A DNA stretch of 64,000 bases. It comes from a virus (lineage: Duplodnaviria > Caudoviricetes). Within the stretch, counting starts at the first letter, position 1, and each line of letters begins with the position of its first letter. Where the stretch lies: positions 84,095 through 148,094 of IMG/VR virus record IMGVR_UViG_3300021255_002065; one strand, written 5' to 3'. Positions 1 to 64,000 of the stretch are shown here, piece after piece. Under the pieces are notes generated by a model, which saw only the letters and a program-made list of their open reading frames with translations, was not told the origin of the DNA and searched no databases. The translations under genes and the position numbers were made by a program.

Positions 1-1
1 A

Positions 2-3000
2 ATCACCAACTAGATCAACCAATACATTTAGCACTGGCATTAACGAATCCACTAATTTAACAACTAAATTTGCAATATATTTAATGGAGTCACCGACGGC
101 TTTTAATAGCTTCTTAATGGTTCCTGTCAACTTCTTAAATGCTTTATTCAATGGCTTAACCGCAGTTGTCAATGTTTTTTGTACAAGATCCATGATGGCT
201 TTCACAGCAGTTAATGATGCAATCGCAGTCAATATCATTTTACCGAAACCCTTTAAGATACTGCCGATTCCTTTTACAACCCTCAGTATACCTCCCAATG
301 CTCCGACGCCTCCGGACGCAGGTGCACCAATTGTTGGATCACTTGTTGTGGTTCCGTCTTCAGAATCACCTTTCTTCTTAAAGAATTTATTTTTGATATT
401 TGAGAAGAAGCCGCCACCAGACCCTCCATTTGTGCCTGCTTTCACACCTTCTTTGGAACCCTTTTCGGAACCTTCACGTGTACCTTTCTCTGCAGCTTTT
501 GCTAATGCTTTTGCTTCTTTTTCAGCTCGTTTCTGTGCACGTCTCTCTTCTTTCTGTGCCTTCTTTGCTTCTGCACGTTTCTCACGTTCTTCTTTACGTT
601 TTTCACGTTCCTCTTGTGTTCCCCAGATTTGTGTCCATCCTTTTTTCACATCATTCATACCGGATTTCATTCCCTTTTTCACCAGATTCAATGCTGGTGT
701 GAGAACTTTCTGTCCGATAAATCTAAATGCCGCACCTAATTTCTTTTTAATCCATGCACCAATGACTCCAATTGCCGGAAGAATGTATTTGGAAATCGCA
801 CTACCGAGAGGGGATTTACTAAGAGCACCGTTCACTTTGTTCTTGATACTATTCTTCATGTTAGTACCCCACATGGTGAACATCTGGCTCAGTTTGTTAC
901 CCAATCCTTTATTCTTCATTTGAGAGGTGATACGTTTTAAGAATGGCAAATCACTTGCGAGATCACCATCTGAAGCTTGTGTTTGTGCCATCTTTGTTGC
1001 AGTATCAGAAATGATTTCATCTTCTTTGGAAGTTTCTTCTCCTGCTTTTTTGTCATCACCACGACCATAGATGTTATTTAAGATAGAAGGAATATTACCA
1101 CTACCTGTTGTATTTTTCACATTAAGATGGTTAATAGCACTGATGATGCCTTCCAGTTTTCCAAACAAATTTGTTTCGAAATCCGCACTAATACCAGCAG
1201 TTTCTGTTTTGGAAACCTTGGTTGCATTAGACATCTTGGTTGCATCAATGTCTTCACGAATGATACCTGCTTTCGCCCTTTTGTCCTTTTCAACAATCTC
1301 GACATCTTTCTGCTGTTCTTCATTCTTCTTCAAGTTTTTGTCGGCTAGTTCTCCAGCCCAATCATTTGGATCTTTTACACTACCTCTCTTCAATTTACTT
1401 TTATTTGCTTCTTCATATTTTTTTTCTTGCTCTTTATATTCGTCCGTCTCTTTGATTCTAGCTATTTCAGCATCACGTCGTTCATTTATGTTAGTTTGTG
1501 CAGTTCTGACTTGAGCATTGTTTTTAAAAGAATTTATGATGTCTTCTTTCGTGAGGTTCTTACTTGCACGACCCATGGCTGCATCGTCATTTTTTCGTTT
1601 TATATCAGCTTCGGTTGCTGATTGTAATATTTTAAATACATCCGCCATGAATGTTCCCGGTGTTTCTGTAGACCCTGTAAAAATATTTGCTCCAGATTCT
1701 GGATTATTAATGGCTAACCTTAATGAATTGAACCATGTATTGAAATCATCATCACCAGCCAATCCAAAATCCGGATTGGATGTGCATATAGATTTTATTG
1801 TTTCCCAATCAAAAATTTGTTGGAATTCAGTTGCATTTTTTACTTCAATCGGATCACCCATATATCTGATTAAAACTGCCGATGAGAATGCTTCCTGATA
1901 GTTCAGTGCCTTCGTCTTTATACGATGCTGCAGTTCAGATTCGATTTGCTGTCTCTTTTTCTCTCGCATTTGTTTTTTTGCTGTTACATCAAATGCTTTC
2001 CTTGTATATGTTTGACCATTATTTGAAGCTTCTTGTTCCAATTTGGTTTGTTCCTCATTCCATGCGGCTTCGAGATCAGTATCATTTATTTTTCCAGCTT
2101 CTACACCAGATCTCTTTTTCAAATCCTTATTGATATTGGCTTGATGATCTGTGCTATTAATCGCGGTAATATTAGAACTTAAGGCAGCATCTAATACACG
2201 TTCTTGTGAATTACGAGAACCATGTTGTGAAACATGACCATTCGCATGATCCCAAGCAACCCCTGTCATGGATTGTGCAATGACTTTCAAATATCCAGGA
2301 ATGATTTCTGTGATGGATTGTCTGGTGATACCATCAAAGACAGCTTTGTCTCTGTTATATTCATTCTTGATTTCAGCTTGATATTCACCAACTGTACTAG
2401 ATTTCAATGTTAATCCTTTATTTAATGCTTCGGATAACATATCGCCGAAAAATGGAATCTTGCCCAATGCATCATTGAGTTTCTTATTTCCACCTAATAG
2501 CACATTGGAGATTGCATCACCAATCATATTATTGAAGCTGCTTCCAATTGTATTGAGTGAATTATTTGCAAACTTTTCAGAAAAATTGGTTTGTTTACCA
2601 CCAATCAATTCTGTAAGAAAGTCGATACCACTACCAACAGCTGCTCCAACTTTACCAGTCTTCTTATCCTTTGTATCACTCAATAACATACTGATGATAC
2701 CTGCTGGTGTTAATGCATCTTTTCCCATCGATAACATCTGTGCAACGATATTGTTTGTTGCAGCATCTTTCACATTGGATTTCATTTGGTTAAACCATGA
2801 ACCCAATGTCACACGTCCATGTGAATCAATTGCCGATTGATTCTGTGCTTTCATTTGTTCTTCTTCAATTTGTGTTTGGGTTTGTAATAACTTACCCAAT
2901 GCATCAATCTTTTCACCAATACCAATGATGGATTTGTTCATATTGTTTAATGATGTTACAATTTCACTTGCACGACCATCGATATGGGATACGATCTCAG

Positions 3001-3451
3001 CAGCATTGATCATGGATGCTTCTGCTTGTTTTGCACCAATTTGGTACATTGCATTCACTTGTCCACGAGCAATGTCTTTCATGCTTTCTTCATCCGCAAT
3101 TTTCGAACTCGGAGATTCTTGTTCTCCGTCACCATCACCTTCACCAACTTGGAAACCGGCATCAAAATCAGAATCATTACCTCCGTTCAACAAACCATAT
3201 TCATCAGATTCATCAGAACGTTGCATGAACCAATCTAATGCTTTCTTACCACCATTTTGTTTGATATCCGCAACAATATCAACTACTTTGGATTTTCCTT
3301 GGGTTAATTGGTCACCGACTTCTTTTGCATCATTGATAAAGGTTGTGATGTTTTCAGTATAATCACTAAAATAATCCTTAGCAACTTCTTTACCAATATA
3401 AAGAATCTGTCCGGGAATATTCGGAATGAAACTACTACCTTTTTTTGCCAT
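2..3451 (-). CDS. Tape measure-like giant tail protein (phiKZ gp181-like), 5' part; runs off the window
   Basis: AAGGAGG RBS then ATG at 3451 (MAKKGSSFIPNIPG...). The + strand shadow ORFs (84, 1071, 1518, 2460, 2925) share one phase, consistent with one long - strand frame. Contains AVFDGITRQSITEIIPGYLKVI, as recalled for gp181-like proteins, plus long coiled-coil/Gly-Ala helical regions. Missing from the ORF track because its stop lies outside the window. Confidence 0.75.
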   Translation of the reverse strand, partial: MAKKGSSFIPNIPGQILYIGKEVAKDYFSDYTENITTFINDAKEVGDQLTQGKSKVVDIVADIKQNGGKKALDWFMQRSDESDEYGLLNGGNDSDFDAGFQVGEGDGDGEQESPSSKIADEESMKDIARGQVNAMYQIGAKQAEASMINAAEIVSHIDGRASEIVTSLNNMNKSIIGIGEKIDALGKLLQTQTQIEEEQMKAQNQSAIDSHGRVTLGSWFNQMKSNVKDAATNNIVAQMLSMGKDALTPAGIISMLLSDTKDKKTGKVGAAVGSGIDFLTELIGGKQTNFSEKFANNSLNTIGSSFNNMIGDAISNVLLGGNKKLNDALGKIPFFGDMLSEALNKGLTLKSSTVGEYQAEIKNEYNRDKAVFDGITRQSITEIIPGYLKVIAQSMTGVAWDHANGHVSQHGSRNSQERVLDAALSSNITAINSTDHQANINKDLKKRSGVEAGKINDTDLEAAWNEEQTKLEQEASNNGQTYTRKAFDVTAKKQMREKKRQQIESELQHRIKTKALNYQEAFSSAVLIRYMGDPIEVKNATEFQQIFDWETIKSICTSNPDFGLAGDDDFNTWFNSLRLAINNPESGANIFTGSTETPGTFMADVFKILQSATEADIKRKNDDAAMGRASKNLTKEDIINSFKNNAQVRTAQTNINERRDAEIARIKETDEYKEQEKKYEEANKSKLKRGSVKDPNDWAGELADKNLKKNEEQQKDVEIVEKDKRAKAGIIREDIDATKMSNATKVSKTETAGISADFETNLFGKLEGIISAINHLNVKNTTGSGNIPSILNNIYGRGDDKKAGEETSKEDEIISDTATKMAQTQASDGDLASDLPFLKRITSQMKNKGLGNKLSQMFTMWGTNMKNSIKNKVNGALSKSPLGSAISKYILPAIGVIGAWIKKKLGAAFRFIGQKVLTPALNLVKKGMKSGMNDVKKGWTQIWGTQEEREKRKEEREKRAEAKKAQKEERRAQKRAEKEAKALAKAAEKGTREGSEKGSKEGVKAGTNGGSGGGFFSNIKNKFFKKKGDSEDGTTTSDPTIGAPASGGVGALGGILRVVKGIGSILKGFGKMILTAIASLTAVKAIMDLVQKTLTTAVKPLNKAFKKLTGTIKKLLKAVGDSIKYIANLVVKLVDSLMPVLNVLVDLVGD

Positions 3452-3490
3452 ATATCATCGGCACCTCCTTTAAGATATTTTATAATATAG

Positions 3491-3515
3491 ATACAGCGGG
3501 CATTGCCCGCTGTAT
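3491..3515. terminator. GC-rich palindrome ATACAGCGGGCA-T-TGCCCGCTGTAT
   Basis: 12-bp inverted repeat with a 1-nt centre, just downstream of the 3527 stop. Confidence 0.6.
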
Positions 3516-3526
3516 GACGATTATCA

Positions 3527-6082
3527 TTAATAAGTTGGAACATTAAATGGCATATTGAAGCCCTGTGTGTCATTTGAATGCCTCATTCGATCAATGCGCG
3601 CTTTATTTTCTTGATCAAATCCTTGGTCGATTTTGGTTTTAATCTGAGAACCGATATTTCGTGCTGTTTGATTAATATCGGATGCAAGATCAGAGCCAGC
3701 ATTAGAGCTAAGATATTGACCTGTGTCTCGGAATCTTTGCCCAATATTTTGTTGCACAAGACCATTTCCATTGTCAGCTTGTGCAATCTTCATTGTTGCC
3801 ATATTTGCTCTGAAATTACTTTCATCTTGATTAGCTCTCTGATTTAATTCATCTCGTGCATTTTGAACACCTTGTGCTGTATTTGACATCATATCTTTAA
3901 ATGCATCCTTAGTACTCTTCTGACCAGCTCCAACTGTAACAAATGTCGTTTTGATTGGTGGTTCTTTACCCTTGTTATTAGGATCCGCTCTCCAATTATC
4001 CATCATTTGTTTCTCTTCAGGTGTCATTTCAACTGGAACTTCTTCACCCATTTGATTCTGAACAAGTTTCATTTCTACTTTATCACCACGAGTTTCAGAT
4101 ACAAATGCTTCCCAAGACTGAATAAAGCCATTTAAAACATTGGAGACAAAGGATGTACACCATATTGTTAGTGAATTTAGACCTATCATCGTTGGTATGA
4201 GAAGTTTAGATTTACCAATAAATCCAACTGCCAATCGTGTCCACATACTATGTCTTTGTTCTAACTTAACACCTGCTTTTTTGTCAGAATTAATTTTAAA
4301 ACCAATCTTCTCACCATTCTCATTTGTTGAAGTTTTCATTACACCACCAGAGAGATCCATTCCGCCTTGTGTGGTTCTCTCTACAGTTCCAAGATTCTGA
4401 GTTCCTGACAATAGATCAACCATGTTACTTGCAAATGTATCCGGTTTGGAAAATGCATCATCGATTTTATTGATTATCATTTGTAAATTTCCCAACAATC
4501 GATTTTCATTAACACCAGCGTACACTTTCGTTTGTAACACAGCCATTAGTGTGTTTGTCGGATTGGTATTTTCACCATTTTGATCCATTCCACGGAAAAA
4601 GTTGTCCAGATTGTTTAAAGCATTTTCTGCTTCTTCTATATCTTTAGAACCATTTACCTGTATTGCTTGATCAATTACGGCATTACAAGTTTCTGCTGCA
4701 GAACAAAATACATCAGCAATGTTCTTCAATGATTTCGCACAAACATTAACAACAGCTGTGGCTGCATTATCATTATTATCCGGCGCTTTCATTCTGCGAT
4801 ATGTTTTTGTAATAAGATCCAAAATAATCCAGAGCCATGGTAATGATGTAACTGCACTTGTTCCAGGAATATGTCCACCAAGCAAATCATTCATGCCTGC
4901 AAATACCTTTTGGATCGGTTCAGGTATCGGGAGACCGAAAAGTGTTAATGGTGGTCCGATCACAAATATCTGATCCACAGGAATTGTAGATGTACCATCT
5001 TTTGTTTTTGATAATTCTTGGATAAATTGACCAAGATTGTCAATTTCAGCACCATGCATCTTTAGATTCTTCATAATGTCAAGCCATCTGATATTCGTTG
5101 TTTGATAAGCGAAGCTGCCTTTTGCACCAACTTCATTATCCATGCTTCTCGTGCCATCCATCACATAATCACCAAGATTGCTGACATTTAACACACTCAG
5201 CGACTCCATCAATCCGATAAATCCCTTTCCTGTGTCCGGAAGGGGGATAACTCCCATGTGCTTTTCAGTAATCTTTCCGATAATAAATTTGGCAGCATCT
5301 AATACACCTTCTTGGACAACTTCATCACCCGACTCTTGTACGACCATCTCATTTGGTTCTGTATATTTTATAAATGCCGCTTGCTGAACTGTTGGTGCAC
5401 TATTGGAATTTGCACTTTCATTTGCAAATGCTTCCAATCCCTCAATCAAATCTGGATGTTCATCGCCAGCCTTTTCAATCGCAGCTTCATTCTTTTGCTC
5501 AATTGCAACAGATGTTTTATCCATAATCCTTCCCATTAATTTGGAAATTCCTTGTGCAATATCATGAATCAATTTTTTTACAAAATCAACGAATTTCTGC
5601 CAATTCGTTTTTGGAACCTCACCATTCTGTTCTTGTTGCTGTTGTTGATTTTCGGCTTCGGATTGATTCTCACTCGAGGCAGGTTGCTGATTTTGTGGTT
5701 GTTGATTTTCTCCAGCATCAGGCTGTTTTACATCTTGTTTTGGTACATTATTGGCATTGGGTTGTTGTACCACAGCAGGTGGTTGTTTTTGTTCAGCAGA
5801 TGCATCAGGTGCACTATTTGCAGAAGGAGCTTCTGGTTGTGGTTGAGGTTTAGGTTGTGGCTGAGGTTGAGGTTGTGGTGTTGGATTCGGCTGAGTTTCA
5901 CCATCTTCCTTAAAAATAAATGCATCATGATATGGATCTACTTCATATCCATTTTCAAATAGATACGATTCCATTGTGATTTGTTTATCATAAAACATGA
6001 TCAATTTTTCAAGAACATCCATCTCCGTGTAAAAAGTCTGAAGTTCTATATCTTCTTTATATATCACATTTTCCACCTTCAA
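3527..6082 (-). CDS. Virion head (inner body/ejection) protein, leader-bearing paralog family
   Basis: 851 aa. Acidic leader EMDVLEKLIMFYDKQITMESY, PQ-rich linker, amphipathic WQKFVDFVKKLIHDI helix, putative protease sites VVQE|S and VVQE|G. Start may be GTG at 6067. Confidence 0.7.
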   Translation of the reverse strand: MKVENVIYKEDIELQTFYTEMDVLEKLIMFYDKQITMESYLFENGYEVDPYHDAFIFKEDGETQPNPTPQPQPQPQPKPQPQPEAPSANSAPDASAEQKQPPAVVQQPNANNVPKQDVKQPDAGENQQPQNQQPASSENQSEAENQQQQQEQNGEVPKTNWQKFVDFVKKLIHDIAQGISKLMGRIMDKTSVAIEQKNEAAIEKAGDEHPDLIEGLEAFANESANSNSAPTVQQAAFIKYTEPNEMVVQESGDEVVQEGVLDAAKFIIGKITEKHMGVIPLPDTGKGFIGLMESLSVLNVSNLGDYVMDGTRSMDNEVGAKGSFAYQTTNIRWLDIMKNLKMHGAEIDNLGQFIQELSKTKDGTSTIPVDQIFVIGPPLTLFGLPIPEPIQKVFAGMNDLLGGHIPGTSAVTSLPWLWIILDLITKTYRRMKAPDNNDNAATAVVNVCAKSLKNIADVFCSAAETCNAVIDQAIQVNGSKDIEEAENALNNLDNFFRGMDQNGENTNPTNTLMAVLQTKVYAGVNENRLLGNLQMIINKIDDAFSKPDTFASNMVDLLSGTQNLGTVERTTQGGMDLSGGVMKTSTNENGEKIGFKINSDKKAGVKLEQRHSMWTRLAVGFIGKSKLLIPTMIGLNSLTIWCTSFVSNVLNGFIQSWEAFVSETRGDKVEMKLVQNQMGEEVPVEMTPEEKQMMDNWRADPNNKGKEPPIKTTFVTVGAGQKSTKDAFKDMMSNTAQGVQNARDELNQRANQDESNFRANMATMKIAQADNGNGLVQQNIGQRFRDTGQYLSSNAGSDLASDINQTARNIGSQIKTKIDQGFDQENKARIDRMRHSNDTQGFNMPFNVPTY
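5681..5795. repeat. ~115-bp segment duplicated at 7504-7621
   Basis: Near-identical DNA encoding EQKQPPAVVQQ...KQDVKQPDAGENQQPQNQQP in two adjacent genes. Confidence 0.9.
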
Positions 6083-6087
6083 TCATA

Positions 6088-7854
6088 TTATGTTGCATTA
6101 GCAGAATTGACACCATTCACAACAGTTTGTATTACATCTCCACCAATACGAATAATGTTTATGATATTATTTACAACCGACATGATTCCTTGACCAACCT
6201 TGGTTAATACACCTAGAATCTTTTGCAACAAACCTTTGCTTTCTTGGTCTTCTTGTATTCCCATTTCTGCACGAGCTTTTTGTGCAATTCCTTGTGCAAC
6301 TCGAGCAGATGTCTGCATTCCAAAAATGGGATTGCTTGGATCATTAAACCAATTAACAAGTTGCTCAGACTTCTGTTTTAATTGGGTCAGTAATGGGTTC
6401 ATGGTTTGATCATTCATATCTTTTACGAAACGTTCACATTCTGACATTGCTTGATCTTCTTCCGGTGTAATGTTTGAGACTTGCGTTTGTTGTGGAGTTG
6501 CAAATAATGCGGATGGCTTCACAAATTTCTCATACCACAAATTCATCACACGAATCGTTTGTTCTGATTCTTTATCTTCAACCAATGTGAAGTTTTGTAA
6601 GATATTCTGCAATGATTGTTTGATATCCGGTTTTGGAGCATTTGGATCTGATTTGGGAATACCTTGTTGAAGCAATTGTATTTTTTTGGAAAGTTCTTGG
6701 TCACTCGATTGACAAGCTTTTTCGATCAATTCATATCTTGGAAGCTGTGTGATTTTATTTTTATCACGAGCATCTTTAATTTTGTTACTAACAAAATCCC
6801 ATAACTTTCCAGCACCAATACCTGCAAGCAAACCAACACCTGTTAACACAAGACCGCTTCCACCAAGAGCAGTAGCTCCGGCAACCATACCAGCTTTTGC
6901 CGCAGTAGTCGCAACCTTTTTTGCACCATTTTCTACCATACCAAGGGCAGACCTTTTTGCAAGTTCTGCATCTGACAAATTGTCTTGACCAGTTGCAGAA
7001 GCCATGACATTTTGTCGTGCAATTTCATTACTTGCTGCAGTTCTTGCACCTTTCGCTCCCATGACAGCACCAAATGCAGTTCCCAATTCTTGATAAATTT
7101 CATCAAATGAACGGAAATCATGTATGGAATAATCCACCTTTGTTTCTTCTCCAGTTGGCACAGTTGAAGATGGTTGATCAGCTACAGGTGTTTCTGTATC
7201 CGTTGTCGGTGGTTGACCACCACCCTGTGTTCCCTTCTTGGCTTCAATCTTTTGTAGCAATGTATCAATCTCTTGATCTGACATATTGTCGACTATATTC
7301 GAAAATTCCTGTTTGCTTTCAGCAAGTTTTTTGTCAACAATTTTCTCAATACATTTCGTAATCAAATTTGGAATCCACATAAAAATCTTTTTAACAGTAT
7401 CAATGATTTTTTGTAAGAATCCTGGTTCTTGATTATTAGTATTATTTTCAGCATTTTCGTTGGGTTTATCATCATTTGACACAACGGGCTCTTCTCCAGT
7501 TTCAGGTTGCTGATTTTGTGGCTGCTGATTTTCTCCAGCATCAGGTTGTTTTACATCTTGTTTCAGTGCATTATCACCAGATTGTTGTTGTTGTACCACA
7601 GCAGGTGGTTGTTTTTGTTCATCCTGAGATGGAGCACTATTTCCTACCTCAACCTCAGCATCTGTCTGTCCGTTATCAGTTGTAGATGTATTGTCGGGTG
7701 GTGGTGTTTCATCTTCCATGTAGTAACCCATGTTCTCCATGTAAATTCTCATTGACAATTCTTTCTGATAGTATTCACATAACTGAAGAAGTGATTCTGT
7801 ATCATAAAATACCTGCACATCATCAATTTCACAAATTACATTACTTAGATTCAT
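6088..7854 (-). CDS. Virion head protein, leader-bearing paralog family
   Basis: Start moved to MNLSNV after AAGGAGG. Leader DTESLLQLCEYYQKELSM, helix LQKIIDTVKKIFMWI, hydrophobic Gly/Ala-rich segment. Confidence 0.7.
   Translation of the reverse strand: MNLSNVICEIDDVQVFYDTESLLQLCEYYQKELSMRIYMENMGYYMEDETPPPDNTSTTDNGQTDAEVEVGNSAPSQDEQKQPPAVVQQQQSGDNALKQDVKQPDAGENQQPQNQQPETGEEPVVSNDDKPNENAENNTNNQEPGFLQKIIDTVKKIFMWIPNLITKCIEKIVDKKLAESKQEFSNIVDNMSDQEIDTLLQKIEAKKGTQGGGQPPTTDTETPVADQPSSTVPTGEETKVDYSIHDFRSFDEIYQELGTAFGAVMGAKGARTAASNEIARQNVMASATGQDNLSDAELAKRSALGMVENGAKKVATTAAKAGMVAGATALGGSGLVLTGVGLLAGIGAGKLWDFVSNKIKDARDKNKITQLPRYELIEKACQSSDQELSKKIQLLQQGIPKSDPNAPKPDIKQSLQNILQNFTLVEDKESEQTIRVMNLWYEKFVKPSALFATPQQTQVSNITPEEDQAMSECERFVKDMNDQTMNPLLTQLKQKSEQLVNWFNDPSNPIFGMQTSARVAQGIAQKARAEMGIQEDQESKGLLQKILGVLTKVGQGIMSVVNNIINIIRIGGDVIQTVVNGVNSANAT
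7504..7621. repeat. Second copy of the 5681-5795 segment
   Basis: Direct sequence comparison. Confidence 0.9.
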
Positions 7855-7855
7855 G

Positions 7856-7984
7856 TCAATCCTCCTTTTCTTTGATTCCATAATCCAATAAACAATATTC
7901 TTTGTACAAATAGTCCATTTGACTCATCGCAACATCAATCAATCCTTGTTCTTGTTCATATATGATATTATCAAAATAATTCAA
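7856..7984 (-). CDS. 42-aa mini-protein consisting only of the head-protein leader motif
   Basis: TTG start after GAAAGGG. MNYFDNIIYEQEQGLIDVAMSQMDYLYKEYCLLDYGIKEKED* fills the gap between two genes and is below the ORF-track cutoff. Confidence 0.6.
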   Translation of the reverse strand: MNYFDNIIYEQEQGLIDVAMSQMDYLYKEYCLLDYGIKEKED

Positions 7985-8004
7985 TTTCTTTCGCCCTTTC
8001 TGTA

Positions 8005-8763
8005 TTAGAAGAATTGAACCAATTCCAAATCGTCATAATGGAAAGATTGTGTCCATTTATCAACAAGCTCTTTACGTGCTGCTTCTGCACCACTCCAGTC
8101 ATCAATCTTAACATTGATTTCTTTAAATGCAGAACCAACTTGATTCATATTCTTTAATTGATTATACAGAACTCGTTGTACATCTAATACAGCAAGTTCC
8201 ATGAAAGATTCACGACAAGATTCTGGAATCGTTTCACCAGTTAAGTCGTGTTCACATTTTACCACAAATTTCACAAAAATGTTTTCGGGGAAATTGAATA
8301 ATTGTATCTTATTATAACCCAGCCATTTAGATGTTGGAGTGGTTTGGGTAATGCCTGCATACTTATTAATGGCAGCACCAGTTTGTGTTGCGTTTAGAAT
8401 ATCCTGTGGATAATAAGAACCGAATCCGACAAATGGTGAACCAACCGTAAAAGCATTTGTTAAAATCTCTCCATCTTGATTTGTAGCAGACGCCACGTAG
8501 GCGTCTGCATAAATCACTGGTGTTGTTGTTAATGCTTCGGGTACATAATAGATGCAATTCTTCTTTGCAATATCATCCGGAGAACGAAGTCTCTTCTTTT
8601 CTTCAAATCCTTCTTTGATCAAAGGTTTAAATTGAGAAAATGTCCGGATCGATACTTTTAAAATTTCTCCGATCACATTCTCTGTGGAATCTTTATATGG
8701 TAATGCAATTGTGTTCAAACCCAATGTGAGTTTGATATCATTTGTTACATCGGAGATATTCAT
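8005..8763 (-). CDS. Jumbo-phage virion structural protein (neck/head-tail candidate)
   Basis: 252 aa globular protein in the structural operon; resemblance to conserved jumbo-phage virion proteins is from recall only. Confidence 0.45.
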   Translation of the reverse strand: MNISDVTNDIKLTLGLNTIALPYKDSTENVIGEILKVSIRTFSQFKPLIKEGFEEKKRLRSPDDIAKKNCIYYVPEALTTTPVIYADAYVASATNQDGEILTNAFTVGSPFVGFGSYYPQDILNATQTGAAINKYAGITQTTPTSKWLGYNKIQLFNFPENIFVKFVVKCEHDLTGETIPESCRESFMELAVLDVQRVLYNQLKNMNQVGSAFKEINVKIDDWSGAEAARKELVDKWTQSFHYDDLELVQFF

Positions 8764-8787
8764 ATTACATCACACCTTTGTTAAAAA

Positions 8788-10275
8788 TTAACCACGTTTT
8801 GCTTTTCTTCTCGCAGATAATGCATCGGCTTTCGCCTGTGCTTTATCCGCAGCTTCTTGCGCTTTTCTTGCTTTTTCTTCCAAGTCTGCTGCTTGTTTTT
8901 CCTTATGATCAGCTTTACGACGTTTACCATTTCTGATGTCATAATAAGCAGTCGCTTCATCATGTGCTTGATCAAATTTATCACGATACTCTTTACCAAA
9001 TTCTTTACCTGCCATCTTAACAAGTCGCTGAATTTCTTTCTCACTGTAATCACCAGATGCACGAAGTTTTTCTTCATAACTCTGTTGTCCAGCTTTGATC
9101 GTATCGTTTTTACCCTTAGACATCACATGGTCACTTGTACCAAACAACCTCTGTCCTTCAGCACCTTTATGTTTTGCATAATTTGCATCAGCAGCAGTTA
9201 ATTGAATTGCTTGCACTTCTTGATTCATGATTTTTGCCGCATTCATAACAGCTTTCATCGGACCTGTCATTTGACCAAACGCTTGATCAACTGCTGGACC
9301 TTTTTCTGGATCGGAATACAATTGATTCATTGTCTTCTGCAAGTCGGTGAAGGCATTATTCATTTTTCGACACATGTCTCCAGCCATAAAGAAATAAGTT
9401 TTCCAAATAGAAGGAGGGGATTGCACATTCTGATTCAATGCTTTCATCAAAACTTCTGAGCTCTGATTCAATTGTTGAATCATATTATTTCCCTCTGCGA
9501 TAATCTGCTGTGCTGAAAATCCCTTTAACTTCTTTGCAATCTGACTAATTAAACCAGTCAAAGCTTGCATTGCATTTACACTGTCTTTTGACATGTGTGT
9601 GGGAATGTTTCCTTCTCTGAACCAGATTCGATAGAACTCCTCCAATTTACCAGTATCCACATTTGCTGGTTTTGAAGGTTGTGCGCCGCTTGTTGAATCA
9701 TCCATTGGTCCTTTGAACATACCACTGGATTTATTCTGCCAATTTGTCATAATTTGAGAAATGAATTCATCTTCAGATATGCCACTGGATCTGGCTTTTT
9801 CAACAACTTGTGTCGCCTTATCAACAATTCCCTCTGTTTGTTTACCGGAAAAGAATTCGCCAATCTTTTTGAAGAATCCCATAATTGCATCAAAAATTCT
9901 TTGGAAAATGTTCCTTTTCTGTGCTGGATTACCCCCTGAGGGTTTCATTATTTTTGTTTGAGCAGATGTCGCACTGGCATTTGTAGCACCAGCCTGTGGA
10001 CTTGGAATGGTGCTTCCAGGAGTTGGTTTAATATTTCCTGGAGCATTTGGATTCGGAGCCGGGGCTGCAGTTGGTGCTTGTGTGGGGGCAGGTGCCCCAC
10101 CACCAGCCGGTGGTTGTGAACCAGCCGGGGCTGGAGGTGCTGGGTTTTGTGTTGCTTCAGAATAATAAGATTCTAGAAGATTGCATTTTTGAGCATATTC
10201 GAGAATTGCAATACATGTATCAAATTCACTGGAATATTTTTCCAATTCCAGTTCTCTCATCATAAAATCGGTCAT
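8788..10275 (-). CDS. Virion head protein, leader-bearing paralog family
   Basis: Leader EFDTCIAILEYAQKCNLLESYYSE|A, Pro/Ala linker, helix IFQRIFDAIMGFFKKIGEFF. Confidence 0.7.
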   Translation of the reverse strand: MTDFMMRELELEKYSSEFDTCIAILEYAQKCNLLESYYSEATQNPAPPAPAGSQPPAGGGAPAPTQAPTAAPAPNPNAPGNIKPTPGSTIPSPQAGATNASATSAQTKIMKPSGGNPAQKRNIFQRIFDAIMGFFKKIGEFFSGKQTEGIVDKATQVVEKARSSGISEDEFISQIMTNWQNKSSGMFKGPMDDSTSGAQPSKPANVDTGKLEEFYRIWFREGNIPTHMSKDSVNAMQALTGLISQIAKKLKGFSAQQIIAEGNNMIQQLNQSSEVLMKALNQNVQSPPSIWKTYFFMAGDMCRKMNNAFTDLQKTMNQLYSDPEKGPAVDQAFGQMTGPMKAVMNAAKIMNQEVQAIQLTAADANYAKHKGAEGQRLFGTSDHVMSKGKNDTIKAGQQSYEEKLRASGDYSEKEIQRLVKMAGKEFGKEYRDKFDQAHDEATAYYDIRNGKRRKADHKEKQAADLEEKARKAQEAADKAQAKADALSARRKAKRG

Positions 10276-10293
10276 ATCAATACCTCCTTAAGA

Positions 10294-11898
10294 TCAGTCT
10301 TCTGGCATCTTCTCACTGTCTCTGAGTTGACCACGTTCATTTCTTACAGCAGTGGAGAATCCAACCGTTCTCTGGTTCTCGATATTACCGCCAGCCTGTT
10401 TAATCATTTCAATAATAAGCTCGCAACAATGAACAGTGTAATCCAGACCTTCAGATGTCATAGCAACTGCTTCTTTCATTTTTGTCATTGCTTCAGCTAA
10501 TGCTTTCACACCACTCATGTATGCACCTTGTGCACGAGGATCAATTTCAGCATCTTTCTTCTGTAATGCCTTTACAATTTTTGCAAGCTGAGAAGTTCCA
10601 GAACCACTTACTTCATGCTGAAGATTTGTGAGTGTATCATTCATATGGTTCAATGTATCAGAAATTGCATCATACGCCTCAGTCAATTGCTGACCTGTAA
10701 AGCTTGTATGATCATCACTCTTAATGGTTTCTGTCATTTTATTATAGCACTCACGAAGTTTATTAGCTTTCGTCTCTAGAGAACGTGCCCATCCCTGTGC
10801 TTGATTGAATCCAATTGTGTATTTATCACCATGATCATTGACGTGACCACCACTTGAAGTAACTTTATTGTCAGCTCTATCAAGTTTGCCACACCAATCA
10901 TTCAAATCGTCAAGTGCTTTGCTTGCATTATTTAATGCAGAAACAAATTTCTTATTAAGAATCGGAAGTCCTTTAAATTTACCAGTAACAGCTGCATCAA
11001 CAGCAGTCTTTGTGAATTTTTCATCAACGACTTCTTTTACTGTCTTTTCTTTCTTGAGTCCATCTGTAGACTTGGCCTGGTTTGCCCAGCTTTCAAAATT
11101 ACCGTCTGAAATATTTGCCGGAAGCGAACCGTTACCTCTATTTGAATTGCGGCCTCCACCAGGAAGCTGATGATCGGTTGCTACACGACCTCTACTACCA
11201 GAATCAACAGATGAACTGCGACCCGTTCCCCCATCGTTTTCTTGTCTTGCACCACCCGGAAGCTGATGACCTACGGACACAGGTCTTCCATTTTTATTAC
11301 CAGCAACAAATGTACTTCCAGCCTTTGGTGATGCCTGTCCAGGTCCAGGAAGCTGACGACTAGTACTGAGTGCAGATCTTGTCGCAGATGACAATGTACT
11401 TCCAGAACGAATGCTTGAGGTAAATGTCGGAGTACTCCAGGAAGAATTAATTCTGCTTCTAGTTCCAGAACTTGCTCCAGATACAGCTCTTGCGGCAGTG
11501 TGTACAGTATTTCTACGACGAGTCAATCTACGAATCAACCATCTGAAGAAATTGATAATTGCCATAATCAGACGAGGCAGGAATAGCAGAAATCTTGTCA
11601 ACATTCTTTCACCAGGCTGTCTTGCAAGTCTTTCATTCGCTTGATCAATTGCACGGTCTGTTTTTACACGATGTTCATACATACGAGCTCTTACTCTTGT
11701 CCCAAATCCAGGACCATTATTTGTTGTAGCAGCTTCCATTAAGAACTCCTCAGGAATGATAGATTCATCGAAATCGTATTGCTCCAAAATTGTAGAATTC
11801 TTAATACAATCATTCATTAAATCATAAGCTGTATCCAATTCAGCAGATACGGCATATTCGTTAATAATATCAAACATTGTTTGTGTCATAATAATCAA
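10294..11898 (-). CDS. Virion head protein, leader-bearing paralog family
   Basis: Leader ELDTAYDLMNDCIK, FLME|A site, Arg-rich amphipathic helix, three QLPG repeats. Confidence 0.65.
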   Translation of the reverse strand: MIIMTQTMFDIINEYAVSAELDTAYDLMNDCIKNSTILEQYDFDESIIPEEFLMEAATTNNGPGFGTRVRARMYEHRVKTDRAIDQANERLARQPGERMLTRFLLFLPRLIMAIINFFRWLIRRLTRRRNTVHTAARAVSGASSGTRSRINSSWSTPTFTSSIRSGSTLSSATRSALSTSRQLPGPGQASPKAGSTFVAGNKNGRPVSVGHQLPGGARQENDGGTGRSSSVDSGSRGRVATDHQLPGGGRNSNRGNGSLPANISDGNFESWANQAKSTDGLKKEKTVKEVVDEKFTKTAVDAAVTGKFKGLPILNKKFVSALNNASKALDDLNDWCGKLDRADNKVTSSGGHVNDHGDKYTIGFNQAQGWARSLETKANKLRECYNKMTETIKSDDHTSFTGQQLTEAYDAISDTLNHMNDTLTNLQHEVSGSGTSQLAKIVKALQKKDAEIDPRAQGAYMSGVKALAEAMTKMKEAVAMTSEGLDYTVHCCELIIEMIKQAGGNIENQRTVGFSTAVRNERGQLRDSEKMPED

Positions 11899-11903
11899 TC
11901 TCC

Positions 11904-12461
11904 TTATCTATTATATTTTGAATTTGCTTTATGCATCACTGGTGTGGTTGGGTCATTATAATATACGCGAAGTTCCGATGAAATGGATTGATTTGTGGTC
12001 AACCACATGTAGATTAGCATATCATCATGATTCACCTTTGCCAATTTCTTATACTGTTTTTCCGTCACTCTTGCGACATTTAATGTTTCATTATCCACAC
12101 TCTTTTTCATCGCACGAATAAAAGCATTTAGTTCTTTAGAACGTTCGATGAATTTATAATTCAAATCGGGAAATTCAGATATTGTGATTTTCTTACGATA
12201 CTTATCACTCTCAAACATCTTGTTGTAAAATGTATAGGTGGATTCCAATACTTTGTGTTTATATGTCTTTTCACCAGAGCTTTTGTATTCACGATATCCT
12301 TTGAGATATTTAATCATCTCATCCAGAATTTTTGTATAATTCAATATGGTGTGTTCACCAATTCTCGAATTACCCTGATTACGATGGGAGGAATCCTGTA
12401 CCGCAGTAAACAAATCACGGTTCTTCAATACATAATCTTGTACAGCTAATGTATCTTCCAT
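11904..12461 (-). CDS. Hypothetical protein
   Basis: ORF with GGAGGGG RBS before MEDT, coupled to the upstream gene. Confidence 0.6.
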   Translation of the reverse strand: MEDTLAVQDYVLKNRDLFTAVQDSSHRNQGNSRIGEHTILNYTKILDEMIKYLKGYREYKSSGEKTYKHKVLESTYTFYNKMFESDKYRKKITISEFPDLNYKFIERSKELNAFIRAMKKSVDNETLNVARVTEKQYKKLAKVNHDDMLIYMWLTTNQSISSELRVYYNDPTTPVMHKANSKYNR

Positions 12462-12463
12462 AC

Positions 12464-14140
12464 TTAACCCCTCCATCCTTCAGGATAATTGACACCAACT
12501 TGCCACATACGATCTGTACGATTCACCGGTCTCATACGAAGAATTTCTTGGAGACATCGATTGAGATCATTCTGCATTTGTACCAGATATTGACGATTGT
12601 GTGGCACAATGTATCGATAGTCATGTGTGTCCAAGCAGTTTAAATAGAAATCAACCAATTCCAGTTTAGAACAACAATATCCAGCAATCATAGATTGGTC
12701 ATTTGCATCACGAATTGCATTTTTCTGTGTAACAATATAGGCAACTACTTCACGAGGAATTGGTTTCAATTTCTTTGGTTTCACCAACATTGCACCAAAC
12801 TCTTGATAATATTCTTCTTCATCATATTCACGATACCGTTGTACATATTCCTTTTTCACTTGTGGAATATCCTTCACTGGAGAAGGTGGATCTGGATAAG
12901 ATGATTTACTGGAAGATGCACTTGCTTTTGAAGGCATTGCATCATTCGATGAGGATATGATCTTATTATTCGTTTCAAATGAAGATTTCTGTGAGGGCAT
13001 CATCGGTGGTGTTGTACCACCAGCACCAGAAGTTGTACCAGCACCTCTACCATGAACAACAGCTGGTTCATACGAACTATCACTTTCTTTTGCAAAACCA
13101 ACATCTTGATCATCTACATCCTCGATGTCAATATCGATGTCTTTCTTACGACCTTTCAAGAACTTCTCGATTGATTTCTCTTTGTCAGAATCTTTGTCAT
13201 GATCGTTATCGTCATCTTCTTCATTAGACTGCTTTTTATCATCGTAATATTGCTTTACTTTCTTAGCACCTTTCTTAACGACTTTCTTAGCAGCTTTCTT
13301 GGCAGCATACTTTGCACCTTTCTTAACGACTTTCTTAGCAACTTTTGATCCGATGTATGTACCCATGATACCATTTTCATCACCGGCATCTTCTTCAGAA
13401 TCCTCTTCGTCTTCCTCAGCATCATCGTCATCATCATCTTCGGATTCCCCATCCATCGGTTCCTCATCTGGTTCTTCTTCATCTGTTTCGTGGTCTAAAC
13501 CAATTTCTTCATAATCATTTTCATCAACAGTATCTTCTGCTTTCACTTCTTTGATTTCCCTGATTTCTTCAGGAACTTTTGCCAAAGAATGACGAAGTTC
13601 TTTAGGTGCACCTTTTCCTTCTTTGTCTTTGATGTCAAGATAGTCTGCAGTTAAATCCATCACAGAGGTATCTTTTTCATCACCATGCTTTGTCAAGTCC
13701 ATGGTATAATTAGAACCGTTTTTCATATCTGTGTCGGAAGAACCAAAGTGCCCATCTGGATTCATGGCGCCAACCACCATACCAATTGCATGATGCATTG
13801 CATGTGGTTCATCAATATGTTTATGCATCATTCCCAAGTGTGGTAAATGTGTCATACTGATGTATTTCACTTTGTTATCAATGTCTTCCTTATCATCAAA
13901 TAGAGAACCAGATTCAATTGCATCAACGACAGCATTCTCCACATATACATCCATATCTTTGGGAATTAACATTTCAATCGAGTTACGTTCACCGAACAAA
14001 CGGGGTACGTCACCATCATATTCCATAATCAAACAATTGGAACATTTCTTTTCCGGGAACTGAATCGTTAAGACTTGATGCAGCATGTCACCGTCACGAT
14101 TGTCAATTGCTTTCTTGATTAGATCTCTCGTTAGATTCAC
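12464..14140 (-). CDS. Probable virion head protein with acidic and Lys-rich low-complexity middle
   Basis: 558 aa. Poly-D/E tract, KVAKKVVKKGAK repeats, YYQE|F site before a helical C-terminal domain ending NYPEGWRG. Confidence 0.55.
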   Translation of the reverse strand: MNLTRDLIKKAIDNRDGDMLHQVLTIQFPEKKCSNCLIMEYDGDVPRLFGERNSIEMLIPKDMDVYVENAVVDAIESGSLFDDKEDIDNKVKYISMTHLPHLGMMHKHIDEPHAMHHAIGMVVGAMNPDGHFGSSDTDMKNGSNYTMDLTKHGDEKDTSVMDLTADYLDIKDKEGKGAPKELRHSLAKVPEEIREIKEVKAEDTVDENDYEEIGLDHETDEEEPDEEPMDGESEDDDDDDAEEDEEDSEEDAGDENGIMGTYIGSKVAKKVVKKGAKYAAKKAAKKVVKKGAKKVKQYYDDKKQSNEEDDDNDHDKDSDKEKSIEKFLKGRKKDIDIDIEDVDDQDVGFAKESDSSYEPAVVHGRGAGTTSGAGGTTPPMMPSQKSSFETNNKIISSSNDAMPSKASASSSKSSYPDPPSPVKDIPQVKKEYVQRYREYDEEEYYQEFGAMLVKPKKLKPIPREVVAYIVTQKNAIRDANDQSMIAGYCCSKLELVDFYLNCLDTHDYRYIVPHNRQYLVQMQNDLNRCLQEILRMRPVNRTDRMWQVGVNYPEGWRG

Positions 14141-14187
14141 ATCTTATCAGTCCTTTCTATTAAATTATTTTAAAGGAGATGCTTATT

Positions 14188-14664
14188 ATGCATATCACAT
14201 TTGATTTGAATTCCATTTTCATCATAATTGGAATTCTTTGTTGTTTCGTATTTCATCTTGTCACATGGTTGCATATTGATAAAATGCAACGACAAATGAA
14301 TCAGTTTGCCACGTTACTATATCGCATTCATCAAAAGTATGATGATTGTCGTGATACATTATACGAAGTAGATGAATATACCAAGCAGTTACACGAAGGT
14401 TTTTCCATACTTCAGGCAGCATACAAAAAGGTTTATGGAGAAAAGCATATGCCAACCCCACAAGAAGCCGAACAGATTGAATCATCCATACGGGATCTAT
14501 TAGCAATTGAGATTGTCTTATCACAAGATATGAATGTACCTAGAAGAGATTCTGTAAACAATGTTATCTTATCCACAATTCGAACGTATCCAAATATTAA
14601 TGAAGAATATATTATTAAGAAAGCAACAAGTATTATCACACAATTTGTCAAGGACAATCAATAA
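14188..14664 (+). CDS. Membrane protein (N-terminal TM helix plus coiled coil)
   Basis: AAAGGAG RBS; hydrophobic IFIIIGILCCFVFHLVTWL; convergent with the capsid gene. Confidence 0.6.
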   Translation: MHITFDLNSIFIIIGILCCFVFHLVTWLHIDKMQRQMNQFATLLYRIHQKYDDCRDTLYEVDEYTKQLHEGFSILQAAYKKVYGEKHMPTPQEAEQIESSIRDLLAIEIVLSQDMNVPRRDSVNNVILSTIRTYPNINEEYIIKKATSIITQFVKDNQ

Positions 14665-14677
14665 TTGGAATAAGATG

Positions 14678-14697
14678 TGCGGGGCATATGCCCCGCA
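14678..14697. terminator. Perfect palindrome TGCGGGGCATATGCCCCGCA
   Basis: Lies between convergent genes; probable bidirectional terminator. Confidence 0.7.
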
Positions 14698-14746
14698 ATC
14701 ATCTTATCCTATATAAAATTCTTGGAGGAATTGATTATGTTAGATA

Positions 14747-16909
14747 TTAGCCGCCTGTACCGGAACCACCAGAAGCTGTTGTTGTTTGAACCAGACCAGC
14801 CTTGATATCAGGAACAAGCTTAGTATTCTTACAGATTACCAGACCCTGAATACCTTGGATTGCAATTGTTCTGTACTGAGAAGATGTAGTAACCAGTACA
14901 GCCTGACCACCAGGATTGTTAATGTCTGCATAACCAGCATTTTCAGGAGAGTTGGTGAGGTGACGTGCAAATCTCAGATGCTTGTAACCAATATGGAATT
15001 TATCCATCGGATATGCAACAATTCGGAAGAAGTATTCACGAGACTTGTCTGTTGCAGTAGAACCATCCTGATATGCATCAATTGTCATGTATGCATCAAT
15101 TCTGTTGGATGCAACAACACGAATCGGAATTTCGGAATCAGTCATAACACCAAATGCATGGTTCATCATAATACCACCGATATTGGTAGACTTAGTTACT
15201 GTCCAAGATACAAACTTCTTGAGAAGTCTGGTAGCCTTCGGGTTTGCATAGATAACAAAGCCAAGGTTTTCCAATTTACCTCTGTCACAGAGTTCATAGA
15301 TCAGAGAATTGATTGCATTATGAATTGCATTGGTTCTGTATTCCCAAGGATCTCCAGCAAAGCTGTTGGAAATGGAACAAGGATCCAGATCAACATATTC
15401 AGTATGTGTATAAGAATCCAGTGCATATACATCAGATTCATATCCATCATATTTTGCAAATTCATCTTCCAGGAAGTCCAGAATATACTGGTCTTCGAAC
15501 ATTTCCTGAGCTGTTACGAGTTCCTGAACCAGTCTGTTGTAGAGGTTGAAGTTGAGAGAAGCATTAGCTTCAGCAAAGTCTTCTACTGTAAACGGAAGCT
15601 GGAATCTCATACCATCGGAAATGAGGAATTTACGAATTTCAGGATATTCACGGAAACCAACAGTTCTCAGGTTGGTTTCATTGGACATTCTACCCTGAAT
15701 ATAGAAACCGGTGATCACACCACATGTAGATGCAGTGACATAACCCTTTACAAAGTCAACAATACCTGCGAGGTAGTCGGAGATACCAGTTACAGTCTGT
15801 CCAGTCGGCAGGTTGTTTGCATCAACAATCGGAAGAACCATTTCTTCGGTGATTCTACCGTTCTCGAATACACCACCGTTCTGTACGTCGATTGCAATAC
15901 CAGCACCCGGAAGCTTTACTTTAGAACCACCAGTAACAGTACCGGTTTTCTTGTAATATTTGCCAGCTTCCCATGTAGGAGCAGATGCGCCAGTTACAGC
16001 AGTATATGTTGTACCAGTAGATGTGTAGTAATCAGTGTACTTTGTAGCCCAATCACTCGGCTGAGAAGTGGTGAGTGCATAAGTATCAATATCAGTGCCT
16101 GCAGTACCAATCTGCACATACTGGATGTTGAAGTCGTAAGACAGTCTGGCTCTTAGATTGGACTTTCTGTCGATAGAGAAATCATTGCCATCATCATCCA
16201 GAAGCCATGTGTACATATCAAACTTCTTATTCGGAGAAGCCTGGATCTGGGAAATTAGCAGAGGCGCATTATCCTTGATTCTGTAACCCTTACCTGCATT
16301 CCAGAGTTTCTTCCACAGCGGCTTACCATCTTCATCCTTTACAAACCAGATCTTCGGTGTTTCATATTCTTCACCAGTCTGATTGTTTACCAGATACTTT
16401 ACGAAGATACGCTGTTCGATATTTGTAGAGTTTGCAGTCTGAACAGGAATCAGTTCCTTACCGAGGAATCTTACATACTGCTTTACGAGAGCCGGGAAGT
16501 CCAGAGTTGCAAGCGGTAGATAGTTAGATACGTTATAAGATTCCTGTACCAGGAAGGACTGTGCAGAAGAATCCCACGCTTTATCAATCTGATCGATGAC
16601 AGATTCCAGATGTACCTTTTCAGCTTCTACTTCTGTTTCATCTTTCAGAGCTGTCAATTCCTGAATAACCGGTTCAAGCAGCATCTGCTTGTATTCTTCC
16701 ATGATGGCAGGATTCTCCATCATTCTCTTTGCGTCCTTCATTACATTGACGCCGTTATATGCTCTTTTCAGTGTTCCAACAGTATTTTCGAAATGTCTAT
16801 CAAATCCATCAGACAAGTTGTCAAGTTCTGTCTGAGATGCGGAATTGATCATTGCTTGCTGTTCCTGGAACCATGTGCCATGTGAGGCAGCGGAACGTCC
16901 GTATGCCAT
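14747..16909 (-). CDS. Major capsid protein precursor
   Basis: ~720 aa, start moved to MAYGRS after AAGGAG. Strong high-expression codon bias (TTC/AAC/CTG), ~120-aa helical propeptide ending FLVQE|S, downstream of the prohead protease, size typical of jumbo-phage MCPs. Confidence 0.8.
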   Translation of the reverse strand: MAYGRSAASHGTWFQEQQAMINSASQTELDNLSDGFDRHFENTVGTLKRAYNGVNVMKDAKRMMENPAIMEEYKQMLLEPVIQELTALKDETEVEAEKVHLESVIDQIDKAWDSSAQSFLVQESYNVSNYLPLATLDFPALVKQYVRFLGKELIPVQTANSTNIEQRIFVKYLVNNQTGEEYETPKIWFVKDEDGKPLWKKLWNAGKGYRIKDNAPLLISQIQASPNKKFDMYTWLLDDDGNDFSIDRKSNLRARLSYDFNIQYVQIGTAGTDIDTYALTTSQPSDWATKYTDYYTSTGTTYTAVTGASAPTWEAGKYYKKTGTVTGGSKVKLPGAGIAIDVQNGGVFENGRITEEMVLPIVDANNLPTGQTVTGISDYLAGIVDFVKGYVTASTCGVITGFYIQGRMSNETNLRTVGFREYPEIRKFLISDGMRFQLPFTVEDFAEANASLNFNLYNRLVQELVTAQEMFEDQYILDFLEDEFAKYDGYESDVYALDSYTHTEYVDLDPCSISNSFAGDPWEYRTNAIHNAINSLIYELCDRGKLENLGFVIYANPKATRLLKKFVSWTVTKSTNIGGIMMNHAFGVMTDSEIPIRVVASNRIDAYMTIDAYQDGSTATDKSREYFFRIVAYPMDKFHIGYKHLRFARHLTNSPENAGYADINNPGGQAVLVTTSSQYRTIAIQGIQGLVICKNTKLVPDIKAGLVQTTTASGGSGTGG

Positions 16910-16934
16910 AGAAAACATCTCCTTTGGTATCATA

Positions 16935-17543
16935 TTAATTCAATTGATTATTCTCGTTTGAATCTTTTAGCTTTTTCAAGTTGTCATTTAATTGCTGGAT
17001 TAGCATTGTATATAAAGCATCGAGTTTTTGAAAGAATATTAAATTCTCACCATATTTTGCACCAACAAAGTTTCCGATCAAGTAGGATTTACCCTTATCA
17101 AGTGCAGCTTTTAATCGAGTCATATTATCATCGTTTTCTCTAATTGCTTCATATGGAAGTAATGGAATTAATCGGTTGATACTTTCAATTGTATCTTCAA
17201 TCTCTTGGTTACGATCCATCATCTGTGTGTACAATCTCTGATTCAAAATTGAATTTGCTTTATCAGATAATTTAGCACCGGGATTCTGGGTACCTTCTTC
17301 TTGTTGTCCATCTTCTCCAGCGGCTGGGTCTCCACCCATATCCATTCCATCACCTGCGTCGAATGCCATGTCACCCATGTCCATTCCACCGCCATCTGGT
17401 AATGCGGGCGGATCACCCATAGAGGCATCGGGCGGAGCACCTGCTGAAGCATCCATGCCCATGTCTGCTCCACCAGCATCAAATGGTTCTGCAATACTGC
17501 CACCGGCTTCCATCACCATGACAAAGAAATTGTCTTCTTCCAT
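16935..17543 (-). CDS. Head/scaffold-like protein
   Basis: VMVME|A site, Gly/Asp/Met-rich N-terminus, helical C-terminus, immediately upstream of the MCP. Confidence 0.5.
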   Translation of the reverse strand: MEEDNFFVMVMEAGGSIAEPFDAGGADMGMDASAGAPPDASMGDPPALPDGGGMDMGDMAFDAGDGMDMGGDPAAGEDGQQEEGTQNPGAKLSDKANSILNQRLYTQMMDRNQEIEDTIESINRLIPLLPYEAIRENDDNMTRLKAALDKGKSYLIGNFVGAKYGENLIFFQKLDALYTMLIQQLNDNLKKLKDSNENNQLN

Positions 17544-17573
17544 TTGATTGCGTCACCTCCGTACATTTCATAA

Positions 17574-20369
17574 TTAAATCCATCCACCATAATCATATCC
17601 ATGACGATTCATGGGATGTAATGGTGCGGCTTTTTGCAACGAATTCGTTGTCACATTTGTTGCTTTCTCTACCATCTTACGACGGATTCTCATGAGTTGA
17701 TATTTCTCCTCATGTTTCCCTTCTGCATTGGCTCGACGAATCTTATCATCGATAATCTCCAATTCTGTTACAAAATCCTTTTGGACTTCTTTCTTCATAC
17801 GATCACGGTTTGCAAATTGAATTGCTCCCCGACCAAGTGCAAGACATCCAATCAATGGACCAAGTGCAAATGCAACAGTGTACATGCCAAGATCCGTTGC
17901 AATACGGAAAACTTTACGAACGAGTGTTCGATAATTTTTATCTTCCACCATTCGTGCTTTCTGTTCGTTTTCATCTCGAGCCAGAATTGTGTCAACTTGT
18001 TTGGTGACCCAATCACGTGTTCGTTCAAAGGGTTGACCAATTGCTTTCACAGTATTCTGAGCTTGGATAAATCCTTTCTTGGCTTTCTCTTGTTTATCCA
18101 GTAACTTGCGATCGAAATCTTGTGCTTTTACCATAAGACTTTCATGAGGTTTTGGATTATAATCGGGAATCAATCCCATATCAGCACCAAATCCACCGAC
18201 AAGAGAACCGGCGACTTTGGAGGCACCTTCTTCAACTAATAGGGGCTCTTTGGAATTTAACATATCAAATACTTCTTGAATGCTTTTGCCGGTGGAAAAT
18301 GTGGCATCATTCATTTGGTTCTGATCACTTGTATCCATAAGATTAGAGGAAGATGTGTCATTATTATAATTGTTTGATCCCCTGTTTTGGTAGGGGTTGA
18401 ATCCACGTCGATAACGATTGTTTGAAGTTCCACCCGTCGTCTTATTAATGGATCGATCAACTGTATTGGTGGAGGTACCACCCGTTGTTTTATTTTGAGA
18501 ACGATCAGTTGTGATGTTATGAGAATCGGTTGTATTGGTAGTATTGTTGGAGTTGTTGTAGTTGTATGTGATGTTATACACGATATGTGAGTTTTGGTCT
18601 TTTGGTGTCACCTCAGCAGTTGCGCCGAATCCATCTTCTAAATTCATATCACCATTTTCATCCGGTTGTACTTCGTCCACACGATCTTCAATAGAATTGA
18701 TTAATGTGTTGATATCATTTGTGGGAACACCTTCTGGAAGAGGTGCTTCTTCTACATCGATATCTGGTTTCTCTGTATTTTTAATACGGTCTTGCATGTA
18801 CGCTGGCACTTTACCATCAATCTCATATCCAAGTGATTCACCAATGAATTCCAATAAATCATTTTCGGACAATCCGGCATTGTATGCTTTATCTGGTAAT
18901 GTGGAAATATCCATGTGACAAGCTTCTCTGATGACTTTACCAATATATGGATAATCACCCATATCAAAATCCCCAAGTGATGTAATCATGGTAAGTGCTT
19001 GTTCTGACACTTTAGATGATGTGAGTTTCACCGGTTTCATTTTGTCATCGTCTTTTGCTTTCGTATAAGGTGTTGCTTTATTGGAATTATCATTAATACG
19101 AGCACGGACAGATTTCACAAATCCATCTTCGGTTTCAAACTCATCTTTCTTTTCAGATTGGGGTAATACATTATATAGGATATCCAGATAGATACGAGAA
19201 TCAAAGATATTAAACAGAACAAGCAATGTGTGATTGGAGATATATGCTTGTGGATCAGATACCAATCTCAGAGATAAGAAGTCTTCCAAGAATTTAATGG
19301 TTCCTTCTTTATCTGCTTTGAATGTGGTGAATAAATCATAATCCTTAAACCGTTTTACATTCTTATCTTGATCAATAATGGAATCGTAAGAATCCGTATA
19401 TTTCTTCAGATTCTTTTCATTGAATAAACGATCTCTGAATAATGCGGGATCCATAAATACACGTGCAAGAATTGATGGTAATACCATAGATGTATAATCA
19501 TCCGGATTTACATGATTCTTACGATCATTCAACCAATTCTTTACATCCTCTGGTGTATTGCATTCACGTAATCCTGCAATCAGTTTCTTAATCACAGAAA
19601 CAAACTGTTGGGATGGTTGAAAACGATTCTGATGATAACGAATATGATTGGGATTAATCATGGAAAAGAAATTGATTTCTGCTTGTTCGTTAAAGGATTC
19701 TTCTTTTGTAATCTCAACGGAAATATCCCGATGTTCTTTAAAACGTTTTAGTTCAGATTCCAATTTCATTGTTTTTGGTAATTGAATCTGATCCGTACGG
19801 AAGATTCCCTTGACATAGGTTTCTCCATCAAAAATACGAAATATATTTCTATCACCAATAATATCACGAATATCACTCAATGACAATTCGGAATCGAATA
19901 TCGATAATGGTCTTTGATAATGCGATGGTGTTGTGAATAATGTCATATCACATATGCCATCTAACAATTGATTGAATTCCGTTTTGTGAGAATCAATAGT
20001 TTGTGTCATTTGATATGCGATATAAGAATGAATCTTTCCCATATCCGTGTCATCATTCTCATCAGACAAGGTGTCCATTACATCTTCATAGTTACCAAGC
20101 TTTTGTGGGATATCTCGAATTTCATCCAATGCTTCTTCAATACGAGATCCATCGTGAAACCACGATGGATCAATGCGATTAAACCATTTTATCATATTAA
20201 ACAGAGATGGTTCCAACTCTTCATCATTATCTTCATCTAGATCGGGGAAATCTTTTGTCTTAAATCCAGATTGTACAAATTTACGAATGGCATCTGCTGC
20301 AGCTTTCATTTCTTCCATATAATCCGAGTCAACATGCATTTCCAATGTGTTTTCAGTTGTTGCTGCCAT
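17574..20369 (-). CDS. Large virion head protein
   Basis: 931 aa between protease and MCP. Asn/Thr-rich repeat (DRSxNKTTGGTS x2), LVEE|G site, hydrophobic hairpin near the C-terminus. Confidence 0.55.
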   Translation of the reverse strand: MAATTENTLEMHVDSDYMEEMKAAADAIRKFVQSGFKTKDFPDLDEDNDEELEPSLFNMIKWFNRIDPSWFHDGSRIEEALDEIRDIPQKLGNYEDVMDTLSDENDDTDMGKIHSYIAYQMTQTIDSHKTEFNQLLDGICDMTLFTTPSHYQRPLSIFDSELSLSDIRDIIGDRNIFRIFDGETYVKGIFRTDQIQLPKTMKLESELKRFKEHRDISVEITKEESFNEQAEINFFSMINPNHIRYHQNRFQPSQQFVSVIKKLIAGLRECNTPEDVKNWLNDRKNHVNPDDYTSMVLPSILARVFMDPALFRDRLFNEKNLKKYTDSYDSIIDQDKNVKRFKDYDLFTTFKADKEGTIKFLEDFLSLRLVSDPQAYISNHTLLVLFNIFDSRIYLDILYNVLPQSEKKDEFETEDGFVKSVRARINDNSNKATPYTKAKDDDKMKPVKLTSSKVSEQALTMITSLGDFDMGDYPYIGKVIREACHMDISTLPDKAYNAGLSENDLLEFIGESLGYEIDGKVPAYMQDRIKNTEKPDIDVEEAPLPEGVPTNDINTLINSIEDRVDEVQPDENGDMNLEDGFGATAEVTPKDQNSHIVYNITYNYNNSNNTTNTTDSHNITTDRSQNKTTGGTSTNTVDRSINKTTGGTSNNRYRRGFNPYQNRGSNNYNNDTSSSNLMDTSDQNQMNDATFSTGKSIQEVFDMLNSKEPLLVEEGASKVAGSLVGGFGADMGLIPDYNPKPHESLMVKAQDFDRKLLDKQEKAKKGFIQAQNTVKAIGQPFERTRDWVTKQVDTILARDENEQKARMVEDKNYRTLVRKVFRIATDLGMYTVAFALGPLIGCLALGRGAIQFANRDRMKKEVQKDFVTELEIIDDKIRRANAEGKHEEKYQLMRIRRKMVEKATNVTTNSLQKAAPLHPMNRHGYDYGGWI

Positions 20370-20372
20370 TCA

Positions 20373-21215
20373 TTACACTCCCCTTAAAATAGATAATGCT
20401 TCACGACGAATATCCGTTGGTAATGGAATCCACATTTTTGTCATGTCTTGTTGTTCCACAACAATGTTACCGTCTTTAATTCCCATGATTTCATCATTGG
20501 AAATTTGGAATGATTCACAAACAACCTTTAGTGTTTCAGATTGATCATGACAATAATCCGCAAGATCTTTGAGGAATAGTGTTTCTGTTGCGGCTTCCAT
20601 ATACTTTGCTTCAATATCCGCATCCGCACCCACATGAGATGGGAAGTCAACCATATCCCATGTGATTACCTTTGTGACTCTCATGTTCGGTTGATTACGT
20701 GGTGCATTCGGAATCATATTTCCCAACAAACGTACGGAGAATGAGGGTACGATTCCCAAATCAATGACTTCAGAAGATGCACAGATTCCGGCCTTTGTGC
20801 CGGGATGTGTTGTAATTCTTCCTTTGTACTTGGAACCCTCCAAACGGGGATGTGAAATAAAGTGCGAGGAATTCAATGGTTCAGGAATCGTCATACGAAT
20901 ATCCGAATATTGTTGTCCTTTGATATCTGGATTGGGGTGATTGAGTTCACCTCTCCATTTATTCTGCTTCAATAATGTTTGGATTCTTTCATCATTATCA
21001 ATGACAGAACAAACATTGTGTGCATCATATCTTCTACCCATTCGATTATAACAATCAAATGTTTGTAGTGTTGCTTCAAAGATACAGAAAGGCTGTCCAG
21101 TTGTTGCTTTTTTCACAATATAACCACCTTTCTCCATTTCAGAAGATTGTGGTGATTCTTGAATAAAACATGCTGTATTATATTTAGAAGAAGCACTTTG
21201 TGTAGATTTTCTCAT
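20373..21215 (-). CDS. Prohead (head maturation) protease, T4 gp21/phiKZ gp175-like
   Basis: Motifs NRMGRRY, WRGELNHP (His), SHFI, PSFSVR (Ser), TWDMVDFPSH (Asp). Confidence 0.88.
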   Translation of the reverse strand: MRKSTQSASSKYNTACFIQESPQSSEMEKGGYIVKKATTGQPFCIFEATLQTFDCYNRMGRRYDAHNVCSVIDNDERIQTLLKQNKWRGELNHPNPDIKGQQYSDIRMTIPEPLNSSHFISHPRLEGSKYKGRITTHPGTKAGICASSEVIDLGIVPSFSVRLLGNMIPNAPRNQPNMRVTKVITWDMVDFPSHVGADADIEAKYMEAATETLFLKDLADYCHDQSETLKVVCESFQISNDEIMGIKDGNIVVEQQDMTKMWIPLPTDIRREALSILRGV

Positions 21216-21234
21216 AATGGGTTCTCTCCTTTCT

Positions 21235-22428
21235 TTAATTTCTAACTTGATTAATTTTTAGAATGATAAATGTTGCCAGTAAACAAATATATGCTTTCGC
21301 CAATAAATCAGAACATTTATATTTCTTACAGAACGGATCGATTACCGGTTTACCAGGAATGGCACGATCAATTGCCGTTGGCATTTTCGTGATACGAGAG
21401 ATGTATGCGGTTGAATTAATATCATCAATGGAATGGTGTTCTTTGACAATAAATACATAAAAAATCAAATCAATGATATTGGCAATGTCTTTGGTTTCTA
21501 CACGTTGTGCCAATTCGTATAATTCATCTGCACGAACATTCTTTTGTTCTGCGGTGGCTTTATACAATTTGCTCTTTGTCCGATAATCTCGATCATTCGT
21601 TGTAATCAAACGAACCAAATTGTTTCGGAGTGTTGTGGTATTCGAAGTGGTTACATAATCTTCGTCACCTTTTAAGTCATCACCAATCGCATGATCTGGG
21701 TCTTGAATATCTTTATAATATCGACTTGCCAAGGTTCTCATATTTTGTTGGAATGAGGTTCGTACACGGTTTAAAAATCCAACCATGATATTGATACTCA
21801 TCTCCAATGTCATCTTAGATCTCCAATATGCAAAACAGGTTTCGGTTGTTGTCCCAATCCAGTTCATGATATTCTCGCTCTTCACCAATCCCCATGAGTT
21901 ATCCAAATGCATATACGTATATGTCATAACCGGAATCGATGGTTCTGCGTCTGGGAAAGAATGGTTGAATACCAAACCATATGTTGTCAAACCCAATTGT
22001 TGTTTTGCGGAATCACGTAATTCACGATGCAATACTTGGTCTGCATACACTAATGCGACGGCATGAATGATATTTGTTGGAGTCGCTGTTAATGTTTTGA
22101 AGTCTGTCTTATCTGAGACCTCTTTCAATACATCTTTAAATGTTTCTTTCAAAGAAGCATTGGTGAATCCAAATAATGACACACATCTATCAACATATAA
22201 TCTTGGATAAGAAACTCGCTTTGTTGGGAATTCTTTCGCTAACATATTTGCATTTGCATCCAAGAATTCCGTACCCAATGCAATATATTCTTTTCTACCT
22301 TTTGGGGTTTCTAACACTTTCACAATTGGATTCATGATTTCGGTACAAAAGGCAGACGATGTGTCTGCCGTTTCTTGTAACCATATTGTCATTTCATGTT
22401 CGGTGCATTCTTGTTCCATGAAATACAT
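21235..22428 (-). CDS. Helical virion protein of unknown function
   Basis: 397 aa between the RNAP subunit gene and the protease; N-terminal WLQE|T site. Confidence 0.5.
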   Translation of the reverse strand: MYFMEQECTEHEMTIWLQETADTSSAFCTEIMNPIVKVLETPKGRKEYIALGTEFLDANANMLAKEFPTKRVSYPRLYVDRCVSLFGFTNASLKETFKDVLKEVSDKTDFKTLTATPTNIIHAVALVYADQVLHRELRDSAKQQLGLTTYGLVFNHSFPDAEPSIPVMTYTYMHLDNSWGLVKSENIMNWIGTTTETCFAYWRSKMTLEMSINIMVGFLNRVRTSFQQNMRTLASRYYKDIQDPDHAIGDDLKGDEDYVTTSNTTTLRNNLVRLITTNDRDYRTKSKLYKATAEQKNVRADELYELAQRVETKDIANIIDLIFYVFIVKEHHSIDDINSTAYISRITKMPTAIDRAIPGKPVIDPFCKKYKCSDLLAKAYICLLATFIILKINQVRN

Positions 22429-22440
22429 TAGAATCCCACC

Positions 22441-22929
22441 TTATCTATTTCTTTTCTTTTTCTTCTTATAGTATGTCTGAGGTTCTGCTTCGGTAGTTTC
22501 TTCAATTGTGATTTCTGGAGTTTCATACGGCTCCTGTTCCACTTCTATCACATTACCAATTTTCTCAGATGTAGATGTGACTTCAACAACGACATCTGGT
22601 GTTTCGATTTCCAAATCTGGTGATGTTTCAACTGTTACTTCAGGAACTGTTTTTTCAATGACTGGTTCTGGTGCTTTCACCACTTTCTTGGGTTCCACCT
22701 TTTTGGGAACTTCAATCGGGGTTGTCAATTTCGTTACTTCCTCTGGTTTTTTGAAGAAATCATTCACGTTTTTCTTTGTAATCAATAAACCGGTGACAGC
22801 ATCACCGATTCTAAGTCTTTCAAAATTCACGAGTCTTCTGATTTCTGCTTCAGAAAGTTCTACATCATATTTTGGTGCAAGTGTGCCAATTCCGGGGATG
22901 ACACCTTTTCCTAAGATATTTACTTTCAT
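22441..22929 (-). CDS. Hypothetical protein
   Basis: AAGGAGG RBS; small N-terminal domain, E/T/V/P-rich tail and poly-Lys end. Confidence 0.6.
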   Translation of the reverse strand: MKVNILGKGVIPGIGTLAPKYDVELSEAEIRRLVNFERLRIGDAVTGLLITKKNVNDFFKKPEEVTKLTTPIEVPKKVEPKKVVKAPEPVIEKTVPEVTVETSPDLEIETPDVVVEVTSTSEKIGNVIEVEQEPYETPEITIEETTEAEPQTYYKKKKKRNR

Positions 22930-22946
22930 GAGATTACCTCCTTCTG

Positions 22947-23684
22947 TTAATCACGTCCCATGATGGAACGTACCTTATCAATTGAATAATATGCTTCTGA
23001 TACAAGGTCTGTTTTAATACCCATACACATGAAATATACATCTGCTTTTAGAATGGATGGTTTATCATAAACGCCTGTCTTACAATCTTCCAATTTGCAA
23101 TTACCTGTTTCGGCAATTTGTTGTAACATGTTATCATATTCTTCCACATTATCCGCACGAGCACCCAAGAATTCGGACATGACAAGATCTGCACCCATTC
23201 CCGCAAGAACTTCATTTTCGATTGGTGTCATCACACCACCCTTAGAGTCACCTTTCAAACGACCTGTGGATTCATCACGATCTTTATCGTCATATGTCAA
23301 ACCAGTTTTCTTAGCAACCATTTGCTGTACACGTTTGATATTCAGGTATCCAACCAATACAGGTTGTTTCGAACGATATGGTCTGTTCGGATCTTTGGAT
23401 ACATGTGGTAGGTAGATATATTCAAATATGGGTACTTTCAAAAACTCTGCAGCTTTGGTAACGTTCTCGAATTTTAAAATTCGAGAACCATCACCAAATT
23501 CTTCAATATCCAGCCGGAAATTAGACTTCTCATCTTTCAAGAAATCCGTAATCCATTTGTTGAATTGTGGGTCTGACATACCATTGAACATATCTGCATA
23601 TTTCTTTGCGTTAATGTTAGTGGGATCTAATAGCTGCATGGTTTTGATAACGAGATCTTGTATCTTTTTACGTTTGTCTGTCAT
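22947..23684 (-). CDS. Virion RNA polymerase small subunit, beta C-terminal fragment (phiKZ gp176/SPN3US gp244-like)
   Basis: PVLVGYLNIKRVQQMVAKK...STGRLKGDSKGGVMTPIENEVLAGMGADLVMSEFLGARADN aligns by eye with the RpoB C-terminus (GYMYxxKL..GGQRFGEMEVWAL..LQEML..SDD). Size and proximity to the protease fit. Confidence 0.7.
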   Translation of the reverse strand: MTDKRKKIQDLVIKTMQLLDPTNINAKKYADMFNGMSDPQFNKWITDFLKDEKSNFRLDIEEFGDGSRILKFENVTKAAEFLKVPIFEYIYLPHVSKDPNRPYRSKQPVLVGYLNIKRVQQMVAKKTGLTYDDKDRDESTGRLKGDSKGGVMTPIENEVLAGMGADLVMSEFLGARADNVEEYDNMLQQIAETGNCKLEDCKTGVYDKPSILKADVYFMCMGIKTDLVSEAYYSIDKVRSIMGRD

Positions 23685-23706
23685 ACAGTATCACTTTCTT
23701 TCGTGA

Positions 23707-24777
23707 TCAACGAATGTCGCTTGGTGTAATTGAAGAGTGTGCATGTTGGTTAATAAATGTTTTAACCGCACTTTGAATCTTATTACAGCTAATATACCAA
23801 CGCACGATGTTACCATGATCATTCCAATATAATTCAATACGGCATTTTGAATTGTCGTCCTTATCTTCATCTCTGATGATTGCATCAATACCACTTCTTG
23901 ATGCAGGTTTCTGTGTGAACACATTATCCAACTCTTCGAAAAACCGATTTAATGTCAAATTGTCAATAATCGGACGACGTTGATCATCACGACTGAAAAG
24001 TGGTGATGCTTGTTGACGTGCACCGTTGATCAACACATTCGCAATTGTTTGTATAATTCTCATTTCTTCCACGAAACAATTTCCAAGAATTGTCATAACG
24101 TGTGCATATTGTTGTGTCATATTTCGAGAATCTTGGAGTTGTTTCTCATCCAATTCCGTATCACGAATGACACGGATGGCTTCTCTTGACTTTACCAAAT
24201 TATCATACACATCATTGATGGCATAGTCAATGATATTATCAATGATTTGATCAAGAATTTTGAGATTTTGTGCAACTGGTATCATCCGAACATTGTTTGC
24301 CGTCATTCTCTGATATGCACGATGTAATCGATCCATATATCGATTTGCTGCTGTTACATGACCTGCCACATTTCGATCATATAATGTTTTCACATGACCA
24401 TCTGTAATCATCTTGACAAGTTGACTGTTGTTGAAATCATGAAGTACACTGATTACATTTTTATTCAACCATGCCATATCCCAAAAGATGGTACTCATAT
24501 GCTCGTCTCCATCCGGTGTATGTGTATTTGCATAACGAGAATCTTTCTTCATCTTTTCCAAGCGTTTCTTTGCACGAGTCAATTGTCCTTTACGAATCCA
24601 TCCAATAAATCTCGTGATAACTCTGGAAAAGAAATCAGCAGCTCGACGAATAATATTGACAGGTTGTGCAGCTTCCATGGTATATTCAGCCAATGCCATT
24701 TCTTTAATCAAGTTATTACCCATTTCCAAAAGGACATTCGTTGCATAATATTCTTCCATTGTCTCGATACTTACCAT
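23707..24777 (-). CDS. Virion head protein, leader-bearing paralog family
   Basis: Leader ...NVLLEMGNNLIKEMALAEYTME|A; helix IIRRAADFFSRVITRFIGWI. Confidence 0.65.
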   Translation of the reverse strand: MVSIETMEEYYATNVLLEMGNNLIKEMALAEYTMEAAQPVNIIRRAADFFSRVITRFIGWIRKGQLTRAKKRLEKMKKDSRYANTHTPDGDEHMSTIFWDMAWLNKNVISVLHDFNNSQLVKMITDGHVKTLYDRNVAGHVTAANRYMDRLHRAYQRMTANNVRMIPVAQNLKILDQIIDNIIDYAINDVYDNLVKSREAIRVIRDTELDEKQLQDSRNMTQQYAHVMTILGNCFVEEMRIIQTIANVLINGARQQASPLFSRDDQRRPIIDNLTLNRFFEELDNVFTQKPASRSGIDAIIRDEDKDDNSKCRIELYWNDHGNIVRWYISCNKIQSAVKTFINQHAHSSITPSDIR

Positions 24778-24780
24778 TTA

Positions 24781-25917
24781 TCACACCTCCTTTAATGAAG
24801 CCGGATTATGGTCAGGACCCAGTGTCCATCTCATCCATTGTAAAATGATGACTTGAATTTGTGTTACATACATGAATGCACGACCAAGATCTGTCATGGC
24901 ATGCACATATGCTTCTTGACGACGCTGGATATCTTGTGAACGATTCAGATTCTGGCTCGCCAAATTATGAGCTTGCTGTCTCATTTCTGGAATGCCTTTA
25001 CGAATTAATTCCAAAGATTCTTTGATCGCTTGATTTGTCACAATGATGGAATCCAAGAAGACATCCACGTTACGTGCATCACCACGTTTTGCATGTTCGG
25101 CTTTCATCTTAAGAATTTCACCAGTATTATTATGATCTACATAGTTTCCATTGTCACCTCTTGCTTTTGCAAGTTCGATATCCACATCACTGTCTTTACC
25201 AATATCATGACGATGTTTCAATGGACCGTGACCGTTTATGCTACTTAGATGGCGGATTTCATCATAAGAATCTTGTAACTTCTCACGAAGCTTTCCGATA
25301 TTTCTTGCAACTTTTACGAAATCGGAGCGCTGATCGAAAACTGTTACATTTGCATCAACTCCGTTTGCACGTGCAACAGCGTTGTTCGGAACAAACATGA
25401 TCATATAATACATTAATGTGTCACGTGTCGGACCACCCATGTGTGATGTATGCACGTTACCTCCAGCAGACAGACGAGGTTGTCCAAAATTAATTCCACT
25501 ACCATTGGAATGGTGTTTTCCGATATCATTTAATCCAATCACATCTGATACGTTTTCTTTGTACCATTTGTAATCAACCATGATTCCTTCGAATACATCA
25601 TTCTTTTTATAATTATCCAGATTGCGAATGCGTCTGGCAAGTTTGTCCGCATGTGCACTGAGAAAATGGGAACGGATTCTGTTGATGATACGAGCAAACC
25701 AATCAATGATACGATTAATAGTTGGAACATGTCCGTCATCTTGTATTGTTTCATTATGACGTTTTTTGTTACTACTACCGCCTTCTTGGAAGATATCCGC
25801 TTCTTCCATATAATATTCTTTTACTAATTGAATACCGAGCTTATCCAGTGTCATCAATTCAGATTCCAACTGGAGATCACCAAGGTCTTCAAGTGTTGTT
25901 AAGATTTCTTCCGTCAT
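24781..25917 (-). CDS. Virion head protein, leader-bearing paralog family
   Basis: Leader ELMTLDKLGIQLVKEYYMEE, IFQE|G site, helix INRIIDWFARIINRI. Confidence 0.65.
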   Translation of the reverse strand: MTEEILTTLEDLGDLQLESELMTLDKLGIQLVKEYYMEEADIFQEGGSSNKKRHNETIQDDGHVPTINRIIDWFARIINRIRSHFLSAHADKLARRIRNLDNYKKNDVFEGIMVDYKWYKENVSDVIGLNDIGKHHSNGSGINFGQPRLSAGGNVHTSHMGGPTRDTLMYYMIMFVPNNAVARANGVDANVTVFDQRSDFVKVARNIGKLREKLQDSYDEIRHLSSINGHGPLKHRHDIGKDSDVDIELAKARGDNGNYVDHNNTGEILKMKAEHAKRGDARNVDVFLDSIIVTNQAIKESLELIRKGIPEMRQQAHNLASQNLNRSQDIQRRQEAYVHAMTDLGRAFMYVTQIQVIILQWMRWTLGPDHNPASLKEV

Positions 25918-25931
25918 GTTAAATCACCTCT

Positions 25932-26414
25932 TTAATTAGATACTTGATATTTTCGGAGATATAATCGATTTAGTTTGTCATATGTGATACCAATAATCAC
26001 TTCTGGTATTTCTGTATTTGCAGTAATGTAATCAGAACCTTTAATGACAACGCGTAACTCATTGCAAGATTGATATGTTTTATTGATATAGACTTCGATT
26101 TCAATCCCAGTTAATTCTAATCGATTACATTGATCATAGATTGCATTTTTTATCTTTGTCGGAATCGTATTATCATCAGAATATTCAAATAAATATTGTT
26201 CGATATCAATTCCCAATTCAGGTATACTTGGATATTGACCCGGTTTCATCATCAGTAATGTGACAATGACATTACAACACATTTCAAATGTGGAAATGAT
26301 TTTTGGTTTATGAAATTCATCAATATCCATGAGTGCATCATATCCAAGTAACTGAACTGTGGAAGGATATCTAGCATTGACTTCCGCCAAAGTGATTCCT
26401 TTTGTATCAAGCAT
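25932..26414 (-). CDS. Baseplate wedge protein, gp25/GPW-like
   Basis: LLMMKPGQYPSIPELGIDIEQYLFE fits the gp25 pattern L.T.PGE..F.PxFG..L..LLFE. Confidence 0.7.
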   Translation of the reverse strand: MLDTKGITLAEVNARYPSTVQLLGYDALMDIDEFHKPKIISTFEMCCNVIVTLLMMKPGQYPSIPELGIDIEQYLFEYSDDNTIPTKIKNAIYDQCNRLELTGIEIEVYINKTYQSCNELRVVIKGSDYITANTEIPEVIIGITYDKLNRLYLRKYQVSN

Positions 26415-28761
26415 CTACATCATCTTCCTCAAGATCTTTCTTACCAAATAACTTGTGGCGTTTCTTCTTCGGTTTGAATTCTGGTTCATCATGATTTGAT
26501 GTCATCTCACCATCATCTCTGCCTTTTCCATTTGTGAGAGCAGATTCTGTTTGTTCCAAACAACCAAGATATGTTTCCATGGTATTCATGACATATTTAC
26601 CAAGATCATCGATGGAATCAATCATTTCGACAAATGCATTACATGTATGCTGTACAGATGTATTCAGTTCTGCCAAACCCTTTTCTGTATCAGAAGCAAT
26701 ACTAATATTTCCTTCCTTCACAGCATTTTCCAATCCAGTAATCTTTTCCAAACCCTTTTCCAGTTTCTTTGTTTTCTCTGTCAATTTGGATGCGAGTTCT
26801 TCATAGAAATCAGCAATCTTAACAGCACCGGATTTCGCATTAAAGATAATACCAAGATTCAATTTACCATCCGGCATGTATGTTTCTTCCATCTGTTTGA
26901 TCTTGGATAGATATCCGGATACACAGGATTCATCTCCACTGCGCACACCAAGTGCAACACCTTCTGCAATATCAGCCCAATCATCGATATCGTCCATCAT
27001 CTTGGAAATACCATTCATGTTTACGAGACCTTCCATGGTGATTTTATTTTGATTCATGGTAAGTACAGGCTTTGCATTTTTACCCATCTCTGGAGTTACC
27101 TTAGCAACCTTATCTTTCCCTTGCTGGATGGCTGCACGAATTTTTTCGGGAGATTCTTCAATGGCTTCAGCCAATCTGGAAGTTAATGCACGAAGCATCG
27201 TATCTCGACCAAGTTCTTCTACTAATTTAGCACCTTCAGAAGCAATAAAGTCTGTTGGCTTCAAAGGTAACGGTTCGCCTTTCGCAATACTTGCAAGTGC
27301 GGCAGTTGCATAACCCGCACCACCAGCTAATGCCATCTTTGGCATATTTCTTGCTCTCTTTCTGATCTTTGCAATTTCACGATTGATCTTGACTTCAATA
27401 CCGATTAACAAGCCTTTGTATGCAATAAAGGATTTGGTTTTGTGATAAAGCGTTTGTACAAGATTCTTGATGACCAGGAATGGCCAAGCAACAAGCTTGT
27501 ATAATACACCGCCCTTTTTCAAATCCTTGCTGGTACGATGTACAACGTTGCGAATGATTCCTTTACGAGGAACACCGTTCTTGAAATCGAGAATACGTTT
27601 TGCACCTTTTGCAACAGGCTTTACCAAACCAGAAGCGGTTTTGCCTGTACCACCGAAGAATCTTTCCTGTACGACTTCTTCACCATCTGCAATGGTTTCT
27701 TCATCAGATTCTACGACAACATCTTCACCATAGAAATCAGATAACATATATTCCTTATACAGATCATCAATCATGGATGTCATGATCTGACGTTCTGTTT
27801 TCAATTGATCTTCGGAAATCTGGTTAAAATAAGATTCCAATGCATATTCTTTTACAGTGTCATCATGTTCTATCATTCCAGGCTTGGGGGAATAGGAGGA
27901 AGACACTTCTTCTTGTGTTAATGCAAGTCTTGCTTCTCTGATTTTTGCAGCTTTGTCTGCACCAGACATATTAGCTGAAGACTGCAACTTGCGAGCAGCA
28001 TCTTCACGTTGCTGTTTCATCTTTGCAAGTTCCGGATCATCGATATCCGCTTTCTTCTTTTTCTTAAAGACATCAAAGAAACCTTCTTCATCGAAATCTA
28101 CATCTTCATCGGAGTCATCATCGGAAACACCTTTTTTCTTGGATGATTTCTTTTTGGATTTCTTGTCACACTCGTCATCATCACACTCATCGTCATCGCA
28201 TTCTTTATCATCACATTCATCATTATCCGAATCGAAATCATCATCTGTATCATCGTCTAAGTCAACATCTGTATCTGTTTTCTTAGATTTCTTTTTCTTG
28301 GATTTCTTTTTGGGTTTTTCATCGATGTCTTTGTCGAATTCATCGACATCATCGTCATCATCACATTCACCGTCTTCACATTCTTCTTCATCATCATCGA
28401 ATTCAAGATCGGTATCTTGCTTCTTAGATTTTTTCGGTGTTGCTGCTTCGGTTGTTGTGTCGATATCGGATGAACTGGAATCATCATTTCCACCATCATC
28501 CATATCTCCAGCTGTATCATTTGCTGTAGTATCCGCAGATTCTCTTCCAAATCCAACTTTAGTGCCACAACCATCTCCACATTCTTCTACATCATCGACA
28601 ACATCTCTTCTTTTGGATTTCTTTGCAGATTCTGTTCCGAATGTAATGCTCTTTCCATCTTTTGAACCACAACCATTACCACATTCCTTGAATTCATCAA
28701 TCTCTTCATTGTTGGATTCTTGGAAGATGCTCTCATCATAATCTCTTCTTAAACGACTCAT
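26407..28761 (-). CDS. Head protein with a very acidic Cys-containing N-terminus and an internal leader motif
   Basis: 784 aa. D/E/K tracts, ECGxGCG x2, internal ERQIMTSMIDDLYKEYML, sites VVVE|S and VVQE|R. Confidence 0.6.
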   Translation of the reverse strand: MSRLRRDYDESIFQESNNEEIDEFKECGNGCGSKDGKSITFGTESAKKSKRRDVVDDVEECGDGCGTKVGFGRESADTTANDTAGDMDDGGNDDSSSSDIDTTTEAATPKKSKKQDTDLEFDDDEEECEDGECDDDDDVDEFDKDIDEKPKKKSKKKKSKKTDTDVDLDDDTDDDFDSDNDECDDKECDDDECDDDECDKKSKKKSSKKKGVSDDDSDEDVDFDEEGFFDVFKKKKKADIDDPELAKMKQQREDAARKLQSSANMSGADKAAKIREARLALTQEEVSSSYSPKPGMIEHDDTVKEYALESYFNQISEDQLKTERQIMTSMIDDLYKEYMLSDFYGEDVVVESDEETIADGEEVVQERFFGGTGKTASGLVKPVAKGAKRILDFKNGVPRKGIIRNVVHRTSKDLKKGGVLYKLVAWPFLVIKNLVQTLYHKTKSFIAYKGLLIGIEVKINREIAKIRKRARNMPKMALAGGAGYATAALASIAKGEPLPLKPTDFIASEGAKLVEELGRDTMLRALTSRLAEAIEESPEKIRAAIQQGKDKVAKVTPEMGKNAKPVLTMNQNKITMEGLVNMNGISKMMDDIDDWADIAEGVALGVRSGDESCVSGYLSKIKQMEETYMPDGKLNLGIIFNAKSGAVKIADFYEELASKLTEKTKKLEKGLEKITGLENAVKEGNISIASDTEKGLAELNTSVQHTCNAFVEMIDSIDDLGKYVMNTMETYLGCLEQTESALTNGKGRDDGEMTSNHDEPEFKPKKKRHKLFGKKDLEEDDVDA

Positions 28762-28777
28762 GATTATAATCTCTCCT

Positions 28778-29521
28778 TTACTCAGGTTTATTTGTATCGG
28801 ACTTTACATAGGTCTCTAAGAATTCATCATAATTCTTATCGACAATCTTAATGTAATTGATACTCGTCTTTTTCATCTCCACTTTCATTCTGGCATCTTT
28901 CAAATATTCAATCTCACGAGCATGTTCCATTCGTGGATGGGTGTTATCTGATTCCTTGATTTCTACTTCTAATGATAAAGAAGGAATAAAAAAATCAGGA
29001 ATGTAAAGATGGGTTGACCCATCTTTCCACTTGTACCAGTAATTATTAGGAGAAGGTGCGATAATGTCATCGGGAGACCAGTCCAAACTTTTCAATTGAT
29101 TTAAAAAGTCTGACTCATAAGTTCCGATAACATGAAATTGATGTGTGTCATCCCAAATATAATCTTTTGACATAGGATGATTATGAATCATCTTACGTTG
29201 CATCTCTGCATCATTGAGCAAATGTTCTTTTCCATATACATTCACCATACGTTGTTTCATTTGATGAACATACGCTTCTTTACATGCGGGATTATCACAC
29301 AACCTCTCATACTTCAATGTCTCTTTATTAAAGTGAACCTGGTTCTTTCGACACATCAAACATAATCTTCCCACTGGCTTGTGAACCAGTAATGAATATG
29401 CAAATTCCAATGGTTCATTTTCATCTGGAATTTGGTCATTATGTTGATATGCGATATGATGGCAATATGCATGTTTGTCATCAAAGATTCGATTACAAAA
29501 AAGACATCTCGTGTTACGCAT
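28778..29521 (-). CDS. Zn-finger plus PD-(D/E)xK (TnsA/T4 gp4-like) nuclease
   Basis: Start moved to MRNTR. C2H2 finger CLFC-x12-HIAYQH, second Cys cluster CLMC...C...C, nuclease core YIPDFFIPSLSLEVEIK. Confidence 0.7.
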   Translation of the reverse strand: MRNTRCLFCNRIFDDKHAYCHHIAYQHNDQIPDENEPLEFAYSLLVHKPVGRLCLMCRKNQVHFNKETLKYERLCDNPACKEAYVHQMKQRMVNVYGKEHLLNDAEMQRKMIHNHPMSKDYIWDDTHQFHVIGTYESDFLNQLKSLDWSPDDIIAPSPNNYWYKWKDGSTHLYIPDFFIPSLSLEVEIKESDNTHPRMEHAREIEYLKDARMKVEMKKTSINYIKIVDKNYDEFLETYVKSDTNKPE

Positions 29522-29610
29522 AATGCGATCACCGCCTTTCCATTCGTAATGAAAGGTTTTAGCTTTTCGTTGTTGAGAAATATAAAGAACCTTTTTGATA
29601 TAAAAAATAA

Positions 29611-29668
29611 AAGAAAAAAGCAGGAGAGTCAATATACGATAATTCATATACTCACTCTCCTGCTTTTC
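29611..29668 (-). terminator. Intrinsic terminator
   Basis: Stem AAAAGCAGGAGAGT/ACTCTCCTGCTTTT followed on the - strand by a long U tract, right after the 29679 stop. Confidence 0.7.
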
Positions 29669-29678
29669 TGCAGGATGA

Positions 29679-30389
29679 TTATTTCTTGATGATTTTGCCA
29701 TCGGAGATTCCAAATACTTCTCCGAGTTCCTTTGACATCAGATACCACCTTTCTTCATACTCACCCTTATAGTGGTGAGCCACATGATATGATGAAAGTG
29801 GATATACATCCTTGTCCTCCAATGGACCACAGGTCCACTCTGGGCAGCCATAGCGGCCGCGTAAATATGCTCTTCCGGCCACGAGGCCTTTTGATTCAGC
29901 GAACATGCCGAAACATGCGCCTTCATCAAGATGCCCGTCGTGACTCAGACATTCCTGATTTCTCAGGTTTGCCTTTTTGAAGCTGACCCATTCTCCCCAG
30001 AGGCCATCTGCCTCTGACTGCTTTTCAGCAGCTTCAGCAGCAGCCTGAGTTTCCTTGACCCACTCACTGTTTGGGTGTACAGTGATGAGGTCTGCTGAAC
30101 CAGCACCTGCGTGATGCAATTCGAAAGTGTCAAATACACCCTTTGATACATTCACGCATAATCCTGCCACCGTCCAGAAACTATCCATTCCTGCAATGGA
30201 TTTTCTTGAAACCTTGCATTTCAGCCCTCTAGACGCAAGGAATCCCTTGAACATTTCTAATGTAGAAATGTACTTGTGTCCAAGATCCCAATCGAACTTT
30301 GCGTATTGGGATTCTTCCGGGTTCTTGCAATCTTCAATCTCATAAAATTTTTCCCAAGCCTTGTAAAGTGCAGAATTGAATTGTGTCAT
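29679..30389 (-). CDS. Hypothetical (probable early/accessory) protein
   Basis: Start moved to MTQFN after AAGGAGG. Higher GC than neighbours; own AT-rich upstream region and terminator. Confidence 0.65.
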   Translation of the reverse strand: MTQFNSALYKAWEKFYEIEDCKNPEESQYAKFDWDLGHKYISTLEMFKGFLASRGLKCKVSRKSIAGMDSFWTVAGLCVNVSKGVFDTFELHHAGAGSADLITVHPNSEWVKETQAAAEAAEKQSEADGLWGEWVSFKKANLRNQECLSHDGHLDEGACFGMFAESKGLVAGRAYLRGRYGCPEWTCGPLEDKDVYPLSSYHVAHHYKGEYEERWYLMSKELGEVFGISDGKIIKK

Positions 30390-30553
30390 AGTAATTCCTC
30401 CTTTTCGGAATCCCCAATGATCGACTCGGGTATATATGCATTCAACCTGAGTATACCATGACATGATCATGGAGATATAATATTATTATTGATATATTTC
30501 TATATCATATTAATTATATTTATATGAAAAAATAAAATAATAGAGACAGATGA

Positions 30554-30573
30554 GGTGGGCCAATTGGCCCACC
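30554..30573. promoter_or_regulatory. Perfect palindrome GGTGGGCCAATTGGCCCACC in a divergent intergenic region
   Basis: Member of the recurrent GC-rich palindrome family. Confidence 0.5.
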
Positions 30574-30646
30574 AAACGAGATGTTAACTTTGTCCATATA
30601 CCTTTTATATATGGAGAAAAATTATGTAGTAAAGGAGATTTATCAT

Positions 30647-33600
30647 ATGCAATTAAATGAGATAAAGTATGATGCGAAAAATAATGAGCCAAAACGTGAA
30701 TTTGCATTCAGTCAAGAATTCCCGAATGAGATTGAATTGGCATTAAAAGCATTTGATCGCGTCTTTAAAGAATTGACATCCATCTCCAATGGGAAGATCG
30801 AATTCTCCGAAGAATATGGTGTTGTCAATAACTTGTACAAGTTCCGTTATATTACACCATCTGATGTTGCAACTTACACTTCTAATCTAATTAAGGTATT
30901 GAAGAATCACATGATCTGTCCGCATGTGACAGATTTACAGAAGTTTTCTGTTGTATGTGCAAAGCAATACGTGGAAGACCATGGCTGTGTTCCAATTGAA
31001 CATTCTTCCATCTATGGTTTGTACAATTACACCACTGACAATATGACGCTACGAGATTTGTTGGTTCTTTGTGAAAATGACTTCTATCATACCACGGTTG
31101 TTTCTAGATTTGAAATGCAAGAACGTGTGAAAGTGATGAAGGAAGATTATAAAAAGATTGCCGACATGCATTTCAATACCAATATCATGAAGATTGTGGA
31201 TGGTTTACCGAAACTCATCACACAAACTGATTTCTTGGAATTAACTTATGTGGAACAGAAAGCAGTTCAAACATTCATTGAAGAATTCATTCTGTTTACG
31301 ATTATGCTGAATACAATCATCATGAGTAACATGATCTTCTTCTGTGTTCCAAAATCCACATATGATACAAAATTCATTGAAAAGAAAGAGCACGTGGATT
31401 CCAACACATTATTGGATGATGCCGATATGGACGATGGTGGATTGTATACGGAAGCAGTTGACACATCGAAATATAAACCTGTATACATTGTTCTGATGAG
31501 TGGAAACGGTGCCATATCAAAAGCGGTACAGAAAACCACACTCAGTTCCATATCACATGCTGGAATTTCATTTGATTCTTCCATGAATCGAATTTATTCA
31601 TTCGGCATGTTCAATAAGAATCGTACCGAAGACGCTCCACGTAAAAATGGATTCCGTATTGATTCTTTCTTTACGGAAAATCACAAAGATGTCACCATGA
31701 GTGTATATGCCGGATACATGTCAAATGAAAATTATAACAAAATGAAATCTTTTGTGGAAGATAATTATGTCGGTGATAAAAAGACGGATTATTCATTGGG
31801 AACAATCTGGAAGCAGTTGTGGCATTCTGACAAAGAATCTCGAAAACCGAAAGACATGGCATTTGTATGTTCCACATTTGTCGATCGTGTATTAAAAGAA
31901 GCTGGCGTAAATGTTACTGGAAAGCACCTACCATCCCCACAAGACTTCGACAGAAGTATGGCAAATGACATGGTGCATTTCGAACGTGTGTTCAATGGAA
32001 AACCCGAACACTTCGATGAACAAGATATGCTGGATCGTGTGAAGAACTTTGCAAAATATAAGAAAACCAGCAACGCAGATGCTGTGGTAACAGAAGCTGT
32101 CGATACATCGAAAACAAAACCGATTTATGTGGTATTGACAGAGGGTGTGGAATTTGTATCCGACCAAGTAAAACGTCACACGCGTTCTCGTTATTCCCAT
32201 TCCGGTTTGTCATTTGATGATTCCTTGCATCATGTTTATTCATTTGGCTTAATGAATCCCGTGAATAAAGACACAATTGTTCGAAATGGTTTCCGTATGG
32301 ATGATATGTTCTCCGACCATCACAAGGGTATTCGATTCACTGTCTTTGTTGCATTTGTTTCCAATGATAAATGGAATACGATGAAGAAATATGCAGACCA
32401 TGTGAAAAATAGTCCTAAGTCTAAATACTCACTTGGTATTATTTGGAGACAATTGTGGAATGATGAAAAACCACATAAGAGTGATACCGCACCTGATCAT
32501 GAACTAAAAGAAGTTTGTTCCACCTTTGTCAATAGTATTCTGAAATCTGCGGATATTGATTTGACGAAAAAGGTACTTCCAGCACCTGCTGATTTTGAAG
32601 CAAACATGCTTGTGAGAATGAATCAATTCAGTCAAGTGTTCTCTGGCACATCTGATCAATTCAAGATGGATGAATTCCGTTCTCGTGTAAAAGACTTTGC
32701 AAAACGTGAAGAAACCAAGAAACTTGCAAAAGGTGATGTCATTACAGAATGCTGCTTATTAAAGACCAATCGTTCTCGTCACTTCAACAAGATTCCTTTT
32801 GATATCAATATGAGAAATATTGTATTGCAAGATATGCATCCAAAGTTCAAAGATACGGTTGCAGCAATTGAATATATTACAAAAGACACACGTTCCCCAT
32901 TTGCACAACTCATTTATCGTTATGGCAGTCCTTCCAAGGTATTAGATGGAATGGATGGTATGATGATTTGTCGTATGTTTATCAACGATCCATGTGCAAG
33001 ATGCGGATGTTATGATGAATATGAAAATCAATTACATCAAGCCGACTTCCATACGGATGTATGTTGGTTAGATCGTATTGCGTTTGGTAACAATTTCCAA
33101 GATGGTAATTACAGAACCGATGCATTAGGATTGGAACATCGTCATCCGATTAAACAAACATTGGAAACGTTGTATCACATGTTCAGTGAAACAAGACTGA
33201 AAACGAAAGAAGAATTGTGTAATCACATTCTCAAGATTGCACATGTGATGAAAGGCATCATTGACTGTTATGGAAGTAACGGATTATACAATTGGGAACT
33301 GGTACGTGATATCTTGACTGTATTGGGTGAAATCATGACAAGAAGCATGATCAAACTATATGACAGACATATGGCTTTGGTTGTATCTGATAACATGGAT
33401 GATGTGGATGCTCCTGGATATATGTATACAGAAGCATTTGTATTGGAAGCAGATGAACATGAACCAAAGGTTGTGGAAACTGGTAATGACGGAAAACCAA
33501 CTGGCGGTGGTGGAAATGGTCAAGTGACATCTGCACAAGCTGAACAAAAGAAAAGCTGGTGCAAACGGATGCTTGATGAATTCACCAAATGGGTACAAGG

Positions 33601-34606
33601 TACCTTGACGAAAGTTGCTGAAAAATTCAAAGGTAATTATAAAGCACAAGTGGGTTATGTTGCTGCAAATAAGACAATGAATGAACAGATCAAAACAGAT
33701 TTGGGAAATGGTTCATTCAAACCAAAAGTTGAAGATTGGCCGAAGTATAATATTCCCATCAAAGAGATTGGACAGAAGAAATTATCCGAGGTCATCAAAC
33801 CTTGGTTGGATGGTACGGCAAAAGAACCGCTTACAGCACTTAGTGTGAAGAAAGCATTCTATCCAGAAGCAGTTGCAGCTGTTATTACAGAATCTTATGT
33901 ATTGGAATCTGGTCAAACAACACAAATTCAAGCACCACAAGGACAACCCGCAAATGTTGGAAAGGCAGCACTTGCGGCAAAAAATGTGAAAGCAAATTTA
34001 AATGCAGCATTACAATCCAAAATAGATGCTCCAAAGAAGTTTGAACCAGACAGCGAAAATGGTAAGAAATTACAAAATTTCTTCTTGTTTGGTAAACCGG
34101 ATGCATCCAATGCTAACTATTCCAATGAATTAACTCCGGAATTATGGCAAGATACCATTAATAATATTCTGAATTGCGACAAAGCAGTTTCCGTTGGTAT
34201 CAAAGAAATTACTGCTGATATCAAATCCACAAGTGATGAATTGAAATCGAAATTGGCTGCCTTAAAAGAAGCAAATGCAAACGCCGGTGAAGCACAAGGT
34301 GATGCTGCAAATGCAAATAACACGGGTAATGCAGATATTACTCGCTTGGAAGATCTGATTAAAATTGTTACCGAAATTTCAAATGAATATAGTATTGGAT
34401 TTGCTCACAGTATGCAAGATGCATTCTTTGTGACTTCTTACAAATTATATTCCGATATTATCAAAAAATACAAAGATGCTTCTGGTAGCTTCGAGCAGCA
34501 ACAACCAAATGCCAATGCACAACCGGCACAAAAACCAGCATCTGCAAACGCAGCACCAGCAGCTCCTGCTCAGCCGGCCGCAAATGCACAAGCTCAACCC
34601 GCATAA
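30647..34606 (+). CDS. Multidomain virion protein with two permuted NlpC/P60 (YiiX/YebB-like) papain-fold domains
   Basis: Start MQLNE after AAAGGAG. Tandem ~215-aa repeats with His (SHAGISFD, SHSGLSFD) before Cys (FVCSTFV, EVCSTFV). Putative protease sites LYTE|A, VVTE|A, VITE|C, FVLE|A. Confidence 0.75.
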   Translation: MQLNEIKYDAKNNEPKREFAFSQEFPNEIELALKAFDRVFKELTSISNGKIEFSEEYGVVNNLYKFRYITPSDVATYTSNLIKVLKNHMICPHVTDLQKFSVVCAKQYVEDHGCVPIEHSSIYGLYNYTTDNMTLRDLLVLCENDFYHTTVVSRFEMQERVKVMKEDYKKIADMHFNTNIMKIVDGLPKLITQTDFLELTYVEQKAVQTFIEEFILFTIMLNTIIMSNMIFFCVPKSTYDTKFIEKKEHVDSNTLLDDADMDDGGLYTEAVDTSKYKPVYIVLMSGNGAISKAVQKTTLSSISHAGISFDSSMNRIYSFGMFNKNRTEDAPRKNGFRIDSFFTENHKDVTMSVYAGYMSNENYNKMKSFVEDNYVGDKKTDYSLGTIWKQLWHSDKESRKPKDMAFVCSTFVDRVLKEAGVNVTGKHLPSPQDFDRSMANDMVHFERVFNGKPEHFDEQDMLDRVKNFAKYKKTSNADAVVTEAVDTSKTKPIYVVLTEGVEFVSDQVKRHTRSRYSHSGLSFDDSLHHVYSFGLMNPVNKDTIVRNGFRMDDMFSDHHKGIRFTVFVAFVSNDKWNTMKKYADHVKNSPKSKYSLGIIWRQLWNDEKPHKSDTAPDHELKEVCSTFVNSILKSADIDLTKKVLPAPADFEANMLVRMNQFSQVFSGTSDQFKMDEFRSRVKDFAKREETKKLAKGDVITECCLLKTNRSRHFNKIPFDINMRNIVLQDMHPKFKDTVAAIEYITKDTRSPFAQLIYRYGSPSKVLDGMDGMMICRMFINDPCARCGCYDEYENQLHQADFHTDVCWLDRIAFGNNFQDGNYRTDALGLEHRHPIKQTLETLYHMFSETRLKTKEELCNHILKIAHVMKGIIDCYGSNGLYNWELVRDILTVLGEIMTRSMIKLYDRHMALVVSDNMDDVDAPGYMYTEAFVLEADEHEPKVVETGNDGKPTGGGGNGQVTSAQAEQKKSWCKRMLDEFTKWVQGTLTKVAEKFKGNYKAQVGYVAANKTMNEQIKTDLGNGSFKPKVEDWPKYNIPIKEIGQKKLSEVIKPWLDGTAKEPLTALSVKKAFYPEAVAAVITESYVLESGQTTQIQAPQGQPANVGKAALAAKNVKANLNAALQSKIDAPKKFEPDSENGKKLQNFFLFGKPDASNANYSNELTPELWQDTINNILNCDKAVSVGIKEITADIKSTSDELKSKLAALKEANANAGEAQGDAANANNTGNADITRLEDLIKIVTEISNEYSIGFAHSMQDAFFVTSYKLYSDIIKKYKDASGSFEQQQPNANAQPAQKPASANAAPAAPAQPAANAQAQPA

Positions 34607-34627
34607 TGAATGAAAGGAGAATTCTCC

Positions 34628-36820
34628 ATGTTGAAATATCAAAAGGAGATTGTCAACATTCCCGAATTTAATCAACATGCAAAACAGAAAGTAGAAGAAA
34701 TCATATCCGGTTCGCCGGATATGATTACTGCTTTGGAATGCGTTGGTGCCATGTATGGTATTCCACCCACACATTTCACTGTTGAGCCAGAGATTAAAAC
34801 ATTACGAATTGTTGATGATCATGTTATGACACCACCAGATGTTCGTCCGAATACAAAAGCAATCGTATGTAGTATTGGTGGTGTATTAGATCATATCTCA
34901 CAGAGAGTCAATGATAAATTAGACGAATGCCATGATGCAGAAACGAATGAAGGAAGATTACATCCTCATGTTTCTCAAAATGCAAATCCCAATAAAGGAG
35001 AAGTCATCGAACGTCATGTAGATGCAAATGGTGACGAAATTCTCGTATATGATTCTGGATTGATGGATCTTCCCAATACAAAAGAAGGACATCTAAAAGC
35101 AGATGAATTACGTGAAAAGAATAAAATACCAGAATTCAAACAAGATGAATTTAATAAGAAAAAGGATGATTACTTCAAAAAAGAAGATGCGATTGAATTA
35201 GAATTCATGGCAAATATTGATTTGGATTTGGCATGTGATAATGAACCACGTCCAACTGATATGGCAAAACTCATTCAAGAAAATGCATTTCATTTGGATT
35301 TGATTTCCCATTATCATGATACGGATTATCTTGGTTATGAACTGTTACAAGAACAGGGATTTGATTATGTAAAACCAACAGAATCCTTTGCTTTGGAAGC
35401 GGGTGTGGAAAATGAGAAACCCAAGGTCAATCCAGAAGATATCAAACATATGAAGTTTGACAATACCCATATTACAAATGCAATCAAGTGTTTCAATATG
35501 GCACGTGACGAACAAGCCGACAAAGAAAAAGGTATGTTTGATTTGGATCGATTCACATCTTCTCAACATTACAAGCGTGGCATCAATGAATTGGAGAAAC
35601 AGTTTGATTGTAAACTCAGTGTGCATTTCAAAGATAATGTAAAAGAAGCAGATAAAACCAATCTGTTCACATTAGTATTCGATCACCAGCATTCTGATAA
35701 GATTTATGTATCCAAATCCAAAGGTTTCCAATTAAATGGATTACCCATCACAATTGTTTGTGTAAATAATGCAATCGACGAAGAGATGACAAAGAATGCA
35801 GATAAGGATCTATTTGGTCAATTCATGTGTGCTTCCTTGTGTCATGAGATATTCCATAATGTTGTAAATGCCATCAGATGTAAAACGAACATGTTTATTT
35901 ATACATCTACAAGTGCAATGGCAATGGCTTTAAATACAACAGATGCTGGTACACGTCGAGAGATCTTTTCTAAGTTTGCAGATACCGTTGTAATCCAAGG
36001 CAAGAATCTGAATGATATGGAAAAGAAGAAACTAATCAAAAAGCTTTGTTACATTTCTGCATTGTCTGATAACCAACAGGAATTGACGAAGATCCAGAAT
36101 GCATTGGATCATTCTAATTCCATCAGTGATGCAGATCAACAAGTGGATGCATTGATTGCTCGATATGAAAAAGCAATTGCACAATATCAGAAGAAGATTC
36201 CACATGCTACCAAGAAAGGGAATAAATACATCAATAATCCAAGTGGTTATAAAATCTTAAATAAGATTGCAACTGGATTAAGTTGTTCCATCATCGGTGC
36301 TCCGATTGGATTACCGATGTTAAAGCTATTACCAAACAGAAGTGATGCGGCATTGGCACAAGCATATGCGGATTATCTGAATCATACCAACAAAGAAGAA
36401 TACTATTGTGACATGTTTGCTGGCATGTATAATCTTCCATTATCATTCACCTATGGCTATACCAAACGTGACTTTGCAGCAAATGATATTTCCGATGATC
36501 GTTTGAAGTATTTACAAGATTTGGAAAAGCAACTCCGTCAGTTTACCTTATCACCATATCCGACAAATAGTGAGCGGAACTATGCAGCTTACCAAATTGC
36601 AAAAACCATTCTGAGTGGAAAAGAAAAGATTTCACCCGAGGTAAAACGGTATTGTGAATGGATTGTCAATAACTATTCCAAGATTAGCAGTGCAAATGTG
36701 GAAAATAATTATAACAAGACAACATTTGATCCAAAAGAAGCGCATGACTTAGATGAACATGTACAGAATTTAATTCTGAATAATAGCATTCCTGTGACGG
36801 AATCATATCGAATGAATTGA
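34628..36820 (+). CDS. Virion protein with a zincin-like metallopeptidase motif
   Basis: LCHEIFHN (HExxH) and downstream EEYYCDMFAGMY (E..AD.FA-like third-ligand motif); FALE|A site. Confidence 0.65.
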   Translation: MLKYQKEIVNIPEFNQHAKQKVEEIISGSPDMITALECVGAMYGIPPTHFTVEPEIKTLRIVDDHVMTPPDVRPNTKAIVCSIGGVLDHISQRVNDKLDECHDAETNEGRLHPHVSQNANPNKGEVIERHVDANGDEILVYDSGLMDLPNTKEGHLKADELREKNKIPEFKQDEFNKKKDDYFKKEDAIELEFMANIDLDLACDNEPRPTDMAKLIQENAFHLDLISHYHDTDYLGYELLQEQGFDYVKPTESFALEAGVENEKPKVNPEDIKHMKFDNTHITNAIKCFNMARDEQADKEKGMFDLDRFTSSQHYKRGINELEKQFDCKLSVHFKDNVKEADKTNLFTLVFDHQHSDKIYVSKSKGFQLNGLPITIVCVNNAIDEEMTKNADKDLFGQFMCASLCHEIFHNVVNAIRCKTNMFIYTSTSAMAMALNTTDAGTRREIFSKFADTVVIQGKNLNDMEKKKLIKKLCYISALSDNQQELTKIQNALDHSNSISDADQQVDALIARYEKAIAQYQKKIPHATKKGNKYINNPSGYKILNKIATGLSCSIIGAPIGLPMLKLLPNRSDAALAQAYADYLNHTNKEEYYCDMFAGMYNLPLSFTYGYTKRDFAANDISDDRLKYLQDLEKQLRQFTLSPYPTNSERNYAAYQIAKTILSGKEKISPEVKRYCEWIVNNYSKISSANVENNYNKTTFDPKEAHDLDEHVQNLILNNSIPVTESYRMN

Positions 36821-36830
36821 GGTGACAAAT

Positions 36831-38528
36831 ATGACATTGAATGATTATATTCTCGATCAAGTAATGGAAGCAAAAGAAAATGAGTTGGAAACAACACAAA
36901 AGGTGTTAGAATATCTTGTGACAGAAAGTATGAAAGAATGGGAATATCTTGATCACTGTATTACCTATCACAAAGATCCAACACTCGTTCAAGAGTCATT
37001 TTTAAAGAAAATACACACAGGTGTGAAAGATACTGCGGGAGGCATCCGCAGTATCATCACAAGACTTCGTGCATTGACTCGTCGAAATCTTGTGGTATTG
37101 AAAACATTGTTTTCACATGTAAAAGATGTTACAGAAGGATTCAGGGGTAAATTCCGCAAGAGTGGTGCTAAGAAAAGCGCGTCTCAAATTGCACATGAAA
37201 ATCTTCGTAAGAAATTGGATCCTGAGAAGAAGATGGCAGAATCACAAGCACGTGTAAAAGTACCATATGAAGGAGACATCAAACAAGATGAGATTGAATT
37301 AATTAATTCCGCAATCTTAATTAAAGAATTTGATGATGATAACAATTTCGAAGTGGATTTGATGGGTGTAAACTATGTGAAGAATGATCGTGGTAAAGTA
37401 AGAGCTGTTTCTGATAAAGGAGAAGGAGTTCCTTCATTGGCATCTCTATTCGTTTATACAAACTCCATGATTTACTTCATCAAACATCCAAATGAAATGG
37501 AAACATTATGTGAATTGATTACTCTGGGATTCAAGATCACAAATGGTGAACAAGAAATTGCACCAGCAGAATATGCCAAGAAAGTTAATAAATTGACCAG
37601 TGCTGCATTCAATAAAGCAAATGGTATTGCTGCTGGTGGTACAAGATTAACCATGAAAGAACTAACGACATTCCAATCCAAATTGAACAATTTGGAAGAA
37701 CAATTGGACTTTGCGCAAAATGGTAATAACAAATTGAATGATGTGGATACAAGTGTCATTCAAGCTTTGAATAATTTGGTTCACATTACAGAACATTTTC
37801 AGTTTGGATTGTCTTCCTTATCAAATGCAATGCAAAAAGTACATCTGATTGATTTGAAATACATGAACTCTATCACTGACAGAAATGTGTTGTCAAAGTT
37901 TGTATATGATTGCATTCAGAATGGTATTCCACCCAAGTATATCGCATACAATACATGGTTAATCGCAAATGAAAGCATTCGTGGAAGTGCATCCAGATAC
38001 AAACCCGTCGGTGGTCAAACACGTTGTGTATTCTTCCCGAATGACAATAAAAAGGAAATTCTTAAAATTGCCACATCTGGTATTGGTATCACATCTAATA
38101 AGAATGAAATTCGTTTCTCAGAATTCTTAAAACGTTCCAAGGAACAAGAGATGATTGATATTTCCGCACTTGTTACAAATACTTATGCCGAAGATGCCAT
38201 ATTGGCAATGGAACGTGTTGTCGATAGAGTTGGAAAACATCCTGACTTACAGATTCTGAATGACATGAAATCAAAATATAAAGCATTTACTGATCGACAT
38301 CCTGAATTGAGATTGGTTGTTTCCGACTTTAATGATGGCAATGTCATGTGGTCGAGTGATAAAGATCGATGGATCTGTATCGACTATGGTCTTGGTAAAC
38401 GTAATACGCAGAAACAAGAAGTTGTTGACAAGAAGGCAAATAAAGCCATCAAGCAATATCATAAACAGAACGAAACAAATGATGATGGAGGAGAACCAAA
38501 GTCATTGAAAAATGTTGCAGAAGAATAA
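36831..38528 (+). CDS. Leader-bearing protein with a C-terminal protein kinase-like domain (kinase 1)
   Basis: VGGQTRCVF (Gly loop), ILKIA (Lys), NKNE (alphaC Glu), MERV, SDFNDGNVMW (catalytic loop), CIDYG (DFG-like); LVQE|S site. Confidence 0.8.
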   Translation: MTLNDYILDQVMEAKENELETTQKVLEYLVTESMKEWEYLDHCITYHKDPTLVQESFLKKIHTGVKDTAGGIRSIITRLRALTRRNLVVLKTLFSHVKDVTEGFRGKFRKSGAKKSASQIAHENLRKKLDPEKKMAESQARVKVPYEGDIKQDEIELINSAILIKEFDDDNNFEVDLMGVNYVKNDRGKVRAVSDKGEGVPSLASLFVYTNSMIYFIKHPNEMETLCELITLGFKITNGEQEIAPAEYAKKVNKLTSAAFNKANGIAAGGTRLTMKELTTFQSKLNNLEEQLDFAQNGNNKLNDVDTSVIQALNNLVHITEHFQFGLSSLSNAMQKVHLIDLKYMNSITDRNVLSKFVYDCIQNGIPPKYIAYNTWLIANESIRGSASRYKPVGGQTRCVFFPNDNKKEILKIATSGIGITSNKNEIRFSEFLKRSKEQEMIDISALVTNTYAEDAILAMERVVDRVGKHPDLQILNDMKSKYKAFTDRHPELRLVVSDFNDGNVMWSSDKDRWICIDYGLGKRNTQKQEVVDKKANKAIKQYHKQNETNDDGGEPKSLKNVAEE

Positions 38529-38539
38529 GAGGTGATACT

Positions 38540-40153
38540 ATGGAAGAATTAGAATATTTCTGGGAGTGTATGGTGGAATCCAAACAGAATGTGTTTGATG
38601 CAATCGTTGCAGAAAATGAAAAGGAACATATGTTGGTGGAACAATATCTGATGAAACAAGCAGAAGGTAGAATCACATTGGAAAGTTCTGATATGGGAAT
38701 TCGTCTATGGCAATTACTTAAGAAAACGAGTAAAGCCACAAGTGGTATTGCCGATCATGCAGTCAACTTGTTAAAGGGTATTTTCCATGTAAAAAATGGA
38801 AGTAAAAAACCAACAAAAACTCCAAATGCAATTGCACAACAAGTTGTACCAAGTTCCAAACTTCCAAAAGCACAACAGGAAGTGGAGAAGAATTTGAAAA
38901 CTCCATTCAAAGGAAAAGAGAATGTGGTATTAAGTGCAACTCCTATTTTTATTAAGGAAATTACACAAGATGAAGGGTTATACATCGGATTATTCGGTGT
39001 TAACTATATCAAGAACGAAAAGGGACAGTTGGAACATGTTTCCAACTCCCATGGTATCAAGGGATTGGAAGACAATACCATCATCTACAAGAACATGGTG
39101 TATTATATCAAACATCCAGAAGCATTTGAAAATCTTGCAAGGATTGTGGAACAAGCCGGTGATTTGGTAGATGGTGGAAATGTTGACCAAGCAAAGCTTC
39201 GTGAAGCCATCAAAAAGACGGTTGCGAAGAGCCATGCTCCCGGTCGTGAATTCAATGCTGGTGGTACGAAATTAACCATGAAGGAATTGACAACATTCGC
39301 TGCTAAAGTGAATCAGTTAACAAATGCAATGGACAAATTCCAGAATGGTAATAATCACTTGAATGGATTTGATTCTGAAACAATTACGGCAATGAACCAA
39401 TTGGTTCGTGAATTGGAAACTTGTCAACATGGTATCAATGGTTTGGCAAATGAGGTTGGTAAGCTGTACATGATCAAAGCACAATATGTGAACTCTATCA
39501 CGGATAAAAATGACTTGGCAAAGTTTGTGGAAATGTGTATTGATGCTGGTGTACCACCAAAGTTTGTTGCATACAATACATGGCTGATTGCAAATGAAGA
39601 AATCCGTGGTGATAAAGTAGACTTTAATAAAGTGCCAATGGGACAAACCAGAATGGTGCTCTTCCCGAAGGATAAAAAGATCATCACCAAGATTGCGTTT
39701 AGTGGTCGTGGATTAACTTCTAACAAGAACGAAGTAAGAATGAGTGAATTTATCCAGCGGAGTAAAGAAGAGGATATGATCAAGATTGCTGCTCCGATTG
39801 TTGGAAAATATGGTAAAGACTGTGCAGTTATTGATATGGAACGTGTTGTCGATAAAGTTGGGAAACACCCCAATCCAAAAATGTTAAATCAGGTAAAGGG
39901 GCAGTTCATAGACTTTGTACAACGTCATCCTGAATTGAGATTGGTGGTTACCGACTTTAATGATGGAAATATCATGTGGTCGAGCGATCGTGATTGTTGG
40001 GTATGTATTGACTATGGCTGTGGTCAACGTGATAACATTTCTGAAGAGAAACTGCAACAACGTGCTGAGAAGAAACAAGCGGCATACAAAACTCGCACTG
40101 GTAAAGATAAAATATTAGATGTTACGGTAGGTGATGATAATGACAACGATTGA
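38540..40153 (+). CDS. Paralogous leader-bearing protein kinase (kinase 2)
   Basis: MGQTRMVL, ITKIA, NKNE, MERV, TDFNDGNIMW, CIDYG; similar to 36831-38528 along its full length; ITLE|S site. Confidence 0.8.
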   Translation: MEELEYFWECMVESKQNVFDAIVAENEKEHMLVEQYLMKQAEGRITLESSDMGIRLWQLLKKTSKATSGIADHAVNLLKGIFHVKNGSKKPTKTPNAIAQQVVPSSKLPKAQQEVEKNLKTPFKGKENVVLSATPIFIKEITQDEGLYIGLFGVNYIKNEKGQLEHVSNSHGIKGLEDNTIIYKNMVYYIKHPEAFENLARIVEQAGDLVDGGNVDQAKLREAIKKTVAKSHAPGREFNAGGTKLTMKELTTFAAKVNQLTNAMDKFQNGNNHLNGFDSETITAMNQLVRELETCQHGINGLANEVGKLYMIKAQYVNSITDKNDLAKFVEMCIDAGVPPKFVAYNTWLIANEEIRGDKVDFNKVPMGQTRMVLFPKDKKIITKIAFSGRGLTSNKNEVRMSEFIQRSKEEDMIKIAAPIVGKYGKDCAVIDMERVVDKVGKHPNPKMLNQVKGQFIDFVQRHPELRLVVTDFNDGNIMWSSDRDCWVCIDYGCGQRDNISEEKLQQRAEKKQAAYKTRTGKDKILDVTVGDDNDND

Positions 40154-41378
40154 TGAAATTGTACAAGAACAAGAGATGTCCACAGTTATTGCATTATTGG
40201 AATATTATCAAAAACAACTGGACTTATCCGATTATGAAACGGACGTGTATGTGGAGCACGTCCGTAATATTGGTATGACAACTCCTTCCGAAAAAGCCAG
40301 AGAAGAACAGGAGAAAGAAGAAGTAACAAATACTTCAAACAAGAAAGAATCTGTTGATGATAAACAAAGTCTTGGTACTAAAATCAAATCGGGAATTTCC
40401 AAATTGATCAATATGATTATCAATGGATTTAAAAAGATTATTTCAAAGATAATGTCGATTGGAAAATCGGAAACAAAAGTCACAGATATGATTGTGAACA
40501 ATCCAGACGCTTGTAAAGAAGCTGGCGATAAATTACAACAGATAGCAAAGTCAAAGGTGACGCAGGAAGCCGCAACATTAACAGACGTTATCGCTCATAA
40601 TAGATTTAAAGATCTCAATAAATTAAGCCCTGCTGAAAAAGCCGATCTCGTCCGTTATTATGATAAACAGCAAGCTGCCAAGAAAGCAGCAGAAGATGCA
40701 GCAAAAGATGCAGCTGAGCGAAAAGAAGCGATATCTGATGCAGTGAATTCAATAAAGAAATTTGTTCCATTTGGTTTATTAAGAAATATTGGTATTGGTG
40801 CAGTGATTGCATTATGTGCAACTTTATTCATTCTGCTTTATAAAAGGAAAACCAATTATCAATTACCAAGTGTAACAGATATTGGTCGTTCTTGTGTAGA
40901 GCTGAATTCACAATTACAAAAGTCCATGAATGGAAATGGACTCAAAAATGTCACAATCAATCCAAAAACAAAGGACTACATGACACGTGTTGCAAACTGG
41001 AATAAGAGATATACTAAGAATGAACCAGAATTTGAATCAAAGCATTCCGAATTCGAATTGACCAGAGAACAAGAAAAAATATTTGTTGATGCAGTTTATC
41101 TTGCAGCATCTGCAAAGAATGATCGATTCATCGGTGTGCTACAAGATTCTATTGGGTTATTAAAACAATTCAATGCTGTCATTAAAAAGAGTAATGGGAT
41201 TGTGGTAAACCATTTGGTTGATGTTTCCAAACAATATGCAAATTTCATCATTGGAATTAATAAAGCAATCACAGTAGGTTCTGATCTAATCAAAAATATG
41301 GGATTATCCTTACAACAAATTCGAGGATACCAAAATCAGAAAGAACGTGATTACAAACCTTCGAAAGCAATTATTTAA
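40140..41378 (+). CDS. Virion head protein, leader-bearing paralog family
   Basis: Leader EMSTVIALLEYYQKQLDLSDY, helix KIKSGISKLINMIINGFKKII, hydrophobic IGIGAVIALCATLFILLY. Confidence 0.65.
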   Translation: MTTIDEIVQEQEMSTVIALLEYYQKQLDLSDYETDVYVEHVRNIGMTTPSEKAREEQEKEEVTNTSNKKESVDDKQSLGTKIKSGISKLINMIINGFKKIISKIMSIGKSETKVTDMIVNNPDACKEAGDKLQQIAKSKVTQEAATLTDVIAHNRFKDLNKLSPAEKADLVRYYDKQQAAKKAAEDAAKDAAERKEAISDAVNSIKKFVPFGLLRNIGIGAVIALCATLFILLYKRKTNYQLPSVTDIGRSCVELNSQLQKSMNGNGLKNVTINPKTKDYMTRVANWNKRYTKNEPEFESKHSEFELTREQEKIFVDAVYLAASAKNDRFIGVLQDSIGLLKQFNAVIKKSNGIVVNHLVDVSKQYANFIIGINKAITVGSDLIKNMGLSLQQIRGYQNQKERDYKPSKAII

Positions 41379-41392
41379 GGAAGTGATAATCA

Positions 41393-42379
41393 ATGATTGA
41401 TATTGAGCAAGTAGTAATGGAATCAGAAATTGATGTATTATTGGAACAAACTTGTTTATTACAAAAAGAATCCATGTTATCAGATTATTATGTTGAAGCT
41501 GATGAAGTTACTGCCAATGATGAATCACCAAAGAATGACAATATCTTGAAAAAGATATGGGGTGGAATTGTTAGGATTATCCAGGCAATTGGCAATTGGT
41601 TTAAAAAGTTCTTTGATCGTTTCAAGAAGAAACGAAGCGATGGAAACTTTACACCGAAATATATCAAACTAGATGAGAATGGGAATTTCAAATATTGCAT
41701 GTTTCCAAAATACAATGTAACTGATTCTACATTACCAGAACATCAACAAATCGAGAGTCAATTCCATTTACTATTGTCCTTTCTGTTTGAAGATGTCATG
41801 ACATTCAATTATACAAAACATAAATTGTTTGATAATTTCTTAACTGCATTAGAGATGTATAAGAAGAATCATGAAAAACACGTGAAAGAAATCGCTGGTA
41901 AAAAATTGAATATGACCAATCCAATTGGTAAAGAACGTGATTTGATTAAGAGATACACCAAACATATCTCAAAAGATTTCAAAATGGCAGGAAACTATCA
42001 AGCTGGTAATGAGAAACTGAACAAATGGGGAAATTATGCAATCAACCAAGGTGCGGAACATGCCATGATTGAAATCAAGAGTTTGGATGAAATCAAATTG
42101 GCTGATCAACATATCATGGGTGCAATTAATGAAGCAAATGCTTGTTATAATGATTTAAGAAGTGCTCTGGGAATGGGTGAAAATCAAGCACGACCTCAAC
42201 ATTACCTGTTATCCAAAGATATTGCAAATGATGTATTACAAGTATTAAATAAGATGCTTGAATATATCAAAGACTTGACAAAGATGTATGAAATGACACT
42301 TGGTCAAGTTCGTATTGATTTAATCAACATGATCGAATATCAGAAACATCATAAACAAAACAAGAAAACTCAAAAATGA
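41393..42379 (+). CDS. Virion head protein, leader-bearing paralog family
   Basis: Leader EIDVLLEQTCLLQKESMLSDYYVE|A; helix ILKKIWGGIVRIIQAIGNWFKKFF. Confidence 0.7.
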   Translation: MIDIEQVVMESEIDVLLEQTCLLQKESMLSDYYVEADEVTANDESPKNDNILKKIWGGIVRIIQAIGNWFKKFFDRFKKKRSDGNFTPKYIKLDENGNFKYCMFPKYNVTDSTLPEHQQIESQFHLLLSFLFEDVMTFNYTKHKLFDNFLTALEMYKKNHEKHVKEIAGKKLNMTNPIGKERDLIKRYTKHISKDFKMAGNYQAGNEKLNKWGNYAINQGAEHAMIEIKSLDEIKLADQHIMGAINEANACYNDLRSALGMGENQARPQHYLLSKDIANDVLQVLNKMLEYIKDLTKMYEMTLGQVRIDLINMIEYQKHHKQNKKTQK

Positions 42380-42402
42380 TAACATCAACATTATTTATGT
42401 AT

Positions 42403-42426
42403 ATCCCCCGGCATATGCCGGGGGAT
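42403..42426. terminator. Perfect palindrome ATCCCCCGGCATATGCCGGGGGAT
   Basis: Lies between convergent genes. Confidence 0.7.
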
Positions 42427-42437
42427 TGTGATGATGA

Positions 42438-43100
42438 TTAAATTCCAAGCTGCTTTTCTTTCGACACTGGAGATGGCGGTGTCGCAACCTTGTAACCTTT
42501 CTTTGTCACAAGGTCCTCGTATACAGTGAGTTCGCCGTCAAGATATTCGAGGGCCTCTTCGAGATTGATTGCGGGCTTAACGCCATTCTCAAACAGAAGC
42601 TCACGAGTCTTGATGTTGACCTCTTTGAGACTGAACATCTCATCGAGGTCTTCTTCACGAGGGAGACCGGTCCACTGTTCGCGGGGCAGACGGATGGCAA
42701 TTGGCGCAAATTCGATATCGCCGATATTGCCGGTATACACCCAGCCTGCAATCAGTGTGAATGTTTCGGCTCTAACATCGTAATCATCCACTGCAATTAC
42801 GATTTCGCGCTTACAGCCCATGTGGGTATCAAGAAGGGGGAAATGAATTCCTACCTTGTTGATGAAGTACTCATAATGGGTATCTGTAATTCCAGACTCC
42901 GGAAGTTCCTCACACAGAATTGAATTGGCTGTAAGAAGATTGACGATTTCAGCCATGATATTCTCAAGGTTGATTTCTCTGATTTCAGCCTCGGCCTGCA
43001 AATACTGCTGCCATGCAGTCTTCAAGCGGAAGTCTGTCTCTGCCTTTGTAATCTTCATTGCTTCTGTCAATGTTTTGTCAAATGTTTTCGATGCTTTCAT
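42438..43100 (-). CDS. Hypothetical (probable early) protein
   Basis: AAGGAGG RBS; higher GC and different codon usage from the structural genes. Confidence 0.7.
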   Translation of the reverse strand: MKASKTFDKTLTEAMKITKAETDFRLKTAWQQYLQAEAEIREINLENIMAEIVNLLTANSILCEELPESGITDTHYEYFINKVGIHFPLLDTHMGCKREIVIAVDDYDVRAETFTLIAGWVYTGNIGDIEFAPIAIRLPREQWTGLPREEDLDEMFSLKEVNIKTRELLFENGVKPAINLEEALEYLDGELTVYEDLVTKKGYKVATPPSPVSKEKQLGI

Positions 43101-43124
43101 AATCAATTCCTCCTTGGAATGTAT

Positions 43125-43152
43125 GCTCGGTTTCTCAAGACATGAGCTGGTC
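43125..43152 (-). ncRNA. Putative H-type pseudoknot, copy C (GAC-CA-GCTC-AT-GTC-TTGAGAAACC-GAGC)
   Basis: P1 GAC/GTC; P2 GCTC/GAGC, a compensatory swap relative to copy B. Confidence 0.55.
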
Positions 43153-43166
43153 TTATGTTTATGATT

Positions 43167-43192
43167 GAGCAGTTTAACGACTTACTCAGGTC
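43167..43192 (-). ncRNA. Putative H-type pseudoknot, copy B (GAC-CT-GAGT-AA-GTC-GTTAAACT-GCTC)
   Basis: P1 GAC/GTC; P2 GAGU/GCUC. Confidence 0.55.
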
Positions 43193-43220
43193 AGATCCAA
43201 CAGTAAGAATAAGTATCTTT

Positions 43221-43373
43221 TTACTGCCGGATAAGATACTGTGTAATATACATGCCGTTCAATAATTTGACAGCTTGTATATTAGATGCAACAGCATCTT
43301 TGTTTTGGGACTGGACTTTGTTTTGTATTTGTTGTTTGAGCAAGTCCAGTTCTTTGTCTGAAATTTTATGCAT
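43221..43373 (-). CDS. 50-aa hypothetical protein
   Basis: AGGAGGT RBS; MHKISDKELDLLKQQIQNKVQSQNKDAVASNIQAVKLLNGMYITQYLIRQ*; below the ORF-track cutoff. Confidence 0.65.
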   Translation of the reverse strand: MHKISDKELDLLKQQIQNKVQSQNKDAVASNIQAVKLLNGMYITQYLIRQ

Positions 43374-43399
43374 GTGGATCACCTCCTAAATGCAGACAT

Positions 43400-43423
43400 G
43401 AGTGGGCCCATATGGGCCCACTC
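43400..43423. promoter_or_regulatory. Perfect palindrome GAGTGGGCCCATATGGGCCCACTC
   Basis: Member of the palindrome family, upstream of the small - strand gene. Confidence 0.55.
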
Positions 43424-43442
43424 TTATTCGGATAAAAATAAT

Positions 43443-43468
43443 AAACCTTTTAACGACATGCTCGGGTC
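43443..43468 (-). ncRNA. Putative H-type pseudoknot, copy A (GAC-CC-GAGC-AT-GTC-GTTAAAAG-GTTT)
   Basis: P1 GAC/GTC; P2 GAGC/GUUU through two G-U pairs. Confidence 0.45.
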
Positions 43469-43530
43469 GGATGAAAAAGCGTCCGGCAGACGCTTGGTAA
43501 ATTAAGAACATAAATTTGAATACGATCTTA

Positions 43531-43552
43531 ATTCATATAAATGATATATATA
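43531..43552 (-). promoter_or_regulatory. Candidate phage-RNAP promoter TATATATATCATTTATATGA
   Basis: Matches TATRTATATnATTnnnnTGA seen at 54925 and 62382; followed by a hairpin. Confidence 0.45.
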
Positions 43553-43633
43553 CCAAAAAATGAAAAAATGCAAATTTTGTATGCTACACCGGAAAACCGG
43601 GGATTAACTTATATTTCGAAAGGAGTCTATAGC

Positions 43634-44566
43634 ATGGATCATATGATAAAAACAACCCAACAATGGAATGCAACATCCATGATTGGATATATCATTCCAA
43701 GTGGTACATTATGCATTGAGATTGTGAATGATCAAGATTTTCGAGCAAAGGTTGGTGATGGTAAACGATCTTATCGGAATCTTCCATATTTGACACATAG
43801 CTACTATCAAGAAGAAACTATTTTTTCTAACACGGAATCTTCATTAAAACATCTGGAATCATTAATTGGTGATAAAGTTGACAATAACACATTCGATGAT
43901 GCAATCGCTTCATTACAAGAAGAAATTGCAAATATAGATTTTTCAAAATATGCAACAATTGAAAACGTGGAATCATTGGAAGAAACAGTTTCACAATTAA
44001 ATGTAGAATGTGATAATCGATATGATGAATTGAATACTAAGATTGATAACATTGATATTGATGTTGATTTATCGGATTATGCAAGGAAAGAGGAATTGCA
44101 TGATCATGATAATAAACTCATATTGGATGAAACAACAGCATCATTTACGATCGAATACAAAGATATTTTGGATCATCTAGATATTAAGATATACACAGAT
44201 TTTACCGGTGCAACATCAACTACAGATGGTACAAGTGGATTAGTTCCAGCTCCATTAAAAGGTGATCAAAATAAATTCTTACGTGGAGATGGCACGTGGG
44301 TATCAATTGATATTACACCACCAACACCTTCTGGAGATACCATCACATATATCAGTGGACGTGATATTTCCATTACAACTGTCAGTGATAATGTAAAAAG
44401 AATCGATTACACAGGTATTGTTAGTAACTATACCGTCAAACGAGATGATGTATGGGTACTAGAAAAATCGAGTTCCAATCAACAAAAAGAATCATTGGAT
44501 TTATTGCAATATCTTGATGTGCTAACATTAAATGTTGGATTTAATGAAAATGATACGAACCCTTAA
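43634..44566 (+). CDS. Fibre-related protein with an Mtd_N/hyaluronidase-type N-terminal domain
   Basis: Start MDHMIK after AAGGAG. TTQQWNA..IPSGTLCIE..KVGDGKRSYRNLPY, coiled coil, GLVPAP..FLRGDGTW motif, C-terminal LTLNV. Confidence 0.7.
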   Translation: MDHMIKTTQQWNATSMIGYIIPSGTLCIEIVNDQDFRAKVGDGKRSYRNLPYLTHSYYQEETIFSNTESSLKHLESLIGDKVDNNTFDDAIASLQEEIANIDFSKYATIENVESLEETVSQLNVECDNRYDELNTKIDNIDIDVDLSDYARKEELHDHDNKLILDETTASFTIEYKDILDHLDIKIYTDFTGATSTTDGTSGLVPAPLKGDQNKFLRGDGTWVSIDITPPTPSGDTITYISGRDISITTVSDNVKRIDYTGIVSNYTVKRDDVWVLEKSSSNQQKESLDLLQYLDVLTLNVGFNENDTNP

Positions 44567-44607
44567 CCTTTGATTACAAATTAATTATTTCCAAGGAGGA
44601 ATTCATC

Positions 44608-45024
44608 ATGAAAGAAAATAATATCATTGAAACAACGGTTGATGAGAATGTCAATTCTCAAACTGAATTTGAAGAAGCAACAATTGATGTGGCACTGACA
44701 AGTGGACAAAAGGAATCTATCAAAATTCAGTATCAAATCTCAGACGAAGTGGTACAGAGAGTCATTAATGAATCTGACCAGCTTGTACAACTGTATTTAG
44801 ATTATAGAATATCGGATGTTGATGCAGATGATTTTAATGACACATCAAAATCCATATACAATACATGTTTGGGATATCTGGTGAATCTCAAAACCGATAT
44901 GTTTCGATATGCCGGGTTGTCAGTTGGAGGATGCTTTGAAAGAGTGGTACTGGATGCGATTATCATTTCCCGAGCCATTCGCAATTTCATCATCAATAAA
45001 TCTCAAGAAGAAAATCATGAATAA
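44608..45024 (+). CDS. Hypothetical protein, paralog of 50400-50801
   Basis: Shares VVQ..I..D..VQL.L and DA.IISR.IR motifs. Confidence 0.65.
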   Translation: MKENNIIETTVDENVNSQTEFEEATIDVALTSGQKESIKIQYQISDEVVQRVINESDQLVQLYLDYRISDVDADDFNDTSKSIYNTCLGYLVNLKTDMFRYAGLSVGGCFERVVLDAIIISRAIRNFIINKSQEENHE

Positions 45025-45034
45025 TCAATATAGA

Positions 45035-45054
45035 CCGGGGCCATATGGCCCCGG
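45035..45054. terminator. Perfect palindrome CCGGGGCCATATGGCCCCGG
   Basis: Lies between convergent genes. Confidence 0.7.
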
Positions 45055-45064
45055 AATTATTATA

Positions 45065-45457
45065 TCATTCATTTGTTGTTTCATTGTTGATATAACTGTC
45101 AACAGCATCCATGATGTCACCGAATAATGCAAAGATGGCATTCCGTTTTGCACGGGGCATTGTATAATAATCTTCTGATGTACTACCATCCAGATTTACC
45201 GTGAGATTTGCATAACGAACACCGGTGTCTGCATTATCAATATAAATGAAGATGGTACCAATGCCTTCTGCATAGTTTTCATTTGTCTGAATGGCATAAC
45301 GCAAACCACCATCAATCACATTAAATTCGGAATAACCATTATACGTTGTTGGTGCAATTGCTTCATCTACAACATTCACAATCAAATCAAAAATGGTATT
45401 CTGAGTGGTTGAAAATGTGATCATGCGATCCATTCTTTCTTGAATTTCCTGTCTCAT
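45065..45457 (-). CDS. Hypothetical protein
   Basis: 130 aa with AAGGAGG RBS. Confidence 0.65.
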   Translation of the reverse strand: MRQEIQERMDRMITFSTTQNTIFDLIVNVVDEAIAPTTYNGYSEFNVIDGGLRYAIQTNENYAEGIGTIFIYIDNADTGVRYANLTVNLDGSTSEDYYTMPRAKRNAIFALFGDIMDAVDSYINNETTNE

Positions 45458-45493
45458 ATAGAGACCTCCTTTATCTAAAATTTATTTTCGAGT

Positions 45494-48418
45494 TTACATG
45501 ATAAACATAATATTGAAAATCCACGTATTATTGTTGAATGTTGAACCATTATTTGATAACAGGCTCATCGTTCCATCTGTTCCTATTTGCAACATAGCAT
45601 TTGGTGCAGCAGCACCAGAACCACCGACAGGACATACGGGAAATACTAATTGTCGTTGTAATTTTGGACGATAATCACTTGGAAGTGTTGCAAAATTAGA
45701 GAATGCACTTGTCGTTCCTGTATATCTAAAGTTTCCAGTGATTTCTACAATAGACCCATACTTTCGATATTGGATAGATGATGATGTAAATCCAGTTGTT
45801 GCTAAAGAATGCCATGAGTCCTCAGATTGGGAATCTTGCTTCACATAGTCTGCCAATGTCGTATTCAATTCTCTGTGAGATACAATTCCAAATAATTCAC
45901 ATGTACTTGAAGTAATATGTCCAGTGCCGGTTGTATAAATGGAACTACCATGACCTGCGGAATTATATAATGTCCAATCTTCATAAAACACATCACCGTT
46001 TCTTCTACTTTCATCCAATACCGTAAATGTGATGCATGAGTATCGATTAATTAATTTTACCCATATTTCCAATTCACAACTTGTCGAAGCTGTATTTGTC
46101 CAAACTGCAACGAAATTATCTGTACCGAATGCATTTCCTGTAAATGCATTTCCATCAGATGGTCTTGATCCAGATATTAAATAATCCCATGTTAAACTAA
46201 CATGCTCTTTCACTCTAGATCCACTTGTACGGAATCTACAACGAAGAATTCCCGCATTACTATAAGAAGCAGAATACTTTTCTTTTACCAAAAACGTGAT
46301 GAAGTGATCACTATAAGCCAATGTTGATTTTATCGATGCTATTTTATGCCAAGCATAATTTGCAAAGTCGCTTGTATCATCGAAACAATAACAATGTCTC
46401 AACCAATATGCTTGACCATTGAAATAATTTCCATAGATCGTTCCAGTGCTTGGGTTTGCGTATAATGAAGCATTTGTATATACCTGGTCTGTTACAGTAT
46501 CTTGTAATGCAGAAGCACCTGCAGTCGTTGATGTGTTATATCCCATTAATAATGGTCGATAATAGTTGTGACCAGCTGCAGATTGTGTTACTTTGGTATC
46601 TACCAAATCAGATGTCAATGCAATTGTACCCGTTTTATCAGGCAATGTCCATGTTCTTGCAGTCGTTGTTGCGGCAGATGTCAATGTGTTCGATGTATAA
46701 GAATCATAGGTACCATGTCTGAAAACAACATTTCCTCCAGCTGCTAAAACAAAATTTGATCCAAATATAAACACCTTTCTATCAGCAATTGTATTTCCAT
46801 TTGTTATGAGATATATCTGACCATCAGAACCGATGTATGTTTTTTCACCAGTAGACGCATATGATTCTGCATTAAATTTTGTTGCATTATAAAAATTCGT
46901 GGGAAATTCACCACTACCAATGATCATGTTTCCGCCAGACTGAATTGTCATGTTCATACCAGATGTATTAGCAGGATAACACTTGATACCGGCATTAGTA
47001 TCATGATATTCAGATTCAGATGTTGTTTGTTGAAATTTTAATTGTGGAAGATCTCCTGCGATATTAATAAAACCGGAATACATGTTATCAATGTAAGATG
47101 TTGAAAAATAATATGTTGAAGTTCCTAATTGTGAATGTCCATCGCCACGAGAACCAGATTGGTATGGTATGATTCCTTTTGATGTCGTACGAATCCAGTT
47201 TGTGTCAGTGCCATCAGGGTCTGCCATTCCATAATACGAATTTCCAGACACAGTAATCGCACCAAGATAATTAGCGTGTGTATGGTCGGATGCAGAAATC
47301 CCTAATCCAGTAATATCAGATTTTGCCAATGCTGCACCTGCTGTGACATGTCCATTTGTATCCACTGTATATTTGTAAAAACCAGCCGTTGTTTTAGCAG
47401 TAAAATTAGATGGGTGTGTATATACTGTGTCTTTGCCATAGATCGTTGTATCAGTACCACCAATCTTAAGTGTCCCAATCGTATATGATCCAGATGTGGA
47501 AGATGTCACTGTTGCCGTATATGAAGTATTTCCAGTCACAAGAAATGATCCAGTTGATGTTGGTACTGTAATGCCACCGATAGTAATACTTTTACCACTG
47601 ATTCTAGGAATGTATGTATTACCACCGTCATGTCTAAATACCCAACCTCCACTTGTATAACTGTAAATTCCTTCTGCTGTTCCACCATCTCCAACGCCAA
47701 AGTATACACGAACATTAGTATCGGATCGTTTTGCATAAAATCCAGCCGGACCAGATGATTTTGTAATTTCGAGATTTCCAGTAACAGCGGATGATCCGGT
47801 CAATGGAATATATTCTGAATGTGTATGTGTTGATAAAGAGAACGTTGAACCTTTCGTGATAGTCAATGCACCATTCTCATCTGCCGTGATTGCTGTTACC
47901 GCATTGCCACTTCCGCTAGTTGTTGCCGTTGTAATATGGTCTGTATTTGTATCTAAATCACCAATCAACTGGTAATAGGTTCCGTCATACACAAACATGT
48001 ATGTTCGGTTCGCTGCTAATACGCCAGCGGATGATAGATTTGCATTTCTATATTTAATACTCTTAGCTCCTGTACTGTTCACATTCAATGTCAAATTACC
48101 AACAGCACCAGTATTTGTTACCGTAAACCGAACAGCAATCCATGCACCAGTCACCAAGTTAAATCCAGTACAAGTAACTGTTTTAGATGTAGTAGATGCT
48201 GCTGTACTACATGTCGCATAATGAATGATATCTTTATCAAATGTCACACCATCCACTTTCTTTTTAGAAAATACAAGTGGTGTGAAATCAGTATACCACT
48301 TTTGGATTTTACCCATTTGCACAGCCATATCCTCTTTTGATGAAGATAGGTTTGCTCGAGTAGATTGGACTTTCAATGTCATATTTAACTTCACATCATT
48401 AAATGTTTTATTCGCCAT
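45494..48418 (-). CDS. Tail fibre / receptor-binding protein
   Basis: 974 aa, Thr/Ser/Gly-rich, HTH and YTHP fibre motifs, LTLNVNSTGAK module, C-terminal YRKYGSIVEITG..FATLPSDYRP domain. Confidence 0.8.
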   Translation of the reverse strand: MANKTFNDVKLNMTLKVQSTRANLSSSKEDMAVQMGKIQKWYTDFTPLVFSKKKVDGVTFDKDIIHYATCSTAASTTSKTVTCTGFNLVTGAWIAVRFTVTNTGAVGNLTLNVNSTGAKSIKYRNANLSSAGVLAANRTYMFVYDGTYYQLIGDLDTNTDHITTATTSGSGNAVTAITADENGALTITKGSTFSLSTHTHSEYIPLTGSSAVTGNLEITKSSGPAGFYAKRSDTNVRVYFGVGDGGTAEGIYSYTSGGWVFRHDGGNTYIPRISGKSITIGGITVPTSTGSFLVTGNTSYTATVTSSTSGSYTIGTLKIGGTDTTIYGKDTVYTHPSNFTAKTTAGFYKYTVDTNGHVTAGAALAKSDITGLGISASDHTHANYLGAITVSGNSYYGMADPDGTDTNWIRTTSKGIIPYQSGSRGDGHSQLGTSTYYFSTSYIDNMYSGFINIAGDLPQLKFQQTTSESEYHDTNAGIKCYPANTSGMNMTIQSGGNMIIGSGEFPTNFYNATKFNAESYASTGEKTYIGSDGQIYLITNGNTIADRKVFIFGSNFVLAAGGNVVFRHGTYDSYTSNTLTSAATTTARTWTLPDKTGTIALTSDLVDTKVTQSAAGHNYYRPLLMGYNTSTTAGASALQDTVTDQVYTNASLYANPSTGTIYGNYFNGQAYWLRHCYCFDDTSDFANYAWHKIASIKSTLAYSDHFITFLVKEKYSASYSNAGILRCRFRTSGSRVKEHVSLTWDYLISGSRPSDGNAFTGNAFGTDNFVAVWTNTASTSCELEIWVKLINRYSCITFTVLDESRRNGDVFYEDWTLYNSAGHGSSIYTTGTGHITSSTCELFGIVSHRELNTTLADYVKQDSQSEDSWHSLATTGFTSSSIQYRKYGSIVEITGNFRYTGTTSAFSNFATLPSDYRPKLQRQLVFPVCPVGGSGAAAPNAMLQIGTDGTMSLLSNNGSTFNNNTWIFNIMFIM

Positions 48419-48456
48419 ATATATTCCTCCTTATAAATCATAATAAACAAAATGAG

Positions 48457-48478
48457 ACCGCCCCATTATAGGGGCGGT
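48457..48478. terminator. Hairpin ACCGCCCC-ATTATA-GGGGCGGT
   Basis: Intergenic GC stem between fibre genes. Confidence 0.55.
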
Positions 48479-48492
48479 TGCATTATAATATA

Positions 48493-49533
48493 TTAAGATT
48501 GTGCAATCACGTTTAGTGTCAGGATATCATCAGGAATGACTGGTTCGGAACTCCATGTCCCATCTCCACGCAAGTAATGTGTTGTCGCAGTCGTTGTTGT
48601 CAATGTGGTATCAGCCGGAACCAAACCGTGTACAGCAGATGCAGATGCGGTTGGACCTGTATAGTCTGCGATACTATCGACTGGAATTGTGATATCAGAT
48701 AAGGATGTCCAAACTGCTGTACCACTCGCACTATTTACAAGCAATTGACCAACTGTACCACCAGTTGGAATATGTTTGTTACCAGCAGTCGTTGGGTGTG
48801 TATATGCTGTCACAGTAGTAGATGCCGACCCATCATTGTAAGATACCGTTAATTTACCATTTGTGCCAGCAACAACATCTTTGACACCAACGAGTGTTGG
48901 AGATGCTGCAGTAAGATTCACCCATGCCGACCCACTCCAACGATAGATATCATTTGTTCCCAGGTCTATATAAATCTTACCACTTTCTCCAGTAATTTCG
49001 GTTGTCTTTTCAGAAGTTGTATAAAACTTATTTGTCGTAGCATCATAATATCCTTCGATAGTATCATCTACATAAGATGGAAGTTGTGAAGAGGGAATCA
49101 ATCCATTTGAATCCAGTGTAACAATACTTCCAGCACCACCACTTGTACCCATGTAAATACTAACAGTTTGTGCATTACCATTGCTTGGTTTCACTGTAAA
49201 TGTACCGACACCAGAAGTGGATGTTCCATTTGTAAAGGTATAAGTTGTATCTGTAAATACGGCATTCGTTGGAACATTTACGTTGACCGTATGTCCAGTT
49301 ACTGTAGACGCATCACCACTCCATACAACCGGATGCCAGTTGTCATACCAGTTTTTGATCTTGGCTAAGGATACAGCAATATCTTCTCCATTTGTTGCAG
49401 AATCATTTAAGTTTGCAGCATGTTTCGTATTGGTATTTGACCATCCCGTTGCACTTCCATCATCCACGGTGTTCGTAACACTTGATGAAAATTTAATATT
49501 TAATTTTACTTGATTAAATGTCTTATTTGCCAT
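48493..49533 (-). CDS. Fibre protein
   Basis: MANKTFN start shared with 45494; LDSNGLIPSSQLPSYVDD, GESGKIY..YRWSGS, YTHPTTAGNKHIP and YLRGDGTW fibre motifs. Confidence 0.75.
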   Translation of the reverse strand: MANKTFNQVKLNIKFSSSVTNTVDDGSATGWSNTNTKHAANLNDSATNGEDIAVSLAKIKNWYDNWHPVVWSGDASTVTGHTVNVNVPTNAVFTDTTYTFTNGTSTSGVGTFTVKPSNGNAQTVSIYMGTSGGAGSIVTLDSNGLIPSSQLPSYVDDTIEGYYDATTNKFYTTSEKTTEITGESGKIYIDLGTNDIYRWSGSAWVNLTAASPTLVGVKDVVAGTNGKLTVSYNDGSASTTVTAYTHPTTAGNKHIPTGGTVGQLLVNSASGTAVWTSLSDITIPVDSIADYTGPTASASAVHGLVPADTTLTTTTATTHYLRGDGTWSSEPVIPDDILTLNVIAQS

Positions 49534-49561
49534 ATCTTAATCATCCTTTCTTTCAATTCAT

Positions 49562-50338
49562 TTATTCGGTTACATTTAATATTAGTCGATGAATGTCTGC
49601 AATGTTTAATACCCCATTTTCATCAATCACAAGATCTTCTCCAACTTTAACACCTCCGAGCGTATCGGATGATGCAATTGGTAACTCATAAGTATTGGAA
49701 ATTACATATTTGTCAACATCCACTTCTGGTGAGATTTCTCCATACGTTAACAATCTTGGATCGAGTGAATCTGATGTTCCTTGATAAGCGATGATTCTGA
49801 GATAACTAGTATTTGCAACTGGGTTGACACCGCCTTCATTCGTCATCCATTCCGTATGACCAACCATAGTTTGATTATCATCATAGAAAAACATCTTCCA
49901 ATACAAAGGTATTGTTTGTTGATATGTTAATGACACATTGATTGGCGTTTCATTTGGAATTGGAAGAAATCGATCTAAACGTATCACATTCTCGACAGTA
50001 TCATCTTCATATCCGGTCGTATCTGAAATACTGCCTTGCGACCATGTGAATAATGTTAAGTCAGATGAAGTGTCCACATAATCAATACTAATATTTTCTC
50101 CAGCAACATATGTCGTATCCGTAAATACTGCATCTGCTGGTACATCGGTTAATACTGTATGATTGTTCACGGTATCAGCATCGCCAGTCCATACAACTGG
50201 ATGGAAATCTGTCTTCCATTTCTGTATTTTACCGAGAGAAATTTGCAAACTTTCTTTGGATACTAGATTATCAATATGATTATCGTATTCATCAAATTTC
50301 ACATTAATCCGCACGTCATTAATCGTCTTATTCACCAT
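49562..50338 (-). CDS. Fibre-related protein
   Basis: NKTINDV start, LPIASSDTLGGVKVG motif, C-terminal LILNV. Confidence 0.7.
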   Translation of the reverse strand: MVNKTINDVRINVKFDEYDNHIDNLVSKESLQISLGKIQKWKTDFHPVVWTGDADTVNNHTVLTDVPADAVFTDTTYVAGENISIDYVDTSSDLTLFTWSQGSISDTTGYEDDTVENVIRLDRFLPIPNETPINVSLTYQQTIPLYWKMFFYDDNQTMVGHTEWMTNEGGVNPVANTSYLRIIAYQGTSDSLDPRLLTYGEISPEVDVDKYVISNTYELPIASSDTLGGVKVGEDLVIDENGVLNIADIHRLILNVTE

Positions 50339-50377
50339 TATTACCACCTTCTTGAAATAATAAAGTTAATCGAATGT

Positions 50378-50395
50378 CGGGGGCATTCGCCCCCG
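50378..50395. terminator. Hairpin CGGGGGC-ATTC-GCCCCCG
   Basis: Immediately after the 50400 stop. Confidence 0.55.
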
Positions 50396-50399
50396 TTAT

Positions 50400-50801
50400 T
50401 CACTTACTTTGCATTCTGTAATTTTGTTCCTGAATTAATGTATCTCGAATCATTCTTGATATAATCATGGCATCTTCCACAGCAGCACATGCAGAAGGTC
50501 TCCAATCATCACCTGTTACCATCTTGATGTAATCCAACATATTGACACCAAACTGAAGCAAGTAATCTTGTGCAGCACTATATGCTTCATCCAATTTTGT
50601 GACTGGATATGATGTGGGATTGATTAGATATTCACAACGTTCCATTTCTGCTTCTAAGAATAATTGCACAAATCTATCTGCATCCATGATGGATTGTTGT
50701 ACGACTTGATTTGTTAATTCTTTAATATTGATTTCTACATTCAAATTTCGTCGATTCATTAGATTGACAGACAGCTGTGTTGTAAATGATTTGTAATCCA
50801 T
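50400..50801 (-). CDS. Hypothetical protein, paralog of 44608-45024
   Basis: Start MDYK after GGAGG; shared motifs with 44608. Confidence 0.65.
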   Translation of the reverse strand: MDYKSFTTQLSVNLMNRRNLNVEINIKELTNQVVQQSIMDADRFVQLFLEAEMERCEYLINPTSYPVTKLDEAYSAAQDYLLQFGVNMLDYIKMVTGDDWRPSACAAVEDAMIISRMIRDTLIQEQNYRMQSK

Positions 50802-50882
50802 ATACATTCCTCCATATATAAAGTTTGTTATAAAGTTCAATAAGACCGATTGATAATTTTCATACTTAAGGGAGATGATATT

Positions 50883-52883
50883 ATGTTAGATGATACTTTA
50901 GTTGTAGAATCCATGTTAGATCAATTATACATGGAAAGTGGAGAAACACCTTCTCCACCACAATCTCAAAATGTAAAAGTAGCATTAGACAGAATTCTAT
51001 CAGTAGAACCAAAGGAGATTAATAAAACATTCTTGGAAAACTTATTCGCAGGACATCATGATCGTAAAACAAATACATTCACAGATCCATTGTTCAAACC
51101 AACTGCAAAGATTTTATTAACACCTGATCTCTATCGATACGTAAGGGAACCAACAGAAACCACTCTTGGGAGATTGGTATTGAATCGATACTTGTTGGAA
51201 CAATGGGGAATCATCGAAATGATTGGATATTGGAATAAAGAGATCGATAGCAAAGGATTGAGTAATTTAAATACAGAAGTCAACAATCTCGTGTTGGAAG
51301 ATAAGATCGATTGCGATACCTTGGTTGAATATGTAGATGCTCGTGATAGATTGGGATTCTGGTGTTCCGGATTCCTTGCAGTATCCATTACACCGGCTTT
51401 GTTGTTACCAATGGAGAATGTCAATAAACGTAAATTAGAATTGTTTGATGCACACAAAACAGAATTGGAATCTGATAATCCCGTTACACAGATTATGGTA
51501 AACAATGCCATTGAAAAAGAACTTGTTGATATTGTTCGTGAAAACCTGAAAGCGGATTCCGGTTATGACTTCTATCGAAGTGGTGATGCCAACTTGGATA
51601 ACAACTATAAGACGATCAACGTTATGAGAGGCGCGGTATTTGATGAAGCGACCAAAAAATACCATGTCGTGAAATCATCACTGATGGAAGGAATCAAACC
51701 CCATGACATCACACCATTTGCAAACTCCGTTGTTGCTGCCGCATATCCTTCTGCAGTAGGTACTGCGGAAGCAGGATATATGTCAAAACAATTAATCGCC
51801 TTAACACAATCAGAACACATCAATCCGGATCCAAACTCTGATTGTGGAACAAATGCAACCATTCCATTCTTTGTAACTGATAGAAACAAACAATACATTG
51901 TGTTCCGTAATATTAAAGAAGGAAATAAGATTAAAGAATTAACATTACATGACTTGGGAGATTATGTTGGAAAAACGGTACAACTATATTCTCCACAATG
52001 TTGCTGTAATAAAACAATCTGTGCAAAATGTGCTGGCACACTGTTCTATCGTATGGGTGGTGGCGATGTTGTGAACATCGGTTGTTTAACCTCTATTATT
52101 ACAAAGACCATTCTTGACAGAAAACTGAAATCAAAACATGACTTGTCTCAAAATGCCGGATTTATGGATCCAAAACGTGCATTCTTGAATGCTCCAGACT
52201 TTGTTGATGTAACAGAAGATGGTCATCTTCGTACAAAAAAACGATTGAAATTGTTTGTCCCAAAATATACAGATGAAGTGACTGCATACTATATCGAAGC
52301 TCGTAGCATGCACTGTATCGGTGTTATGCCAGCTAAGTTTTATGATGACCATGGAAATGAAATCTTATCCACATTAATGTCCGTACCAACCATGATTGAC
52401 TTGATACTATATCAAGATATCCAAGAAGATATGGATAATTACATTATCGATTATGAAGCTGGATCTAATGTTTGTTCATTGGCATTTGCACAAAACATTG
52501 AAAATGTATGTGACTATTTGAATTTGATTTATTTCCATTCTAAATTACCACTGATACCATATCATCTATACACCGATATGGAATTTCGTAATCTGGAATT
52601 AAATAAAATGGACTTGGAAGGACCGAGTATCATCTATGAATTGTTAGCTCGTAGATTGTGTCGTGATGGAAATGAATCATTTGCACTCACTTATGGAAAA
52701 AATCCAAACGTGGATCCATTAAGCTATACGAAACTTTCTTATCGTGAAGCCGTACAAAAGGCTGGTGCATTACAAGCGGTGTTATTCGAAGATATCTCCA
52801 AAGGTATCAATGTTAACTTGGCAAATACATTAAATGGGATTGAACCAGAAGACACTCCGTTTGATAAAATCATTCGTGCATAA
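50883..52883 (+). CDS. Virion RNA polymerase beta' C-terminal subunit (phiKZ gp80-like)
   Basis: TTLGRLVLN, bridge helix TAEAGYMSKQL, Zn site DCGT...LYSPQCC..ICAKCAG; N-terminal LVVE|S and LYME|S sites suggest packaging. Confidence 0.8.
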   Translation: MLDDTLVVESMLDQLYMESGETPSPPQSQNVKVALDRILSVEPKEINKTFLENLFAGHHDRKTNTFTDPLFKPTAKILLTPDLYRYVREPTETTLGRLVLNRYLLEQWGIIEMIGYWNKEIDSKGLSNLNTEVNNLVLEDKIDCDTLVEYVDARDRLGFWCSGFLAVSITPALLLPMENVNKRKLELFDAHKTELESDNPVTQIMVNNAIEKELVDIVRENLKADSGYDFYRSGDANLDNNYKTINVMRGAVFDEATKKYHVVKSSLMEGIKPHDITPFANSVVAAAYPSAVGTAEAGYMSKQLIALTQSEHINPDPNSDCGTNATIPFFVTDRNKQYIVFRNIKEGNKIKELTLHDLGDYVGKTVQLYSPQCCCNKTICAKCAGTLFYRMGGGDVVNIGCLTSIITKTILDRKLKSKHDLSQNAGFMDPKRAFLNAPDFVDVTEDGHLRTKKRLKLFVPKYTDEVTAYYIEARSMHCIGVMPAKFYDDHGNEILSTLMSVPTMIDLILYQDIQEDMDNYIIDYEAGSNVCSLAFAQNIENVCDYLNLIYFHSKLPLIPYHLYTDMEFRNLELNKMDLEGPSIIYELLARRLCRDGNESFALTYGKNPNVDPLSYTKLSYREAVQKAGALQAVLFEDISKGINVNLANTLNGIEPEDTPFDKIIRA

Positions 52884-52987
52884 CATGTTTGTAATGCAAA
52901 AGTTTATACACCATCTTGTCGTGCCCTTATTCCACTCGGGCATGACGCTTTTGCATACCTTTCTTCAAACTAACAAATGCATTAGAT

Positions 52988-53007
52988 GCCGGCCCATATG
53001 GGCCGGC
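52988..53007. terminator. Perfect palindrome GCCGGCCCATATGGGCCGGC
   Basis: Lies between convergent genes. Confidence 0.7.
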
Positions 53008-53023
53008 TCACTAATGTATGTGT

Positions 53024-53611
53024 TTATACGATAATCTCATTCAGAATCTTCATCTTATACATCTTGGCAATCTCTGCTTCGATAAGACAACCACGAGCTT
53101 CTGTCCATACACCCGTGAAATAGATGTAATCCGCTTTTGACATCATACTGATGGAATGACCGAGATACCACATCGCATTTGCATCTGCGGGAGCATCATC
53201 CACAAAATACTGGTCAAGGAATACAAGAATGGTGTTCTTCTTTTTCTTGAAACAATCGTAAATATGTTTGATGGCTTCTTGACGTTCGTTCAGTACCTCT
53301 TCATCTGTTCTACCACTCATCGGTTGGGAGATGAAGATTTTAATGATTCTAGGAACATTGGCCCATTCCCAATCACCATTCAGTTTGTCCACATCTGGCA
53401 TTTCCATACCCGTGTCCTGATGAAGGGTTTTGGCAATATGCATCAGATGTCTATCACCAATACCAGAGATGGATGTGATGTTATGTTTGTTGTGATACTC
53501 AGCCACATCCCATGCTGTTTTCAGTCCAGCTTTCTTTAACGCTTTCTTGATGGAGTTCTTGAACCCGATATTGTCAATATGGGTTTCCTTTGGATTCAGT
53601 TTCATAATCAT
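53024..53611 (-). CDS. RNAP alpha-CTD-like HhH domain fused to a DUF4406/nucleoside deoxyribosyltransferase-like domain
   Basis: IDNIGF..SIKKALKKAGLKTAWDV...ISGIG; KIFISQPMSG...MMSKADYIYF..WTEARGCLIE. Confidence 0.6.
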   Translation of the reverse strand: MIMKLNPKETHIDNIGFKNSIKKALKKAGLKTAWDVAEYHNKHNITSISGIGDRHLMHIAKTLHQDTGMEMPDVDKLNGDWEWANVPRIIKIFISQPMSGRTDEEVLNERQEAIKHIYDCFKKKKNTILVFLDQYFVDDAPADANAMWYLGHSISMMSKADYIYFTGVWTEARGCLIEAEIAKMYKMKILNEIIV

Positions 53612-53614
53612 TCC

Positions 53615-54871
53615 TCACTTTCTTGCAAATGAAATAATATCTCCAACACTATCACCTTTCATGACATGTGTTTGAAGTTCAGCAAATGTTAAACCATCCT
53701 TCACTTCATAATCCTCATCCAATTGAGATGGATGGAAAGAATCAGGATAGTGGCATGTTAAGAATTCACACAATGTTTCTTTTACAACTCCTTTGATTTC
53801 CAAGTGGATATCGCATCTACCCGGACGAATGAAGGCAGGGTCCAATGCTTCCACATGGTTTGTTGTGAATACATAGATAACATTCGTTGGTGCACCGATA
53901 CCATCTAATGCATTCAGAATAGTTGCCATACCAACATTCTTTTTCTTCTTATCATCATTCTCATTATCTGTTTTCTCTCTGGTAAGATTGAACAATCCAG
54001 AATCGATATCTTCAAATAACAATACACGATAGATTCTGTCATCCATGGAATTTGTTCCCATGTTATGTTCAATTACCTCTTTGATTTCGGAAATCGCATC
54101 GCCATTTACCACAGTAAGTTCCGCACCAATGTGGTCCGCGATGGCTTGTGCAATGGACGTCTTACCCCCAGCTGGTCTGCCATATAATAACACACCAAAG
54201 TGATTGGGGATATTGTTCTTAATATAGAAATCTCGATTATTGACATATGCATCAATAGATTCTATCAAGAATTTCCTCTGAGCAGCTGGAATAAAGACAT
54301 CGTCGAATGTGCGAAGTTTATGATTCACCCAATTGGATTCAGATTGATTATCAGCGATTGTGACAGTCTTGACATTATAATCACGATTGGTGAATTCTTC
54401 AACATACTTGTTTCGTGCAACCCGATACATTTCTTCAATGAATTTTCGCAATATCTGTTTGTTGCATTTGTTATTAAATGTAATAAGATATGCACCATTG
54501 GGAGAACGATGTCCTCTTTCTTGTTCGGAAAACTTGTTAATCTTGATAAGAATGGGTGTTCCTTTATATACGATAAAGTCTACATAATTATCGGCGAATC
54601 CCCATCCAAGTGGTTCGAATTTGACGGGTTCGTTAACGAGATGAGATTCACCCGAACGAAATTCTACCGACTCAGGATAATTCTTCATCATCCTATCTAA
54701 TGCAGCTGCTATATCGTACATCGCATCACTGATAGAAACGGTATAAAACAGTTTGGATTTGAGAATACCCAATCCATTTTCAATCAACGGTTTGCATGCT
54801 TGAGAAGCAATTGCACTAACTACTCCAGTTAGTAACATCTTTTTCATACCCTCATACTTGTTCTTGTTCAT
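53615..54871 (-). CDS. AAA+ ATPase, BCS1-like
   Basis: Walker A GRPAGGKT, Walker B LLFEDID, LNALDG, TTNH, LDPAFIRPGR. Confidence 0.85.
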   Translation of the reverse strand: MNKNKYEGMKKMLLTGVVSAIASQACKPLIENGLGILKSKLFYTVSISDAMYDIAAALDRMMKNYPESVEFRSGESHLVNEPVKFEPLGWGFADNYVDFIVYKGTPILIKINKFSEQERGHRSPNGAYLITFNNKCNKQILRKFIEEMYRVARNKYVEEFTNRDYNVKTVTIADNQSESNWVNHKLRTFDDVFIPAAQRKFLIESIDAYVNNRDFYIKNNIPNHFGVLLYGRPAGGKTSIAQAIADHIGAELTVVNGDAISEIKEVIEHNMGTNSMDDRIYRVLLFEDIDSGLFNLTREKTDNENDDKKKKNVGMATILNALDGIGAPTNVIYVFTTNHVEALDPAFIRPGRCDIHLEIKGVVKETLCEFLTCHYPDSFHPSQLDEDYEVKDGLTFAELQTHVMKGDSVGDIISFARK

Positions 54872-54924
54872 ACCTTACATTACTCCTTTTCATTATATAT
54901 TATACTATACATTGATTGACCTCC

Positions 54925-54946
54925 GGTCAATCTAATAATATACATA
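54925..54946 (-). promoter_or_regulatory. Candidate promoter TATGTATATTATTAGATTGACC
   Basis: 20/22 identical to 62382-62403; contains TATATTAT; overlaps the GATTGACC/GGTCAATC hairpin. Confidence 0.6.
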
Positions 54947-54990
54947 GATATTTAGAAAATAATAGACACTAAAGTTGTATACTATATTGA

Positions 54991-55015
54991 ATTACCCGGG
55001 ATGATCCCGGGTAAT
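54991..55015. terminator. Palindrome ATTACCCGGGAT-G-ATCCCGGGTAAT
   Basis: Just downstream of the 55028 stop. Confidence 0.6.
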
Positions 55016-55027
55016 CCATTAGTGTTA

Positions 55028-55813
55028 TTACATCTCAACAAATGGTGAATAAGATTTCTTAATATTGGAATTCAACATGGAACCAATATACTTAGTCATG
55101 ATAAACATTCCTTTGTTAGGATCCTTGGCGATATCGCACACATCCAACCAGTTTTGTTGGTGTTTTTCCATTAACTCAATCAGATACTTTACATCGGTAT
55201 TATTGTTCATTCCCAATAAGAAGATGCCGGATGCAATACTATACTCATCCGTGAAACTCTGAATCGGTTTTGTGGCATAGATAATTTGTGTCACTAATCC
55301 CGTAGGATTGTATTTTCTGATAGCATCCATATATGCAAAGTCAATGACATTTGGTTTTTCAAAATATCCATACTTTGTAATCTTCTGGAAAATAGATTGA
55401 TACATTTCTTGCTGTGGTGATTTCTCAATTAAGAATGTTTCCAGTAAAGCCATGATATCATCAAGCTTCTTTGTCGAATCTGGGAGATGTTTTCGATATA
55501 GCGGTGGGCATGCGTCATAAAGATAATCAAATACTTCAGCCAATGTTACCGTCATTCGAAATGCATTAAAATCTTTCTTATCGTTCATCAATTTTTCATT
55601 AACGAAAATGGATTGATCCACATGAGGCATGTGGAGATAATTGTTTTCCCAGAATAATCGATAGAAACAATCAATCCATTTATCTGGTTTAATTAACACT
55701 TTGATTGCTGGTATGGAGTAAAGGGATTCTGAACGAATCCCTTTCTCCAATAGTGTCACATATGGTTCTTCATTTATCAAACCAGATGCTGTTGTGATTG
55801 ATACAATCTCCAT
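55028..55813 (-). CDS. Hypothetical protein
   Basis: 261-aa ORF in the nvRNAP operon. Confidence 0.6.
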   Translation of the reverse strand: MEIVSITTASGLINEEPYVTLLEKGIRSESLYSIPAIKVLIKPDKWIDCFYRLFWENNYLHMPHVDQSIFVNEKLMNDKKDFNAFRMTVTLAEVFDYLYDACPPLYRKHLPDSTKKLDDIMALLETFLIEKSPQQEMYQSIFQKITKYGYFEKPNVIDFAYMDAIRKYNPTGLVTQIIYATKPIQSFTDEYSIASGIFLLGMNNNTDVKYLIELMEKHQQNWLDVCDIAKDPNKGMFIMTKYIGSMLNSNIKKSYSPFVEM

Positions 55814-55831
55814 ATCTTATCGCTTCTTTCT

Positions 55832-56863
55832 TTATAAGAGTTCCAACAAGTTCATTCCGTCTACTGAGATTTTTGCCAATCCATCAATATCCAACAAATC
55901 AATCAATAATCCTTTTGTCTTTTCAACTGTACTTGGAGGAATCAATGCTTGATGGGATTTGACATGAATCAACGGATATGCTTGCTTTAAATAGTCATGA
56001 TAGTTTTCATTGATACATGGGAGCACACTTTCAATTGACTTTGGGTCTTTGGTAATCTTATGCTGTTCAACCGCACGTAATAAGTCATTGGCAAAATTGG
56101 TAATGCCAAAAGATGTCATTCCCATAATACCTCTTTCCATATCACCGATGATGGCTTGTAACAGATTATAGAATACCTCATTCTGACAGAAGATGTCCAT
56201 CACATCCAAGTCTATCTTGGAAATGGATTGACAAATCATCAATGGGTCAGACAACTGGGAATTTCCATGACGTGAGAATCGAGAATACATCACCTTTGTA
56301 TTTGGTTGGAAGGTATAGGAGGTGAATAACTGATTTCCAGAAACAATCAATTTCGTTCTGTCTTCACTGAGAATTGCGGGTACGATAAAAGAATCAATGA
56401 AGTTTGTCTTAATCAGATAAGAATTTGGAACATACTTCAACACAACTTCGACTTTCTTCATAGCTTCTGTCCAGTAATATACGAACTGTTTGAATCTATC
56501 TTGTGCATATCTCGTTTGATAAGAATGGAGATATACACTAATGACCTCTTGTTCTGGTAAAGGCTTCATTTCAAATTCATTCCACAATAAGAAGATTCGT
56601 GTACCGTCATATTTTCGAGAGAAGTCTTTCCAGTGTTTCACCACACCGAGGACACATGAGACGATATCCTTTTCTGCATCATCCGAGAATGGTAAAGAAT
56701 TCATAAACTTCGATGCGTTGGATAATACCGTCACAAGCGTGTTTAAGTCGAGATAGATGTCAAGGCCGTTTGGGGAAGAGAAATCTTCCCCAAGTACGGC
56801 TGAAATGACACGATATTTCGGTTTGATATACATACCGGCTATCGGACCAATTGAATATGACAT
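55832..56863 (-). CDS. 5'-3' exonuclease/PIN-fold-like protein, possibly inactive
   Basis: IYLDLN N-terminal strand and H3TH-like AIIGDMERGIMGMTSFG; other acidic motifs degenerate. Confidence 0.45.
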   Translation of the reverse strand: MSYSIGPIAGMYIKPKYRVISAVLGEDFSSPNGLDIYLDLNTLVTVLSNASKFMNSLPFSDDAEKDIVSCVLGVVKHWKDFSRKYDGTRIFLLWNEFEMKPLPEQEVISVYLHSYQTRYAQDRFKQFVYYWTEAMKKVEVVLKYVPNSYLIKTNFIDSFIVPAILSEDRTKLIVSGNQLFTSYTFQPNTKVMYSRFSRHGNSQLSDPLMICQSISKIDLDVMDIFCQNEVFYNLLQAIIGDMERGIMGMTSFGITNFANDLLRAVEQHKITKDPKSIESVLPCINENYHDYLKQAYPLIHVKSHQALIPPSTVEKTKGLLIDLLDIDGLAKISVDGMNLLELL

Positions 56864-56878
56864 ATTGACACCTCCTTA

Positions 56879-58894
56879 TTACAGTAATGCTTCTCCAAAC
56901 TGATAGTCGGAGAATGCACGAACACCAACACGATTTACTTCATTTCTAATGTCGAAGATGCTAGAGAGTAACTGATTGCCGGCTCTCTCAAATGCCAATG
57001 ATGTTGTCGCAGATTCTGCAGAGCCCAATGCTGTCTTCAATGGGAGAATCTGATATGGTTCATCAGGATTCAACCAGTTTGGACGTTTGACTTTATCATT
57101 GACATCTCTGAGTAAATGTCCGATGATGATTTCTCCATGCACACTAAGAATGGGAATCAAACGGTCTAACAATCTCATGAGCACAACAACTGCATCTTCT
57201 ACACGTTCGAGCTTGGAAGCATTGGATGTGAAGAATTTCATAATGTCCATATATTTTGCGATGATGGAAATATTAATTGGAGTGATATTGCAAAGCTCTC
57301 CACCGTTCTCGATAATCTTAAATGAGGAAATCTTATAATATACCACATCATCAATCTCCACTTTCTTTGCTTTGGATAAGACATCATCTGGAATCGCAAT
57401 ATCAGAATAATGACTGATGACAACTTCTTCCATATCTTTTCCACAATACAATGACAGACTCTCCGAAGACGTATCATGATAATCTTCTTTGAGATAGATA
57501 TCGAACTTCTTTTCATCTTTCGGATATACCGTTGATGAATTGAGTGTAAACCATTTATCAAAGTTTGCAGAGAAGTCAATCTTCTCTGCATCAGTCTTCA
57601 ATAGATGTTTTGCAGACAAGATATTCTGAGATACACGAGAAGTCATCAGTTCTGTCGTATAAATGAATCCACCTTCCAATTCTCCAACTTGTAATGCGAT
57701 TGTACCATAACAAACATGACAACAATCCTCATTCAAATTACAAGTGCAAGGAGAACGGAACCACAGCTTCTTACCAAATAAGGATTTGTCACCCTTATGA
57801 TATACTCGAAGAATACCATCATTCTTGGTACGCTGATAATATCGACCATTCATCATTCTGTCGGCAGATTCATCAATCGTAATCGGAATCAAATTACGAG
57901 AACCACAATCGTACACCGTCTTGGAGATAGTGCCATATGTGAGAATCATCAGGTTTCTGTTGAAGTATCCTGCATCACCCATCCATCTGTCATTCATTAA
58001 GTCTGGTACCTTTGCAGCAATCGCACCACCATAAAAGACTTCCAAGTCATGATAACCTGCTTTGAAACCGTTCCCGTTCATGATGACCGGAACGATATCT
58101 TTACCATCCGGAATCTGGGAGAAGTTGATATACAATTCTTCCATCTGCTTTGGCTTTACAATATTTGCATACTTCGCATCCAAGAAGAAGGGATTGCCAC
58201 GTTTCGTCATTTCTTGTTCCAGAATCTTATAACGACGCTTGTTCTCTTCAACGATATCTGCTGTTTGCATCTCTGGACCATATTCCGTATTATTAATTTC
58301 AAATACGATTTCGGATTCCATATAATGGTCTAAGAACAAATTTTCTGCAGAGAAGATTTGCATATTGGCTTGACCAAACACAAGTGTCTGTTCTTTTAAG
58401 TCAAGTGCCATTTTTGCCATAATCTCTTGCACTTCCTGAATGGTATGACCCATTCCAAGGAGTGTTTCTACAATCTTATTCTGGATTTGTTCTCTGTCCT
58501 TTTGTGACATAAATTTGTGCAGAATGAAGTCATCCAGATTTACCCGATTCAGATACGGGAGAATGGCACGGATGAATGCCATGGAAATCATGAATCGATT
58601 TAATGGGATGGCATACGTCAACGTGTCATCGATATTCACCTTAAACTTGATAGGGGTGTGTTGGAGTACATCGGATTCCATATCATCGGGTCTGATATGG
58701 TTTTCCCAACACAATACGGCGACATCTACCACACGTTCATACAGCTCGTCATACTGTTCATAGGTATGATATCTGTCAAGAATAATCAAGTCTCCCAAGA
58801 GCTCATAAATAGTATCAGGAGAAGTAATCTCCTGATACTTGCGGATGTCTGCAAAACGAGATTCGTTTACATCAGTTTTTGTGTTAAAGTTCAT
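56879..58894 (-). CDS. Non-virion RNA polymerase beta' C-terminal subunit (phiKZ gp74-like)
   Basis: DAGYFNRNL, YDCGS, FRSPCTC..CCHVCYG Zn site, SQNILSAKHLL trigger-loop region; start may be 58921. Confidence 0.82.
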   Translation of the reverse strand: MNFNTKTDVNESRFADIRKYQEITSPDTIYELLGDLIILDRYHTYEQYDELYERVVDVAVLCWENHIRPDDMESDVLQHTPIKFKVNIDDTLTYAIPLNRFMISMAFIRAILPYLNRVNLDDFILHKFMSQKDREQIQNKIVETLLGMGHTIQEVQEIMAKMALDLKEQTLVFGQANMQIFSAENLFLDHYMESEIVFEINNTEYGPEMQTADIVEENKRRYKILEQEMTKRGNPFFLDAKYANIVKPKQMEELYINFSQIPDGKDIVPVIMNGNGFKAGYHDLEVFYGGAIAAKVPDLMNDRWMGDAGYFNRNLMILTYGTISKTVYDCGSRNLIPITIDESADRMMNGRYYQRTKNDGILRVYHKGDKSLFGKKLWFRSPCTCNLNEDCCHVCYGTIALQVGELEGGFIYTTELMTSRVSQNILSAKHLLKTDAEKIDFSANFDKWFTLNSSTVYPKDEKKFDIYLKEDYHDTSSESLSLYCGKDMEEVVISHYSDIAIPDDVLSKAKKVEIDDVVYYKISSFKIIENGGELCNITPINISIIAKYMDIMKFFTSNASKLERVEDAVVVLMRLLDRLIPILSVHGEIIIGHLLRDVNDKVKRPNWLNPDEPYQILPLKTALGSAESATTSLAFERAGNQLLSSIFDIRNEVNRVGVRAFSDYQFGEALL

Positions 58895-58917
58895 ACATAT
58901 TTCCTCTCTTTCTTTAT

Positions 58918-61278
58918 TCAACTATCGATGTCCGCTTGTGTCCACTTGAAGTTCATCAGTATCTCTTTTCTTGCAAGAACATTGTCTTTGGACTTACCTA
59001 CAAGAGCACCCATCTTTTCATATGCGAGTGCATCTTCGATGGTAACACGCATAAGTCTGCGAGTACGAGGGTCCATGACAACTTCACGCAGTACTTCGGG
59101 GTCCGAGGAACCCAAGCCTTTATAACGGCCAGTGATTCTTGGATACATATCTTCAATCTCTTCAAAGAAGTGACTCAATTCAGATTGTCTTGAAAGATTC
59201 TTCTTGAGAGATTCATATTTGACAATTAAACCATATTTATCCTGAATTCTGATAATATCGGACAAATCATTTACAAGTTCATCGTCAATCAATACATATT
59301 GGTCGATATAATCAATTACTGCAGTCACCTGATTGGTATTATGGTCAAATCCGATCTCCTTATATATCGGAGCAATGGACTTCAACCATTTGTCCACATT
59401 CTTAATGAAACCATTCGCAGTTTTATACTGGGCTAAACCATATGCAATATGCTCCAATAGATATCGATTGACACTACGTTTGATGGAGATTCCACGTAAC
59501 GTATCTGCATAATTGAATGCTTCGGTTACAAAGTCTTTGATGGATGTGTGGTTGTTTGGTTGTTGCATAAAACGAATCTGCAAATCACCAATCGACTGAA
59601 TACAAGATTGGATATACTCAGTCTGTGTCGCAACATACGAAATTGACTTCCCACGAGTCAACTGATACAATGGGGGTTCTGCAATATACAGCTTTCCAGC
59701 TCTAATGATTTCCGGTAAGAATCTAAGGAAAAATGTCATGTGTTCCACACGGATGTGATATCCATCAATATCTGCATCTGTTGCAATAATGATTTTATCA
59801 AACTTCAGTTTCTTAATATCAAAGGTTGGACCAACACCACATTCCAGAATTGGAATCAGATTCTTCCATGAATCAGAGTTAATGGTCTTGAGTGCGTCTC
59901 CCTCATATGGGTTGAGATTCTTACCACGGAACATGAGAATGCCTTGCCAAGGATATCGGCTACCATTTACACCACCAGCAGCAGAGTCTCCCTCGACAAG
60001 ATAAAGCTCTTTGGGATGTTCGGTTTTGGCAGATGTGGGTGGAATATACTTCTCAGTCTGTTGCCATTTCTTCTTGACACGTGTGGCTTTTGATAAATCA
60101 CGTGCTTGTTCACCTGCGATACGAGCACGATGGTTTCCAAGAATGGCTTCTACGATAGAAGCGACAGCAGAATGATTGTCTTTCTTGAGTTGCTCATAAC
60201 AAGCTTGTTCGATTGCTTTACCGAGGTCCGAATGCAATACAGCATGTTTGGACTGACTGGAAAACATTAGTGCAATATCACAGTCTGCTTTCACGACAAT
60301 CTGGAGATGGGATAAAATGTCCTTCCTCAAATCTTCACCAGCAAGCCTCTTATTACGCTTTACACATTCTTCTGTGATGAACTTGATAAATCCCTTCATT
60401 ACACCATCTAAATGTGAGCCATTTTGAGGAGTATATATCATATTCATCCATGACCTACGAACATCCTCATCTTTATATTTTTCCGGATTAGCATATAACA
60501 ATGCACATTCAACCTTAAATTTTCTATGATAAGCTTTTTCTTCAAGAAACTCATCAAGATTCCCAGAGAACACCGTTGACAGAACAGATGTCAGTCTGGC
60601 TTCGGACGGGATGTCATTGTCAAAATATTCACGCAAGAATTTATGATGAACATAATATTCCTTTCCATTTACTTTATAACATACTTTTATTTTCGGGCTA
60701 AGAAGATAATCAAAATCCTTAAGCCAATCCACAACCATGTCTACTGGAATCTTATCACTCCCCATAATAAGCTTTGATGGCATATATGTGACATCAAAAC
60801 CGTGTTCATTACCGTTATATTCTTCAAGAACTCTATTAACTAATTCTGCTTCTTTATAAATCAATGTCAGTCTCTTCTTTTCTTGAGGACGTGTAGACAC
60901 GATTTTTAGATACGACGACAGTGCCAAGAGGCACGCACTCGCCGCACCATTCTCCCCACGAGTAGTTCCTCCTGACCTGACCATATTAGAACCGGCTTGA
61001 AGAGTTTCAAATACTTCTTGAACAATGTCTGTTGGAATACCTCTACCATTGTCATATACTCGAATAGCTTTATTGTTAAGCTCTATTGTAAATGCATCGC
61101 ATGGCGATTGTTCCTTTAATGCTTCATCAGATGCATTGTCAATCAACTCTTTACAGAGATGGAATATACCTGCTTCACCAATAGCAGAAACATACATTGT
61201 CACCCTGGCTCTTATTTTAGCAATATCGGAATGAATAATCTTATACTTATCATCCTTGAACTGTTTTCCTGTGCTCAT
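58918..61278 (-). CDS. gyrB: Type IIA topoisomerase / DNA gyrase subunit B
   Basis: IRARVTMY, ELIDNASDE, DNGRGIP (GHKL); LVEGDSA, RGKNLN, TDADIDGYHI (Toprim); RYKGLG. Start MSTGK after GGAGGT. Confidence 0.92.
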   Translation of the reverse strand: MSTGKQFKDDKYKIIHSDIAKIRARVTMYVSAIGEAGIFHLCKELIDNASDEALKEQSPCDAFTIELNNKAIRVYDNGRGIPTDIVQEVFETLQAGSNMVRSGGTTRGENGAASACLLALSSYLKIVSTRPQEKKRLTLIYKEAELVNRVLEEYNGNEHGFDVTYMPSKLIMGSDKIPVDMVVDWLKDFDYLLSPKIKVCYKVNGKEYYVHHKFLREYFDNDIPSEARLTSVLSTVFSGNLDEFLEEKAYHRKFKVECALLYANPEKYKDEDVRRSWMNMIYTPQNGSHLDGVMKGFIKFITEECVKRNKRLAGEDLRKDILSHLQIVVKADCDIALMFSSQSKHAVLHSDLGKAIEQACYEQLKKDNHSAVASIVEAILGNHRARIAGEQARDLSKATRVKKKWQQTEKYIPPTSAKTEHPKELYLVEGDSAAGGVNGSRYPWQGILMFRGKNLNPYEGDALKTINSDSWKNLIPILECGVGPTFDIKKLKFDKIIIATDADIDGYHIRVEHMTFFLRFLPEIIRAGKLYIAEPPLYQLTRGKSISYVATQTEYIQSCIQSIGDLQIRFMQQPNNHTSIKDFVTEAFNYADTLRGISIKRSVNRYLLEHIAYGLAQYKTANGFIKNVDKWLKSIAPIYKEIGFDHNTNQVTAVIDYIDQYVLIDDELVNDLSDIIRIQDKYGLIVKYESLKKNLSRQSELSHFFEEIEDMYPRITGRYKGLGSSDPEVLREVVMDPRTRRLMRVTIEDALAYEKMGALVGKSKDNVLARKEILMNFKWTQADIDS

Positions 61279-62329
61279 TTTCATATACCTCCACTTGATA
61301 AATACCGTATTTGTCAAATATTTCATCGACCTTCGTTTCCAGTTCCAACCATTCCTCTTCTGTGAATTTTTGTGGGCTCATCCATTTATCGGACAAATCT
61401 GGAAATTCTACTCCAGTCTGTTTCATTAACGCTTTAAATCTTTTCACATCATCTCGCGAAATCATAGGCAGTCTTCTTCTAATGAGACCAGTGAGATGTG
61501 ATGGTTGAATATCTTTGAGTGTTTCAATGATTTCATATATACATTCTCTTTGATTATCCGTAAACTTTGAACGAGCGTGTTCTTCACCTTTAGGATTAAT
61601 CTCAAGCATTGTGTCAATTGAATGTCTCACATTTTCCTTATTAGTTACAAATTCTAGATTCTTCAAATGATTATGTGTTGTATTTCCATCAATATGATTA
61701 ACTTGCAAATCCTTATGATATCCAGGTAATCTGAATGAAAAAGCTAACAGTCGATGGAGCCGAGCTCTCTTTCTATACAGCTTACCGGAACTATCTTCGT
61801 ATTCAAGTGTGCATTTATAATAATTATCACGTCTCACAGTTGGCTCTGTATATATGAGCACATAGTCATTCGAATAAGACGAATATATTCTTCCAAAATT
61901 TGAAATTCGATACAATCCTTTCTTTGGATTAACTATCTCGCCATTTTGCATAGTTATAGGACAAACCAAATCAACCCATTCTTCAATCTCTTCTTCCCAT
62001 TTTAAATTACCAATGTGATTATCTCTGTTATCACCATTTACATGCGTAACTTTAACAGGCTTACCATCCCGCAGTTCTTTTGGAATTCTTAAAAATGTCG
62101 ATGCAACCAGTTCATCAATTGGATATAACACTGGTAAACTTGGTATTCCACATTTCAATGTGATGAATGGGTGATAATCATACCCATTTGTGGAATGATA
62201 TGACGGTTCCATTGGTGGATAGATAAATCCATCACCCTTAATGGATATTCTTCCATATGTTGAGATTAAATAACCTGGAACAATTTCGGGATGTCTCAAT
62301 ATCTCCCATTCTTCCTTCATGTAGTACAT
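61250..62329 (-). mobile_element. Free-standing HNH homing endonuclease with two NUMOD4-HNH modules
   Basis: YLISTYGRI..HVNGDNRDNHIGNL and YRISNFGRI..LHRL..VNHIDGNTTHNHLKNLEFVT..EN; overlaps the gyrB start. Confidence 0.85.
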
Positions 62330-62381
62330 GAGCTACACTCTCCTTTATATGATATTATTCAACCAACAGTCATTCTCTATT

Positions 62382-62403
62382 GGTCAATTTAATCATATAC
62401 ATA
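62382..62403 (-). promoter_or_regulatory. Candidate promoter TATGTATATGATTAAATTGACC for the HNH-gyrB-nvRNAP operon
   Basis: 20/22 identical to 54925-54946; followed by the ACCAATAG/CTGTTGGT hairpin. Confidence 0.6.
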
Positions 62404-62696
62404 TCGTAAGTATGAAATTGTAATTGTAATTTCATAATATAATAGTTATGTCTATTTAGGAATTATTCTGTATATGTTGATAATAATAATAAAAGTTAGA
62501 ATATACATACTATTGACGGGATAATAACGACGGAGGAGTTATTATCCTTATATAATATACAATGTATACAATAAGGAATTAATAATAATATAAAAATAAT
62601 GTACTATATAGATTATTTGATAAATAGATAAGATATATGGTTACATTTCTCGCGACGGAAAATCCTTTACTCTACAAGAAAAAAGAAAGAAAAAAG

Positions 62697-62718
62697 AACC
62701 CGGGCATGTGCCCGGGTT
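62697..62718 (-). terminator. Hairpin AACCCGGGCA-TG-TGCCCGGGTT with a U-rich tail on the - strand
   Basis: Follows the 62729 stop. Confidence 0.75.
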
Positions 62719-62728
62719 ATTAACATTA

Positions 62729-63421
62729 TTACTTTTTTGCATTCACAACATCATACTGCAACTGGACGTAGGAATTCTCAAGAGGTTTACACTGTGTCAG
62801 TTTTAATATGCCGATGTCGGATAAAGTGTGTATGCCGGAACCATCAATGAGTGTGGATGTATTCTTTCCACCAACTAAACATGGGAACATGATAATGTTC
62901 ACTTTGTCAATGAGATGATGTCTGAGGAATACTTCATTGAGTGTACCGCCAGTCTGGATGGTGATTTCTTTACATCCTAATTTCTTGAATTGAGCAAACA
63001 TCCATTCTGGATTAAGTGTACCTGAATAAGATAACATCTTGACATTTTTCAGTTCATTCTGTAAACGATATCCAGGGTGATCGGGATTTGAAGTAACAAT
63101 GACTAATGCTTTTCCTTTCTGAGAGAAATGACGAACCGCTGTCTCTTTCAGATGGTGGTTGTCAATGACAGCAAATGTCACTGGAATTTTGTTTGGCTTC
63201 GGTTTGGGATTGTTTGCTCCAACTTTTGCCAATACTCTACCGGAATTCAGAGACCATAATGCTGTTTCTTGTTCTTCTTCATAATACTGATGAAGTCCTG
63301 AGGAAGGGTCACCTGGAATGTGAGGGATATCTTTATCGACATCCCATTTGTCTGAATCTCCTGTGGAAATCTTTCCATCAAGAGACATCAAAAGGAATAA
63401 TTCTGTGATTGGTCTATTCAT
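62729..63421 (-). CDS. RibD C-terminal / dihydrofolate reductase-fold protein
   Basis: Start MNRP after AAGGAGG; MSLDGKI, IQTGGTLN..FL...LIDKV..FPCLVGG. Confidence 0.8.
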   Translation of the reverse strand: MNRPITELFLLMSLDGKISTGDSDKWDVDKDIPHIPGDPSSGLHQYYEEEQETALWSLNSGRVLAKVGANNPKPKPNKIPVTFAVIDNHHLKETAVRHFSQKGKALVIVTSNPDHPGYRLQNELKNVKMLSYSGTLNPEWMFAQFKKLGCKEITIQTGGTLNEVFLRHHLIDKVNIIMFPCLVGGKNTSTLIDGSGIHTLSDIGILKLTQCKPLENSYVQLQYDVVNAKK

Positions 63422-63446
63422 ATTGGATAACCTCCTTGAATATAAT

Positions 63447-63998
63447 TTATAACTCCCATTTATCAGGTGAGTCCTGAATGGAAGCTGTAAAGTCGGATAT
63501 GATGAGTTGTTCTTCATGGAGTCCAAGTTGTCGTGCTACTTCCACTACTGTACAGAATCTCGGTTTATATTCTGGATACTTCTTAATCATTTCCATGAGC
63601 GGATGGTTCATTTTGATGAGATAATATGCAGTGTATATTCCATCCCGTACCCAGTCTTTTTGGAATTGCATTAGTTCACAATTATCATTGATAGTTTCAA
63701 TATACATTTCACATGCCTGTAATATCCCCATATTAATGATTGATTTCACCTTGGGATCATCTTTGAAATCTTGGTATGATAATGATTCAAGATGTTTACA
63801 TCCATCTGCATCATCAACATGCATCATGATTAAACGGAATATCAAATCGATATATACCCAATCTTTTAATGTTTCTTTAGTTGGAGAGTTTTCTTCAACA
63901 AAATAAGGTGGCTTGGCAGTAATATCAATCATTGTTTCAAGATCACGGATCTCGATATCAATAGATTTCTGTATACAGCATTCTGCATCCCATGAATA
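63447..63998 (-). CDS. Hypothetical protein, 5' end outside the window
   Basis: The frame of the 63447-63932 ORF stays open to the window edge (YSWDAECCIQKSIDIEIRDLET-MIDIT). Confidence 0.6.
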   Translation of the reverse strand, partial: YSWDAECCIQKSIDIEIRDLETMIDITAKPPYFVEENSPTKETLKDWVYIDLIFRLIMMHVDDADGCKHLESLSYQDFKDDPKVKSIINMGILQACEMYIETINDNCELMQFQKDWVRDGIYTAYYLIKMNHPLMEMIKKYPEYKPRFCTVVEVARQLGLHEEQLIISDFTASIQDSPDKWEL

Positions 63999-64000
63999 CG

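Follow-up and report, generated by a model that had tools for sequence, protein, structure and literature searches.

Two phage kinases, T7 gp0.7 (T7K) and JSS1_004, target many host proteins for phosphorylation and disarm host defenses (PMC13645617). T7K is a broad anti-defense enzyme, and phage kinases were shown recently to disarm many bacterial defenses, only as early-expressed proteins (T7K, PMC13645617). No experimental example of a virion-delivered phage kinase was found in the literature searched. A computational precedent was given in 2017 by Iyer, Burroughs, Anand, de Souza, and Aravind, who reported, from polyvalent proteins of phages and conjugative elements predicted to be injected with DNA, a clade of kinases from which the entire C-terminal subdomain is missing (PMC5512222). 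An earlier note on the DNA analyzed here, which knew of no described example of a head-loaded, injected kinase, therefore overstated the novelty: kinases without a C-lobe in phage proteins predicted to be injected are already known, and the proteins considered here are not a new category.

Delivery of proteins from the phage head has its own precedents. Injected T4 Alt enzymatically modifies host proteins, and Alt, the T4 internal proteins, the phiKZ inner-body proteins (PF12699), and SPN3US gp53 and gp54 carry an N-terminal propeptide ending in an x-x-Glu site for the prohead protease (PMC5512222, PMC10052503, PMC13742148). Related giant-phage proteases cut after A-x-E and trim N-terminal propeptides from both head and ejection proteins (PMC10052503). 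Genes for these head-internal and ejection proteins form paralog arrays within the structural region, and the mature products are basic and packaged along with DNA. Each of these traits has an observed or predicted counterpart in the locus described below; none of the proteins contains a kinase domain.

The window (the whole stretch of 64,000 nucleotides that was analyzed, part of a 148-kb IMG/VR record) contains two adjacent plus-strand ORFs, K1 and K2, that are tandem paralogs with 40% identity over 535 aa (E 4e-127). A third paralog lies elsewhere in the same record. K1 (36831–38528, 565 aa) starts at ATG 36831, six nucleotides downstream of the ribosome-binding site GAGGTG (36819–36824), and a homolog (P0001) is likewise 565 aa long. 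The GTG at 36822, where the ORF list places the start, was rejected since this codon falls within GAGGTG. K2 (38540–40153, 537 aa) starts at ATG 38540 and also has GAGGTG in front.

Each protein has four parts: an acidic leader (35–60 aa), a basic stretch with an amphipathic helix, a variable middle, and a kinase-like domain of ~190 aa. In K1, all on the plus strand, these comprise a helical leader that is a putative propeptide (36831–36995, aa 1–55, net charge about −9) and ends in LVQE|S (36984–36998); a basic segment of about 90 aa past the site (36996–37265, net +16, pI 11.3) holding the amphipathic helix common to leader-bearing ORFs; a middle region (37266–37829) that diverges most between the paralogs, is modeled with low to medium confidence, and gave no usable match in an ESM feature search; and the minimal kinase domain (37830–38405), in which two conserved helices precede the segment from the GQTR loop through IDYG. 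An unconserved charged tail, missing from many family members, completes K1 (38406–38525). The K2 leader spans aa 1–48 and ends in ITLE|S (38672–38686). The acidic leaders carry a net charge of −8 to −11, and the 90 aa after them one of +10 to +16.

The kinase motifs described in the earlier note (glycine loop, Lys, αC Glu, catalytic loop, and IDYG in both paralogs) were all located. In K1, they are GQTR (38013–38024), LKIA with its Lys at 38064–38066, SNKNE with its Glu at 38106–38108, DFNDGN (38325–38342), and IDYG (38379–38390); in K2, GQTR (39641–39652), TKIA (39686–39697; Lys 39689–39691), SNKNE (39719–39733; Glu 39731–39733), DFNDGN (39953–39970), and IDYG (40007–40018). The short charged tail and near absence of a C-lobe, also reported there, were borne out: 45 (K1) or 44 (K2) charged and poorly conserved residues follow DYG, and the third paralog stops six residues past it. 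The acidic leader and hydrophobic-x-Glu site stood as well.

An AF2 model of the last 232 aa, based on a 139-sequence alignment, folds the C-terminal ~190 aa into a minimal protein-kinase-like (PKL) domain with a pLDDT of 93, in which an N-lobe β-sheet and αC helix are followed by a core of catalytic and Mg-binding loops. Foldseek comparison of this model with the PDB returned 86 matches at E ≤ 1e-3, with kinases throughout among the matches listed, led by OspG (2e-5) and followed by Rio2, CK2, Lpg2603, NleH1/2, and Bud32; APH(2'') was also matched, and the full-length model retrieved the same kinases. Sequence profiles of the kinase part gave weak matches, all to kinases (TTK at E 0.012, KSR, PknB, and LegK4). 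Pfam and NCBI-type kinase models did not match K1 or K2 (Pfam at E ≤ 1); one fused family member passed the cut-off of the Pfam ABC1 kinase model. The PKL fold that the earlier note had proposed for the C-terminal part is thus almost certainly present, as judged from the model. By comparison with canonical protein kinases, the loop reads GQ[ST]R and there is neither HRD nor APE; because the domain stops a few residues past DYG, the modeled structure has no canonical C-lobe beyond the catalytic and Mg-binding loops.

Conservation was assessed across 139 diverse members of the family, which share about 30% identity with K1, and in a set of 67 full-length members (about 22% identity). With residues numbered from the GTG of the 36822 ORF and not from ATG 36831, the columns G398, R401, K415, E429, and D521 are invariant in the 139 sequences, and conservation reaches at least 90% at Q399, D502, N507, Y522, and G523. 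In the 67 full-length members, the only invariant columns are G398, R401, K415, E429, and D521, together with E58, the Glu of LVQE|S. The β3 Lys/αC Glu pair, a catalytic Asp with an Asn five residues on, and the Mg-binding Asp of a DFG-like motif are therefore all in place, and this motif conservation exceeds chance by far. Pseudokinases characteristically lose the catalytic Lys, Glu, and Asp residues. It is accordingly highly improbable that the domain of K1 and K2 is a pseudokinase retained in an internal head protein for a structural or binding role, a reading that could draw on the atypical glycine-rich loop (GQ[ST]R) and the missing C-lobe but conflicts with a Lys, Glu, catalytic Asp/Asn, and Mg-binding Asp that are invariant or at least 90% kept in the 139 members. 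The conserved residues instead predict, with good confidence, that K1 and K2 are active phosphotransferases, and the family offers a natural example of how little kinase fold a conserved active site needs.

The nature of the substrate is less constrained by the fold. The TM-scores to solved kinases are modest (0.3–0.5), and in VIA-align the small-molecule kinase APH was on par with protein kinases, so both protein and small-molecule substrates are compatible with the structure. An active phosphotransferase that uses a non-protein substrate (a small molecule, nucleotide, lipid, or cell-wall precursor, as for APH, choline, and Kdo kinases), or an ATPase switch, packaged or not, is nevertheless an unlikely alternative: Foldseek was led by OspG and NleH, protein-kinase effectors that are also short of C-lobe elements, the sequence-profile matches are protein kinases, and the large helical C-lobe substrate pocket that is normal in small-molecule kinases is missing here.

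Among described kinases, the strongest Foldseek matches (E 2e-5 to 4e-4) were OspG and NleH (PDB 4q5h, 4bvu, 4lrj, and 4o96). These minimal kinases, about 160–200 aa long, have neither an activation segment nor the C-lobe helices and, as type III effectors, reach the target cell ready-made. Identity to them is just 13–21%, the delivery machine is different, and neither profile search of PDB sequences retrieved them. OspG requires host E2~ubiquitin for activity. RIO and Bud32 proteins share a compact kinase fold with a short C-lobe and ranked high in both structure searches; they differ as cellular ATPases of ribosome and KEOPS assembly with N-terminal domains of their own, no sequence-level match, and no phage context. 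T7K and JSS1_004 offer a functional precedent in their action on host proteins and defenses (PMC13645617), but they are unpackaged proteins made after entry, have DPV in place of DYG, and carry a C-terminal shut-off/DNA-binding domain. Neither K1 nor K2 matched the T7 gp0.7 kinase family in PHROGs, and the motif here is DYG.

Another close system is the clade of Iyer et al. Each of the two groups retains the residues for ATP binding and phosphotransfer while having lost the C-terminal subdomain, includes stand-alone as well as fused forms, and occurs in phage proteins for which packaging and injection with DNA are predicted. ESM Atlas neighbors include APH-type clusters of 132–146 aa from Verrucomicrobiota, a lineage named in the 2017 work (PMC5512222). 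However, the clade was reported from (pro)phages of Verrucomicrobia-Chlamydia and Bacteroidetes, where its carriers are MuF, portal, and metallopeptidase fusions; the carrier in K1 and K2 is, unlike these, a putative cleavable leader of the phiKZ/T4 type. The features diagnostic of the clade (the Glu that precedes strand 2, the Gln of the final N-lobe strand, and the insertion separating the His from the Asp; PMC5512222) were not conserved by eye in the K1/K2 family alignments, a comparison made against the published description with approximate positions. The motifs of the K1/K2 family itself are GQ[ST]R, M-E-R, and D-x-[H/N]-x-x-N, and its Asp is not preceded by a conserved His.

The N-terminal site of the family consists of a hydrophobic residue, any residue, and Glu, followed by Ala, Gly, or Ser, 35–60 aa from the N-terminus. 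Of 123 rows, 107 have Glu at P1 and 106 have A, G, or S at P1'; in the 67 full-length members, the site Glu (E58) is as invariant as the catalytic residues. In fused members, the site and helix are internal and lie at domain borders. The window encodes a prohead maturation protease of the phiKZ gp175 type (20373–21215, minus strand; Peptidase_S80 at 33.1 bits against a cut-off of 23.4; phrog_3014 and phrog_207, head maturation protease), and the Peptidase_S77 model found no T4-type prohead protease in the source record. A leader ending in a conserved x-x-Glu is thus encoded by the same phage as an S80 protease, which makes the latter the candidate enzyme for these sites. The likeness to prohead-protease sites drawn in the earlier note is strengthened by the invariant Glu, the small P1' residue, and the nearby S80 gene.

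When the source genome was searched with a leader profile derived from the kinase family, about ten unrelated ORFs were matched at their N-termini, which shows that one leader module is common to them and the kinases. K1 itself scores poorly (E 0.065) because of an insertion in its subfamily. The strongest non-kinase match (E 7e-14) is the product of 41393–42379 (plus strand, 328 aa), which has a YYVE|A leader, an amphipathic helix, and a weak PF12699 match on that helix. Between this gene and K2 in the operon lies 40131–41378 (plus strand, 415 aa), in which the same leader and helix precede an unrelated body. On the minus strand, two leader-bearing ORFs (23707–25917; 356 aa with TME|A and 378 aa with FQE|G) adjoin a baseplate-wedge gene, and four more (3527–11898; 851, 597, 495, and 534 aa) are interspersed with a virion structural protein gene (8005–8763). 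The major capsid protein gene (14747–16933, minus strand; phrog_20655) marks the head module. With head, baseplate, and tail-fiber genes around the kinase cluster, the point of the earlier note that the kinases lie among structural genes holds.

Beyond the source genome, the two best matches of the leader profile in AR9, g096 and g216, are each annotated "virion protein"; the AR9 genome has no member of the kinase family. The N-terminal profile also matched Goslar gp65 weakly (E 3e-4), an inner-capsid vertex protein (PMC13742148), and with the leaders of the source genome alone, phiKZ gp86 reached just E 0.52. PF12699 (phiKZ_IP) is the sole Pfam family matched by more than one of the 67 members, in five of them and always below threshold (best E 1e-4); K1 and K2 gave no match to it in the Pfam search. 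In genome searches, scores against this model were 9–17 bits (cut-off 27 bits) for the kinase ORFs and for most of the other ORFs with a leader, at profile positions of about 85–130, and the alignments fall on the helix after the cleavage site. The matches of the kinase family to PF12699, Goslar gp65, and phiKZ gp86 are thus sub-threshold and limited to the N-terminal module. Links to known head proteins in general are weak or sub-threshold and fall largely on amphipathic and acidic helices, where composition can inflate scores.

These features suggest that K1 and K2 are probably head-internal and processed by the protease, with the shared leader and amphipathic helix as a candidate tag for head targeting in this phage group. 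The competing view is that they are unpackaged cytoplasmic kinases similar to T7 gp0.7, with a regulatory, oligomerizing, or autoinhibitory N-terminal module. All characterized phage protein kinases are indeed expressed after entry (PMC13645617), and each link between the leader and virion proteins is statistical and weak. Inspection of promoters also did not establish late expression: a recurring AT-rich motif was found upstream of the divergent gene 29679–30470, pointing away from the kinase operon, no motif clearly tied this operon to other structural operons, and the AR9 late-promoter consensus was not seen. This view is nonetheless judged improbable, given that about ten unrelated ORFs of the structural region carry the same N-terminal module, that an invariant Glu and a small residue lie 35–60 aa from the N-terminus in a phage that encodes an S80 protease, and that the best AR9 leader matches are annotated virion proteins.

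If the kinases are packaged, the leader and helix would bring the precursor into the prohead, where the S80 protease would remove the leader to yield a basic mature protein of about 55–58 kDa packed with DNA. The mature kinase would then exit the head together with the DNA, meet ATP in the host cytoplasm, and phosphorylate host or defense proteins ahead of phage gene expression; the divergent N-terminal halves of the paralogs could direct them to different targets. T4 Alt and the predicted injected polyvalent proteins are precedents (PMC5512222). Minimal kinases with a cleavable head-targeting leader that are packed, ejected, and act on the host form, by a narrow preference, the best explanation as a whole. 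Its final step, that K1 and K2 are ejected, early-acting protein kinases, is proposed only tentatively from the sequence evidence. They may possibly be the first virion-delivered protein kinases, preloaded in the head, matured by the prohead protease, and released with DNA to phosphorylate host defense, transcription, or translation proteins before expression of phage genes. Tandem paralogs and GNAT or PoNi fusions would then be products of an arms race over targets. Such a kinase, arriving with the genome, would act in the most vulnerable minutes of infection, and phosphorylation would join the few head-injected activities, namely ADP-ribosylation (T4 Alt), RNA polymerases, and anti-restriction proteins.

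Packaged kinases could also serve the phage itself, modifying the scaffold, inner body, or portal in assembly or acting in packaging or ejection, and staying in the capsid or local to it. Rio and Bud32 act mainly as ATPases. That two of the closest folds, Rio2 and Bud32, belong to assembly-factor ATPases fits such a role, for which the leader, site, and protease evidence would be identical, and some high-copy Goslar virion proteins are not injected (PMC13742148). Against this, the two or three divergent paralogs per genome, with their variable N-terminal halves, better fit diversifying host targets, and members fused to GNAT, transglutaminase-like, or PoNi domains resemble conflict effectors (PMC5512222). 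A role confined to the phage is accordingly considered rather improbable.

K1, K2, and the third paralog belong to a large family of proteins of about 500 aa from uncultivated jumbo phages, with 283 clusters at 50% identity, all metagenomic; the RNA polymerase genes of the source phage are closest to those of AR9/PBS1. No member was found in 50,697 deposited phage genomes by megablast with the region or by tblastn with K1, the kinase domain, or a distant member (P0060), the best match being a non-significant one (E 0.3) in a Rak2-like coliphage. A profile search of a 5.8-billion-protein set returned close relatives only, none with a name, and cluster look-ups for ten diverse members gave metagenomic sources alone. 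In PHROGs, K1 matched only phrog_4301, of unknown function, and K2 matched nothing; Pfam assigned no family to K1. A sub-cut-off match of K2 to Exo_endo_phos_2 (E 0.007), which covers the kinase domain, was treated as spurious. Naming this unannotated family of 283 clusters would improve the annotation of many metagenomic phage genomes.

Two further genes of the same cluster lie upstream of K1 (30581–36820, plus strand) and encode proteins of 1341 and 736 aa. PDB sequence searches with the two proteins found nothing; the 736-aa protein has an HEIFH motif. Relatives keep the tandem arrays and gene order, and in one whose K1 is 67% identical, the conserved order includes these two upstream genes.

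The two kinase-like paralogs are neighboring genes on the plus strand. K1 (565 aa; 36831–38528) is read from the ATG at 36831, upstream of which is a GAGGTG site; GTG 36822, the start chosen by the ORF finder, falls within that site. K2 (537 aa; 38540–40153) starts at 38540. They share 40% identity overall, 61% over the last 190 aa, and only 16% over the first 150 aa. A third paralog (550 aa) lies in the same record, ~70 kb upstream of the window, and relatives carry two to three copies in tandem or two apart. Every motif cited for both kinases in an earlier, sequence-only note was found at the position assigned to it. In 139 diverse members (~30% identity to K1), G398, R401, K415, E429, and D521 are invariant, and Q399, D502, N507, Y522, and G523 are retained in at least 90% (residues are counted from 36822; ATG-based numbers are smaller by 3). 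From the alignment, the conserved columns are assigned to the β3 Lys, the αC Glu, the D-x4-N catalytic loop, and the Mg-binding Asp of D-Y-G. An AlphaFold2 model of the last 232 aa, with the 139-member alignment as input, had a pLDDT of 93. Foldseek comparison with the PDB gave 86 matches at E ≤ 1e-3; among the matches listed, all were kinases, with the minimal effector kinase OspG first (2e-5), followed by Rio2, CK2, Lpg2603, NleH1/2, and Bud32. Matching viral predicted structures were small uncharacterized phage proteins (~140–200 aa) and annotated phage and giant-virus kinases, and those in the ESM Atlas were the family's own clusters, a 191-aa Bacillota cluster, and 132–146-aa APH-type Verrucomicrobiota clusters. 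Sequence-profile matches in this part were to kinases only (TTK, E 0.012; KSR; PknB), and one fused family member passed the Pfam ABC1 cut-off. In many members, the domain ends within a few residues of DYG and therefore lacks a canonical C-lobe. Two conserved helices immediately precede the glycine-loop position (L357, F360, G368, P370, N377), inside the confidently modeled region, and may buttress the kinase core. The kinase fold of the C-terminal domain is regarded as established; the modeled fold would fit a protein kinase, a small-molecule kinase, or an ATPase alike and cannot discriminate among them.

An exhaustive profile search (E ≤ 1e-3) identified 283 representatives of clusters defined at 50% identity, mostly of 470–580 aa and exclusively from metagenomes, on contigs of up to 225–279 kb; searches of 50,697 deposited phage genomes yielded no member. 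K1 gave no Pfam match, and its only PHROGs match was phrog_4301, of unknown function. The parent IMG/VR record (148 kb) has an estimated completeness of ~55%; the same species is also represented by a record of 294.5 kb, rated 100% complete, with a K1 98% identical. The multisubunit RNA polymerase genes of the phage are split, and the one queried (50850–52880) is nearest to those of Bacillus phages AR9/PBS1 and Staphylococcus jumbo phages (32–34% identity). The structural-region setting described in the earlier note stands because structural genes surround K1/K2: the major capsid protein (14747–16933), a phiKZ-gp175-type prohead protease (20373–21215; Pfam Peptidase_S80 at 33.1 bits, cut-off 23.4), a baseplate wedge (25932–26414), and tail-fibre-like genes in the region around the kinases. 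A phage with a K1 of 67% identity preserves the gene order (1396-730-571-541-448 aa). Also in this region, a 245-aa ORF (22947–23684, minus strand) matches phrog_3233 (RNA polymerase beta fragment) and phrog_23439 (hydrolase), reminiscent of AR9 g078, an HD-hydrolase/virion-RNAP fusion that, according to the AR9 record, is proteolysed, the RNAP part alone being found in virions.

The leaders at the N-termini are acidic (net −8 to −11, pI ~4.1–4.4), the 90 aa that follow are strongly basic (net +10 to +16), and the predicted mature proteins have a pI of ~9. At the boundary, the Glu column of the K1 site (LVQE↓S) holds Glu in 107 and Asp in 8 of the 123 occupied rows of the 139-sequence alignment; a small residue (A, G, or S) follows in 106 of 123, and most residues ahead of the Glu are hydrophobic. 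Only six columns are invariant across 67 full-length members (~22% identity): five lie in the kinase domain, and the sixth is this Glu. A protease site would be expected to show just this pattern, an invariant Glu followed by a small residue. In the giant phage SPN3US, a prohead protease of this type cleaves after A-x-E, stripping N-terminal propeptides from head and ejection proteins (PMC10052503). The site and the amphipathic helix after it are internal in the longer, fused members; additional hydrophobic-x-E↓small sites occur elsewhere, one of them ~ten residues ahead of a PoNi immunity-type domain, and one fused member has GNAT and transglutaminase-like parts. The long forms P0156, P0129, P0137, and P0182 (882–1494 aa) carry the site-helix-kinase unit inside polyproteins with GNAT, transglutaminase-like, or PoNi immunity-type domains. 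In P0129, hydrophobic-x-E↓G/S/A motifs occur several times, once immediately before the PoNi domain, a layout that looks as if the prohead protease split the polyprotein into separate cargo.

A leader profile for which only N-termini of metagenomic kinase-family members were used picks up the N-termini of unrelated ORFs in the K1/K2 genome, among them 41393–42379 (E 7e-14) and 40131–41378 on the plus strand and 24781–25917, 23707–24777, 10294–11898, 8788–10275, 6088–7881, and 3527–6082 on the minus strand. In an alignment of eleven leaders, a Lys in the leader helix is invariant. The adjoining ORFs 3527–6082 and 6088–7881 are paralogs with a long Gln/Pro-rich linker between leader and amphipathic helix, and in 6088–7881 the helix recurs close to the C-terminus. 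The two best matches in AR9, g096 (LLNE↓G, then a matching amphipathic helix) and g216, are both labeled "virion protein," which is only suggestive because such labels, taken from the GenBank record, where some proteins carry them, are on ~1 in 7–10 AR9 genes. Four AR9 proteins (KU878088.1) carry this same combination of acidic leader, x-x-E site, and amphipathic helix: g096 (79052–79858), g216 (184451–185569), g217, and g166; two are annotated as virion and two as hypothetical. PF12699 (phiKZ internal head proteins) was the sole Pfam family matched by more than one of the 67 members (5 of 67; best E 1e-4, below cut-off). In most matches, its positions ~85–130 align with the post-site helix, and such alignments involve kinase genes and other leader ORFs in four relatives and the K1/K2 genome. 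The family profile also matches Goslar gp65 (E 3e-4), a homolog of phiKZ gp86 that belongs to the inner-capsid vertex complex (PMC13742148); with leaders of the K1/K2 genome alone, phiKZ gp86 reached E 0.52 at best. Individually, these links are weak and in part compositional. Once the protease and the invariant site are added, they form several independent, though weak, lines that leave the earlier proposal of head cargo plausible and make head loading of K1/K2 the most likely reading, one we consider fairly probable. Injection followed by early action on host proteins, the other half of that proposal, is a hypothesis. Earlier descriptions of the leader-helix module as a head-targeting tag in AR9-like phages seem to be lacking.

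The T7 kinase and its relatives are early-expressed anti-defence kinases, and the paper describing them makes no mention of a packaged kinase (PMC13645617). A kinase clade in which the C-terminal subdomain is missing altogether was already described from sequence analysis by Iyer et al. (2017); it occurs in polyvalent proteins of phages for which injection is predicted, and a T7-like role was proposed for it (PMC5512222). The diagnostic residues of that clade have no obvious match in the K1/K2 family and its bacterial lineages of origin differ, so we treat the family as a putatively distinct, analogous lineage. The carrier differs as well: K1/K2 have a T4/phiKZ-type leader that is predicted to be cleavable.

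Directly upstream of K1, a 736-aa protein (34610–36820, plus strand) contains an HEIFH motif. Pfam, PHROGs, and PDB sequence searches gave no match to it; its ESM Atlas neighbors include viral clusters with the name zinc metallopeptidase or with Peptidase_M48, all at scores that make them leads at most. The first gene of the cluster (30581–34606, plus strand; 1341 aa) encodes an internally duplicated ~190-aa domain with a CSTFV motif conserved in both copies, and its sole match is phrog_1128 (E 4e-9). A GC-rich hairpin lies immediately before ATG 30581; translation may therefore begin at a later codon. An AT-rich motif of ~20 nt, TAATATGATATAGAAATATATC, occurs upstream of four genes, at 30471–30580 in the window and at three other G000 sites; the window copy is directed at 29679–30470 on the minus strand. 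The AR9 early-promoter box is AAATATATATTAT; both are AT-rich, but the sequences differ. A second motif, TGTATAT.ATTA.ATTGACC followed by a hairpin, lies ahead of genes such as 53615–54871, whose product is a clamp-loader-like ATPase.
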